Positions 1 through 64,000 of a DNA stretch of 64,000 nt are shown piece after piece. How positions within the stretch are numbered: position 1 is the first letter of the stretch; each line of letters starts with the position of its first letter. The position numbers and the translations under genes were made by a program. The notes under the pieces are model-generated. The model made no database searches. It saw only the letters and a program-made list of their open reading frames with translations, and had not been told where the DNA came from. The DNA is from Malacoraja senta (lineage: Eukaryota). The stretch is from the NCBI GenBank assembly GCA_038087875.1, contig CM075988.1, positions 11,348,001-11,412,000 on the forward strand. The letters are read 5' to 3'.

Positions 1-130
1 TTCCAGGATGAGAGTCTAAAAATAATGTTAATTCCTGGGGTCCAATTTCTCCAGAAAACAAAGTTGTTATAAATTGCTGGATTTTCTAAAACACCCTGGT
101 TGCATCCTTGGCATCTGGAGATCAAGAGGG

Positions 131-308
131 AGTATTCAAGAGAGAGTTAGATATAGCTCTTAGGGCAAACGGAATCAAGGGATATGGGGAGAAAGCAGGA
201 ACGGGGTACTGATTTTGGATAATCAGCCATGATCATTAAATGACAGCGCTGACTCGAAGTACCGAATGGCCTGCTCCTGCACCTCTTTTCTATGTTCTAT
301 ATTCTATC
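131..308 (+). mobile_element. CR1/HER1 LINE 3' end fragment
   Basis: Encodes ...KRELDIAL...GIKGYGEKAGTGY*, followed by the CR1 3' stem region (ccgaatggcct) and a (ttctatg)n tail. Confidence 0.85.
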
Positions 309-340
309 ATGTTGGTCCAGACAGTTATTTTAATAAGACG

Positions 341-990
341 TTCAAGAAGGAACTGCAGATGCTGGAAAATCGAAGGTAGACAAAAATGCTGGAGAAACTC
401 AGCGGGTGCGGCAGCATCTATGGAGCGAAGGAAATAGGCAACGTTTCGGGCCAAAACCTTTCTTCAGACTGATGCAGGGTGGGGGGGGGGGGGCGGGAAG
501 AAGAAAGGAAGAGGAGGAGCCAGAGGGCTGAGGGAGAGCTGAGAAAGGGAGGAGACAGCAAGGGCTACCGGAAATTGGAGAAGTCAATGTTCAGGCCACT
601 GGGGTGCAGACTGCCCAAGCGGAATAGGAGGTGCTGCTCCTCCAATTTCCAGTGGTGCTCACTCTGGCCATGGAGGAGGCCCAGGACAGAAAGGTCTGAT
701 TCGGAATGGGAGGGGGAGTTGAAGTGCTGAGCCACAGGGAGATCAGGTTGGTGTTCGGCGAAACGATCGGCAAGCCTACGCTTGGTCTCACCGATGGAGA
801 TCAGCTGACATTTAGAGCAGTGGATGCAATAGATGAGGTTGGAGGAGGTGCAGGTGAACCTCTGTCGCACCTGGAACGACTGCTTGGGTCCTTGAATGGA
901 GTCGAGGGGGGAGGTAAAGCGACACGTGTAGCATCTCTTGCGGTTGCAAATGAAAGTACCCGGGGAGGGGGTGGTGCGGGTGGGAAGGGA
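341..990 (-). mobile_element. Penelope-like element 3' part (GIY-YIG endonuclease remnant plus pseudo-LTR)
   Basis: ORF 565..870 FTCTSSNLIYCIHCSKC..IGETKRRLADRFAEH..VAQHFN..GLN is a Penelope GIY-YIG domain; the pLTR ends in cagcatctgcagttccttct. Confidence 0.9.
437..473 (-). ncRNA. Minimal hammerhead ribozyme motif in Penelope pLTR
   Basis: Reverse strand reads agt-CTGAAGA-a-aggtt-tt-ggccc-GAAA-CG-TT-gcc: hammerhead core, imperfect stem II and a palindromic minimal stem III. Confidence 0.55.
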
Positions 991-996
991 AGCGAT

Positions 997-1560
997 GCAA
1001 TGGTACTTTAATATTATGTGTACCTTAATACAGTGAAACTTTGTTTTACATACAATTCAGTAAAATATGCACAATGATCAATAAATATAAAAGTGCAATG
1101 ATTATAGTGCAGGAAAAGTATACTTGAGTGAGGCAACACACAAAGACTTGCCACGTTTCTAGTGCCATCTTGTACCTTTCAAGTTCTGAAAATAGTGTCT
1201 TATCTTGGCCTTAAAGGCCTGTTGTCCGGGCAGCGGCATTGGGTCAGCCCAATATGGCATGGTGTCGATTTCCTCCAGTGCTGCTCCACCGCTCTGTGCT
1301 GCTGCAGGCCGTGTCCGATCCATGTGGCCTCAAGCAGTGACTGATCTCTGCAATCTCCCAGCTGTTGCAGGGCTTCCAGCTGCCCACTCTGCCCACACTT
1401 TGACCCGCCAATGTGCCAAATCCGAAGCCTCCGGCAAACGGCGCATCCTTGGGTCGATCCCAGAATTCCCAGAGCGCCTCCCATTGCACGGTAAACAATC
1501 CCCCATCCCGCTCACTAGCTCCGATCCTCTGCTCCATCTGCTGCTGCTGCCGATTTGGTT
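997..1560 (-). mobile_element. Unclassified SINE-like / non-autonomous LINE-derived repeat
   Basis: Shares ctgcc(c/a)ggacaacaggccttta and the 3' end ...aaagtaccattg with copies at 45723-46450 (+) and 48258-48600 (-). Confidence 0.55.
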
Positions 1561-2399
1561 GATGGCCATAAATATCAGGATATCCAACAGAAAGCTTGGA
1601 TAATTAAATCTCCACAGGATGATGAAAATTAAAGATAGAAATATTTTTGCTTTTCAATAGCCTATTTCCATCTGCAAAATGATATTGGATAAGCTGGTCT
1701 TTCTGCTTCATGTTGTAGGCCCCTATCTCCACCGCTCTATCTATTATACTTGAGTTCGAACTGATTGTATCTATGTAAGGTGTATCAAATCTGTTTGGAT
1801 AGCATGTAAAACAAAGCTTTTCACCAAACCTTGGTACATGTGGCAATGCTAAACCTAAACCTCGGTGGAATGCTAAGGGACCACTTTAACCAATCCACCC
1901 ATCTAGCTCTGCTACCCTCCTCCACCCCCTGTTCTACACCTCGGATTAATTTATGCTCAATCCAGGCAAATACTGTAGAATGGGTGGGATTGCAGGCAAT
2001 TGTATGAAATGAAAACATGAAATATGTGGATTACTGGTTTGGCACTGGGCGTGGTTGCTTCTTTCCAACAATTTGGGGTACAAAATCTCTTCATGCCAAG
2101 AGAGACGTTTTAATTCATCATTTAGCCATAGTAATGTGTATTTAAATGATTGGTGAGGCAGATAAGAAGGGGCCTGATGGAATAAGTGAAGCATTCCTTG
2201 GGAAAATTGAGAAAGGAAAAAATGAAAAATATATTTCAGAATCCTGCTGAGAATGGGAATGTGCAAAAAAAAAAAGGCTTAGAAACCAGTTCCCTTTTTC
2301 TAAACTGTTGGCGGATTCGAACGAAAATAAAAGTTACAAATAGGTTCGCTTAAATCCTAAGGTAAAGGAAATGTTGTATCTCTAATGCAGATAAAGTGC

Positions 2400-3390
2400 T
2401 GAAGCTCATAGAAGAGAAATAATTTGAAACAGCCAACAGTGAAATTCAGAGAGTTTGACCTTGAGAAACTTCAGTGAGTAAGGAAATGGTACAGCGGGAA
2501 TGTGAAATGCTGTGTACAGGGACTTACAGAAGGTTTCTCACAAGGTACTTTTGAGGAGACTATTGAAGAATTCAAACATTGGAAAGAGAGTGTGATAAGA
2601 TGATGGAAATATGTAAGAAGTAACAGATGGAATGTATATCAATAAATTTCAGTTAAACATTTTTGAAAGCAATTATAATTTGAATGTGGACAAGAAGAGG
2701 ATAAAAAATATGGCTTGCTGAAAATAAGACATCAAAAGTTGAACTTCAGATGTTTTATTTCAAAATACAGATGGAATAATGTTATTGCAAATGGTATGGC
2801 TCGAGTATTTTAGGGACAATAATAAATGTACAGATGGTAACGTCTGGAGTCTTTGTGCACCCACCCTCCAATCCACCCTAAAGAAAGTTTGTTGAGAATA
2901 AAGCAAAACATAAAGTGCTGTAGGAACTCAGATGGTAAGGGAGCATCTGTTTTGGGTCAGGCTTTTCCTGTCCATTTACTCCACTGCCTGACCCACGGAG
3001 TTCCTCCAGCACTTTGTGTTTTGCCCGAGATTCTGGCATCTGCAGTTTCTTGCATCTCCACTTTGTTTGAGAACAGCTGGCTTAAAATTGTTTACACAAT
3101 AAATGAATCTAAAACAAGGAGAGATCAAAGGAGGAGATTCAGAGCAAAATCATTTTTTTTTCTTTTTCACACAGATGGCTTTGAAATCGACTATCTGCTT
3201 CACTGATAGAAATAGAGATTTCTTCAGCAGTTAATAACTTTTATTGATGTTTGAAGGAAAGAGGGATAAAGGGATATGAAAATTTAGTGTGCATATGTGA
3301 AGGGATTACTTGGTGCAGAAGATAAATCCTTATCCAGCCTGCATAGTCTGAAAAAGACTGACATTTTTCGATACTTTCTTTGTATTTCTA
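2400..3390 (+). mobile_element. Highly decayed CR1 fragments with an embedded collapsed Penelope pLTR (about 2900-3060)
   Basis: Remnant motifs gacttacagaaggtttctcacaaggt (DFQKAFDKV-like) and agggataaagggatatg; pLTR motif cacggagttcctccagcactttgtgt. Confidence 0.5.
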
Positions 3391-3704
3391 TTGGTCAAAG
3401 TCAATGTACTGCGAAATGATGAGTAGAGTTTAACAAGAAATAATGACTGCACTTACAGGAAATGCATCATAACTTCTTCCATCTCTACTAAAAGGGATAT
3501 TGTTGGTTTAAAGTTAAAAGGCTTGCGTTTATATAGAACCTTTCATAACCTCAGTTTATTAAAGTATGCTTGCAGACAATTAAAAACCTTTTGAGTGCAA
3601 TTACTTGGATATTATGACAGGTTGATGAACCGAAAGACACCAGTATGATTATGACCAGAGCATTTTGGTCAGGAGAAAAACATTAGAAAAACAAATGCTC
3701 TCAT

Positions 3705-4230
3705 CAAATAAAGATATAAAGTATTGGAGTAAAACTCAATGGGTCAGGCAGCAACTCTGATAGACGTGGATAGGCACCATTTTGGGTAACCCCCCTCATT
3801 CTTCACCCCCTCTTCCGTATACACATAGGGATGCATAACCATTTCTTTCACTATCCCATGCATTCCCCCCCCCCCCCCCAACCACCACTAATCCCCTTCC
3901 ATCTACATCCCTTCCTCTGGCTTCACATTTCAGATGTCTTCTCTACTTATCTTTCAGCCTTTTGTCTTCTTTTCATCTCTGGCCTTTGTCAACCCCTCCA
4001 CCAATAAAAAACCTCTTCACCTCTATCCACCTATCACTTGCCAGGCCTTTTCCCAGCTGAACATCTTCTATCAGCTTCAAACCCCCAACTACAATTAGTG
4101 TGAAGAAGGGTCCAACCCAAAACGTCCCCCATCCATGTTCTCCAAAGATGCTGCCGGAACCGCTGAGTTACTACGAAACTTTGTGCCTTTTTGTTATAAC
4201 TCTGCACCTGCAGTTCCTGTGTCTGCTCTC
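3705..4230. mobile_element. Penelope pLTR fragments in opposite orientations
   Basis: ggagtaaaactcaatgggtcaggcagc (-) and tgaagaagggtccaacccaaaacgtc...gagttactacg...ctgcagttcct (+). Confidence 0.75.
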
Positions 4231-4284
4231 ATCAAAATGTCGCAATAAATCAATTGAATCTCCACAAGAGCATAGACAGAATCT

Positions 4285-4452
4285 TAATACTCCAAAAACT
4301 TTCAGGTATGTAGGTAACCAGACTAGGTAAATGTAAAAATTGTCCCTATTGTTTGCTGGATAGTATTAATGTGTGGGGATCGCTGGTTGGCGCGGACCCA
4401 GTGGGCAAAAGGGCCTGTTTCCATGCTGTATCTCTAAACTAAACTTAACTAA
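4285..4452 (+). mobile_element. HE1-type V-SINE, 3' half
   Basis: aaattgtcccta...gggcctgtttccatgctgtatctctaaactaaact. Confidence 0.85.
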
Positions 4453-4840
4453 TAGAATGTCTCATTTGTTTAAAGCATTTTTGAAATGTAGTCCTTGTAG
4501 TCAACTGCGATTCTGCGCTTAGCTCTGCCCACTGACGAAGTCAAACTCTTCAATATGACTCATGGACGACATGATTAACCATCAGCAATGAGTTTATTTT
4601 ACTTGCACGAGCACAGTCAAAGGCCACGATCATAACTCTAATATTAAGTTGGGACAGCAGGGCATTTATACACCAACAATATAATTACTAAGGAAGTACA
4701 AGGGTGAGGTAGATTGATGTGAAAATTACACAATCTATAGTTTACTTTTTCATTACACAATGGTCGAAACTTTTTGGCTCCGTCCTTAACCGGGTACAAA
4801 AGGTAATGATAATTAGTATGTTAATCATCCCGACACTAGA

Positions 4841-5445
4841 AACTAATGGACTATGGGTTAATAACTGGAAAAAAGCGAATTCTAACATTTTGGAAGAAGG
4901 CTCCAATACCAACTATAAATATGTGGACTTCAAATATGTTCGAAACATTACACCTAGAAGAGATAAGACTCCTCCTAGCATGTAAACCAGGTCACTTCCA
5001 CCTGACGTGGTCTGCATTTATAGAATTATTACTAATATAGGGTGCAAAAGTACTTAAAATTGAGGTCAGGTAAGGGGAGATGCTAGTTGAAGAGTTGGTA
5101 TGTCCCATTTACGTAATGCTCATAAAAATATTTGTTTCTCTCTTTTTCCTCTTTCTCTTTCTCTTTCTTTTCTAGGGTCTATTTCTTAACTCTTTTTCTT
5201 TTGTTTTTTAATTTTGCTCTTATAGGGTCTTCGTCCTTTTTTGTTGTCACATTTTCTACACTTTCACTTTTTCCTTCACTTACTTCTTTCTTTCAATCTT
5301 TTCTTTTTCTAGTGTAAAAAATAAATGGAGTACATTAATTGTAAGAAGACATAAGTGACGAGTACTAATGTATGTGGTTGTAATGTAATGTACTTCTAAT
5401 AAATAAAAATTTAAAAAAAAAATAATAATAATAATAATAATAATA
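4841..5445 (+). mobile_element. 5'-truncated L1 LINE (ORF2 C-terminus, 3'UTR, A/(AAT)n tail) with 14-bp TSD
   Basis: Close match to 57310-57914; AATAAA then tail; TSD ATCCCGACACTAGA at 4827-4840 and 5446-5459. Confidence 0.95.
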
Positions 5446-5511
5446 ATCCCGACACTAGATCGCAACCTGGCCCCACAGGATACATAGATAATGAAGGTAC
5501 CTGTGCTCAAC

Positions 5512-5601
5512 ATTTTGTTTAAGAAGGAACTGCAGATGCTGGAAAATCGAAGGTAGACAAAAATGCTGGAGAAATGCTGGAGTTTCTGCAGCATTTTTGT
5601 C
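5512..5601. mobile_element. Collapsed palindromic Penelope pLTR insertion with 14-bp TSD
   Basis: Inverted arms aggtagacaaaaatgctg / cagcatttttgtctacct; TSD TACCTGTGCTCAAC at 5498-5511 and 5602-5615. Confidence 0.85.
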
Positions 5602-5658
5602 TACCTGTGCTCAACCGTGGTTTCTGGCTGGCGATTTCTGAATGCTGCAATGCGGTAA

Positions 5659-6351
5659 AGGGCCTGTCCCACTTACGTGTCTTTGGCACACAAATTACGC
5701 GACCTCGCGGTTGCGTTGAGGCGCACGGGCATTGTAGGGCCGCGCGGGGCCGGTCCCACTTAGAAGCGTGGAGGGGTATGTAGTTGTGCGCGACATCGCA
5801 CGGGGCTCTGAAATTTTTGTAGTGAATTAAATCTTCGCGCACCAACGGCCTGTCGCGGAACTGACGGCCAAAGTGGGACAGGCCCATGACCCTGGCGCGA
5901 TGCAACGTCTCTCCTTCAACAGCAGCAGAAGCAGGCAAACGATCGCCGAACTCGGCCTGGGGCTCACGGCCGTTGCGGTCCGGATCCGCCCGCACTTCTA
6001 CTCCCAGAGCAGGGCCAAGAAAATTGAAGATAGACACAAAATGCAGGAGTAACCCAGCGGGACCGGCAGCATCTCTGGAGAGAAGCAATGGGTGACGTTT
6101 CGGGTCAAGACCCTTTTCAGACTGAAGAAGAGTCTCGACACGAAACGTCACCCATTGCTTCTCTCCAGAGATGCTGCCGGTCCCGCTGAGTTACTCCAAC
6201 TTTGTGTCCATCTTCAAATGACGTCACGCCCTCCAGACGGCTGTGCGAAGGGCATGGAATCGCGCCCGACCTTCGCAGGACTGTCTCGGCTCAACGCGAC
6301 CACGAGGTCGCGTAATTTGCGTGCCAAGGACACGTAAATGGGACAGGCCCT
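5659..6351. mobile_element. PIF/Harbinger-type MITE (693 bp) with TAA TSD
   Basis: About 60-bp imperfect TIRs starting AGGGCCTGTCCCA; TAA at 5656-5658 and 6352-6354; CpG-rich; no transposase. Confidence 0.85.
6025..6216. mobile_element. Palindromic Penelope pLTR cassette with hammerhead-like motifs on both strands, nested in the MITE
   Basis: 192-bp near-perfect inverted repeat centred on ttcag-a-ctgaa; CTGAAGA-agagtctcgacac-GAAACGTC from 6122. Confidence 0.85.
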
Positions 6352-7024
6352 TAAGGTAATGACAATGAGTATGTAAACTGACCGGTATTAGCTGACATCT
6401 TTGGAACACAAAGGTGAGGGGACGATGTGTTAATGGTATGTGCATCAGGGCCGGGGCATAGTAGAGATAGCGATGGGTATTGCAACTCGCCGCAAAACCC
6501 AAGAGACGCAGCAGAGGTGGTAGCAATGTTCGAAATTGTTTTGTGGCATGGAAGGTACTCGCTGGCGACTTTATTAAATGTATTTAATAAATAAAGCACC
6601 TCCAAGTTTTGGGACATCCACACACCGAGGCTTAAATCCACAGCTGACATACTGGAAAAACACTAAAGAATAAGACCATGTGTATGCCTCTATAAAGCTT
6701 GGAGAGTCTTCCATTTCACAAACTCGATATGGATGCAGGGTTAATTTAAAGTAAACCATCACCACCTGCTACATCCAATCTTACACTTTTAGCTAAAGCT
6801 GATCCTTTTATCATGAAGGTATTTTAGTCTGGCGCACTGATTTGTAAAATAGCCAGCCACTTCAAAATACAGAGATTCACTCAGACGAACCATGAACTCA
6901 CATTACCATTTGAAAAGAATAATAAGCTTGGGCTGACTCTCCAAATCATAATACATTTTGATTCATTTACTGCCTCAAACATTTGCATCACGGGTCCAGC
7001 CCATATTGGCTTTAGACAATGAGA

Positions 7025-7138
7025 TCAATAGACAATAGACAATAGGTGCAGGAGTAGGCCATTTGGCCCCTTGAGCCAGCACCGCCATTCACTGTGATCA
7101 TGGCTGATATTCCCCGATCAGTACCCCGTTCCTGCCTT
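7025..7138 (-). mobile_element. CR1 3' end fragment
   Basis: (caataga)n tail then ggtgcaggagtaggccattt...gtaccccgttcctgcc. Confidence 0.85.
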
Positions 7139-8304
7139 ACTTCAATCTTACTTCAATCATGTGAATAGCTTCAATGGTCTGTCAAGATTATTGAACTTAA
7201 ATAAAAAAATTGGGAAGAGTAAAATCAACATTATTAGAGCTGTTGATTCATCATTCTTTGACTACAATAATGGGTTATTTGACAGATGATGTTAAGTTAA
7301 CATTTCAAACTGTTGGATGGACATGTCCCCTCAATGCTAAGGAGTGGATTGCAAAGGCTTATATGATACAAAGGATCATCAGATTATTGCATTATCAATT
7401 AAAATTCCTTACAGCTTTATTCCAGTTGTTTTCAATTTCCAAACAACTTGTTGTTCGGGTCTGTTTAAACTTGAGCAAACCATCAATTGCAAACATTGGC
7501 ATCACTCTGCCACTAAACTGTACCTATAGGCCAAATTCAGGAGCTTGGAAATTGTGAGCACCACCACAATTCTTATCTGCAGCAGCACAGACCTATTAGT
7601 GCTACTGAAAGTAAGAATTTAATTGTTCTGTTTAGGTACATATGACAATAAAACACTCCTGACTCTTGTCTAAACCAGGTTTGAGCTGCCGTGGAATCAG
7701 CAAAAATACCGAGCATGTAGATAAATTTAAAAGTTCACATGATTTATCAGCAGTCTAAGCTTTATATTGCATCAAAAGCTACCTGGGCATCTCAGGGATG
7801 GAGCTTCTGGACAATGGTTTCTGAAGCCTTCTCGTGTTTGTGGCCTTGCTAACACCTGGCACCTTAAACCTCCACATCTAGGTGAGAATGGCTGTGTAGA
7901 GGTCCTCAGGTGATGATTTCAGATTGTTGGTCTAGTTCAGGGTGAAATGCCCCTTACAATCTGATGTTTCTACTTCTCATATATATATAACCAGGTTTGA
8001 TATTTGGAGAATGGATAGTGCAAAAAAAAAAAATCAATTCTGTTGAACTTAGTTTGTGAAAACAATAATATTTCCTTTGAGAGATTTTTGAGACATAGTT
8101 GAGCCTCATTGATTTTGTACATGACCCGAGGGAGTCATAAACAGCAGAAAAAGATGCAACAGCTTAAAAGTGTCAGTGCCTTTTGGATAGATGCAATGTT
8201 GTAGAATGTTCTTCACCTTCACCACAGTCATGACGTATTCTTGTCAAGAGTCCTCTTTCTCTTGGGCATGGACCTCTGCTGATGATGTTGTGTATCTCAT
8301 AGGT

Positions 8305-8650
8305 CTCCATTGAAACATACCAAATAGTGAAAGGCTTGGATAGAGTGGATGAGGAGATTATGTTTCCACTAGTGGAAGAGTCTACGACCAGTGGTCAAGA
8401 GTTAAAGGACATTCCTTCAGGAAGGAAATGAGGAAGAATTTCTTTAGTCAGAGAGTGGTGAATCTGTGGAATTCTTTGCCACAAAAGGATGTGGAGGCCA
8501 AGTCAATGGTTATTTCGAAGGCAGAGATAGATAGATTCTTGATTATTACGGGTGCCAGATGTGGGGAGAAGGGGTTAGGAGGGAGAGATGGATCAGCCAT
8601 AATTGATGGGCCGAATGACCTAATTCTGCTCTTATCACAGATGACCTTAT
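8305..8650 (+). mobile_element. CR1 3' fragment
   Basis: MRKNFFSQRVVNLWNSLPQ, the CR1 ORF2 C-terminal motif. Confidence 0.85.
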
Positions 8651-9419
8651 AGCTCTGGTACATGGTGCTTTGCTGCCCCAATTCCCTTCACATGAGGATC
8701 TTCTCCAAATCCATCAGCCTCATCGCCTGTGATTCATCTTTTCTGTCTTGTGTTTCGGCCAACAATTGCGACGACAGTAATGCGATGATGAGATACAATA
8801 TGCATCTTTGCTCATCCACAATCTCTACAGAAGACCTCTATATTCATACAGAACTGAGTGCAATACTGAGTGTTGTATCTTTGATACGGTGGTATATCAA
8901 ATACTGCCATTTAGCTGGAAGTTACTGCCTTCAAACAAACAATGTATGTGTTGATAGCTCTGGTATTATATGTAGTGATACAAAGAGTCATCAGAAACCA
9001 CATTTCATTGCTTTGTTTCTGGAAACTGACTATTGATTAAAAATTGTAATTAAAATAATATCACATCAATCAGGAACCTCTCAAATCAATGAAGATACCA
9101 TGATTTTTTATTTGTATTTTTCGCTTGTAATACAATGAAAATGTGGCAAGTTTTCACACACAACTGTCCCACAAAACTGACAGCTTAATCGGTTTTGTTA
9201 TTGGTTAGTTGAATAACTTTTCCCAAATGCCAAATAATTTCTGAACATTGTAAATCTAAGCTGTAACAGTGTTCGATATTTACTTTAAATGAATGGTACA
9301 GTTTAAAGTTTCCTCTTTTCAAAGTGAATCTGTTGGTGTTAATCTTTCATTATTTTAGTGCAAAGGCAAGTGAGATCATGTGCACAAATCTTAATGGAAA
9401 AATGTTCATACTAATGTGC

Positions 9420-9710
9420 GAGAGTCATATAGCCCAGAAACAGACCTTTCTACCCATCAAGTACTTGCCGACCATCTAACATCCTTTATGCTAATCCCAT
9501 TTTATTTCTCCTCAATTCACCCCAGATTCCACCACTAACCTCCACATTGGAAGCAAATTTAAGTGGCCAATTAACCTATTAACTTGCACTTCTTTGAGAG
9601 AATGGGAGCATCGGAGGAAACCCATAGAGTCAGGGAAAACCTGCATGCTTCACGCAGACCAATGGTTGGGATTGAACCTGGTGGTTGGAACCGTGAGGCA
9701 GCAATTCTTC
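9420..9710 (-). mobile_element. Degenerate V-SINE
   Basis: gccaattaaccta...gaggaaaccca...gggattgaacctgg...gtgaggcagc. Confidence 0.65.
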
Positions 9711-10238
9711 CCTTGACTGAGGCAAAGCAAATGCAACCAACTAACTAAACAAAAATAATTTTCTTTTGTGCTTTATGTTGATATGCAATTTCAACTTTGT
9801 ATTTAGTGACTTGGCCAAGCAATATTTGTATCTCCATCAGGAAGATTTGCATTTGGAGTGTGAAGTCATTGTCATAAGGCGACCAGTTCTGAGTGTTTTC
9901 ATTTTTTCAGAGTGGTCAAGTCTATTAAATAAATTCTCACCAATTGAAAGTTGTGAAAAACTGCTAAATAGTTTACAATGGAGTCCGAAATGTTTCTGCT
10001 CCATTTACAAGTAGGAAAGTGATTCAGCCTTGAGTCGATTCAGAATACAAGATCGTAATGTTAGCTCATAAAATTTAGTATCAGTGCAAAATATGATAAT
10101 AATTTTATTTATTACCTGGCAGGCAAATTGATGTATGATTTATTAAATCAGTCAGAGTGGACCAATGATCAGATAACTGAAATGCCGCGATTAGATTTGT
10201 ATTCTCTGATCGTCAATGATCTTCCCTGGTCAACTATC

Positions 10239-10323
10239 GAAGGTAGACACAAAATGCTGGAGTAACTCAGCAGGACAGACAACATCTCTGGATAGAAGGA
10301 ATGGGTGATGTTTTGGGTCAAGT
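10239..10323 (-). mobile_element. 85-bp Penelope pLTR insertion with 10-bp TSD
   Basis: gaaggtagacacaaaatgctggagtaactcag...; TSD GTCAACTATC at 10229-10238 and 10324-10333. Confidence 0.85.
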
Positions 10324-10659
10324 GTCAACTATCTCCATCGACATAAAGATAGTAACAAACATCAGCGGCAGCATACTGTAGCAAGTTGAACATAATGGTG
10401 TTGGCCCAGATTTTACACTTGGTCTAAAGTAATGGTACTCACAATTGACCTGAGGTGAATGTTGCCCATAAAGACCCCATAAACACCAAGACTCAGGGTT
10501 CTGGTGTTTGGATTGGTTGTTTTTACCTGTCAGATCAACACGATTCTTCACATCCACTTTCAATGTACTTGAGCAGTCAAGTACGTTAAAATATTTCCAC
10601 AGACAGCAAATCAATCAGGTAAAAATACCTTTTAATGAACATTTTAAGCACTATCATAA

Positions 10660-11270
10660 ATGAAAGATTTCAAAGTTCTTGGGGTCCAAGTCCATAATTT
10701 TTCAACAGTGGCAACACAAGTAGATAGAGTGGTAAAAATGATACATGGTATGCTCTCAGTTATAGGTTGTGGTATTGAGTATACGAGACAAGAAGTCATG
10801 ATGCAGCTTTATAGGACTTGATAGGCCACACTTGCAGTTCTGGTTGCCCCGTTACAGGAATGTTGTGGAGGCTTTGGAAAGGGTGCAGAGGTGGTTTACC
10901 AGAATGATTCTAGGATTAGGAAGTATTAGCGACAGGGAGAGGTTGGACAGACTTGGATTGTTTTCTCTGGAATGCAAGAGGGGTTATGGGGAGATCTGTT
11001 AGAAGTATATAAAATTACAAGAGGCATAGATAAGGTAGACGGTCAGAATCGTTTTCCCAGGATTGGAAAATCAAATACTAGCGGCATAAATTTAAGGTGA
11101 GAGGAGCAAAGTTTAAAGGAGATGTGCAGGGCAAGATTTTACACAGAGGGTAGTAAGTGCCTGGAACACACTGGGTGGTGGTTGAAGCAGAAATGTTAGT
11201 GGCATTTAAAGGACTTTTGAATATGCACAATGGAATGGAGGGATATGAGTTATATGCAGGTAGATAAGTG
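10660..11270 (+). mobile_element. Degenerate CR1 ORF2 3' region
   Basis: Frameshifted ..LYRTL.RPHL..QFW.P.YR.VEALERVQRWFTRMI.. motifs. Confidence 0.75.
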
Positions 11271-11354
11271 ATGATTGTGAGTGTTATTAGCCAAGTAAAG
11301 GAAGGCTGTAGAAGGTAAGATGAACAAGAATTGCTGGAAAAAAGAACATGTATT

Positions 11355-12775
11355 GAAAAAGACCAAATGTTCTGAAAAATCTCAGCAAGCAGGCTGCATC
11401 CATGGGAATAGAAACCGTTAACATTTTGGGTTGAAGACCCTTCAACAGAACTGAGAAATAGAGGCAACAGTTTAGTGTGCATGGTGCACAAGGTTGCGGT
11501 TGGGCAATGGGCAGAAGAATACATACCGAACAGTTTAGAATAAAGAAATGAAAGGAAAGGGATGAAAAGAATGACAGGGAAAATTGGCCATTCCTGCAGA
11601 GATAAAGAAAGGGAAAATTATCTGAAGTTGGAGAATTTAATATTCAAGTCAAGTCAAGTGAGTTTATTGTCATGTGTCCCTGGTAGGACAATGAAATTCT
11701 TGCTTTGCTTGAGCACAACAGAACATAGTAGGCATTTACTACAAGGCATTCTATAAATATATACACAATGGTCAATATACTGATAAAGTGCAAATAACAG
11801 TATTGGCTAGTAAAGTTCAGTGTTATGTCCGAGCCAGGTTTAATAGCCTGATGGCTGTGGGGAAGTAGCTGTTCCTGAACCTGGTCGTTGCAGTCTTCAG
11901 GCTCCTGTACCGTCTACCTGAAGGTAGTAGGGAGATGAGTGTGTGGCCAGGATGGTGTGGGTCCTTGATGATGCTGCCAGACTTTTTGAGGCAGCGACTG
12001 TGGTAGATCCCCTCGATGGAAGGGAGGTCAGAGCCGATGAAGGACTGGGCAGTGTTTACTACTTTTTGTAGTCTTTTCCTCTCCAGGGCACTCAAGTTGC
12101 CGAACCAAGCACCGATGCAACCGGTCAGCATGCTCTCTACTGTGCACCTGTAGAAGTTAGAGAGAGTCCTCCTTGACAAACCGACTCTCCGTAATCTTCT
12201 CAGGAAGTAGAGGCGCTGATGTGCTTTCTTAATAATGGCATCATTGTTCTCGGACCAGGAAAGATCTTCAGAGATGTGCACGCCCAGGAATTTGAAGCTC
12301 TTGACCCTTTCAACCATCGACCCGTTGATATAAACGGGACTGTGGGTCCCCATCCTACTCCTTCCAAAGTCCACAATCAGTTCCTTGGTTTTGCTGGTGT
12401 TGAGGGCCAGGTTGTTGTGCTGGCACCATATGGGCAGTTGCTCGATCTCTCTTCTATACTCTGACTCATCCCCATCAGTGATACGTCCCACAACAGTGGT
12501 GTCATCAGCGAACTTGATGATGGAGTTCGCACTATGTCCGGCTACGCAGTCATGAGTATAGAGTGAGTACAGCAGGGGGCTGAGCACGCAGCCTTGAGGT
12601 GCTCCCGTGCTAATTGTTATCGAGTCTGACACATTTCCACCAATACGAACAGACTGTGGTCTGAGAGTGAGGAAGTCGATTTGATTCCTAATATTGATTC
12701 CTAAAGGTCGCAATATGCCCATATGAAAAATCAAGCGCTGGTCCTTAGACTTGTGTTGAGCCGCTCTGTAACAGT
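11355..12775 (-). mobile_element. Old Penelope fragment (pLTR plus GIY-YIG C-terminus) interrupted by a Rex1/Babar insertion
   Basis: pLTR-like 11360-11455; ctgaagttggagaatttaatatt continues after the Rex element as QRLIFHMGILRPLGINI. Confidence 0.6.
11645..12680 (-). mobile_element. 5'-truncated Rex1/Babar-type LINE (RT C-terminal half open)
   Basis: STGAPQGCVLSPLLYSLYTHDC, KFADDT, KTKELIVDF, KKAHQRLYFLRRL, SGRRYRS..FPTAIRLLN; (gactt)n tail; TAATATT duplicated at 11638-11644 and 12689-12695. Confidence 0.9.
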
Positions 12776-13937
12776 GCTGGATAGAGACAAAGAGATGATG
12801 ATTTAAAGTCATGTCAGAGCGGTAACTAATTATTTATCTTGGTCCATAATTGCAGCAAACTATCATGCGGCCAGCGTGATGCGAATATGCAGTAACTTCT
12901 AAAATTAGAAAACAGAATAAAGATGTTGTCTTGTTCTATCATGAAGGGCAGATTAGACATTGCACTGACCTTCTGTGACACTATTCATTCTGAGATCCAG
13001 ATTTCAGTGGGATTCAACCAGTGGATTATGAGCAGTAGTTTCAGTTATTATGGTATCCAGTGGCCTCTTAGTTGTTCGTGACAAAATAAAGTAGGTTCAT
13101 TTTTGGGAAATTGCGGGAGTGAATCCAAGCCAGTGTGGCGCTGAGGAGTCCAGAAAAGCACAGCTGGCCCTGTATCTATAATAAAACACAATGGAAAACC
13201 TTTGGCTAAAGTCCCAACGGATATTGATGAAGTGACATGCCCTGCATGGATTCTTTTAAAATGGAAAACAAGTGTCTCCAAAACAAATATTAAATACGCA
13301 TGGACAGAGGAACTTGGAGCCATCAGACAGACACAATTCGACATGAGAAGCATGTTATCTTGGAGGTGGAAAGAAAAAACCCATCTGTTTAAAAGAGCTG
13401 TTCTCAAGCATTTGTAAGCAAGGCATGGAATTAAATCCTGCTTGTCCTCACCAAAGAACAGAACAGGATGGGGAGAAAAATCAATGGAATTTAGCATGAA
13501 AGTGCTTGAGTGAACATGAGATGCATCCACTCGTTGGTCAGTAACTGAGTCTCTGTTCCGAGGGTGAATCCAATCAGATATCCTTAAAGGGAAGGACTTG
13601 GAATATATTCCATGTGCTTTTATTGCTGTGCAAAACCTAATAAATGGCTGGATCCAAATGTTATTCACTTCCATATTCAAAAATGAACAATTACTACTGC
13701 CCATGAGATATTGCTTTTTAAGAAGTGTTCAGTAATTTTACAGCATTGTCTTAGTTTGTAATTCGGGGTTCGTATTTTGGACCAAGCTAACTCACGCGCA
13801 GAGTGACACCAAAATCCTTGTTTTATTCATAATGATTTGAAACTCGTGATTTCATACTCTACAAATAGTACTCTTATATATTTGAATATATAAATATATT
13901 TGTTTAAGAAAAATAATAAACTTGTAGAAATTATACT

Positions 13938-14195
13938 GAGAATAAGGGGTAAGCCATTTAGAACGGAGATGAGGAAAACTCTGCCTCAGAAGGCAGTGGA
14001 GGCCAATTCTGTGGAGGCTTTCAAGGGAGAGTTAGATAGAGCTCTTAAAGATAGCAGAGTCAAGGGATATGGGGAGAAGGCAGGAACGGGGTACTGATTG
14101 TGGATAATCAGCCATGATCACAGTGAATGGTGGTGCTGGCTCGAAGGGCCGAATGGCCTACTCCTGCACCTATTGTCTATCGTCTATTGTCTATT
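13938..14195 (+). mobile_element. CR1 3' end fragment
   Basis: LRIRGKPFRTEMRK...GYGEKAGTGY* and a (ctattgt)n tail. Confidence 0.9.
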
Positions 14196-15687
14196 GAGAT
14201 ACCCATGCGATAGAGTTACACTGGAGTTATAACTAGCTGAAGTTATACTTGCTGTAAATGTGGCACCAGGTGTTGGTCTATAAATATGGAAACACCATGA
14301 AACCGCAATAGCATAAGCACGGAGATGATTCATCCCAAACAGATGCTCACCAGTGTGTCCCAGTTACTTTGCCTACCTGCTGTTATTGTAATCTCAACTT
14401 CACGTGAGTTGGGAGTAAGGGATGTTGACTTGGTTGCTAGATTGATGGCAAATTGTTCATCTCGAGGGAGAGGTAGAATTAGTATTTAGCTGTCAATTAG
14501 TGCCACAAGAGACTCATCTCCAGTTGACTCATCGCTGAGGCACCAAGAACACCAAGATGGCAAGACTGTGAAAATGTTATTGGACTCATTAAAGCGCATT
14601 TATCTATTATATTAACAATATCATCATAACATTTAATTGTACTTTGAACAGTCCCAATGATTTTGATGGCATTTTGCTTAATAGGTTGTTCTAAACATTT
14701 AGCAGCTGCACATGAACAATAATTTATGCTTTAATTTACTTCTCTACTCATTAGTCTGATTTACCAGAGGCCCTTAATGAGTAATATTTTAATAGTTTAA
14801 GAGAAGACTTCTACATTATTTTTGCTTCCTCTCAAAAGACAGCTCCCTCATGAAGAACTTTTCTGATGAGAGATTATGTTAGTCCTATTAAGATGATCTG
14901 AAAAGCTCGAGACTGTGGTAGCTTTTAATTATTCCAGTACAAAGGTTTAAAATGATTGTGATACATTTGTTGGAAGTTGGATGGGTGGTTTCATTAATAT
15001 TATGATTTGGAATTGGGTTTATGTTTTATGAGGTCATATTTCCTGATGTTACCAGTACAAGTAAATGAAACTGCAAGCCTTTCTCTCGCTTTCTGCAGCA
15101 TTATTCAGTTAAAAAACATTTATATTCCACGTTGTTTTACTCCCGTGTTTTAAAAATACCATGCTAGCAGGAGTTATCCCATCAAAACTGTGATGTAGAG
15201 TGTAGGGGTGTAGAGAATGGTTGGAGAATTAATCTAATTCCCAGCTACACTGCGGTAATAACTATTTGGCATGACCATCTACCTAAGAACACAGGTCTCT
15301 TCCACTTGTTGAATAGGTTGAGTGAATTACGATGCACTTGAACTAAATTTAGAAAGTAGCTGCGCCAAGTTGAGTTAACTGAGCAGAGTGATAGATTCTG
15401 CACCATCCATCACTCACTAAGACTTTGTAGGTCACACAGCTCTCAGTTTCTCCCTTTGGATTGGCTTTGTGCCCTGAGGAACCACTTGCAGTTTCACCCC
15501 TGTGGGCCAGTACTGCTGCCTTAGGAAAGGCTTGAATGACACCAATATCTCCTGTCCCAATCTAAGAATTTTCATTTTTTATCTGTATCAAAGGAATGCC
15601 ATTGCAATAACTGCAGAGTTCAGATCTGACTTGAGAGCATTGTGCAGTAGACTCCCTGGATGAATACAGCTTGAGTTTGACACAAGT

Positions 15688-15878
15688 TAGACTCAAAATG
15701 CTGGAGTAACTCAGTGAGTCAGGCAGCATCCCTGGAGAAAAGGGATAGGTGACGTTTCAGGTCGGAACCTTCTTCTTCCTTTTCCTTTTCTCCAAAGATG
15801 TTGCCTGGCTCGCTCGGTTACTCTAGCAGTTATTGTCTACCTTCGGTATAAACCAGCATCTGCAATTCCTTCCTACAC
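15688..15878. mobile_element. Palindromic Penelope pLTR with central deletion
   Basis: tagactcaaaatgctggagtaactcag...ggttactctagcagttattgtcta...cagcatctgcaattccttcctacaca. Confidence 0.8.
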
Positions 15879-16313
15879 ATTGAGTTCGTTGCAATCCTTC
15901 ATGCAACTCCGAGGCATTGAAAAGTAAACTCATGAAAGTAAAAAGTACGAACATAAAAAGTAAACTGAATTGAAGGATTGTTTTTAACATTGAACACTCT
16001 TGTCCATACTTTGAAAGCAATAAAAATTTATGGGCTGACAATAGAGGTTTGTGAAGAGTATAAAATTTCATTACAACTATCTAGTAATTGCTCTCTGCTG
16101 CTGTTGCTCATACTTCAGAAGCTGTAAATGACTAGAACCCGAGTGAGGCAGGCAAGGAATATGCTTTGCATTATTAGTTTAACTTGTGCTCTGTGCATTT
16201 GTCAGGATTTTATTTTTTAAATGGAGGTTTGTAGAAAATTGATCCCATGGCACAAGAACATTGAAATCCTTTTTGAATCTGTTGTTTTCAACTCGTATTT
16301 TTGGCTTTGTGCA

Positions 16314-16432
16314 TTAATCTAGACCTATTTTCTTCCTTATTGCAGGTAAGTGAAAATCATTCATCCATCCACCCTGCACAATGACGTTGATGGATGGCTT
16401 ATGAGATGCTGTCATGTGGTCGTAAGGTAAGA
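16314..16432 (+). promoter_or_regulatory. Candidate recursive splice site with 81-nt RS (poison) exon 16346-16426
   Basis: TTAAT branch point 16314-16318; 16 of 18 pyrimidines at 16324-16341; CAG|GTAAGT at 16343-16351; downstream donor AAG|GTAAGA at 16424-16432; stops in all 3 frames. Confidence 0.6.
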
Positions 16433-17261
16433 GGAAAGATCACAAGGAGATGAAAGTTGCTCCGTGATTTTGACCCCTGGATGGACAGCAGGTACAAGAT
16501 TTTGACTAATTGAGAAGCGGAATGATGCACATCTTTTTTTGCATTTTATCACACAGAATCAGTAACCAGTTTATGTACTACAGCCTTTGAAATGTGGATA
16601 AAGCAGAGGTTGTTTCTTTAAGACTGAATTTAATCTGCATCTTGGACTTTGAACAAAAATACTTAGATTGTTTTTCTGGATTTATACCTAACAGATAAAT
16701 ATGCTTTCCTATCTCAGGATTTTAGATTCCCTATTGACCTATTGTAGCACTCTTGTTAAGTTCCAATATATAAGATGAATGCACAATCAATTTCATTTAA
16801 GGGCATGCTTTATTTTTCTAGTGAAAGGACTGTACGTGTGACCATAATCAATTTCATCATCTGTTGTCTCCCTGACAATTGCCCATTAATCAAACGCAAA
16901 TTAAGTAGCAATAAATTAGTCTTTAGCTACTTGGATGTAATTAGTAATGTGGAAAGTCTAGCCCTCTGCAGAAAAAGGTGAGTTTGACGGACGGAGAGAG
17001 GTCCACATACTTCTGATACTTCCAAATGTGGAATCGCTGTAACAAATATCTCAAGGCACTGGGAAGATAACACTACAGCCACCTCACCAAATAGCTTCAA
17101 AATCTTTGGAAGGATAAATAAACCAACATCTGTATCCTCTCCTAATATCCCACCAGTTGGTTCTGCAATGTTGCTCACATGCTCAACAGCAGACTACTCC
17201 ATCCTGGGCTGTATCATGGAAGACATCAGGTGGACAGAAGAAAGGATTCAATGATCTTTAG

Positions 17262-17385
17262 CGTCAGGGGTTATGGGGAGAAGGCAGGAGAATGGGGTTG
17301 TGAGGGAAAGATAGATCAGCTATAATTGAGTGGTGGAGTAGACTTGATGGGCCAAATGGCTTAATTCTGCTCCTAGAACTTATGG
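17262..17385 (+). mobile_element. CR1 3' end fragment
   Basis: gtcaggggttatggggagaaggcaggagaatgggg...gatgggccaaatggc. Confidence 0.8.
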
Positions 17386-17619
17386 ATGGGGCTCAAAACC
17401 TGTGAAAAAGTACAATCTCCCGACTCCTGAGAATCATTGGCCCATCACGAGTTAAATTAGAGAAGGAGCATACTAGATGATATTGCAAAGTTCAAACACA
17501 GACACTGGGACCATACAGTGCCCAGTATAAACAAACTTCCCATCCACCCATCCCACCAGGCATCTCATGCCCCAACTCTGGAAGATTCTGCAGTTCCCAC
17601 AGTAGTTCCCACTTTTGAA

Positions 17620-17980
17620 TAGTGAAAGGCTAGGACAGAGAGGATGTGGAGAGGATGTTTCCACGAGTGGGAAAGTCTTGGACTTGTGGTCATTGCCTCA
17701 GAATTAAAGGACATTATTTTAGGAAGGAGACAAAGAGGAATTTCTTTAGTCAGAGCGTGGTGAATCTTTGGAATTTTTTGCTACTAAAGGCTGTGGAGGC
17801 CAAAGGATATTTTTAAGGCAGAGATAGCTAGATTCTTGATTAGTATGGGTGTCAGGGGTTATGGAGAGAAGGCAGGAGAATGGGGTTAGGAGGGAGAGAT
17901 AGCTCAGCCATGATTGAATGGCGGAGTAGACTTGATGGGCCAAATGGCCTAATTCTGCTCCTATCACTTTTAACTTATGA
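17620..17980 (+). mobile_element. CR1 3' fragment
   Basis: FFSQSVVNLWNFL motif plus the CR1 3'UTR. Confidence 0.8.
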
Positions 17981-19239
17981 CAGTTTGGATGATGTAATGT
18001 TCAAACCCAGATATTGGGACCACACACTGGCCCAGTGGAAACAATCTTCCCATCCCATGCCATATCTGGTAGAGTCTGCAGTTCCCCCATTGCCTTCATT
18101 AGTCGTATCAGAACCATTGAATTGGAGTGGAAGCAAACTATCCTGAACCCAAAGGGGCTAACCAAGAAGATGATGACTGAAAGCTGTGTGCCCATTACTG
18201 AGCCATGTTCAGCACCATTTGACCTATGATGTTGTATTTTACTGCATTAGAACAGATATAGCCCATTCAGCCCTTAGGCCCAGTACCATTCAGAATGTTT
18301 ACTCTATCCAACTGCCCAATCTCCATGTCGCTCTACCAGGGCCAACAACAATCCAGCAGTCGGAAATGAACAGATGTTTCGGGCAATAATGGTATATTTA
18401 GATAACAGACAAAAAATGGTGGAAATACATAAGCAGGTTGAACATTTGTATTCACACATAATGTGCCCAATTCAGCACATTTAAACATACAAATATGATT
18501 GCCTAACACAAAATGGGTTTGGGAAATATATCAGTCTATATATTTGCTGTCAATTTATTGATTTCAGTAAGGGGGGGGGGGGATATTATTGTCATGTTTG
18601 CTTATATTGGTCCAGCAAGAACCAATGGAACGTGCTACTAGTTACATCCGCAGGCACCCACAACCTTTTAATGGGCTTCTACCCACTAACATATGACCAA
18701 CAGTTGGCTGACCTGTTCGCACCTCTGCAGGAACTTTGTACCTTTGCTAACGTTGTGTATCTTGAATCAATCAGGTTGAAGAATTCTTACTGTGAGTAGA
18801 AAGGTGTGTTAAAATATTTAATTCAGAAGCCCATTGTTCTGTAATGCGCAGAAACAGCAAATCAATATATTTCACTTCCATTTGCCATAATTTGGCATCC
18901 AAGTGGAAAATGTGAAGTCTTGCTCAGTGCTGAATCTATTTGCGATAGTCTGATACTGTTAGGAAGCTTGCACATGACATGCCCAGGAAGCGGCTGTGAA
19001 ACCTTAGTCCACTGGTTCATCCACACCCAAATATTCCTGGCATTCAGAATAATTTCATAAACTATTAACACTCAAACAGAGAATACTTTTTATATTGTTC
19101 ATATAGTTCAGAAAGTTTTAGAGATCAGATCAACATAACCCGATACAATTTTGATCAATGAGGCTGGGTCTTTTAGGTGCCCAAATCATGAAAGATGACA
19201 GCTAGAGAAATTTACTGAAAGAACATATTATTAACCGAA

Positions 19240-19790
19240 GCATAGATTGGAACCATCATTAAGCACAGATTCGGTCTCTGCTGCAATGCTGTGTTCAATT
19301 TGAGGTGAGGTGACGTGGTGAAGGAGATTTTCTAGATTTGCCGAAATGGTACAAGGGTTCTTGGAGTTCAGTCGTGCAAAGATTTTTACATGTATACAAC
19401 TGGATTGTTTCTCTCAAACAAAATAATATTAAACAGAGCTGTTCAAAATCACATATGGTTTTGAGAACATAATTAAGGCATGTTTGTTTTTTTGTGGCAG
19501 GTTAAGTAGGTGGACTTATGACTTAGATCCAAAATAATTGGTAAAACGTTTAGCGACCAAATAACAACTTTTGTTTTTATACGTCAATTTTATATCCGAT
19601 CTGGAATGGATCGGCTAAATGGGTGATAGAAGCACATTCAAAATAGAATTGTCCCATACTTGAAGAGGTCAGAGGATCATGAACAATGGGGTAAGAGCAG
19701 CATCTGGGATTATTCGGATCATTCCGGAAAATACATGGCATTGCCATGCTGGGCTGAATTACTTCTTTCTATGTTTTATCATTTAGTGGT
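19240..19790 (+). mobile_element. Highly decayed CR1
   Basis: agattggaaccatcattaagcacagattcggtctc (RPHLEY/QFWS-like); tgctgggctgaattacttctttctatg 3' end. Confidence 0.5.
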
Positions 19791-20445
19791 TTTATAATAT
19801 TATATCCAGTTAGGTTACAGCATCCTGATACATTCTGGGGACTTCTTAATGGGATGGTTATCTAATTCTTTTTTTTGTTTTCAATGCGTGTATTTTTTAT
19901 ATTTTTCGTAGCTTCTGATTTTTGGCATTCTTTAAAATTTTATCTACAGCAAAACATTTTTCCACCGATATGAGAACGTGCAGATACTGCATCCTGCAAA
20001 TATTAGTAATAAAACCTGTGACTCAGCAAAGCTCATTAGCAATAGTTACAATGGAATCAGCTCTGGGAATGACTAGGAGATTTTAATCTCCCTTCTCATC
20101 ATTTTTATGATTTGGTTGCTATTTGAATACTTTTTATTGTTCCCAAGATAAGTGTCTGCATCTAATGAAGTACCACATGATTTTCTCTGTAAAGAAATCA
20201 GGGAATTGTCATATCCCAGAACAGTACACTTAGTTACATTAGAAACAGAAGCTCTAACAGATGGTCATATGCAATAATTGGTTTAATATTTATCTATGAC
20301 CACAGATCAAGTTTATTAAAAACTTTAAACTTTTTGTTATGTCTTAGGACAACACATCTTTCCAAGTGCTTCAGACGATAGTAATTAGACAAAAAAAGGT
20401 TTTTAAAAATTGAGATATTTGAGAAAGATTAAAGATAAAAGGGTA

Positions 20446-20765
20446 GGACAGTGATGCAGTGGGTAGAGTTGCTACCTCACAGCGCCAGAGACCTGGGTTT
20501 GACTCTGACTACGGGGTGCTGTCTAGGCAGAGTTTGTACGTTCTCCATGTGATCACATGTGTATTCTCCAGGATTTTTCTCCCACATTCCAAAGACGTGC
20601 AGGTGTGTAGGTTAATTGACTTCTGGAAATTGCCCCTAGTGTGTAAGATGTGTGTAAGATTGCAAAGGTGCGATACCATAGAACTAGTGTATGGGGATCG
20701 ATAGTTGATATGGACATGGTGGGCCGAAAGGCCTGTTTCCATGCTGTATCTCTAACCTAAACTAA
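20446..20765 (+). mobile_element. HE1-type V-SINE, full length
   Basis: tRNA-like head (A/B box-like), V-domain gagtttgtacgttctcc, CR1-like tail and (actaa)n. Confidence 0.9.
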
Positions 20766-20809
20766 AAAAACTAAATATATAATGAAACATCTTGAGTATC
20801 AAAGTGTCT

Positions 20810-20950
20810 TACAGCATGGAAACAGGTCTGGCGGCCTAACTTGCCACACCGGCCAACATGTCCCATCCACAATAGTCCCACCTGTCTACACTTGACCCAT
20901 ATCCCTCTAAACCTGTCCCATCCATGCACCTGTCTAAATGTTTCTTAAAC
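20810..20950 (-). mobile_element. CR1/HER1 3' end fragment
   Basis: acagcatggaaacagg...cccatatccctctaaacct...cctgtctaaatg. Confidence 0.75.
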
Positions 20951-21068
20951 ATTGAGTGATGAGAAAGCAATGGAGAAGGCTGGTGAGAAGGTAGAAACAA
21001 GGAACTGCAGATGCTGGTTTACAAAAGATGACACAAAGTGTCAATGATGTTGCTGACTCACTGAGTTA

Positions 21069-21867
21069 AGGGCCTGTCCCACGGGCAGGCGATTCCATGC
21101 GGCAAGCGCGACCTCCCCGGAAGCGGGGGCCGCGCGGCTGCCGAGTGATCACCGTACGGCCTGTTCCACGAGCATGCGAATGCATGCGGCAAGCGCAACC
21201 TAACCGGAAGCGGGTGCCGCGCGGAGGCCGAGTGATCACCGTACGGCCTGTCCCACGGGCATGCGCTTCCATGTGGCGAGCGCGACCTTACCGGAAGCGG
21301 GGGGTGAGCGGACGTCCAGTTCGAGCAAAGTCTGTTGGAAGCTCGAGCGGTGTTTATGTAGGTGAACACGGGTAGGTGATGTTTCGGTTTTTATGTAGGT
21401 GAACACGGGTAGGTGATGTTTCGGGTCGAGACCCTTCCTCAGACCATAGAAGACTGCAGAAGAATTCAGTCCGAAGAAGGTGTCTCGACCCGAAACACCA
21501 CCTGTCCACAGAAGCTGCCTGATCTACTGAGTTACTCCAGCATTTTTGGTGTGTCCATCTTCGGTGTAAATGGGCATCTGCAGTTCCTTCCTTCACAACA
21601 ATTCCAGAGTTGACGGAGACGTTGCACGCGGCGTCGAGGCGGTGCGCGTAGCCTCGATACGGCAGCGAGGCGGCAGGCCGTTGCCGCGAGGAATTTTTGA
21701 ACAGTGTCGGTTTTTCAGAGCCCCGCGCGGTGTCGGGACCAACTACATACGGCTCCGGCGATCTACGTGGGACCGACCCCGTGACCTCCGCGCAGTCCCC
21801 GCGCGGCCCCCGCTTCCTGTTAGGTCGCGCTTGCCGCATGGAATCGCCTGCCCGTGGGACAGGCCCT
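21069..21867. mobile_element. PIF/Harbinger-type MITE (799 bp) with TTA TSD and three 87-bp terminal repeats
   Basis: 46-bp perfect TIR AGGGCCTGTCCCACGGGCAGG...GCGCGACCT; TTA at 21066-21068 and 21868-21870; repeat units start at 21071, 21158 and 21245. Confidence 0.9.
21412..21445 (-). ncRNA. Minimal hammerhead ribozyme motif inside the MITE
   Basis: Reverse strand reads ggt-CTGAGGA-a-gggtc-tc-gaccc-GAAA-CA-TC-acc, with a 3-bp stem I (ggt/acc) and a perfect stem II. Confidence 0.55.
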
Positions 21868-22279
21868 TTACTCCAGCACGTTGTGTCTTCGCTGGTGAGG
21901 TGATGGAAGGTTCACCAAAACAGAGTGAAGGATGTTATAGATGCATGAGGACACAGAATTGGAGCCATGCAGAAATTGCAAAATGATCCAGCAGGGATAC
22001 AGAGGGATTATTTGGGTAAGACAGTAATATATAGAGAATAGAATGAAAGAAGTTTGGAAATAGGATGTCAATTTTGTTTGAGCTTGATGAGCTCGGCAGA
22101 TGTTGTTCGGAAAACTTTAGAATGATGATTGTGTTTGCAACAAAGATGTGGATAGAGGATCCAGCAGCAGCTCAGTGGGGGCAAGGTGGAGGCAGAGGGA
22201 CGACTAAGAAAATCAGATGAGAGAAGCAGAAGGCAAATTATTGTGGCTGACTTAAAAACTATCACAAAACGATGGATGT

Positions 22280-22640
<361 letters not shown>

Positions 22641-23429
22641 TCAGAGTGGAGGGTGACTTTACATGAGATGGGATAACATCTGGTATGTTCGAATTCTTTG
22701 TGAAAGGGAGTTAGTGACCTGGAGAAAGGCTTGTGTAGTTATCGAGCTACAGTGTAGGATGATAGACTGAAGTCATCCATCATCACAAACACCAGGCAGT
22801 CTTTCTCCAGCAAATACAGCCCACGTTAAACCAATTGTACAAGGACCAGTTGATGACAAGAACCAAATACATATTCTTTCTGATCAGCTGAATATGTTGA
22901 GTATTTGATGGTCTTACAACTGACCACCTCTGAGATATGATTAGAAACTATTTCTGAGAATGAAACAGTGTGACTTACAAATCTACAATCTTCCGAGCAA
23001 GTATAAGTTACAAGCATGGGCTTTTGTGACCCTGGTAACATTTAAGCTGATAGAAAATGTGAATAGAACAAAAGGATTGCGTGAAATTTGAAACTTGTAA
23101 ATCTGCATGTAGCTGTTGCAGAAGACCTTTATCATGACAAGGGACAATGTAAATGTCTTCATGGATAGATTTGCATTCAAATAAATGCAGCAGAGTGAAC
23201 TCAAGAGTGTCAAGCCACAGTTCATCATTGATGATATTGGAAAAAGGCAGGGTGGATGCATTTATGAGTTTGTACTTTTCAATGGCATAATTAATGATAG
23301 TGAATCCTAACCATCCTCGCTAGCCTGAACATACAGATTTACAGGTGTGCAGTTTCAAAATCTAAATTTTAGAATTTAATTGTTGCTGGAGGTATTTTAT
23401 AACATGGTTGTTCTCATTATCTCTTCCTT

Positions 23430-23542
23430 TACTTTCTGCTCTCCTTTCATTCTGTGTCTGTTTCTATCTCTGTCTCTCTCTGTCCTCTCTCTATCTCTGC
23501 CTCTGTCTCTGTTTCTCTCTCTCTTTTTTTTCTTCTTTTTTT
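23430..23542 (+). repeat. Degenerate (CT)n tract
   Basis: Direct inspection. Confidence 0.9.
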
Positions 23543-23619
23543 AGAAAAAATTAAAACTTTTATTTAAAGCTTTTTCATGTAAAATGTTTCAAAGAAAATA
23601 ACTTATCCATTAGGTCCAT

Positions 23620-23875
23620 TGTGGGAGCACCAGAGCTCCAGGTTTGATCCTGACTGTGCAGTTTGCAAGTTCTCCTCGTGACCTGTGTGGGTTTTCTCCG
23701 GGATCTCCGGTTTCCTCCCACACTCCAAAGTCGTATAAGTTTGCAGGCTAATTGGCTTAGAAAAATTGTAAATTGTCCCTCATGTGCATAGGATAGTGTT
23801 AATGTGTGGGGATCGCTGGTTGGTCCGGACTCAGTGGGCCAAAGGGCCTGTTTCCACACTGTAAACTAAACTAAA
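23620..23875 (+). mobile_element. HE1-type V-SINE
   Basis: B-box-like ggtttgatcc, V-domain, (actaa) tail. Confidence 0.88.
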
Positions 23876-23881
23876 AATGAT

Positions 23882-24100
23882 CCCTTTTCTCTCTCTCTCT
23901 GTTTCTCTCTCTCTCTCTCCCTCTCCCTCTCCCTCTCCCTCTCCCTCTCCCTCTCCCTCTCCCTCTCCCTCTCCCTCTCCCTCTCCCTCTCCCTCTCCCT
24001 CTCCCTCTCCCTCTCCCTCTCCCTCTCCCTCTCCCTCTCCCTCCCCCCACCCCCTCCCCCCCTCCCCCTATCTCTCCCCCCCCCCCCTCTCTCTCCCTCC
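23882..24100 (+). repeat. (CTCTCC)n hexamer microsatellite
   Basis: About 20 perfect ctctcc units flanked by CT and C runs. Confidence 0.97.
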
Positions 24101-24309
24101 AAATTATTCAATATAAATGGATGTCTAATAAGCCAGTAAATGTTTTCCTGGAATTGTGATCCCAGTTCCCGATGTCTATGCTGCATTTACATGCAGGCAC
24201 AACTGGACATGTGTAGTTAATTAAAGCAAATTGCATGCAGCACACATTTTATTGTTACTTAACATGTTTGCTCTGTAATTACAAAGCTTGGAACAGCCTT
24301 TACACTTCA

Positions 24310-24580
24310 GTGTGGAAACAGATCCTTCGGCCCATCCAGTCCACTCAGACCAGCAATCACCCCGTACACCAGCACTATCCGACACACTAGTGACAATTTA
24401 CAGAAGCTAATTAACCTATAAACCTGTACGTCTTTTGAGTGTTGCAGGAAATTGGAGCACACGTAGAAAACGCACGCAGTCGCAATGAGAACATACAAAC
24501 CCCATACAGACAAGCACCCATAGTCAGGATCGCACCCGGGTCTCTGGCGCTGTAAGGCAGCAACTCTACCACTGTGCCAC
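24310..24580 (-). mobile_element. HE1-type V-SINE
   Basis: ggaaacagatccttcggccc...gtcaggatcgcacccgggtctctggcgctgtaaggcagcaactctacc. Confidence 0.9.
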
Positions 24581-25913
24581 TTTGCCTAGTGCTTGCATGT
24601 AAACATAAACCCAAGTGTTATTGTGTTTGGAATTAGTTAAACCTGATGTAACCTGATCAACTAATAGGTAGATTAAGTGTTTGTTTCCACCCCCATCTCT
24701 CCCTCTGTCCTGAAGCCCAACAATCACACAACCCTTACTGACACCATTCATAGATTCACCATTTTAATCCATCACCCCATTCACTATACTCTTTTGATTG
24801 CTTTTCTGAGTGCCATCCATCTCACGTCAGCACCAACTACAGTCCCATCACCTCTCAGCCAACACCAATCAAATACAGCCTATACCCTTCTGACCAAACT
24901 TTGTTCTCAGCCCAATGATTAAACTCCATCACCAGCCCCACAACCAAGCCAATTTGGTTTTGATCCAACCTCCCCTTCTGTCCGAATGACCCCTTTCTTC
25001 TCCCCACCCTTATCCTCAGGTCATTTAAGCCTCTTCCACATAATAAAGTCACAGAGACAGACAGCACGAAAACAGTCCCAAACTCCCAACTTGCCCATGG
25101 TTAGGATTCACCATGATGCCTCAACTATACTAGTCTTACCTGCCCGCGTTTCGCACATATCCTTATAAACCTTTCTGATCCATGTACCTGTGCATATACC
25201 AATGTTGCTAATTTTATAAAATTCTTCATATCTTGGTTCCAGTCAAAGCGTTTCTGATACGTTGAATGCATGAGTTGAGGGATTGCTATCACACTTAATG
25301 TTGTATTTTAACCATGGTGCCTCATGACTCCTGATTAACTAGCTGTTAACCTGCATGGACCGACTTTCATTTTTACAACCATCACTGCCACAATATGATC
25401 ATCTTGTTGTGTCCAGGAGACGTATTTGTAGAGCACAGACTGTTTTGTGAATTGTGGTGACAGGTGCTCCTCCATTACTGAAATAATCTTTTGATAGTAA
25501 TCATATATAGAATATTGATGCAAATATGGAAATGTAGTATTGTTGATTGAAGTAATCATATATGGGAAATCAGTGCAAGAATTGACATTGTTTATTGTGT
25601 AAACCCTGTAAATAGTCATAAGATCTAATGTATCATGTTAATATTGTGAGTATACTTGCACTATTTTTTAAATGGTTGTACTGTCAATAGGTCTTGTCCT
25701 CAGTTCTATTCAGTGTGAAAGCTACCTTCTGTCCATGTGATAAAATAACTACACATACTCATACATGCTTAATTTCACTTCAAAATAAACTCAATAAGTG
25801 ATAAAGTATATCTTTGATGGACCACTTTCCATAGAATCTACATCTTGAGTCTGGCATTTCAGATACATTGTTCTCTGCATTAATGTCTTCTGATTCACCA
25901 GGGATTACACTAA

Positions 25914-26291
25914 GCCTTGCCGTGTACTAGTGTGGCTGGGTTTGGCCAACTGCTGCAGAGGAATTTAGGGATTTGCATCATTTTATTTTTGAAGTCATGT
26001 CAGTTCCTTGCCCTGAAATCTGAATTTAAAAGTGAAAATGTCAAGGTACCTAGAAGGGTCTTGAAGAAGGGTCTCGATCCGAAACGTCACCTATTCCTTT
26101 GCTCCATAGATGCTGCCTCACCCGCTGTGTTTCTCCATCATTTTTGTCTACCTTCGATTGTTCCAGCATCTGCAGTTCCTTCTTAAAGATATCTAGGTTT
26201 CCTTCATTTGCAGATATGCCTTGCTTCTCACTGAGGTGTAATTAGGTCACTGGAAATGATATTTGAACAACCAAAAAATACAACAAAAAAA
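25914..26291 (+). repeat. Copy 1 of an about 375-bp direct duplication containing a Penelope pLTR (about 26053-26187)
   Basis: Almost identical to 27638-28013. Confidence 0.95.
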
Positions 26292-27637
26292 CTTGTTTTC
26301 AGATTTATTTCAGTATTACTTCCCAATAACTGCAACAGTCAATACTTTCAGTATCTGTGGATGAATCCTATTGAAATAAACATGGGCCAGGTGGAGAATT
26401 AGGAATTTGACAATCGTGACCTGCAACATACATCCATTTTCCCTAATTCACATTCTAAATGTTGAATTTGTTGTGATGCAAGTAATCTGGTTCCCATCAG
26501 TCCACCTCTCTGATCACTTAAGTCAGAATACAATTGCTGGATGCAAGATGCATCATTTCTGAATTGTCCAGGTACTTCATCTCATGACCACTGCCGTAAC
26601 CTCAATATTACCTTCTCAAATCATGAATTAATCATTGCATTTATTTTCAATGAGGTGAAAATTCCTCACATTGGCGTAAAATGCTCAAGGATCATAAATA
26701 ATATCTGAGCGAGCCCACTAAAGATGGAGTCCTATTTTCTGTGGTGTTTTAATGTAATGCAGCTTTCCTGCAGCTCTGTATTGTTTAACAATTTAATCCT
26801 TCATGAATTTGACTGAAAGGATTATCACTACTTAGAGTACAGTGAAGTGACTCAATAAATGGAGAACGTTGAAAGCGATGAAGGCAAAATATCTGCAAAA
26901 CTCTTCAAAACATATCCGTGACTGATGACAAATTATTCTCCTAAAAGCATCTGAGAGTAATAAATATTTAAATAGAAATCTAATGTCTGGAAGCTCATGA
27001 ATTTTGTTCGCTAATTCACGATTCCCTGTTAGATGTTTCACTGAATCATTGATAGGCTTGCTGCAATCTACAGTGTTTTCACTTTAACAAGAATGCACAA
27101 CACATGAAGGACTTCCCACTGTTTAGAGCTGAATTTCTCTACAACTCATCGCTGTTGAGAGGACAAAAGGCCATGAGTGACCTACAGAAAGCAAAGACAT
27201 TTCATGCATCAGTACTGAATCTTTGAGACCTGACTGCTATCACCTGGTTCCCTTGGCAACCAGGATGTCTGTGTATATTAAAAATCTCTAAATGTTGGCA
27301 TGAGTGATGTGGCAGAAGAAATTATTCAGAGGCTGATGGGTTGAAATAATGTGTCTTGGCAGTAAATACATTCGGTGGTGAAAAGTTTGCTTGAAAACAT
27401 TGTAAGTCAATGTAAACAAGCCTTTGTGAGATGAGACTCCCCAAACTGCAATCTTATTTTTGTTTCTCTATTCCTACTTTGAAGATTCATTACTTTTGAT
27501 GTCAAGAAAAATATTAGTCAGTAGGTTCTGTTTATCATACAGTTATGAACTTGAACATAATTCGCATCCATCTGGCTAGAATGCCGTCTGAACAAGTTTG
27601 TAATATTTTAGGAGTGTTGTAGTCATCTGATAAATTT

Positions 27638-28013
27638 GCCATGCCATGTACTAGTGTGGCTGGGTTTGGCCAACTGCTGCAGAGGAATTTAGGGATTTGC
27701 ATCATTTTATTTTTGAAGTCATGTCAGTTCCTTGCCCTGAAATCTGAATTTAAAAGTGAAAATGTCAAGGTACCTAGAAGGGTCTTGAAGAAGGGTCTCG
27801 ATCCGAAACGTCACCTATTCCTTTGCTCCATAGATGCTGCCTCACCCGCTGTGTTCTCCATCATTTTTGTCTACCTTCGATTGTTCCAGCATCTGCAGTT
27901 CCTTCTTAAAGATATCTAGGTTTCCTTCATTTGCAGATATGCCTTGCTTCTCACTGAGGTGTAATTAGGTCACTGGAAATGATATTTGAACAACCAAAAA
28001 ATACAACAAAAAA
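27638..28013 (+). repeat. Copy 2 of the about 375-bp direct duplication
   Basis: Almost identical to 25914-26291 (offset 1724). Confidence 0.95.
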
Positions 28014-28844
28014 TTTGCAGAGTAAATCAATGTATCGGATGAATTATCAAGTATTAGTGGAGTCAGCAATAGGCTTATGCACTATAAGGAATGGCAGTGA
28101 CTTAGCACCATACCTTTAATATAAAGTAACCTAAGAAGCTCAGGGACTATAGCTTCTGCATTCATCTGTGACCTGGTAAATTGAATAAGCAGAGAATCAT
28201 GGAAGTCAAACATAGAAGTATAAATTCCCAGGCCTTATCTCCATTTACCTTTCAAAGATCTGGGATGCTGAGGAGCAGTTTTAATAATTCATATGATAAT
28301 ACTTTCCTGGCCCTGGAGTGGCCAAATAGATGTGTTAAGAATATATATTTTTGTTCCAGTGTGCACGGAGGCTAGTAAGTGAAGTGGAGTACATTTTTCA
28401 GAGTCATGTGGCTGCACAGTCATGCAGAGCTTATGAACAGAGTTGGCCTGGAAAACAACTGATTTACTGCACAGCCAAGGTTTTTTTTTGTTTGCTGGCG
28501 AAAGGAGGGATGTAATTGCAATCCAGTTAGTGCTTTGTTTTGAAAGTACAGTACATTCAGCACAGAAATAAATGACAACATAATTATTCCATTCTGGAGT
28601 TTACACTCCACTTAAGCTTCTTTCATCCTTCTTAATCTCACTCTATCATCACAACACTCAGTTTCCTTCTCCCATACGTACATATTTGGCTTTGTCCATT
28701 TTGTTAACCTCAACCACTTTCTGTGATGCTGTCCCTGAAGAAGATTCAAATAGATTCCATGTAGTTTGACTCTTCTCTACAAGTGAAATCATTCCCTCCC
28801 TGTCAACTATATCAAACCCACTCTTAATATTAAACTTGTGATTA

Positions 28845-29152
28845 CCCTAAAATTGGAGAATTCAACATTCATACCGCTGGATTGCAAGTGACCCAAGCGA
28901 AATACGAGCTGTTGTTCCTCCAGTTTGTGCCTGGCCTCACTCTGGCAATGGAGGAGGCCTGGGATAGAAATGTCAGTGTGGGAATGGGAAGAGGAGTTTA
29001 AATGGTTTGCAGCCGGGAAATCTGGTAGGTCTTGGCGGACCGAGCGTAAGTGTTCAGTGAATGTCTATGCTTGGTGTACAGGAGCCCACTTTGTAAACAC
29101 CGGATACAGTAGATGAGGTTAGAGGTTAGAGGAGGTGCATGTGAACCTCTGG
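28845..29152 (-). mobile_element. Penelope GIY-YIG fragment
   Basis: Homologous to 570-870 (aaattggagaattcaacattc...ggaggaggcc...gtgaacctct). Confidence 0.8.
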
Positions 29153-29812
29153 CTATGGATAACAGGTTCACATGCCTATGTATACCTGTCTATGTATAAC
29201 AGAGGTTCAATAGAAGAGAGACCCAGTCTGTTCCACCCATTCCCAATCAGCAGTGTTGGGAACATCCTTCCTAAAAATAATAAGTTGATTTCTTGGGATG
29301 GCGGTGAAAGGCAGTTCATCTCAGTTCATCTCATTGAATTGAGAATTTGGATTTGCCTCTTTGGATACTCTCACTGCAAGGCAACAGAAGAAAGAACATA
29401 TGAACTAATGTTGTCCACAAAGACTTTTATGACATTTAGTAATGTGCGCATTCATATTTCCCTTCACCTTTGCCATTTTCCAATTGCTACCTTCATATGG
29501 ATGTGTTAATGATTCAAAAACAAATATCATGTCCATGGGCAATCTAAGCGGTTGTTTTATCTTTCTGGGATAAAGTATCACTAGGCAACTTCATCGCAGA
29601 GAGAATCATAATTTATCCCAAGTTTTATCTTCACCTAAAATCCAAACATGACAAGCCAACTGTTTTATATCTTCCCACTTTTTGCTATGAAACAGTTATT
29701 AACTGCAGCCAATGCCTTTGTTTAGTTAACGACCATTTCCCCTGAACTTAAATGAGGTGGAATTTCATTTTGCAAAGTTAAGCTTTGTTACTGGTGAGCA
29801 TTCCAAGTATGA

Positions 29813-30039
29813 ATAGGAAGAAATCACAGATGCTAGTTAACGCTGAAGATAAACACAAAATGCTGGAGTAACTCAACAGGTCAGGGGGCATCTCTGTAGA
29901 AAAGTTATAGGTGACATTTCAGGTCGAGACCCTTCTTCAGACTGAGGGAGAGTCTCGACCCAAAACGTCACCTCTTCCTTTTCTCCAAATATGCTGCTCG
30001 ATCCACTGAGTTACTCCAGCATTTTCTGTCTATCTTAGG
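29813..30039. mobile_element. Palindromic Penelope pLTR insertion with 11-bp TSD and hammerhead-like centre
   Basis: Inverted arms around cttcag-a-ctga; TSD TCCAAGTATGA at 29802-29812 and 30040-30050. Confidence 0.88.
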
Positions 30040-30265
30040 TCCAAGTATGAGGTACACAAGGGGTTAGGGGTTGCATGCCAGGATGCAATTCATCGACTAA
30101 AGGCCAAGTGGAGTAAATCATTTTATAACTTTGCCCTCCTCAATAGTCACTCGGCGAATGTTTGAGACATGGAGATGCTTGTTCATCCCATAAAGTTCAA
30201 GATTTTATACATTCCTCAAGAACCAATACATTTCAATTCCTCCAAGTAACTCTGTAGATTAAAAG

Positions 30266-31194
30266 TCGTCTTCTTGCGTCTGGCGTGCACAGCCTAAATT
30301 TGTAGATCAAGGGTAGATATCCAGGCCAGGACAGCATCAGTTTTCTGGATGGATGGCTTTGATGCCACCAGGGAAAAGCCTCAGTGGGCAGTCATTCACG
30401 ATGTGTGGGATGGTCTGGTCTGGAAGTCCGCAGTCGCAAGCAGGGCTGTCTGTCATCCCCCACTTGTGCAGGTGATGAGTCGATCTTGCATGGAGGGTGC
30501 GGATTCTGTTCAGGGTTAGCCATTGCTTGCGATGGAGGTCAAAACCTGGTGGTTTCACTGTGGGGTCTCTGTTGTTGGTATTGGCATCTTTACAGGCTCT
30601 GCACCACTCAGTCTTGGAATTAAAGTCTTCCAGGGATTTAACAGAAGACCAGAAGGGTTTCCAGGACTTCAGGTGCATGTTGGGCAGATTGTTCAAGTCA
30701 GCATGGATGGGAAGGTCAGGGCTAGCCTCGATGGTGCACCAATCTTTCAACATCCTCTCCCTTCTGCATATGTTGGGAGGGGCGATGTGAGAGAGGAAAG
30801 GGAGCCACTGCAAAGGTGTTAACTTAAGCGTCCCTATGATGACCCGCATTGCAGAGTTAAGGACAGTGTCAACTCGTTTGGTGTGGCAGCTATTAGCCCA
30901 AGCTGTTGAGCAAAACTCGGCTGTTGAGTAGACTCGGGCTAAGCTTGTGGTATGGAGGGTGTGTGCATTGGATCCCCAGCTGTTGCCTGCAAGTTTCCTG
31001 ATGATGTTGACCCTTGTTTTCAGTTTATCAGCCACCCTCTTCAGGTGTTCACGACAGGTGAGGGTGCGATCCAGGGTGACTCCGAGGTACTTGGGGAATT
31101 CTTCATTCTTCACCACAAAAGGATACTTTTTGCAACCTTCACGTGGTCCTCCCTGTTTTGACTCATGCAATCAACCCGACGTGCACAAACAAAA
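30266..31194 (-). mobile_element. Vingi/Ingi-like non-LTR retrotransposon, 5'-truncated with an inverted terminal segment
   Basis: PKYLGVTLDRTLT, LAGNSWG, VYSTAEFC, no RNase H, C-terminal CDC..QT..HI..DC; gaa/gac-type tail; TSD AGATTAAAAG at 30256-30265 and 31195-31204. Confidence 0.8.
31130..31172 (+). ncRNA. Partial HDV-like ribozyme (5' strand of P1 missing)
   Basis: P2 TTGCA/TGCAA, P3 ACC/GGT, L3 TTCACGT, P1 3' strand CCTCCCT, short P4 region and a C-containing J4/2. Confidence 0.55.
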
Positions 31195-32864
31195 AGATTA
31201 AAAGAAACAAGGATGGCTTCATTCAAAAGTGCACCAGAAACTTTAAAGAGCTGCAGTTAATGTTTTTATGCTTTGCCCTTCATCTTTCTTGACAATCTCA
31301 ATGAATGTGTAAAAGATTTGGATAGCCTTAATGTCTAGAATTTTGAAAACAGCTTATTGAACTGGAAGAAGTAGCCTGCCCCCTGAAGCAGTCATTAGTT
31401 AACTGTGCTTGAGTGGTTGTTGACTAATATTGACCAGTTAGCCCCTGAGATGCCAAAACAGAGAATTTCAAGCATTAATCATTCATTATATTGGGATAGA
31501 TTTATTAACTACCTTTGTTATGGTCCCTCTACCATTGTATGCAGGTAAAAGTCATTTCTTTCTCTCCAGCTGCAACACTCTGATAGAGTAGAACTGAAAT
31601 TAAAGACAATATTATTCATGTGTTATTGCCGATGATAAAGGAGAATAGCATTTCTGCCGCTAACATTTTATAAAGTACACAGACTGATAGTTTCTGAAAT
31701 GAGTTGCAAATGACTTTTTAATGAACGTGCAGCAACAAGGATATCATTATTAATTCAGCAGTGAGATTATGAAATATGAAGAACAGTCAGTTTATTGTCA
31801 GTCGGTGCTGGAGTCAAAATGTATATTCAATACTGAAATATTTCCCTCCCATTTACTTCTCCCTTCCAGCATAACATTTACTTCCCCCTTCCAGAGCAAC
31901 TTTCCAATCTCATTTGTCATGGGACACCACCAGCATCCCAGATGTCCTGAGTTTAAATGTCATCATTGTGAGCAGTGAGATTAATTTAATACAACTGGTA
32001 ATTTATGGGCTGGCAGCAGTTGCAAAAAAATCGAACTTAAAGGCTGCAGATTTATTCATGCCTTTCAGAGGACAGACCCTGCCATCAGTACCCAGTGCAG
32101 ACTGTGTGTCTGCATCATGTCAAATACTTAATGCCGTCAACATGACTAAAGATGGGTAGCTCTTGTTACCTTGTCTTCATTTTCCAAGAACAAAAGAAAG
32201 AAGCCTGAACATGTTTTCTACATGCATTCAAGGTTTCAGCTGCCCGGTTAATTTTATTGAACTCAAACATATGTCACGCAGTTATTTTTAGGAAAAAAAA
32301 TCTCTTTCTCACCAATCAGAAATGTAAACTGTCCCAGATCAGATAGATTAGCTTTCACTGAGGTCTGAATTCCAAGACTACTTAGGTTGCTGCCAGAGCA
32401 GGGAGATGTGCAATGTCAAGCTTTTTCATTCACTTTACGATTGATTTTTGGACGATGATTGAAATGTTGTGGATTAGATTTTGCAGTGTCACAGGGGGAA
32501 GTTTTCTGGTTTGATGAACCATTCATGGGAGACAATATTAATATCAAAACTTTCTCTGAACTTTCTTTCCAGGACCTAAGTTTTGAAAACGTTTTCTGTG
32601 TTATATGAATCTTTGAAACTTGTGGTACAAGCAAACGCCATTTGGCCCATCAAATGTATGCAACCATTCCTCCTGTAGCCTTTACTCTGCTATTGGATTC
32701 TATTTGCAGCCCTTTGCCAAATACAGGTGACTACTTGGGTCTTCTGGATTATCAGTAAGTCCTGGACATCCTTGTCCCAAGATGCACCAGCAGAAATCCT
32801 GGACCTATTTCAGTTGCATTTAACCATCGGTATTTGGCCTATAGAAGGGTCCCAATTCTATTTT

Positions 32865-33190
32865 GGCAGCAATATGGTGCAGCAGTAGAGTTGCTGCCTT
32901 ACAGCGAATGCAGCGCCAGAGACCCAGGTTTGAACCTGACTATGGGTGCTGTCTGTACGGAGTTTGTACGTTCTCCCCCTGACCTGCGTGGGTTTTCTCC
33001 GAGATCTTCGGTTTCCTCCCACACTCCAAAGACGTACATGTATGTAGGTAAATTGGCTTGGTAAATGTTTAAAAAAATTGTCCCTAATGTGTGTAGGATA
33101 GTGTTAATATGCGGGGATCACTAGTCGGCATGGAGCCGGTGGGCCAAAGGGCCTGTTTCCGCGCTGTATCTCTAAACTAAACTAAACTAA
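32865..33190 (+). mobile_element. HE1-type V-SINE, full length
   Basis: tggtgcagcagtagagttgctgccttacagc head, V-domain, (actaa)n tail. Confidence 0.92.
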
Positions 33191-33349
33191 TCTAATTCAA
33201 GACGGTACGTATCCATCTCTCCAGAGATACTGCCTGATCAGATGAGTTACACCAGCACTTTGGCTTATTTTTGGTCAACTAGCATCCACAGTTCTTAGTG
33301 TCCCCACTGGTATTTCCATGTAGCCCCATGTTTTGATGAACAGTTGATG

Positions 33350-34463
33350 TCTGCAAAAGGATATAGATAAGCTAGGTGAGTGGGCAACAACTTGGCAGAT
33401 GAAATTTAATACTAATAAATGTGAAGTCATTCACTTTGGGAAAAAAAATGATAGGGCAAGTTATTTTCTAAATGAGGTGGAGCTGCGTTGTAATGCAACG
33501 CAAAGGGATCTAGGGGTAGTAGTACATGAATCACTAAAAGTTAGTATGCAGGTGCAGCAAGCAATCAGGAAGGCCAATGGAGTTTTGGCCTTTATTGCTA
33601 GGGGGATTGAGTATAAAAACACGGAGGTCTTGCTGCAGCTGTACACAGTATTAGTGAGACCACATTTGGAATACTGTGTACAGTTCTGGGGTCCATACTT
33701 AAGAAAGGATGTACTGGCCCTGGAGGCAGTGCAGCGAAGGTTTACAAGATTAATTCCTGCAATGAGGGGATTGACATATGAGGAAAGGTTAAGTAGGCTG
33801 GAACTCTACTCTTTGGAGTTTAGAAGAATGAGAGGCGATCTCATTGAAACATATAAGATCGTGAGGGGCCTTGATCGGGTGGATGCACCGAGGATGTTCC
33901 CAATGATCGGGGAAACTAGAACTAGGGGACATAGTTGTAGAATAAGAGGGGGCTCTTTTAAAACTGAGATGAGGAAGAACTTCTTCACCCAGAGGGTGGT
34001 TAATTTATGGAATTCACTGCCCCAGGGAGCAGTGGAAGCAGAAACATTAAATATATTTAAGTCTAAAATAGATGTTTTTTTAGCTGCCAAGGGGATAAGG
34101 GGCTACGGGGAGAGGGCAGGGATATGGACCTAGGTATGGTTAGTATAGTAAGACCTGAGTGATCTCCTGGACAAGTGTCGATCGCCTGGATTGGGGTCGG
34201 AGAGGAATTTCCCAGATTTTTTTCCCGAATTGGACCTGGGTTTTTATCCGGTTTTTTGCCTCCCCCAGGAGATCACGCGGTTCTTGGGGTGGAGAGGGGT
34301 GATAGCGATATAAAGGGGAGGGTAGTGTCTTGTGTTCTGTGTCTTGTGTCTACTGTTTGTGGGTAAGGGTGTCTGTTTAGTGTTCAGCCATGAGCGAATG
34401 GCGGTGCGGGCTCGATGGGCCTGGTGGTCTACTCTCGCACCTACTTTCTATGTTTCTATGTTT
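33350..34463 (+). mobile_element. 5'-truncated CR1 LINE with open ORF2 C-terminus and a long structured 3'UTR
   Basis: ORF 33399..34133 MKFN..KCEVIHFG..VRPHLEYCVQFW..RVVNLWNSLP; tail ttctatgtttctatg. Confidence 0.95.
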
Positions 34464-34494
34464 AATTGGTTCCCTTGTCATTGGAATTAGTTGA

Positions 34495-34865
34495 TTGGGG
34501 GGGGGCGGGGTTGGGGGGAGGTGAGGAGTGGGAGAGCAGGCAGGGAGAGGGCTTATGGAGGGAGGGAGGGAGTGACTGAGGGTATGGGCAAGGAGAGGGA
34601 GGGAGAGGGGGAGGGAGTGGGGGAGGGGATGATCAGAGGGGAAAGAAGAGAGAGGGTGAAGAGGAGCGGGAGGTAGTGTTGGGGATGAGGGGGGATGGAG
34701 GAGGATAGGGGGTAGGAAGAGGGATGGCAAGGTAATGGAGGAGGGGAGGGGCAGAGAGAGGAGGGGAGGGACGGGTTAAGGGGAGGAAGCAGAGGAGGGT
34801 TGGTGGTGGGTGGGGAGAGGGAGGATAACGGAGGAGGGGAATAGGGGACTGAAGAGGGAGAATGA
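34495..34865 (+). repeat. G/A-rich low-complexity tract
   Basis: Dense GGGA/GGAG runs. Confidence 0.9.
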
Positions 34866-36249
34866 GATGCATTCACACTGATCTTATATTTTACAAGCTA
34901 TTGCCACATCAAGGCAGTTGGGAGCTATGGGTGAGTGGTGGAATATTGCATTGGGGGACCAGGCCTCCCGTGTGACAGGGCACTTAGTCTAGTCTTTTCT
35001 AAAAGTGAGTTGGCAGAACTGCACATTGTAGCCCTAATGTCAACATAAGCAAAAATATTGCTTGCATTATCTGTTTCTGCTGAGACTTCTCAATACCTGC
35101 ATAGCCTCCTCGCCTTCTCCCCAGTGAATGTGCCTATATATTGTAAAGTTTCACCAAGTAAGAATTTTATTGTTCTGGTCCCGAAGAACAGGAAGCTAAA
35201 CAGTCTTGACTCTTTCTATTTCTGTCCTTGTCTCCTCTTGGACATTGAATATCACAGTAATGCCAAGGCAATCAATTTCACCCTTGCCAGCACCATTTGG
35301 GATTCTTACAAACAAGAGTTAGGTCCAAGAATTGGAAACTTTAATAGAATGCCAATTGCTGAACAATGGACCTGGGGAAAACATAGATTGTTGACAGCCT
35401 GGTCCCTTGCTCAAATTTGCATAAAGTGCGAAGAGCATTCTTGAAATATGAAATATCAAAAGAGATTTGTCAGGGCTTGGACAACTTCCTTATCAAATCT
35501 ATAAAAGTTGTTGAGGCAAATGACAATGTTGATAACAATTGGAATTATAGTTACATTTTGGCAAGGTTTTTGATGCCATGCTTCAGTTGTCTGCGAAGTA
35601 AATGCACAATAAGGAAGATGTGATAAGGGAAACAGCATTTGCACAGCAGAAAAAAATAATCCTTGACAATTTGTTATGAAAAGAAAGTATGACTGGAGTT
35701 ATGTGGACATTACACTGGACAATAACTGAATGAGTCATTGGGGCTGGGAACAGTCTACATTTGTTCATCAAGATCTCTTCCAAAAGTCAATGTTAATTTG
35801 CACATTTTATGTCTTATCTAATCACATGCCATATAGACCAATGCTAATGCAATTTGCTCTTTGCTCTGAATGTATTTGAAATCGACTTGGACTGGAAACA
35901 AAGCTCTCTGTGTTTTAAGTTGTCACCTTAATTTGGGCTTTGATTCAATCGATCAGAAATAAGCCAAATATAATGAGATGTGGATAGGTTGACAACATGG
36001 ACTGTGGATTAGAAAATAGTTAAATCAACGACAAATGAGAAGAAAATAAGTTAACAATTGCACAATAAATCAAATAGATACAACTAAAGGTAGAGCAGAA
36101 AAATATCAAGGACATGGTTTTGGCGAAGTTATTACTCTTTCATATAACCATTGTTTGTCTGGAAAAGTCTGCAACCACTTTCTTGGGTAATATATTCGAG
36201 GGAACAAAAGGAATATGTGTTGTTGCTGAAAAGAAAAAGTATTTCACAA

Positions 36250-37905
36250 TAGACATAGATACATAGATACATAGAAAATAGGTCCAGGAGTAGGCCATTC
36301 GGCCCTTCGAACCTGCACCGCCATTCAATATGATCATGGCTGATCATCCAACTCAGTATCCCGTACCTGCCTTCTCTCCATATCCCCTGATCCCTTTAGC
36401 CACAAGGGCCACATCTAACTCCCTCTTAAATATAGCCAATTAACTGGCCTCAACTACCCTCTGTGGCAGAGAGTTCCAGAGATTCACCACTCTCTGTGTG
36501 AAAACGTTTTTTCTCATCTCGGTCTTAAAGGATTTCCCCCTTATCCTTAAGCTGTGGCCCCTTGTCCTGGACTTCCCCAACATCGGGAACAATCTTCCTG
36601 CATCTAGCCTGTCCAACCCCATAAGACTTTTGTACGTTTCTATAAGATCCCCTCTCAATCTCCTAAATTCTAGCGAGTATAAGCCAAGTCTATCCAGTCT
36701 TTCTTCATATGAAAGTCCTGACATCCCAGGAATCAGTCTGGTGAACCTTCTCTGCACTCCCTCTATGGCTATAATGTCCTTCCTCAGATTTGGAGACCAA
36801 AACTGTACGCAATACTCCAGGTGTGGTCTCACCAAGACCCTGTACAACTGCAGAAGAACCTCCCTGCTCCTATACTCAAATCCTTTTGCTATGAAAGCTA
36901 ACATACCATTCACTTTCTTCACTGCCTGCTGCACCTGCATGCCTACTTTCAATGACTGATGTACCATGACACCCAGGTCTCGCTGCATCTCCCCTTTTCC
37001 TAATCGGCCACCATTTAGATAATAGTCTGCTTTCCTGTTTTGGCCACCAAAGTGGATAACCTCACATTTATCCACATTATACTGCATCTGCCAAACATTT
37101 GCCCACTCACCCAGCCTATCCAAGTCACCTTGCAGTCTCCTAGCATCCTCCTCACAGCTAACACTGCCCCCCAGCTTAGTGTCATCTGCAAACTTGGAGA
37201 TGTTGCCTTCAATTCCCTCATCCAGTTCATTAATATAAATTGTAAGTAGCTGGGGTCCCAGCACTGAGCCTTGCGGTACCCCACTAGTCACTGCCTGCCA
37301 TTGTGAAAAGGACCCGTTTACTCCTACTCTTTGCTTCCTGTTTGCCAGCCAGTTCTCTATCCACATCAATACTGAACCCCCAATTCCGTGTGCTTTAAGT
37401 TTGTATACTAATCTCTTATGTGGGACCTTGTCGAAAGCCTTCTGAAAGTCCAGATATAACACATCCACTGGTTCTCCCCTATCCACTCTACTAGTTACAT
37501 CCTCGAAAAATTCTATAAGATTCGTCAGACATCATTTACCTTTCGTAAATCCATGCTGACTTTGTCCAATGATTTCACCACTTTTCAAATGTGCTGCTAT
37601 CCCATCTTTAATAACTGACTCTAGCAGTTTCCCCACTACCGATGTTAGACTAACTGGTCTGTAATTCCCCGTTTTCCCTCTCCCTCCCTTATTAAAAAGT
37701 GGGGTTACGTTTGCTACCCTCCAATCCTCAGGAACTACTCCAGAATCTAAAGAGTTTTGAAAAATTATCACTAATGCATCCACTATTTCTGGAGCTACTT
37801 CCTTAAGTACTCTGGGATGCAGCCTATCTGGCCCTTTAATCCATTCAATTTACCCACTTCCCGACTAACCTGGATTTCACTCAGTTCCTCCATCTCCTTT
37901 GACCC
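36250..37905 (-). mobile_element. 5'-truncated CR1 LINE (RT domain) with two nonsense changes
   Basis: ORFs 37532..37783 (NYRPVSLTS) and 36440..37486 (DFQKAFDKV, GVPQGSVLGP, KFADD); (tctatgta)n tail. Confidence 0.97.
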
Positions 37906-38544
37906 GTGGACACCTTATCACTTAGATCATGCCGAGTTGTTCAGGTTATTAGCCCAATGGATTAGTCTCACTGTGCATAGTTTCTAACCTACAAGAATAA
38001 AATATTTCTGATGCGTTTTTCCTGTTTCTTTCTGTGGAGTTCACTGAGCAAGGATGCAAAATTCCCTGGGCTCATTGTCTTTTCTTTTTTAGTTCTGGCA
38101 TCAAACAAACAAAGTGCTGACATAAATCAGTTCTTGAAATTTCCTGGACTGCATGCCTCGGAGCAGCGTTGTTGGATACTTTACGAAAGAACCTCAGGGA
38201 AACAACAATTGACCTTTAAAACAAGCTGGTGTTTCTTAACCATAGCTCTGAAATTGCTTGAGAAATGGTAATACAGGAGGATAAGTGAATACAGGAGGAT
38301 AAGTTTGATTTTATTCTCCTTCACTCTCACCTTTGTTGTTTAGATAAGGTTCAAATATTTAGCTGTCAATGAGGAGAATGTTTGAATCTCCCGTGGACCC
38401 CCAGCTGATTGCAGTAGTTTGAGCAGCAGACCTTGAGCTGGTTGCCATGTCTTGCCATTATATGACCTGAGAGTGAGACCAGTGTGACCTGGTGCATCAT
38501 GTGGTTTGCAAAATGGGGCATCTTATACAGGCAACAAAATTAGC

Positions 38545-38900
38545 AGGATCTGGATTGGTTGGGCAAGTGGGCTGAGCAATGGTTAGAAGAGTTTCATGCA
38601 GATAAGGGCGAGATGTTGCATTTTGGGATTGCAAACCAGATGATATAATACAGGTTTAAGGAAAGATTTGACAGAATCCTGAAGACCAACCTTTTCACAC
38701 AGAGGGCGGAGTGTATATGGAATGAGATGCTAGAGGAAGTACTTGTGGCAGATGCTGTAACAACATTTTATTTATATTTGGATAGGTACATGGGCAAGAA
38801 AGATTTGGAGGGATTTGGGCCAAATGCGAGCAGGTTGGACGAGTGTAGACGGGGCAGCTTGGTCAGCATAGGGCCCAAGGATCTATTTCCATGCTGTATT
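38545..38900 (+). mobile_element. Degenerate CR1 fragments
   Basis: gggcaagtgggctgagcaatgg..gttgcattttggg and ttcacacagagggcggagtgtatatggaatgag. Confidence 0.7.
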
Positions 38901-39361
38901 TGTAATCATTACCGAGGATTATAGGAGAGCATATTCTTTGATAAAGTATTATTTTCAAGTTTTACATGGCTGCACAGAGCAAGTGCATCCATAATAAATA
39001 TTGTTTTAATTCTTCTCATTCCATGTATGGGGGAAACAAGGAGGAATAGCAAAATATTTCTTCCTAGTCCTGTGATTGTCAGACTATGCACCTGCAGTGC
39101 AGAAACTGTGCAAGCCATGCCCACTTCTATTTAGCACTGACAGGTTGCAATTTTAATCAGAATCTGCATTGAGTAAAATGCCTAACTTATGCAAGAGCAC
39201 GTATTCGTGGAGTCACTGATGTCTGTTCACAATTCATAACAAAATTACAGGCAATTTAAGTTTCTCTTTCAACATCTAGTCAATGTACCAAACGAGCCGC
39301 AAAGTCGATCAAGATAGTTTGCTGATTAACTTAATGGAGTGGTGACATTGAAAAGCTTGAT

Positions 39362-39475
39362 GGTAGACACAAAATGCTGGGGTAACTCAGCGGGTGAGGC
39401 AGCATCTCAGGAGAGAAGGAATGGCCGACGTTTTGAGTCGAGACCCTTCTTCAGGCTGAAGACCCTTCTTCAGAC
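39362..39475 (-). mobile_element. 114-bp Penelope pLTR insertion with 13-bp TSD and a duplicated hammerhead core
   Basis: TSD TGAAAAGCTTGAT at 39349-39361 and 39476-39488; agacccttcttcag present twice in tandem. Confidence 0.85.
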
Positions 39476-40094
39476 TGAAAAGCTTGATATTTGAACCCAG
39501 AATCGTTTAGAGAAGTGGCACCAGAGGGAGAAAGGCAGAGGTTCTATAAGTGGTAGCGGTTAAAAGATTTGGGATTTAACTGGGTGGGAGGTATAATGAG
39601 GGAGGCGTAAATAGTTGGGGTGACCAATATATGATATTGGGTGACTTAAGCCTGGAAATAACTCCAAAGGTCAGTGCAGCAAAGATGCAATTTGGCGATA
39701 AATATTAGACATTTAATTTCACTGGGTTTGAGTTAGAGAGTCAAGGCCAATCGATGAATGATGGGCAGGAAAGTCAGCACCTGCAGTGAGATGGTCTGTG
39801 TTTGCCATAATGTCTGCATCAGTAACGCACTGGTTTCATGCTTTCCCCGTTATCCCACACCCTGTTTTTCTCTTTCATTTCTGTGTCCTCTCCCTTTCTC
39901 TGCAACTTAAACATTGTTTGGCCTCTAGCCATTCATACTCCAGATGAAAAACGATTAGCATGAACCGCAAAGTCTGTTTCTCCCTCCATAGATGCCGCCA
40001 GATATTCTGAGTATATCCAGCAGTGACTGATTTTGTTTCATATTCTTGCATCCACAGTATTTTGTTTGTGTAATCAGCATAGAGATTTCTGGTA

Positions 40095-40390
40095 TAGACT
40101 TTGGAGATACAGTGGGGAAACAGGCCTTCTTCCCACTGAGTCCACGCCGACCAGCAATCACCCCGTACACTAACATTAACCTACACACAAGGTATAATTT
40201 ATAATTTTACTGAAGCCAATTAACCTACAAACCTGTACATCTTTGTGCTGTGGGAGGAAACCCGAGCACCAGGAGAAAACCCACATGGTTACAGGGAGAA
40301 CGTACAAAGTCCATACAGCAGCCGTAGTCGCGATTGAACCTGGGTCTCTGTTGCTATAAGGCGGCAGCTCTACCGCTGTGCCACTGTGTC
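40095..40390 (-). mobile_element. HE1-type V-SINE
   Basis: gagatacagtggggaaacaggcc...gattgaacctgggtctctg...ctctaccgctgtgccac. Confidence 0.9.
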
Positions 40391-41059
40391 ATCCTTTGGT
40401 TGAAATAGTCTGTATTTGTTTAATGTTTTGTCAGTGGTACTCAACAGCCCAATGTTACCATAATAAGATGCCCAGGATTTATTTTCAATGTCCAGCTATT
40501 GAATGATAAAATATATATTTTTACCTGGTTAAGGGAGGAAAAAGCATTTAATTAATTACATTCAGATAATTACAAGTATTTTTTTAATATTTATCATATT
40601 CTACTATCACTGTAATTATTTTTCACAAATAATTAGTGAAGATAATTGGAAAGTCTGACAACGTAATACTTCAATTAGCAAAGCTAGCTGCCATGGAAGT
40701 GAGAGGTACGAAACTTCTGAGGTGAGCAGGGGTCAGTTTAGGTAATTGCTTTTTCTAATCAGAAATGTCGACGGAAAAGAGAGAAGATATTGCATTCAAA
40801 TTTCCTGGTTTAAGGTATACAGATTATTGATGCACAAATCCTCTGGTCTATTTTAAAGGGTAGGGCAACTAATTCTGACCGTGCAAAATCATATATAATT
40901 CAGTGTGTTCTAAAACATCTGTTTAAACCAACAACTTCCATGTTGTCATAGTGGGGATAGGATGGCTTTAAATTGAGCTTTTCCTTCATATTTCTTCTGG
41001 GGCTACTCCTCTTCTGCACAGTCTTCCCCACAGTAGTGCAACAGTTATTGTTGCGAGTC

Positions 41060-41765
41060 ATTATGGGATGTGGGCCTTGCAGCTGAGTCGCCATTGAACT
41101 ACCCATCTCCAGTTGCCCCTGAGAAAGAGAAAATGATAGTGAGCTGCCATCTCGAACTGCTACAAGTTTGGGTAAACCCACAACACTGTTTGGGAGTGAG
41201 AACTAGGATTTTGACTCTGCAACAATGAAGGAACGGTGATATATGTCCACATCAGAATGGTGTGTGTTGCTTGGAGGGCAACTTGCACATGGCAGTGTTC
41301 CCATGTTTTGCTGCCCTGTTTTTCAAACAGGCAGATTATGTAGGTTTAGAAGGTGGTATCAAAGGAGTCTTTGTGAGTCAGTGCAGTATATCCTGCAGAT
41401 TGTACAAACTGCTGCCACTGTGAATGAATGGTGGAGTGAATGGATGTGGATTGGTGGCCTATCAAGTGGAAAGTATTCCATCACAGTCCTGACTTGAGCC
41501 TTGTAGATGATAAATAGGTTTAGGGAAGTTAGGAAATTAGTTACTCGCCACAAGATTTCTCGCCTCTGACCTGCTGTTGAGCCATAGTGTGTATATGGTC
41601 GATATAGTTCTGGTTCCCATCAATGGCAACCCCCAAGGATATTTAAAGTGGTGTAGTGAGAGATTGGGTGATGGTAGTGCCATTGCATATAAGAGAGGTA
41701 ATAGCTGAATTTTCCAATTGTATCAAAATGCCTGACACTTGCATGGAGCCAATGTTACTTGAAGC
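41060..41765 (-). mobile_element. Decayed CR1-group (L2/Daphne-like) LINE 3' region
   Basis: RVTNFLT..L..IYKAQVRTVMEY motif; a related fragment lies at 54400-54806. Confidence 0.6.
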
Positions 41766-44559
41766 ACAGCCAACCATTATCTGACTAGATATTCACCTCT
41801 GTGTATTTTAAGAAAGCTTGTTCATTTTCAATTGAAAACGGCGTTGTCAAATTCATTGGCAATATTCAACTGGGATTTGTAGAGAAAACCAAGCAGATTG
41901 GTTGTTGATGTGTTTGCAAAATATAAAAAGATTGGTGGTTTGAAAGTTTGTAGTACAGTGGTCAAAGAAAATATTCAATATGTGTCAGCACAGAGTTTCA
42001 CTGCAGCAATACACAACAGTAAACTGTTCCACTGAAACAACATAAGATAACCAAGTGAAATGATTCAATTTATCTTCTGTATTAAATTTCAAAACCGATT
42101 ACTATTCAATTATATTTTGTCTCAACACATTTTACAGCACTGTGAAACTTGAGCCAGTGAAAAATAATGAAAGTCATTAGTTTAAGTTCAATATTTTGAA
42201 GGTAATCATTGCCACAAGGTCAGTGTCTCCAATGACAAGACGTTGATGCTGATTTATAATAATTCTGTTACGTCCTGAAAATTTCTGGAAATTCTTTTTG
42301 GGAATAAACAGCCTCATGCAGTATTTTTTCCCTCCCAGTTTTATTTCTATGTTGGTCTGTAGAACAGATCGAATGCAAACTCTGTTGACATTTTTTATTG
42401 TAATCTGCTTCCCCTGTCTCCATTCTGCAAACTACTGTACTTAATCTCAGCTGTCTGGCAATCATCTCCCAGGCATTACTGAATTCATTCTAAAGTGCTT
42501 CCCAGGCTCACCTGATCAAAATCTCCCCTCCCTTTAGGAGGAGGGCCTTTTCCCTTCATGTATGGCATGCATATTCAGACATTCCATGGAATGTGGATCA
42601 CACTTTATGGACCTGTATATTACATTGAATGGAAAATGATATTGAAAGAAACATTGCAAGTGAGTTAATGTTATATTGTGTTTAAAAATGCAGTTGGCAT
42701 ATACTCTTGCAATGAGAACAATGCACCTGGACATAATTGGAGCCTATTTTAAGGAAAGGCAATGGAATGAAAAAAATGATCTTCATGAGCTCTGTTTCTC
42801 AACTAAGTCAGAACATTTTTAATCACATCAGCCTGGAAATGTAATCACCCTGTGCTGCATTATTTAATATTATACAGATGGAAATTGACCTCCTGGTGTT
42901 TGTAAGCTGTTTCAAGTCACTCTAACAAGCCTCCCTCTCTGCCTGAGCCTTCTGTTGAACAGCATCATCTCATTGATGTGTCCTGGGGTCCCATTACAGC
43001 CTACAGCTCCACAACTGCAAACACTGCACCAAATCCACAAACCTGATACTGACCACACAGTAGAGGGACCTTCAGCTGAGATTCATAATAACAGGAGAAA
43101 TCATTCGGCCTTTGGATCCATGTAGACATCAATTAATTCATAGCTGATTAACACTTCATGGCCTCCAGGTCCTGCAATTCCATATTGGAGCAAAAGGCTG
43201 TTTTAAGTTAGTCAGGTATCTCTATTTTTCAGATATTTCTAGTTCCACTTCTACCTTTCATTGGACAGACGAAAACATGTATTTACTAAGATTTCTTCTG
43301 AATAACCGGAATTTAATTTTAAGGTTCTCCCCCCCTCCCCCCTCACCCCTCACCCCCCCCCCCCCCCGCCCGCCTGTCTCAGACTCAAACACCAACAATA
43401 ACAGATTTCCCTCCATTCGTTCTGTTAATTTCAATCCTAAAAAAAGCAGAAACAAAATCTATGTTATCATTCTTGACTTCATGACTATTGTCCATATGAT
43501 CTCTATCTGTAATTTAACCCTTCAAAGTGGGAATATTCTGGTCAATCCAAAAGGCCAAAATATGTCTTTTTTTTTAAAGATACAGAACTTTGCACAATGT
43601 TCACACTAAGTAGTGAATCTGCAGCAAATCATCCCCCATTTTAACTTCCTGTCCTCCAGAGATATTCTACTCCCTCAAATTTCCTGTTAGCAATTTTGAT
43701 TATTCTGTGAAACTACAAAAATTCAATTGATAAATGTTCCACTCAAATAGTTATATTAAGATCTTATCAGTATGACAATCCTGGCACCATCCTATCAGAG
43801 GTAATCACTATCTCCTATCTATCCCTCCACACCCCTCTCTGTAATTTAAAAAATAACTTATTTTCCTCTGTTGCCCAGTTTTAATAGAGTTTTCACAGAC
43901 CTCCTTCCAAAATTTGATGTTCTTTTTCTAATTCCTAACATTTTCTGTAATTATATCATATTTCCAGCCACTGCAGATTATTTATTGATTTTCATTTTGG
44001 TTATTTTGTGTGCCTGACCATTGCATTTTAATACCCAGTGTACATAGAATTTGAAATCACTTTGGCTTCAAAGGTCAAGATCAAGTTTAGCTCAAATAAT
44101 TGTATTGATTTGTATAATTGAGTTCAGCAACGTAATGAATTTCAAGAAGTTCTATTGAATGAAACACATACATTTTATGTGCAATGATTGCTAACTTGTT
44201 GAAAATATATATAACTTGAAAACACAAGTGAGAACAACATCCATAAAATATGAATGCTTAATGGTGAATTTTTAACAAAATGACAAACCGATAGCATCTC
44301 AAAGTGGATCGATCGCCTATTCTAAATTCTAGCGAACTGTCTTCTCCATTGACTTTAATTGAAAGGATTTTGCATCAAATACAAAATAGATAGTCAGTTG
44401 ATTCTATAATGGATGGCCTGTTGACTGTCAATAGTTTTCTACGTGCACTATTGCTTTAAATAACCCCTATATGTTCTGAAATAAGATAAATAAATATTAA
44501 ATGATTTTGAGGGAGCAAAAAGTAGACAACTTTAATTGTTAAATATCTGAGCAAAGCTA

Positions 44560-45520
44560 GAGACATGGAGTCATCCAACACGGAAATGAAGCCTTTGGCT
44601 CAACCCGTCCATGCCGATCAACATGCCCCATCTCAGCTAGTCCCATTTGCCTGTGCTTGGCCCAAATACTTAAATAAATTTACAATCCATGTACCTGTCC
44701 AACAATCTTTTAAATGTTACAGTATCAGCTTCACCAATCTGCTCTGGCAACTTGTTCCATATGCCCACCACCATACCCGCCATCTGGGCAAAGTTATTGA
44801 GTGTTTTGCATTCTTCAGTTGCCTTTCATCAACCAATGGTTCCATCACTGCTAGATGTCTTGTATAGATCATACATAGAGGAGTACAGCACAGGAAAGGC
44901 CCTTTGGCCCACAATGTCCATGCTAAACATAATGCTGTTAAACTAGGCTCCTCTGCCTGCATGTGATCCATATCCTTACATTCCCTGCATATTCATGTGT
45001 CTATCTAATAGTCTCTTAAATGCCACTGTCACATCTGCCTCACCACCACCCCTGGCATCACGTTCCAGGCAGCCACCTCTCTTTGTGTAAAAGATTTGCC
45101 CCATACTGTATATCTCCTTTAAACTTTGGCCTTCTCATTGTATCAGTTTAGTTTAGTTTTGTTTATTGTCACCTGTACCGAGGTACAGTGAAAAGCTTTT
45201 GTTGCATGCTAACCAGTCAGCAGAAAGACAATACATGATTACAATCAATTTATTTACAGTGCAAAAGTGATATGCATGTTAAGGGAACAAAGTTTAGTGC
45301 AAGATAAAGCCAGCGAAGTCCGATCAAGCATAGTCCGAGGGTCACCAAACAGGTAGATAGTAGTTCAACACTGCTCTCTGGTTGTGGTAGGATGATTCAG
45401 TTGCCTGATAACAGCTGGGAAGAAACTGTCCCTGTTGTTATGCCTATTATTATGTCCACTCGTCTTTCACATTTCCACCTTGGGAAAAATCTTGTGACTG
45501 TCTAGCCTACCTATGGCTTT
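44560..45520 (-). mobile_element. Cluster of CR1 3' fragments with a nested Rex1/Babar-type 3' end (about 45145-45435)
   Basis: ggcccatat/acctgtcc CR1 3' motifs; tttattgtcacctgtaccgaggtacagtgaaaagc...gcctgataacagctgggaagaaactg (FFPAVIR antisense). Confidence 0.7.
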
Positions 45521-45913
45521 TAATAAGCGAGAATACTGAGAACTATATTCTACACTCTATATATTTCCATTTACTCTACCATTTGTACTTGAGTTTGGTT
45601 TGATTGTATTTATGAGTAGCATTACATGATTAGATTGGATTGCACACACAACAATGTTTTTCACCATACCTTGATACATGTGACAATAATAAACTTCAGC
45701 CTAAACCCATTTTACATCAGTAACTGTTCTCCTTGTAGAGATAGTTGAGTTGATCCTGCAATGCTGCCAGGACAACAGGCCTTTACGGCCAGGTTAGGAA
45801 CTCTCCACTGAAATCAACATGGAGTTGAAAGTTGCGGCAAAACCTGGCGACTCTTGCTTACTATCTCAGAGTACTATTACTAAACACTGGGATTAATCTA
45901 ACAAGGTGCTTAT

Positions 45914-46230
45914 GTTTAGTTTAGTTTAGTTTAGAGATACAGTATGGAAACAGGCCCTTCGGCCCACCAAGTCTGCACTGACCAGCGATTCCTGCACATT
46001 AACACTATCCTACAAACATTAGGGACAATGTACAATTATACCAAGGCAATTTACCAACAAACTTGTATGTCTTTGGAGTTTGGGAGGAAACCTAAGATCT
46101 CGGAGAAAACCCATGTGGTCATGGGGAGAACGTATAAACTATGTACATACTCCATCCGTAGTCGGGATCGAACCTGGGTCTCTGGCGCTGCAAGCTCTGT
46201 AAGGCAGCGAGTCTATTGCTGCACCACTGT
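45914..46230 (-). mobile_element. HE1-type V-SINE lying between two copies of a 121-bp direct repeat
   Basis: (tttag)n tail, V-domain, ggatcgaacctgggtctctggcgctg; repeats at 45723-45843 and 46226-46346. Confidence 0.92.
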
Positions 46231-47764
46231 TCTCCTTGTAGAGATAGTTGAGTTGATCCTGCAATGCTGCCAGGACAACAGGCCTTTACGGCCAGGTTAG
46301 GAACTCTCCACTGAAATCAACTTGGAGTTGAAAGTTGCGGCAAAACATGTACAATGTATTATGTATAGTAATACTTGTACTAATTGTATGCAAAAAGAAA
46401 TTGCACCGTACCTCGGTACATGTGACGTTAAAGTACCATTGAACTATTAAAGTCACCAGATTAATCACTCAGTAAATGATGGAAATGAGGAAGTGATCAC
46501 AGCTGCATGTTAATTGCATTTTTTCACTATACTGACAGCAATACCAGGATTCAGAAACGTCATTGATTTTTTTCTCTTAAGAGTTTTACAGCCTTGCTCT
46601 GCAAATGCAACAACATTGGGAAATAGTAAAATGGGCCCCTCTGAACTGTGGAACGTATTTACCTATTAAATCATCTGGAAGATGATGTCTGCAAAACCTT
46701 GAATAGGATCTGAGAGGTACAAATGCACTTCAGTACTAAAACTGCAATTTTCTGCAGTTACTGAAGCTCCGTATGTAAAAAGAAACAATAATATATGGCC
46801 CATTTGTCAAGGAAACAGTGAAACAGAGTGTGTGAAAGCTGCAGAAGAATTACTGATTGTATTCAATCCATCATCTCTGCCACTAACAGTGGTGAAATAG
46901 GGGCAGCAGAATTGGGTCAGCTATGTTTTAACACTCTTTTTACCTTCATTTACAATTGATTATGTTCTGTGTTTGTAGAATTGAATCTTTCTATCACAAA
47001 GGCCAAAACTGAATTAAATCAATAGCTTTTAACAGTTATATTTCAGTTCAAAACATAGTTGGTGTCACATCACCTTTGCACAAAAATCCATTTCATTAGC
47101 TCTGGAAGTACCAAATATACCTACTTCATTTTGGAAATCTGTGGGTGTTTTTCTTATTTATGTTTCGTTGTTGCATAAAATCATTGTTCGTTCCTAAAAA
47201 GCAGTTTTTCATTTTCAGCTCAACTCAATCATCTGATACCCAGCTCGATTGTGTAACATGACCCACATGTCAACTTAATATCATTGTGGCTTCAACAAAT
47301 TGCTTTGTCATCCGAACAAATCAGTGAATGTCTAAACACATTATCCCGTTGAATGTTTGTTTTTAAGTGGATATGTAAAAGTCAATGTGCATTTATGGAT
47401 TCTTGTGCACGCAGATTCTTAAAGGGTTTAGTTATTGGTGTTAAAAACACATCTAACAAAACAATGCATTTGTCTTAAAATGTAAGGAATGCCAGGCTTG
47501 GTCCTACTTTTCAATTAATTCTACGTTAGACCCATTCTAAATGAAGGCCAGCAGTCTCTATTCTGAAGATTAAAGTAAGGAAAATTAAATTGTTTAGTCT
47601 TGTTTTAGAAAAAGGATTCATACAAACCCATTCTTGGTTAAACAGAACTGTTCTTATTCAATCTTTCACCTGGAGGAGGGAGAGGTGCATTCACCATATC
47701 ACTGACTCACTCACTCTCTATCTCTCTTACTCTCACACTCATAATATAAAGAATAAGATCTTGA

Positions 47765-47872
47765 GACATAGGAGCACAATTAGGTCATTCAGCCCATCGA
47801 GTTTGCACTGCCGTTAGATCATGGGTGATCTATTTCCCCCTCTCAACCCCATACTCCTGCTTTCTCCTGTAA
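47765..47872 (-). mobile_element. CR1 3' end fragment
   Basis: cataggagcacaattaggtcattcagcccatcgag...ctctcaaccccatactcctgc. Confidence 0.75.
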
Positions 47873-48257
47873 TCTTTTGAGCATGGTATTTTTATAAACG
47901 TGTAGAGACAACGTACAACATTTTCACCAATGTCCTGTTGTTCAATGATTAATTTTTGTCCCTCTCAACACAAGAAGGTGCATGATCAATGCTCCTGATA
48001 AAATGTTTCTTGCAAAAATCTTAACATGCCACTGGCTAGTGTCTGGTGTCCCTGAAGCAACATGTCCTTCAGTAAATGCCTTGGATGCCAAGTTGCTGGC
48101 ATGTTGCAGGCTTGGCATCTCCAATGACTACAATTTTACAGAACTCCTCCAAATCTCCTCTATCCTCATTCTCTGCTTCTAGTTGAAATGTCATTGCCTC
48201 CCAATATGTGTTTACTATATACCTTATCTATGTGTCTGGGTAACCAGGGATGCACTC

Positions 48258-48600
48258 AATGGCACGTTATTGTCACATGTACCGAGGCACGGTGAATTTC
48301 TATTTTTGCATACAATTCAGAAACAACCTTACTATATCTGAGGCACAATTATACTTAAGTGGAAGAGTATAAGATAGTGGATTACACAAAGACAGTATAC
48401 AAGATTCACCACGTTTCCTTCAAATTCAGATTTATTAACAATGTTGAGTCTTAACTTGGCTATAAAGGCCCGTCACCCTGGCAGTGGCACTGGGTTGAAG
48501 TAGTGGGGGGGTCAGCCTGGACAGACGATATTGTCGATGTCCTCCTCTACCACTCCGCGTCTGATCCATGTGCTCTGCGTGTGGGGATGAAATGGTTGCT
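48258..48600 (-). mobile_element. Unclassified SINE-like repeat (same family as 997-1560)
   Basis: ttattgtcacatgtaccgagg...gtcttaacttggctataaaggcccgtcaccctggcag. Confidence 0.55.
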
Positions 48601-51091
48601 GCACATACCAATTCAATGAGCAAAGCCCACAACTGAGGAGGAAGTGGAGAAGGCACATGATAGAAGGTTTCTGCTCTAAGATCTTTGGTTAGCACGGTGT
48701 TTAAAAAACAGGGTCCATCAAAGTAAAAATAAAATTAGAGATGCGAGATATCAAGAATAAAAACTGAAGATCAAGCTGCATCTGTGAGAAGAGGTAGAGG
48801 GGAGAAGGGTAATGAGGAAAGAGAGGGAGAGCGAGAGAGGGAGAGGACGAGGAGAGAGGAAGAGAAGGAGATGGAGAGAAACACACACATTTATGTTCAA
48901 TAACCTTTTATTGGCTCTGTTGATATGCTGAGCATCTGCAGAATGTATAGATGAATGCAGTGCAAGTCTAGTTATATAGTATGAAGACATGCTTATCTTA
49001 CAACATGCCCCATATCCATCCTAAGACAAGTTGGTTGAGATTCCCTGTGATTTGATGCATGTTTGGTCAAAAACAACAGCAGTCTTATGCTGGGTAGACT
49101 CTGATGGAATATCTGGATTGATACAAAATTATCCATGCCATAAGCCACTGACTTCCTTGGCCATTATCTCCCCAGTGTGGCTTTAGTATGTTTAGATTCC
49201 AGGCTGCTTTGCACTGAGGAGTTTTCAGAGGCCTGGATAAAATGCTTGGCAGTGCTAAGTACTGCAGTTACAGAATCTAACATTTTCAAGCTTATACCTT
49301 ATTGTTGAGGCAGATTTTCCTCACTATCAATATCGTATTAATAGCAATAGGCTCCAAAGGATCCAAATGAACACTGAACGGAGATTAAGTTTTGAGGCAG
49401 GGACCAAATAGAGCAGGGAGGGTTTGCTATTGCTGACTGGCCAAAGAAATTAAATGGTCATTCTCCTGCCTTATTACAAAATGTGTACTGATCCAGAACA
49501 AAAGAAAGTCCCATTTTATGGTTGCAAATGAATACTCACAAGCAATGTGCTGGTGTGTAATCTGTTCATTTCACAGTGATTAAAGCTGGTGCTTTAAAAA
49601 AAAAAATCAGTGTTCGGTTTTAGTCTTCCTCAATTTTATTTACTCGGCATCATTTTGATTTTTCTTTGTGAATCTTCATTTACATTAACATTCTTTTCAT
49701 TTTGAATCAGATTTAGTTTTCGGAATGAGTGGCATCCCATGCAAATGTTTTTTTTTATAACGAAGGCAGTTTTTTACCAGGCATTCTGCATTGCCACGGA
49801 ACCATGAATCAAAAGGCACAGCTCTGCCAGTCACCGGTCTCGTTCAGATCACAATTCTTAAACATCCGTACATTACTTCACACATCTCAGCTTGGCTCCA
49901 AAGTTATTCCAATGAAAAGGTTGTCAGGAGCTTCTTATTCCAATATTGGAAAATCATTGACAGTTTGCTGCAGGGAGAAACTTTAAATACATCGTAGATT
50001 ATGACTCATGGTGGTAAATGACGGCAAATTGCAATTTACAAGTTGTGCGAGCAAACGCAAAGATCTGAAATTACTCATGATTATTTTTTGCTGTATCTTT
50101 AAATACTCACTGCTGCAATGTTTTCATGGGGTGAAGGGCATGTGGTTGGATTCCCCAAAATTTCTCTCTGGAGAAATGGCTCTCAGAATCTGTACCAGGT
50201 TAGACCAGGCACAGAATTGCTAACCCAGTAAATTCAAACAGAAGCATGAATAACACCAATAAATATGGAGACCTGATGTTGGTGTAGACTTGATGGGCCT
50301 GAGGGTCTATTTCTGTTCTGTAAGTTTCTATGAAAATAAATATAAAGATTAGCTTCCTTTATTTTTAATTAATGGTGGTTTGTTTAATATTTAAAAAAAA
50401 TATTTAATGTTGTTTATTTAAAATGTTTTAACGATTATTACATTTAAAACAAATCCATTATTAATTTTTAATAGGCCACAGATATTTCTGAATACAATTC
50501 ATTTTAAAATTCCACGTTGAAACTTGTTCTATTACACATCTCATATCAAGCAAAGTTAAATATAACTTGTATTTTAAGTTTCTCAGTGCCCCACTTCATG
50601 TTTACATGTGGCCCCAGTAGTTTAATTGGGTCCCCCATCAAAATGGATAAATTGGCTTTGAGCAAGTGTGCACCAGCACGAGCTTATGTTTCATCCGAAA
50701 AGCTTCTCATAACGTGATTACACAGTTTCCAATAGAAGCAGTGTGAGTTTCAAACTTCCTCTCTGCAGAGCCCATGCAGAAGGGTGCTGGCTCTGAATAA
50801 TTAAAGCAAGGCCAATGTCCCCCTCTACCACAGTTAGTTCCTTCAAAATAAAACAATGCTTATGGAACGCATAGCAGAAGTAATCCAGCCTATAGGTTTT
50901 TCAGAAACTGCTACCACACGTGGAAATGTATATTTCAGGGACTGACGACAGTGAAAGACAAAATATCTGGATAGTACCCCGGGTTGGCAGTGATGGATGT
51001 GACTGAAGGCAGTAGCTGAGGCTACAAACAATAGAAAAGTAAAGCAATTCATGAACAGAAGAAATGTTATTGTTAATCTTGCATTATAGTT

Positions 51092-51388
51092 AAGCAGTGG
51101 CGCAGCTGATAGTTCTGGTGTCTCACAGCACCAGAGCCTTGGGGTTGATCCTGATCTCTGGTGCTGTCTGTGTGGAGTTTGCACGTTCTCCAGGCAATCT
51201 GGTTTCCTCCAAGATCCCAAAGACGTGCATGATTGCAGGTTAATTTGTCTCTGAAAATTGTTGCTAGTGTGAGGGGAGTGGATGAGAAAGTGGGATATCA
51301 GAATGCCAGTGTGATTGATGGTTGGTGTGGACTCCATGTGTTAAAGGTCCTGTTTCGATTCTGTGTCTCTAAACTAATCTAAACTAAT
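51092..51388 (+). mobile_element. V-SINE (older subfamily)
   Basis: gcagtggcgcagctgatag head, gtgtggagtttgcacgttctcc V-domain, (actaa) tail. Confidence 0.85.
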
Positions 51389-51999
51389 CTGATGTTTTGA
51401 AGAAGAGTAGCAGATAGAGCAGGAAATTATAGACCAATTCCTTGAATGAAAAATGCTGGTGCTTGTAGAAGACACTATCGGTTTTCACTGAAGGAGCACA
51501 AACAGTGAACAGAGTCATAATTCTCAATAAATGGAAAAAAGGTCTATCCATTGGGAAGCCATTAGCTGATGCCAGAAATAATGATTTCATGCACTGTGGT
51601 CTGGTTAATTCACACTATTCTTCAATGACACAGAGGAGAATATTATTGCAATATAATAATATTTGTTAGAAATGTGGCTCGATGGCAAATATAGGAATAA
51701 TAGCTGCATTTAAGAGCTGAACTAATTCAGCAGATGGTATGAAATATAAATGCATTTTAATGGAGATAAATGCATATTGAAACAGAGACTGCAGATGCGT
51801 GCATGATGAAAATAAATTATTTTGGGACCAGACAGTGAAAAGAGGAATTAGCCAAATGCCTTCACATTGAAATACACTGTCAAGTGTGGGTCGGGTTCCA
51901 TTAATAACCATGTAAACAGCTGTCACTGCTCTGATATTCTACTGACACTTCTAGGATCGGGAGGGCCATCCAAAGTTTTCATTCTGATTTAAAAAAAAA

Positions 52000-52492
52000 T
52001 ACCGCACAGCCTCCGCCAGTGAGGCACGAGTGCGGCACGGCCGCCGCCACAGCTGCCGCCAGTGTGGCTCGAGCGCCGTGCGTCGAACTTGCACCGCCAC
52101 AGCCTCCGCCAGTGAGGCACGTGTGCGGCACGGCCGCCGCCACAGCCACCGCTACAGTGCCGCGATTAAGACGGCCGCCGCCACAGCTGCCGCTAGTGAG
52201 TCACGTGTGCGGCACGGCCGCCGCCACAGCCACCGCTACAGCGCCGCGATCAGGACGGCCGCCGCCACAGCCCCGCAGATCCAAAATGACGTCATCGCAG
52301 TCGGCCCACCCTTTTTTTTTACTTACCGCAAGCACGTGGGACCAGCCGTATTTAAATCACTCGGCCCCCGCGCAGCATCCGTGCGGCGCTCCCGTGGCAT
52401 AGGCTCGGCGCTCTCGCCGTTGCCGTGCGGTCCACTCTACAGGCGAAGCCGCGCTTCACCGCCGATGACCGCAACACCGTAAGACAGAGCCT
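52000..52492. mobile_element. One-ended Harbinger-like MITE remnant with a GC-rich minisatellite
   Basis: Ends ...ACCGTAAGACAGAGCCT|TTA inside a SINE head; 41-50-bp repeat units at 52006-52270; no left TIR found. Confidence 0.55.
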
Positions 52493-52766
52493 TTACAACA
52501 CTTGCAGCGCAGGAGACCCGAGTCTGATCCTGATTACGGGTGCTGTCTGTACCGAGTTTGTACGTTCTCCACGTGACTGAGTGGGTTTTCTCCGAGATCT
52601 TCGGTTTTCTCCCACACAATCCAAAGACGTACAGGTTTGTAGGTTAATTGGCTTGGTATAAAAGTAAAATTGTCCCTAGTGTGTGTAGGATAGTGTTAAG
52701 CTGCGGGGATCGCTGGTCGGTGCGGGCTCGGTGGGCCGAAGGGCCTGTTTCTAAACTAAACTAAAC
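52493..52766 (+). mobile_element. HE1-type V-SINE lacking its 5' head
   Basis: Begins ttacaacacttgcagcgcaggagaccc; V-domain; (actaa)n tail. Confidence 0.9.
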
Positions 52767-52906
52767 TGTCAATTATCTGCAGTGTTTGTGTTATCACCGA
52801 CAACTCAGTATTTGCACCATTTCAGGATTTATCATTGAATCCAGTGGAGTCTCATAGCATACACTGAAGCTGCTGCCTTCATATATCCAACCCCTAAGCT
52901 TTACGC

Positions 52907-53090
52907 CAGTGGTTCTTAACCTATTTGGCACCAGTACGCGCATACGCAAACACAATACTGTATGTGGTATGTACCTTTGTTAGGTTCCTAAACATGGGCT
53001 CAACAAATTGATATGTTATTTGTGTCCCCTTCATGACCCCCGGCAAACGATCCCCATAGGGGGTCACGATCCCCAGGTTAAGAACCACTG
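52907..53090. mobile_element. hAT (Charlie-like) MITE, 184 bp
   Basis: 16-bp perfect TIR CAGTGGTTCTTAACCT; 8-bp TSD CTTTACGC / CTTTACAC. Confidence 0.9.
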
Positions 53091-53414
53091 CTTTACACCA
53101 ACCAGAGCTAATTCAATAGTTCAGATCCCATTCTTGCATAAAGAGATATCACCAAAGTTTATCTTTCTTCCTCACTGTAAATTTAATTTAATGGTTTTTT
53201 TTTAAACTTTTTTTTAGATTTTTACTTTTTTATATTGCAATAATGTTATATCACCTAAAATACAAGTATAATGCATGCACAGAACATAAAAACTCACCTT
53301 CCCTTTCACTTGGAATTGTTTCAACTTGTATGGCTGGCAAAAACAAGGGCAGCTCTCCTTTCATGAGCAAGGTGGACTCCAACAATGACATACCTAGTCC
53401 TCTTTCTATGTGCT

Positions 53415-54395
53415 TAGATACATAGATACATAGAAAATAGGTGCAGGAGTAGGCCATTCGGCCCTTCGAGCCTGCACCGCCATTCAATATGATCATGGCT
53501 GATCATCCAACTCAGTATCCCGTACCTGCCTTCTCTCCATACCCCCTGATCCCTTTAGCCACAAGGGCCACATCTAACTCCCTCTTAAATATAGCAAATG
53601 AACTGGCCTCAACTACCCTCTGTGGCAGAGAGTTCCAGAGATTCACCACTCTCTGTGTGAACAAGTTTTTCCTCATCTCGGTCTTAAAGGATTTCCCCCT
53701 TATCCTTAAGCTGTGACCCCTTGTCCTGGACTTCCCCAACATCGGGAACAATCTTCCTGCATCTAGCCTGTCCTACCCCATAAGAATTTTGTACGTTTCT
53801 ATAAGATCCCCTCTCAATCTCCTAAATTCTAGCGAGTATAAGCCAAGTCTATCCAGTCTTTCTTCATATGAAAGTCCTGACATCCCAGGAATCAGTCTGG
53901 TGAACCTTCTCTGCACTCCCTCTATGGCTATAATGTCCTTCCTCAGATTTGGAGACCAAAACTGTACGCAATACTCCAGGTGTGGTCTCACCAAGACCCT
54001 GTACAACTGCAGTAGAACCTCCCTGCTCCTATACTCAAATCCTTTTGCTATGAAAGCTAACATACCATTTGCTTTCTTCACTGTCTGCTGCACCTGCATG
54101 CCTACTTTCAATGACTGGTGTACCATGACACCCAGGTCTCGCTGCATCTCCCCATTTCCTAATCGGCCACCATTTAGATAATAGTCTGCTTTCCTGTTTT
54201 TGCCACCAAAGTGGATAACGTCACATTTATCCACATTATACTGCATCTGCCAAACATTTGCCCACTCACCCAGCCTATCCAAGTCACCTTGCAGTCTCCT
54301 AGCATCCTCCTCACAGCTAACACTGCCCCCCAGCTTAGTGTCATCTGCAAACTTGGAGATGTTGCCTTCAATTCCCTCATCCAGATCATTAATAT
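53415..54395 (-). mobile_element. 5'-truncated CR1 LINE, same young subfamily as 36250-37905
   Basis: Near-identical sequence; ORFs 53773..54282 and 53512..53751 separated by a single stop. Confidence 0.97.
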
Positions 54396-54399
54396 TGTT

Positions 54400-54806
54400 C
54401 AGTTCTCAGCCCATTGGATTGGCAATCCATCAACCCCAGGCATTTATTCCATTCACTGCCATCAGTCAGTGTGTATCACTTACAAAATATACGAGTTAAT
54501 CACCCAGGGTAATCCAACAGTACCTAGTCCCACACCCATGATCTTTATTGCCAGAAAGGAGCTAGACAGCAATCACATGGTCACACCATCGCCTGTAGGT
54601 TCCCATCGAAGTTGCAAACCATCCTGACTATGGGCATTTATCGTGTTATTCGTCATTGTTGGTTCTAAGTCCAGGTGATGCCACCCCCAACAGTACTGTG
54701 GGACTCCCCTCTCCAGAAAGGCTCTCTTCCGCCTTCCCAGGGGTAGTTGGGGATGGGCAATAAACGTTGGGCTTGCCAGTGATACATTGATCCCAAAATG
54801 AATTTT
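54400..54806 (+). mobile_element. Decayed CR1-group LINE 3' end (same family as 41060-41765)
   Basis: ggggatgggcaataaacgttgggcttgccagtgatacattgatcccaaaatgaat terminus. Confidence 0.6.
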
Positions 54807-55299
54807 GAACAATATCACAATGTGGAATCTGCCCGTAAGCAGTTGTGGTGCCCAGATGTAGCTCCTTGGCTCATTCTCCAAAAAGACTAGTTGATGAATA
54901 CATGCTGAGCTTCCCACAGTGCCCATTATATATATATATATATATATAATAAGAAACCTGAATCCCTAATGTAACTTGTTGGTGTTGTTTGGTGGTGAGG
55001 GATTGAGGTGTGCTGTACGGAGCAATGTATGAGTGCATGAATGCACAGATGGTCTTTATTTATGATTTATTGTCTTGGGTCCGTGTGCGGTCATTAAAAC
55101 TTAACCTGCACTGGGACCATGCCTTCAGGAACCACTTTATCTACTTACCTTCCAGCTACTTTGTTCCTTCTGTATCACTTCCTGAAACCTCTGTAGCTTC
55201 CAAGACCACCAATTATGATATTAATTTGTAAATGTTGTTATAGTCAGTGTTATAGCTACTTCCTCTGGCAGAGAAAGATACAAAATGCTGAAGTAACTC

Positions 55300-57507
55300 A
55301 TGCAGCATCTCTGGAGAACATGGATAGGTGACATGTCGGGTCAGAACCCTTCCTCAGATCAAAAAATATTAGCGAAAACATTAGCCAGAAGATTAAGTAA
55401 ATACATTAGTAAATTAATAAACCCAGATCAGACAGGGTTTATCCCTAAGAGATACTCTTCTAATAATATGAGACGTCTACTCAACATAATGCACTCACAC
55501 AAATCTGAAGATCAAGAATTATCAATTATTTCGCTGGATGCTGAAAAAGCATTTGATCAAGTAGAATGGAATTATATGGATAAAGTATTACAAAAATTTC
55601 AACTGGGAGAGAATTTTATTTTATGGATTAAGTTACTATATAACAAACCTACAGCTAGAATACTTACTAATAACATATTATCCTCGAAATTTCAACTATC
55701 AAGGGGAAATAGACAAGGATGCTCATTATCACCACAGCTGTTTGCTCTCATTATTGAACCGCTAGCAGAAAAAATTAGAATACACCCTGACATTCATGGA
55801 TATAATACTAAAGACTCATATAATAAAATATCTTTATACGCGGATGATATATTATTGTATATTACAAAACCTCAAATCACTATACCAAATATATTAAATT
55901 TAATTGAAGACTTCGGATCTTTTTCTGGATATAGAATAAATTGGAATAAAAGTGAAATTATGTCAATAAAACCGAAAGATTCAACACATCTTTTAAAATT
56001 CCCTTTTAAAATAGCTACAGAAAAATTTAAATATTTGGGAATCGAAATTACCAGAGCATATCAAGGTATGCTCAGGGCAAATTTTGACCCCCTACTTAAT
56101 AAACTGAATACATTAATTAAATTCTGGAAAACGCTTCCGATGTCTTTAATAGGCCGAATAAACGCAATAAAAATGATCTTTTTACCACAAATTTTATACC
56201 TATTTCAATCAATTCCTATATACTTACCTAAGAAGTTTTTTAAAAAACTCGACTCAGATATCACTAATTTTATATGGGACTATAAATCACATAGAATACA
56301 AAAAACCCATCTGAATAAATCTAAAGTATTGGGGGGTCTAGCACTACCCAATTTTATGTATTATTATTGGTCAGTAAATATTAAAAACATGATTCAACTG
56401 ATGGATAACTCCGCCCAGCAAGTAGACTGGATTGTAATGGAGAAAGAGGTTTGCTCCTCTAGAAACATTGGAGCGATCCTCCTCTCTCCAATGAAATTGA
56501 ATAACATAAACTATAATAAGAACCCAATTATTCATAGTACAATCCGTATTTGGAAACAAATAAAACAAAATTTAAAATTAAGAAACTTATCACTTTTATT
56601 ACCTATAGTCAATAACCCTTCGTTTAGTCCTTCTATTATAGATAAAGCTTATACACAATGGGATAGACTAGGAATTAAAACGCTTGGTGACTTGTATGAA
56701 ACTGGAAAATTACTTTCATTTCAACAATTACAAATAAAATATAAACTCGGAAATAATCAATATTTTAAATACTTTCAAATATGCGACTATTTGAAAAAAT
56801 ATATAAAAGATCATCATAATAACCCAGCAGATGTACTGGACGAGGCAATGCAGATAAAAGCGGAATCAGCAAACTTAATATCATATTTGTACAATATTAT
56901 CTTAAATGTACAAATACCATCTACGGAGGGTATCAGAAGAGACTGGGAACAAGAGTTAGCTATTAAAATTTCAAAGGAAAGTTGGAATGAATACTTATTA
57001 AAAGTACATAAATGCTCGATTAATGTAAGACACACTTTAATACAATTTAAAATTTTACATAGATTATATTATTCGAAAACTAAAATTCATAAAATTTTCC
57101 CAAACGTATCATCTATTTGTGATAAATGTCAATCCCAAGAAGCAACTATAGCGCACTCATTTGTCTTCTGTACAAAAATTCAAAAATTTTGGAATGAAAT
57201 TTTTGAAATCTTTACAAAGTTATTTAAAACAAGACTGATACCCAAAGCAGAATGGATTATCTTCGGAATAACGGAAGATGATCCAGAACTAAATGTGTTT
57301 CAAAAGAAATTAATGGATTATGGGTTAATAACTGGAAAAAAGCTAATTCTAAAATTTTGGAAGAAGGCTCCAATACCAACTATAAATATGTGGATTTCAA
57401 ATATGTTTGAAACACTACACCTTGAAGAGATAAGACTCCTCCTAGCAGGTAAACCAGATCACTTCCACCTGACGTGGTCTGCATTTATAGAATTATTACA
57501 AACATAG
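55300..57507 (+). CDS. L1 ORF2 reverse transcriptase plus C-terminal Cys-rich domain, endonuclease missing; first about 19 aa derive from the flank
   Basis: DQTGFI, SLDAEKAFD, RQGCSLSP, LYADD, FKYLGI, GGLALPNF, CDKC..EAT..HSF..C; uninterrupted 735 aa. Confidence 0.85.
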   Translation: MQHLWRTWIGDMSGQNPSSDQKILAKTLARRLSKYISKLINPDQTGFIPKRYSSNNMRRLLNIMHSHKSEDQELSIISLDAEKAFDQVEWNYMDKVLQKFQLGENFILWIKLLYNKPTARILTNNILSSKFQLSRGNRQGCSLSPQLFALIIEPLAEKIRIHPDIHGYNTKDSYNKISLYADDILLYITKPQITIPNILNLIEDFGSFSGYRINWNKSEIMSIKPKDSTHLLKFPFKIATEKFKYLGIEITRAYQGMLRANFDPLLNKLNTLIKFWKTLPMSLIGRINAIKMIFLPQILYLFQSIPIYLPKKFFKKLDSDITNFIWDYKSHRIQKTHLNKSKVLGGLALPNFMYYYWSVNIKNMIQLMDNSAQQVDWIVMEKEVCSSRNIGAILLSPMKLNNINYNKNPIIHSTIRIWKQIKQNLKLRNLSLLLPIVNNPSFSPSIIDKAYTQWDRLGIKTLGDLYETGKLLSFQQLQIKYKLGNNQYFKYFQICDYLKKYIKDHHNNPADVLDEAMQIKAESANLISYLYNIILNVQIPSTEGIRRDWEQELAIKISKESWNEYLLKVHKCSINVRHTLIQFKILHRLYYSKTKIHKIFPNVSSICDKCQSQEATIAHSFVFCTKIQKFWNEIFEIFTKLFKTRLIPKAEWIIFGITEDDPELNVFQKKLMDYGLITGKKLILKFWKKAPIPTINMWISNMFETLHLEEIRLLLAGKPDHFHLTWSAFIELLQT

Positions 57508-57914
57508 GGTGCAAAAGTACTTTAAAAAAATAAAAAATTGAGGTCGGGTAAGGGGGGATGATAGTTGAAGAGTTGGTATGTCCTATTTACGTGATGCTCA
57601 AAAAAAAACATTTGTTTTTCTTTTTTTCTCTTTCTCTTTTCTTTTCTTAGGGCCTATTTCTTAACTCTTTTTCTTTTTGTTTTTAATTTCGCTCTCATAG
57701 GGTCTTCGTCCTTTTTTGTTGTTACATTTTCTACACTTTTCTACACTTACACTTTTTCCTTCACTTTCTTCTCTCTTTCAATCTTTTCTTTCTTTAGTGT
57801 AAAAAAATAAATAAAGGGAGTACATTAATTGTAAGAAGATATAAATGACGAGTATTAATGTATGTGGCTGTGATGTAATGTACTTCTAATAAATAAAAAT
57901 TAAAAAAAAAAAAA
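55359..57914 (+). mobile_element. 5'-truncated young L1 LINE with poly(A) tail and 16-bp TSD
   Basis: TSD AGAACCCTTCCTCAGA at 55343-55358 and 57915-57930; AATAAA and A-tail. Confidence 0.97.
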
Positions 57915-58429
57915 AGAACCCTTCCTCAGACCTTAAGACCTTTTTCAGTCCTTCAGATCTTCTTCAGTCCTTACCCAAAACATCGCCTGTCTATGTTTTC
58001 CAGAGTTGCTGCCTGACCTGTTGAGTTACTCCAGTATGTATCTTTCTTTAGTATAAACCAGCACCTGCAGTTGCTTATTACCTCATCTGACAACTCGTTC
58101 CATGTATTCACTGTCAACTTTGTTTGAAGAAATATGAAGTACACATTTAGCTGGGAATGTGTAGCTGTTATATTGTTTTGGTTTCCCATCTGTGTTCCCA
58201 AACTATAAAATCTCTTCAATATGATTTAATGATCACCTTCCCTTCACATGTTGAGGCATTTGTTAGATTAGGTTCAAACTGCACTGGATACTTGAAATGA
58301 TTCACAATTACTGTGCCATTATATGAGAAAGAATATGATTGGCAATGGCCAAATCCTCACATTGATTCCCCCAAAGTCCAAAAATCTAAGCCCTCAGAAT
58401 ATGCAACAAAATATCATTATTAACAAAGC

Positions 58430-58830
58430 TGTCTGTGATATGGAATTCCAAAGATTCACATCCTTTTGAAAAAATAAATTATTCTATCCCTTAAATCTGT
58501 ATCCCTTCAATCAGAAAATATGAGCACAAGTTCTAGTTCCCCAGCCAGGGAAAGATCTACACAGCCTCTACCTTCCCAAGCTTCCTGAGAATCTTATTTG
58601 CCTGAAATGAGATTTTACCTTTCATTCTCAACTCCCTGGAGCAAAAGTGTAATCTTTTCTGATCCCAGGGATCAATCGAGTGAATGTTCTCGGCATCGTC
58701 CTAAGGCATGTTCTTCCCCATACTAGAAGATTAAGACTACAAAATCAAAGGTAGTCTCATCAAAACCTGACAAAAATGCATCAGGACCACTACTTTCCTA
58801 CTCCAATCCTCCAGTTGCCTTAGTAATCGC
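58430..58830 (-). mobile_element. Decayed CR1
   Basis: ggaattccaaagattcaca (NLWNS antisense); gatcccagggatcaatcgagtgaat (RFTRLIPG antisense). Confidence 0.65.
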
Positions 58831-58918
58831 CACATGCTAATTGTCCCAGTCTTGTATGAGGATATTTATTGAGGTGCCCTAATATATCTTGAAGTTCTCC
58901 ACCATGAATATCATATGC

Positions 58919-59068
<150 letters not shown>

Positions 59069-60484
59069 TGCCTGTGCTGTAGACTTCCTCTGAAAACCAT
59101 TCCATTGATACGAGTTGAAACTGAGTTTTGAAGACAATGTATGGCAACGTTTGTGGCATTGTGAGGATGAATTCTCATATGATGCCATTTATATGTAAAT
59201 TAAAACAGTGAATGCAGGCAATAATCTTCAGATCAGACAATATCTGTGGAGAGAGAAGTAGAGTTAACTCCGCTGTGTATTTCCAGCATTCACGATTATC
59301 ATTCCGGCAATTGCAGTTTTTTTTGATAGAAGTAAATTCTCTGTTTACCCCACACTGAAAACTTTGTGGACCAATAACATTTGATTTTATTTTGCTCAGA
59401 CCACAAACTATAACGCTATATTTTGAGATCTTTATATTCAGAATCAAATATACTTTGTTAATGAAGATGACCGTGCTGTTGAAAATCCAAATGAAAGCTG
59501 TAATATGCTTTAATGTTGCATAAAAGAGAAGCGATCGTGGTGTAGCTCGGATAAGCAGCTCTGGAATTGTGGCTACAAAGGTGTTACTGATCCCCACTTG
59601 AGAAATTAGAATGCATTAGATTTTTCCTTACAAGGTTATATTTGTGTAAAATGCAAAATATATGTGGTCATGTGAGACTAAAGATAAAGATTAACTACAA
59701 GCCCCAGATGCTGGAATTTGAAAGGAGACATTTACATACAGGCAGTAAGGAATTTAAGGTGTTCAGTTTAAGGTGGAGACTTTCTACAAGATTGATGAAA
59801 GGTTCCTCCTGAACTGAGAAGCGTCCACCTTCAGTAGCTGGCAAGCCTGAGAAGCATTTCCAATATTTTCTGCTTTTCATATTGAACGCAATCATTCATT
59901 TCGACATTAAAATGTCACCCATGTTGATATATGCCACTCTTAAGAAAGAAATCCAGCTTAATCTTTAAATGGGTTTGCAATCTTTCGCGCTCTTGCAAAT
60001 GATAAACATCGTTCTGAACGTTTGTTGGCGATTCATGCTGTATTGACGCCTGAGTAGAATTTTAAATGCGGTGGGCTAGAAATTCTATCTTGCATCAAAA
60101 TGGTGCAAGATAGAAACTGTGTCACTTTCATCTGCACCTATTGAGGAGCTAATTTTTTGAGTGCAAGGTATGAAAGGCATTTTGCAACTACCCTGCCTGA
60201 TTCACAAGGCTTGAGCCCACTTGCACAAGGCAACCATCTGTAATTTGGGGAGTCATGGGCAAAGTGTATGCTTACCAGCTTAATATATCCCCAGCCCCCA
60301 CGCACCCCACCCACCACCATCCTACCATGTTGTGGCAATGGTTCACAATAGGAATAATGGAAGTAGTGGGACGTCTTCTGGTAATAGAAGCATTAATGGA
60401 GCAAACACCCTGAACAGCTGGTATTTTCTGAGCATAACATCACATGCGCCCTATGAATTCCCCCACAATGCCAGTTATGACTGT

Positions 60485-60790
60485 TTTAGTTTAGTTTAGA
60501 AATATAATGTGGAAACAGGCCCTTCGACCCACTGAGTCTAGTGATCCCCGCACACTAATACTATCCTACACACATAAGGGACTATTTACAATTTTACCGA
60601 AGGCAATTAGTCTACACACTTGTACATCTTTGGAGTGTGGGAGGAAACCGAAGCACCCGGAGAAAAGCACTCCCACGCATGTCACTTGGACAACGTAGAA
60701 ACTCCGTACAGACAGCACCCGTAGTCAGGATCGAACTCGGGTCTGGCGCTGTAAGGCAGTAACTCTATTGCTGTGCCACTGTGCTGCCCT
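60485..60790 (-). mobile_element. HE1-type V-SINE
   Basis: (tttag)n tail...gtagtcaggatcgaactcgggtctggcgctgtaaggcag...gtgccactgtgctgcc. Confidence 0.9.
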
Positions 60791-61921
60791 GTTCTCTCCT
60801 GCACTGAAGACCCTAGTAAATTGGCAGACCAATGATAATGTTTACACTAATATTATAGATGCTAAAAGAAAACTATTGCTACTACTATCAGAGTATGCAA
60901 ATTAATCTCTGAATTTAAAAAAAAAGTCTACCAGGATGAGACAGGCAGGGATACAGACAACAAACTAAGAAAACATTTCATCTGATAACATAGCTGGATT
61001 CCTATATTTCTTCACTTACTGCTTAACATTAGACCAATCTTTAATACATTCTGTTCAGGTCCAACATTTAGAAATCTTGGCATCCAACAGCGGTTGAATT
61101 GAATGAAAAATAGCTCAAACCCCAAAAGATGCCAATCTCCTCGACTGCCTTTTGCAGGCTCCCAACAAGGAGTCTTCTTGGACCTCTGTCAATGTAGATT
61201 AATAGGATTTATTTTAATTTCATTCATTAAGCACCTCCCTGACAGAATGCAGTGGGACCCACCAATCTGCAGATTATGCAGCCAGATGCTTTATTGGAAA
61301 ACATTTGGTACATGTCCAAGTCAGCCAGCATATCTTCGTGAAAAGTGTTTGAGAATTGATTAGCACAATGTGTTTTTTCACAATAGGAGGGAATGATGCT
61401 CTTTACGAGCGCTATGTACAAACTAGGTACACAGATTTGTTTGTTCTTTAATAGGTATTAATTTTATATTGCAACAACATGGAGGCTGATCTCTGCGTTT
61501 GCTGGATGACTTTTGCTTTTTCTTCTTGTAGACTACTTTATCTTATAAACAGTCATAGTTATGTTTAAATGAACTGTTTGAGACTGAAAATATATTGCAC
61601 CATGATGCATATGATATAACTAATTCATTGTCTATTTCAACCCTTATTATATGATGCATTCTTTTTTTCTATTATTTATAACTAAATTGGACATTTTGTG
61701 AAGATTGAGAAACAGATTCACTGAGTGATTACAATGTGGAAAGATGACACTTGGTCATTGAGTCCAAATCAGTAACCTGACTAGTCCCACTCTCTCCCAT
61801 AGTTTTGGAATTCCTTTTTCCATCTCCTTTTTCAGTGCCCAACTTGATTCTGCATCCATCTTCCAAGTCCAAACCAATTTCTTATAAAACAAAATGATCC
61901 CTAGTTCTGGACCGCACCACA

Positions 61922-62473
61922 TGTATTGTAAGGTTCAAACAGACCATGTCAGCTAAAATGCAGTTGTCAGCTAAATTAGCAGCAGAGCATTCCAAACCCT
62001 TCGAAAACAAGTAGATGTTTACGAAGATGTTCCCAAACAAGTAGAAGATGTAAGTAGATGTTCCCAAGGAATGTCTGGGAATGTCTGGGTTTGCTGAGCA
62101 AAACACGGCAATAGTTGGGCAGACCACCTACACCCCCTACCGCAAGTAGTGCAGAAACTGTGTGGCACGGCCTGGTTGGAGGGGATAATGATTTGCTCCT
62201 GGGAAGGGGGTATGGCATGATCAGAATGGGCAAGAAACACCATAAAAGAAGCGCCCTTCCAGAAAAAAAGAGAACCCCAGCCTTGGACTGTGTCGCGAAC
62301 GGTGACAGGTGATCAACAACAGGATACGATCTGGCAGCTTGCTCTGCTGTGTACTCGGGGTTTGTGAGTGCTTGCGCAGACACATAAGTCTATGTATCCT
62401 ATTTGGCAGTGTAATAAAATACCTTGGTATTCAAACTCTGTTGTCTGAATCCGGTGATTTATCAAACACAACA
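61922..62473 (+). mobile_element. Solo LTR (552 bp) of an LTR retrotransposon or ERV
   Basis: TGT...ACA termini; 5-bp TSD CCACA at 61917-61921 and 62474-62478; TATA-like CATAAAA at 62241; AATAAA at 62413; short U3-like repeats. Confidence 0.8.
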
Positions 62474-62689
62474 CCACAAAATGAACAACTTTCATGTGTC
62501 CCTATACTCCACAATTTTAAATTTTGGATCCCTCCAGCTTGCACTGTGCTAAACAGCAATATCCCATATTCCTCAGTCTATCAACCTAATTAAAGTCCTT
62601 CATCACCAAAAGCAGTTGTGCTAAAAGCCTTCACATCTTTCCGATAGTGTGGCATCCACAACAAGACACAATACACTGTTGGTGTTGGA

Positions 62690-63060
62690 GACACAACAGA
62701 CTGCACATGCACGTAGCTTGAGCAAAAAGCAACCCGCTAGAGGAACTCAGCAGGTCAGGCAGCAGCTGTGGAGGGAAATGAAGAGATAATGTTTCGGGTT
62801 GGGAGTCTTTGGGTTCAGGTTCATGCATGATCCTGAAAGTTGTCTGTCTATTTAACTCCACTGGTGCTTCCTGATCCATTGAGTTCTTACAGCAGACAAA
62901 ATGTGTAGGAAGGAACTACAGATGGTGGTTTATACTAAAGATAGACACAAACTGCTAAGCAACTCAGCAGGACCGGCAGCATTTTTGGAGAGGAGGAATG
63001 GGTGATACTTTGGGCCGAGACTTTCTGAAGTCTTTCTTCTGAAGAAGGGTCTCGACCCAT
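62690..63060. mobile_element. Two adjacent Penelope pLTR palindrome remnants
   Basis: gaggaactcagcaggtcaggcagc..gagttcttacagc; tgtgtaggaaggaactacagatg...ctgaagaagggtctcgaccc. Confidence 0.75.
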
Positions 63061-63199
63061 TCTGACTCCTTTTTTTTTCCTTTCCCCACCACAGAAGTTA
63101 AATGACTAATCTATCGTGATTGTGCTAGTGATTGTTGTGACATGGTTTTTGAACAAGGTCATAACACTTGGTATTATTTTGATATTCATTGCCATAGAC

Positions 63200-63385
63200 A
63201 GCAGTGGAGGCCAAGTCATTGGGTATATTTTAAATGGAGATTAATAGGTTGGTGTTTAGTTTGGGCACTAAAGGTTACGGGGAAAAGGCAGAAGAATGGG
63301 GATGAGAGGCAGAAATAGATCAGCTATTTAATAGATAGAGCAGTCTCGATGGGCCGAATAGCCTAATTCTGCTCCTATGTTTGAT
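63200..63385 (+). mobile_element. CR1 3' end fragment
   Basis: gcagtggaggccaagtcattggg...gatgggccgaatagcctaattctgctcct. Confidence 0.8.
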
Positions 63386-63436
63386 GCTCTAATGGCACTG
63401 CCCCTGAATCTATCGATATCTGGAACATTGTGATGG

Positions 63437-63735
63437 CCTGGTGGCGTAGCGGTAGAGCACCAGAGACCTGGGATCGATCCAGACTACGGAGAGGTGCTGT
63501 CAGTATGGAGTTTGTACGTTCGCCCCGTGACCGCGTGGATTTTCTCCGAGATCTTCTGTTTCCTTCCAGACTCCAAAGACGAACAGGTTTGTAGGTTGAT
63601 TGGCTTGGTATAAATGTACAATTGTCCCTAGTGTGTGTAGGGTAGTGTTAATGTGCGGGGATCACTAGTCATTGCAGACTCAGTGGGCCGAAGGGCCTGT
63701 TTCCGCGCTGCATCTCTAAACTAAACTAAACTAAA
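63437..63735 (+). mobile_element. HE1-type V-SINE
   Basis: ggtggcgtagcggtagag head, ggatcgatcc B-box-like motif, V-domain, (actaa)n tail. Confidence 0.92.
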
Positions 63736-64000
63736 CAAAACATTACAATTAGAGCTTCTGTAATTTCCTTCCTTACTTCCTTCAGCAATTTGGGACATAT
63801 TCATCTGGACCAGGTGATATTATTTACTTTTAGTGTAGGTAGTCTTTCTAGTACCTTATCTATATCTATTTTTAGCCCTGATGTAATGTCCTCATTTAGT
63901 ACTTTAGCCATGCTTGCTGACTTCATGGGTACATTTCCTTTTTGGTCTCTGATTCATCCAACCTTTCCTCGTTCAACCCTTTGCTGTTTTCACATACTAT

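Follow-up and report, generated by a model that had tools for sequence, protein, structure and literature searches.

The first intron of an OPCML/NTM-type gene

The window, the whole stretch of 64,000 nucleotides analysed (C12:11348001-11412000 of the skate genome), lies inside intron 1 of an IgLON gene of the OPCML/NTM type, which is situated on the + strand and is about 2.0 Mb long. The gene was found with patterns made from IgLON motifs. Intron 1, from exon 1a to exon 1b'' (C12:10883059-11960160, + strand), measures 1,077,102 nt as assembled and includes window positions 1..64000. Exon 1a (C12:10882998-10883058, + strand), encoding an alternative signal peptide, was mapped from annotated cartilaginous-fish proteins; the peptide is present in annotated proteins of skate, ray, shark, and chimaera. 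Exon 1b was recognized by the IgLON motif pattern (match at C12:11960205, + strand; internal acceptor, 1b'', at 11960161), as was the V-domain exon at C12:12335151 (+ strand; pattern match at 12335214). Later exons, found by a search with the skate protein, reach 12.90 Mb on the same strand, the coding exons from exon 1b on occupying 11.96–12.90 Mb of C12. Several cartilaginous fishes have annotated proteins that contain the 1a-to-1b'' junction (P0001, P0124, P0128, P0132, P0177, and P0185). The best matches of the V-domain exon (78 residues) in PDB were neurotrimin and OPCML, and over these residues it showed 100% identity to the proteins annotated as OPCML in two skates. The arrangement of exons 1a and 1b is that of the twin-promoter genes Opcml, Ntm, and Lsamp in mouse (PMC5288359). 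The earlier note had placed the window within a very long intron of a neural gene read from the + strand. This placement was borne out: the window is not intergenic, the host gene is on the + strand, and the OPCML/NTM type is among the families that the note had listed as hosts of recursive splice (RS) sites.

Intron 1 contains four 200-N assembly gaps, and a perfect tandem duplication of 17,267 nt (C12:11466055-11500788), likely an assembly artefact, extends across a 200-N gap within it. The true length of the intron is thus somewhat uncertain; the exons still flank the site on the + strand. The donor of exon 1a, AAG|GTACTG (C12:10883056-10883064), is unusually weak for a 1-Mb intron, and because of this weak donor exon 1a was missed by hydrophobic-exon scans. 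Ab initio exon prediction over 664 kb, judged by eye, yielded no convincing coding exon. The host gene was not matched in Ig-family searches either; the Ig-family matches on C12 are presumably ROBO-, HEPACAM-, IGSF9B-, DSCAML1-, and CADM1-like exons, of which CADM1 alone was confirmed. A CpG-rich patch at C12:11.225 Mb was considered as a promoter and rejected; by eye, it was repeat-like. Further proximal first exons are suggested 1.1–1.3 kb before exon 1b, where short ORF starts match, by eye, the N-termini of skate isoforms P0127 and P0131. The window also carries ORF fragments of non-LTR retrotransposons at 565-1056, 11823-12833, 30337-31170, 33348-34133, 36440-37849, 53773-54405, and 55297-57507, which we take to be reverse-transcriptase-like (the longest of 736 aa, on the - strand).

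The acceptor-donor junction and the predicted RS-exon

Positions 16314..16432 of the window (+ strand) hold a candidate recursive splice site with its RS-exon, 481,287 nt from the start of intron 1 and 595,815 nt from its end. The splice signals pointed out in the earlier note were all present at their positions. A branch motif, TTAAT (16314-16318, A at 16317), precedes a tract with 16 pyrimidines in 18 nt (16324-16341). The polypyrimidine tract and CAG acceptor together cover 16324..16345 on the + strand, and 17 of the 20 nt preceding the AG are pyrimidines. The CAG (16343-16345) abuts GTAAGT (16346-16351, + strand), the putative recursive donor half-site, which would read AAG|GTAAGT once exon 1a is joined. 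The 81-nt segment 16346-16426 (+ strand), the predicted RS-exon, is closed by a downstream donor, AAG|GTAAGA (16424..16432, + strand; PWM 6.62). Stops occur in all three of its frames (two, one, and three per frame). In the frame of exon 1a the segment reads Gly-Lys-stop, with stops at 16351-53, 16402-04, and 16423-25. The TTAAT motif fits yTnAy, its A lying 29 nt before the junction (23 nt in a close relative, organism B). It is the only yTnAy in the zone from -18 to -44 and may be used as the branch point, although such a motif is present in 40% of random 27-nt intron windows.

The site lies outside repeats, as had been thought: self-BLAST of 264 kb masked 15676-15881 and 17260-17384 and nothing between them, and the site gave a single DNA match in the genome, that is, it is single-copy. 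A stem within the RS-exon fared differently. Its arms, CATCCATC/GATGGATG, are present; as evidence for the site the stem was rejected and given no weight, since the structure of the RS-exon was no better than that of shuffled sequences (z = -0.06). A 221-nt span gave z = 0.46, and a perfect 8-bp stem was found in 4.9% of 1,500 random 81-nt windows. Rfam returned 0 matches within the 64-kb window.

The earlier note had held the 9-mer alone to be ordinary and only the combination to be informative, and the counts agree with this. YAGGTAAGT has 2 matches in the window vs. 1.0 expected, and the site is the top-scoring one among the AGGT sites of the intron and lies in a conserved block. It ranks first of the 4,120 sense AGGT sites in intron 1 (score 12.3; next 9.5) and outscores all 4,066 antisense ones (best 8.3), the scores being those of an approximate home-made PWM built from human frequencies, not of MaxEntScan. 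No other YAG|GTRAG with at least 16 pyrimidines in 20 nt was found on either strand of intron 1. The chance expectation in the intron is 0.18 for GTAAGT and 1.8 with both GTGAG and GTAAG allowed, independence being assumed; by itself, the motif proves little in an intron of this length. For a donor of the strength of AAG|GTAAGA to lie 40–350 nt from a random intron position, P = 0.033, and the product of motif and downstream donor (0.18 x 0.033) is about 0.006, with thresholds set after the site had been seen.

Genome-wide, the strict pattern, which was shaped on this site, had 5 matches vs. 19 for a reversed control, and only at this site was it accompanied by a strong downstream donor. The other four strict combinations of a pyrimidine tract with AG|GTAAGT are at C1:2495571, C2:99264115, C4:52032698, and C5:50700561; the C2 site adjoins a repeat and the C1, C4, and C5 sites do not, and no cadherin prodomain was found near the C5 site. 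YAG|GTRAG was commoner on the sense than on the antisense strand both in IgLON intron 1 (62 vs. 39) and upstream of CADM1 exon 2 (44 vs. 28), an excess that possibly comes from repeat orientation. A likeness of the RS-exon to a published mouse Lsamp RS1 primer (13/21) was rejected as noise: it had P = 0.03–0.06 for 1 of 5 primers, and an unrelated Cadm2 primer was equally good. A genome-wide pattern used in testing this likeness matched the present site only.

Conservation was assessed in organism B, one relative of about 97% identity represented by contigs from three runs of one sample. A single unbroken alignment covered window positions 15900-17198 and contained 40 substitutions and 5 indels. 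A conserved non-coding block of 237 nt, 16270..16506 (+ strand), is free of substitutions (0 of the 40), so that conservation extends over the whole RS-exon and 80 nt beyond. One indel lies in the block, 6 nt at 16319, between the branch motif and the pyrimidine tract. The AGGTAAG motif, on whose conservation the earlier note had staked its reading, was unchanged in this one relative, as was the RS-exon. The lack of substitutions in the 119 nt first delimited has P = 0.020; by simulation, a substitution-free run of 237 nt covering the site has P = 0.0026, and one anywhere in the 1.3 kb, P = 0.011. This evidence is shallow, consisting of one relative and one sample, with an indel beside the branch motif.

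Predicted splicing of the intron and rival functions

Analysis of these features makes it quite probable, in our judgement, that the junction is a recursive splice site, which would split the 1.08-Mb intron 1 into about 481 and 596 kb. The last three nucleotides of exon 1a are AAG, and its own donor, AAG|GTACTG, scores PWM 0.9. The RS-exon would be defined between the CAG acceptor and AAG|GTAAGA, and exon 1a would be spliced to it during transcription, whereby the weak AAG|GTACTG would be swapped for the consensus AAG|GTAAGT. Removal of RS-exons has been modeled as a competition of donors (PMC6224609, PMC5126111). Here, the rebuilt donor (PWM 8.15) is predicted to outcompete the downstream one (6.62), by a small margin; the second intron piece, when excised, would take the RS-exon with it and leave exon 1a joined in frame to exon 1b''. 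Some transcripts, a minority, may use the downstream donor instead; these would keep the RS-exon, and their translation would stop after 22 codons. As the two donors are close in strength, there is room for ordinary inclusion of the RS-exon. The effect would be limited to transcripts from the distal 1a promoter.

The RS-exon had been called a poison exon in the earlier note, and the term is right for the protein, which would end at Gly-Lys-stop, and doubtful with regard to NMD. The stop starts 67 nt after the AUG, and in human data the start-proximal zone of less than 150 nt from the AUG largely escapes NMD (PMC13043745). With the stop so placed, inclusion would abolish the protein and may not destroy the RNA.

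The closest counterparts are in mouse, where a single RS site is listed for Ntm, at 288 kb from the upstream exon, and a single one for Opcml, at 238 kb (PMC8797253); in the skate, the distance from exon 1a is 481 kb. Both mouse genes resemble the skate in gene family, long 5' intron, sense strand, a tract followed by AG|GTAAGT, and an RS-exon closed by a donor. Their rebuilt donors are AAGGTAAGT for Ntm and CAGGTAAGT for Opcml (PMC8797253 S4 Fig). The skate donor AAG|GTAAGT is identical to that of Ntm, which scores MaxEnt 11 in the mouse table (PMC8797253). The RS-exons differ: that of Ntm has 124 nt with downstream donor CAGGTAGGT and that of Opcml 136 nt with AAGGTATGG (PMC8797253), whereas the predicted skate RS-exon has 81 nt and AAG|GTAAGA. 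In the mouse data, the pyrimidine fraction of RS sites is 0.6–1.0 (PMC8797253 S3 Fig), and only about 20 saw-tooth sites are given for cortex, 75% of them in first introns (PMC8797253). A human OPCML site is attributed to Sibley 2015 (PMC8758631). The vertebrate RS-exon class is described by a AGGTAAGT motif, a strong acceptor, a first long intron, stops, and competition of two donors (PMC6224609, PMC6110456). With the cryptic RS-exons of this class (CADM1, CADM2, ROBO2, PDE4D, ANK3, NCAM1, HS6ST3, and LSAMP) the skate site shares motif, acceptor, intron type, and stops. At the level of sequence, it has AG followed by a consensus donor, a strong acceptor, a position on the sense strand of a giant first intron, a downstream donor, a stronger rebuilt donor, and a premature stop. 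The class has been reported in mammals and zebrafish, and the skate is a cartilaginous fish.

Two other functions were weighed against recursive splicing. The segment could be a conserved cryptic or poison cassette exon that is retained at a low rate, or bypassed when exon 1a is spliced straight to 1b''; re-splicing at its 5' end would then be rare. Such an exon would fit the strong downstream donor, whose score is close to that of the rebuilt donor, the three stops in the exon-1a frame, and the conservation of the whole exon and 80 nt beyond. RS-like cryptic or poison cassette exons are, like the skate segment, unannotated and stop-bearing, lie in long neural introns, and have a strong downstream donor; of the 84 candidate AGGT junctions in mouse brain, 46 proved to be unannotated exons and not RS sites (PMC8797253). 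A cassette exon, however, does not need a perfect GTAAGT at its start, and the start-proximal stop would be a poor trigger of NMD by human rules (PMC13043745). In the mouse, the rebuilt donor is weak in most RS-like cryptic exons, the saw-tooth sites being of the AGGTAAGT type (PMC8797253 S4 Fig), whereas the rebuilt donor of the skate would be a full consensus. We regard a simple cassette exon as improbable.

Still less credit is given to a conserved non-coding element of some other kind, for example an enhancer or an RNA-protein binding site, in which the splice-like motifs would be coincidental; this appears very unlikely. Conserved elements are plentiful in long neural introns, which counts in favor of such an element, as do the chance of a clean 237-nt run somewhere in 1.3 kb (P = 0.011) and the motif expectation of 0.18, which is not small. 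Yet an acceptor with a donor abutting it, a second donor downstream, the sense strand, and a conserved block would all have to coincide, and to do so in an intron where mouse Ntm and Opcml carry RS sites. There was also no strict match on the antisense strand, no Rfam match in the window, and no notable RNA structure.

Origin of the host gene and of the site

With the skate protein as query, one NTM/OPCML-type gene was found on C12 (110 of 164 candidates scored); the same query recovered a NEGR1-like gene in two copies and a partial IgLON on C5944. An LSAMP-like V-domain exon was not found genome-wide with the skate OPCML-type query or with IgLON patterns. In the skate genome a single gene of this type was found, whereas the mouse has both Ntm and Opcml. 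The cartilaginous-fish proteins among the 120 matches listed were named OPCML or unnamed, and none was named neurotrimin. A tree was built from 40 chosen proteins (10 cartilaginous, 12 NTM-type, 10 OPCML-type, and 8 NEGR1), without ray-finned fish, LSAMP, or IGLON5. It grouped tetrapod NTM with OPCML and left the cartilaginous fishes outside (96/90); alternative topologies were not rejected (p-AU 0.141 and 0.058). Exon 1a resembles, by eye, exon 1a of tetrapod NTM. The host gene appears to be orthologous or co-orthologous to NTM and OPCML, and judged from the sequences it is likely their pro-orthologue; gene conversion between NTM and OPCML could also yield this tree.

A control was made at CADM1 with a criterion fixed beforehand (YAG|GTAAGT with at least 16 of 20 pyrimidines) in the 594 kb that precede exon 2 of the skate gene; mouse Cadm1 carries a known recursive site. 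The sense strand held one qualifying site, at C12:18336362 (- strand), 65 kb before exon 2, with 0.091 expected, and the antisense strand of the same 594 kb held 0. This site reads tag|GTAAGT, has 17 pyrimidines in 20 nt, is followed by a donor at +131 with stops in every frame, and is non-repetitive. A search for CADM1 exon 1 was negative both in the 600 kb and, with a short query, genome-wide. Between exon 2 and the first gap, at 18379060, there is no exon 1, and the site is therefore probably in intron 1. The control is weak alone (P about 0.09).

The earlier note had suggested that the mechanism dates to the jawed-vertebrate ancestor. For this date, which is likely, the support comes from the position of the site in the orthologous intron. 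We tentatively propose, as a possibility somewhat short of probable, that the skate site is the surviving single-copy ancestor of the NTM and OPCML recursive sites, that it was fixed in intron 1 before the duplication in bony vertebrates and has been in place since the jawed-vertebrate ancestor, and that CADM1 is a second case. An origin of a working recursive site within cartilaginous fishes, independent of the mammalian NTM and OPCML sites, seems rather unlikely to us; it concerns origin only and is compatible with the recursive function. In the comparison with the mouse sites, which covered 20-nt tracts and donor 9-mers, the tracts of Ntm and Opcml resembled the skate tract in pyrimidine richness only, which would fit separate gains. 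The RS-exons differ in length (81 vs. 124 and 136 nt), and giant introns could favor repeated gain. Against separate gains stand the occurrence of one strict site in the corresponding intron of a gene of this family, the like site upstream of CADM1 exon 2, and the recursive splicing reported at zebrafish cadm2a (PMC5126111).

A loose literature search found no report of recursive splicing in cartilaginous fish; Sibley 2015 may already show conservation in fish, and lungfish introns have been surveyed for saw-tooth patterns (bioRxiv 2024.12.11.627982). The mechanism itself is already known, high-confidence sites being so far mammalian with the addition of zebrafish cadm2a, and the skate site is a prediction. 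It is still an open question whether giant neural introns require fixed recursive sites (bioRxiv 2025.08.14.666599). One in the corresponding intron of a cartilaginous fish would move their date back to the ancestor of jawed vertebrates and speak for purifying selection over a long time. The NTM and OPCML sites would share one origin if the skate gene represents their parent gene before its duplication. Should descent from a common ancestral site be true, the fixed set of recursive sites would go back to the origin of jaws, and a single-gene system for asking why such sites are retained would be available in skates.
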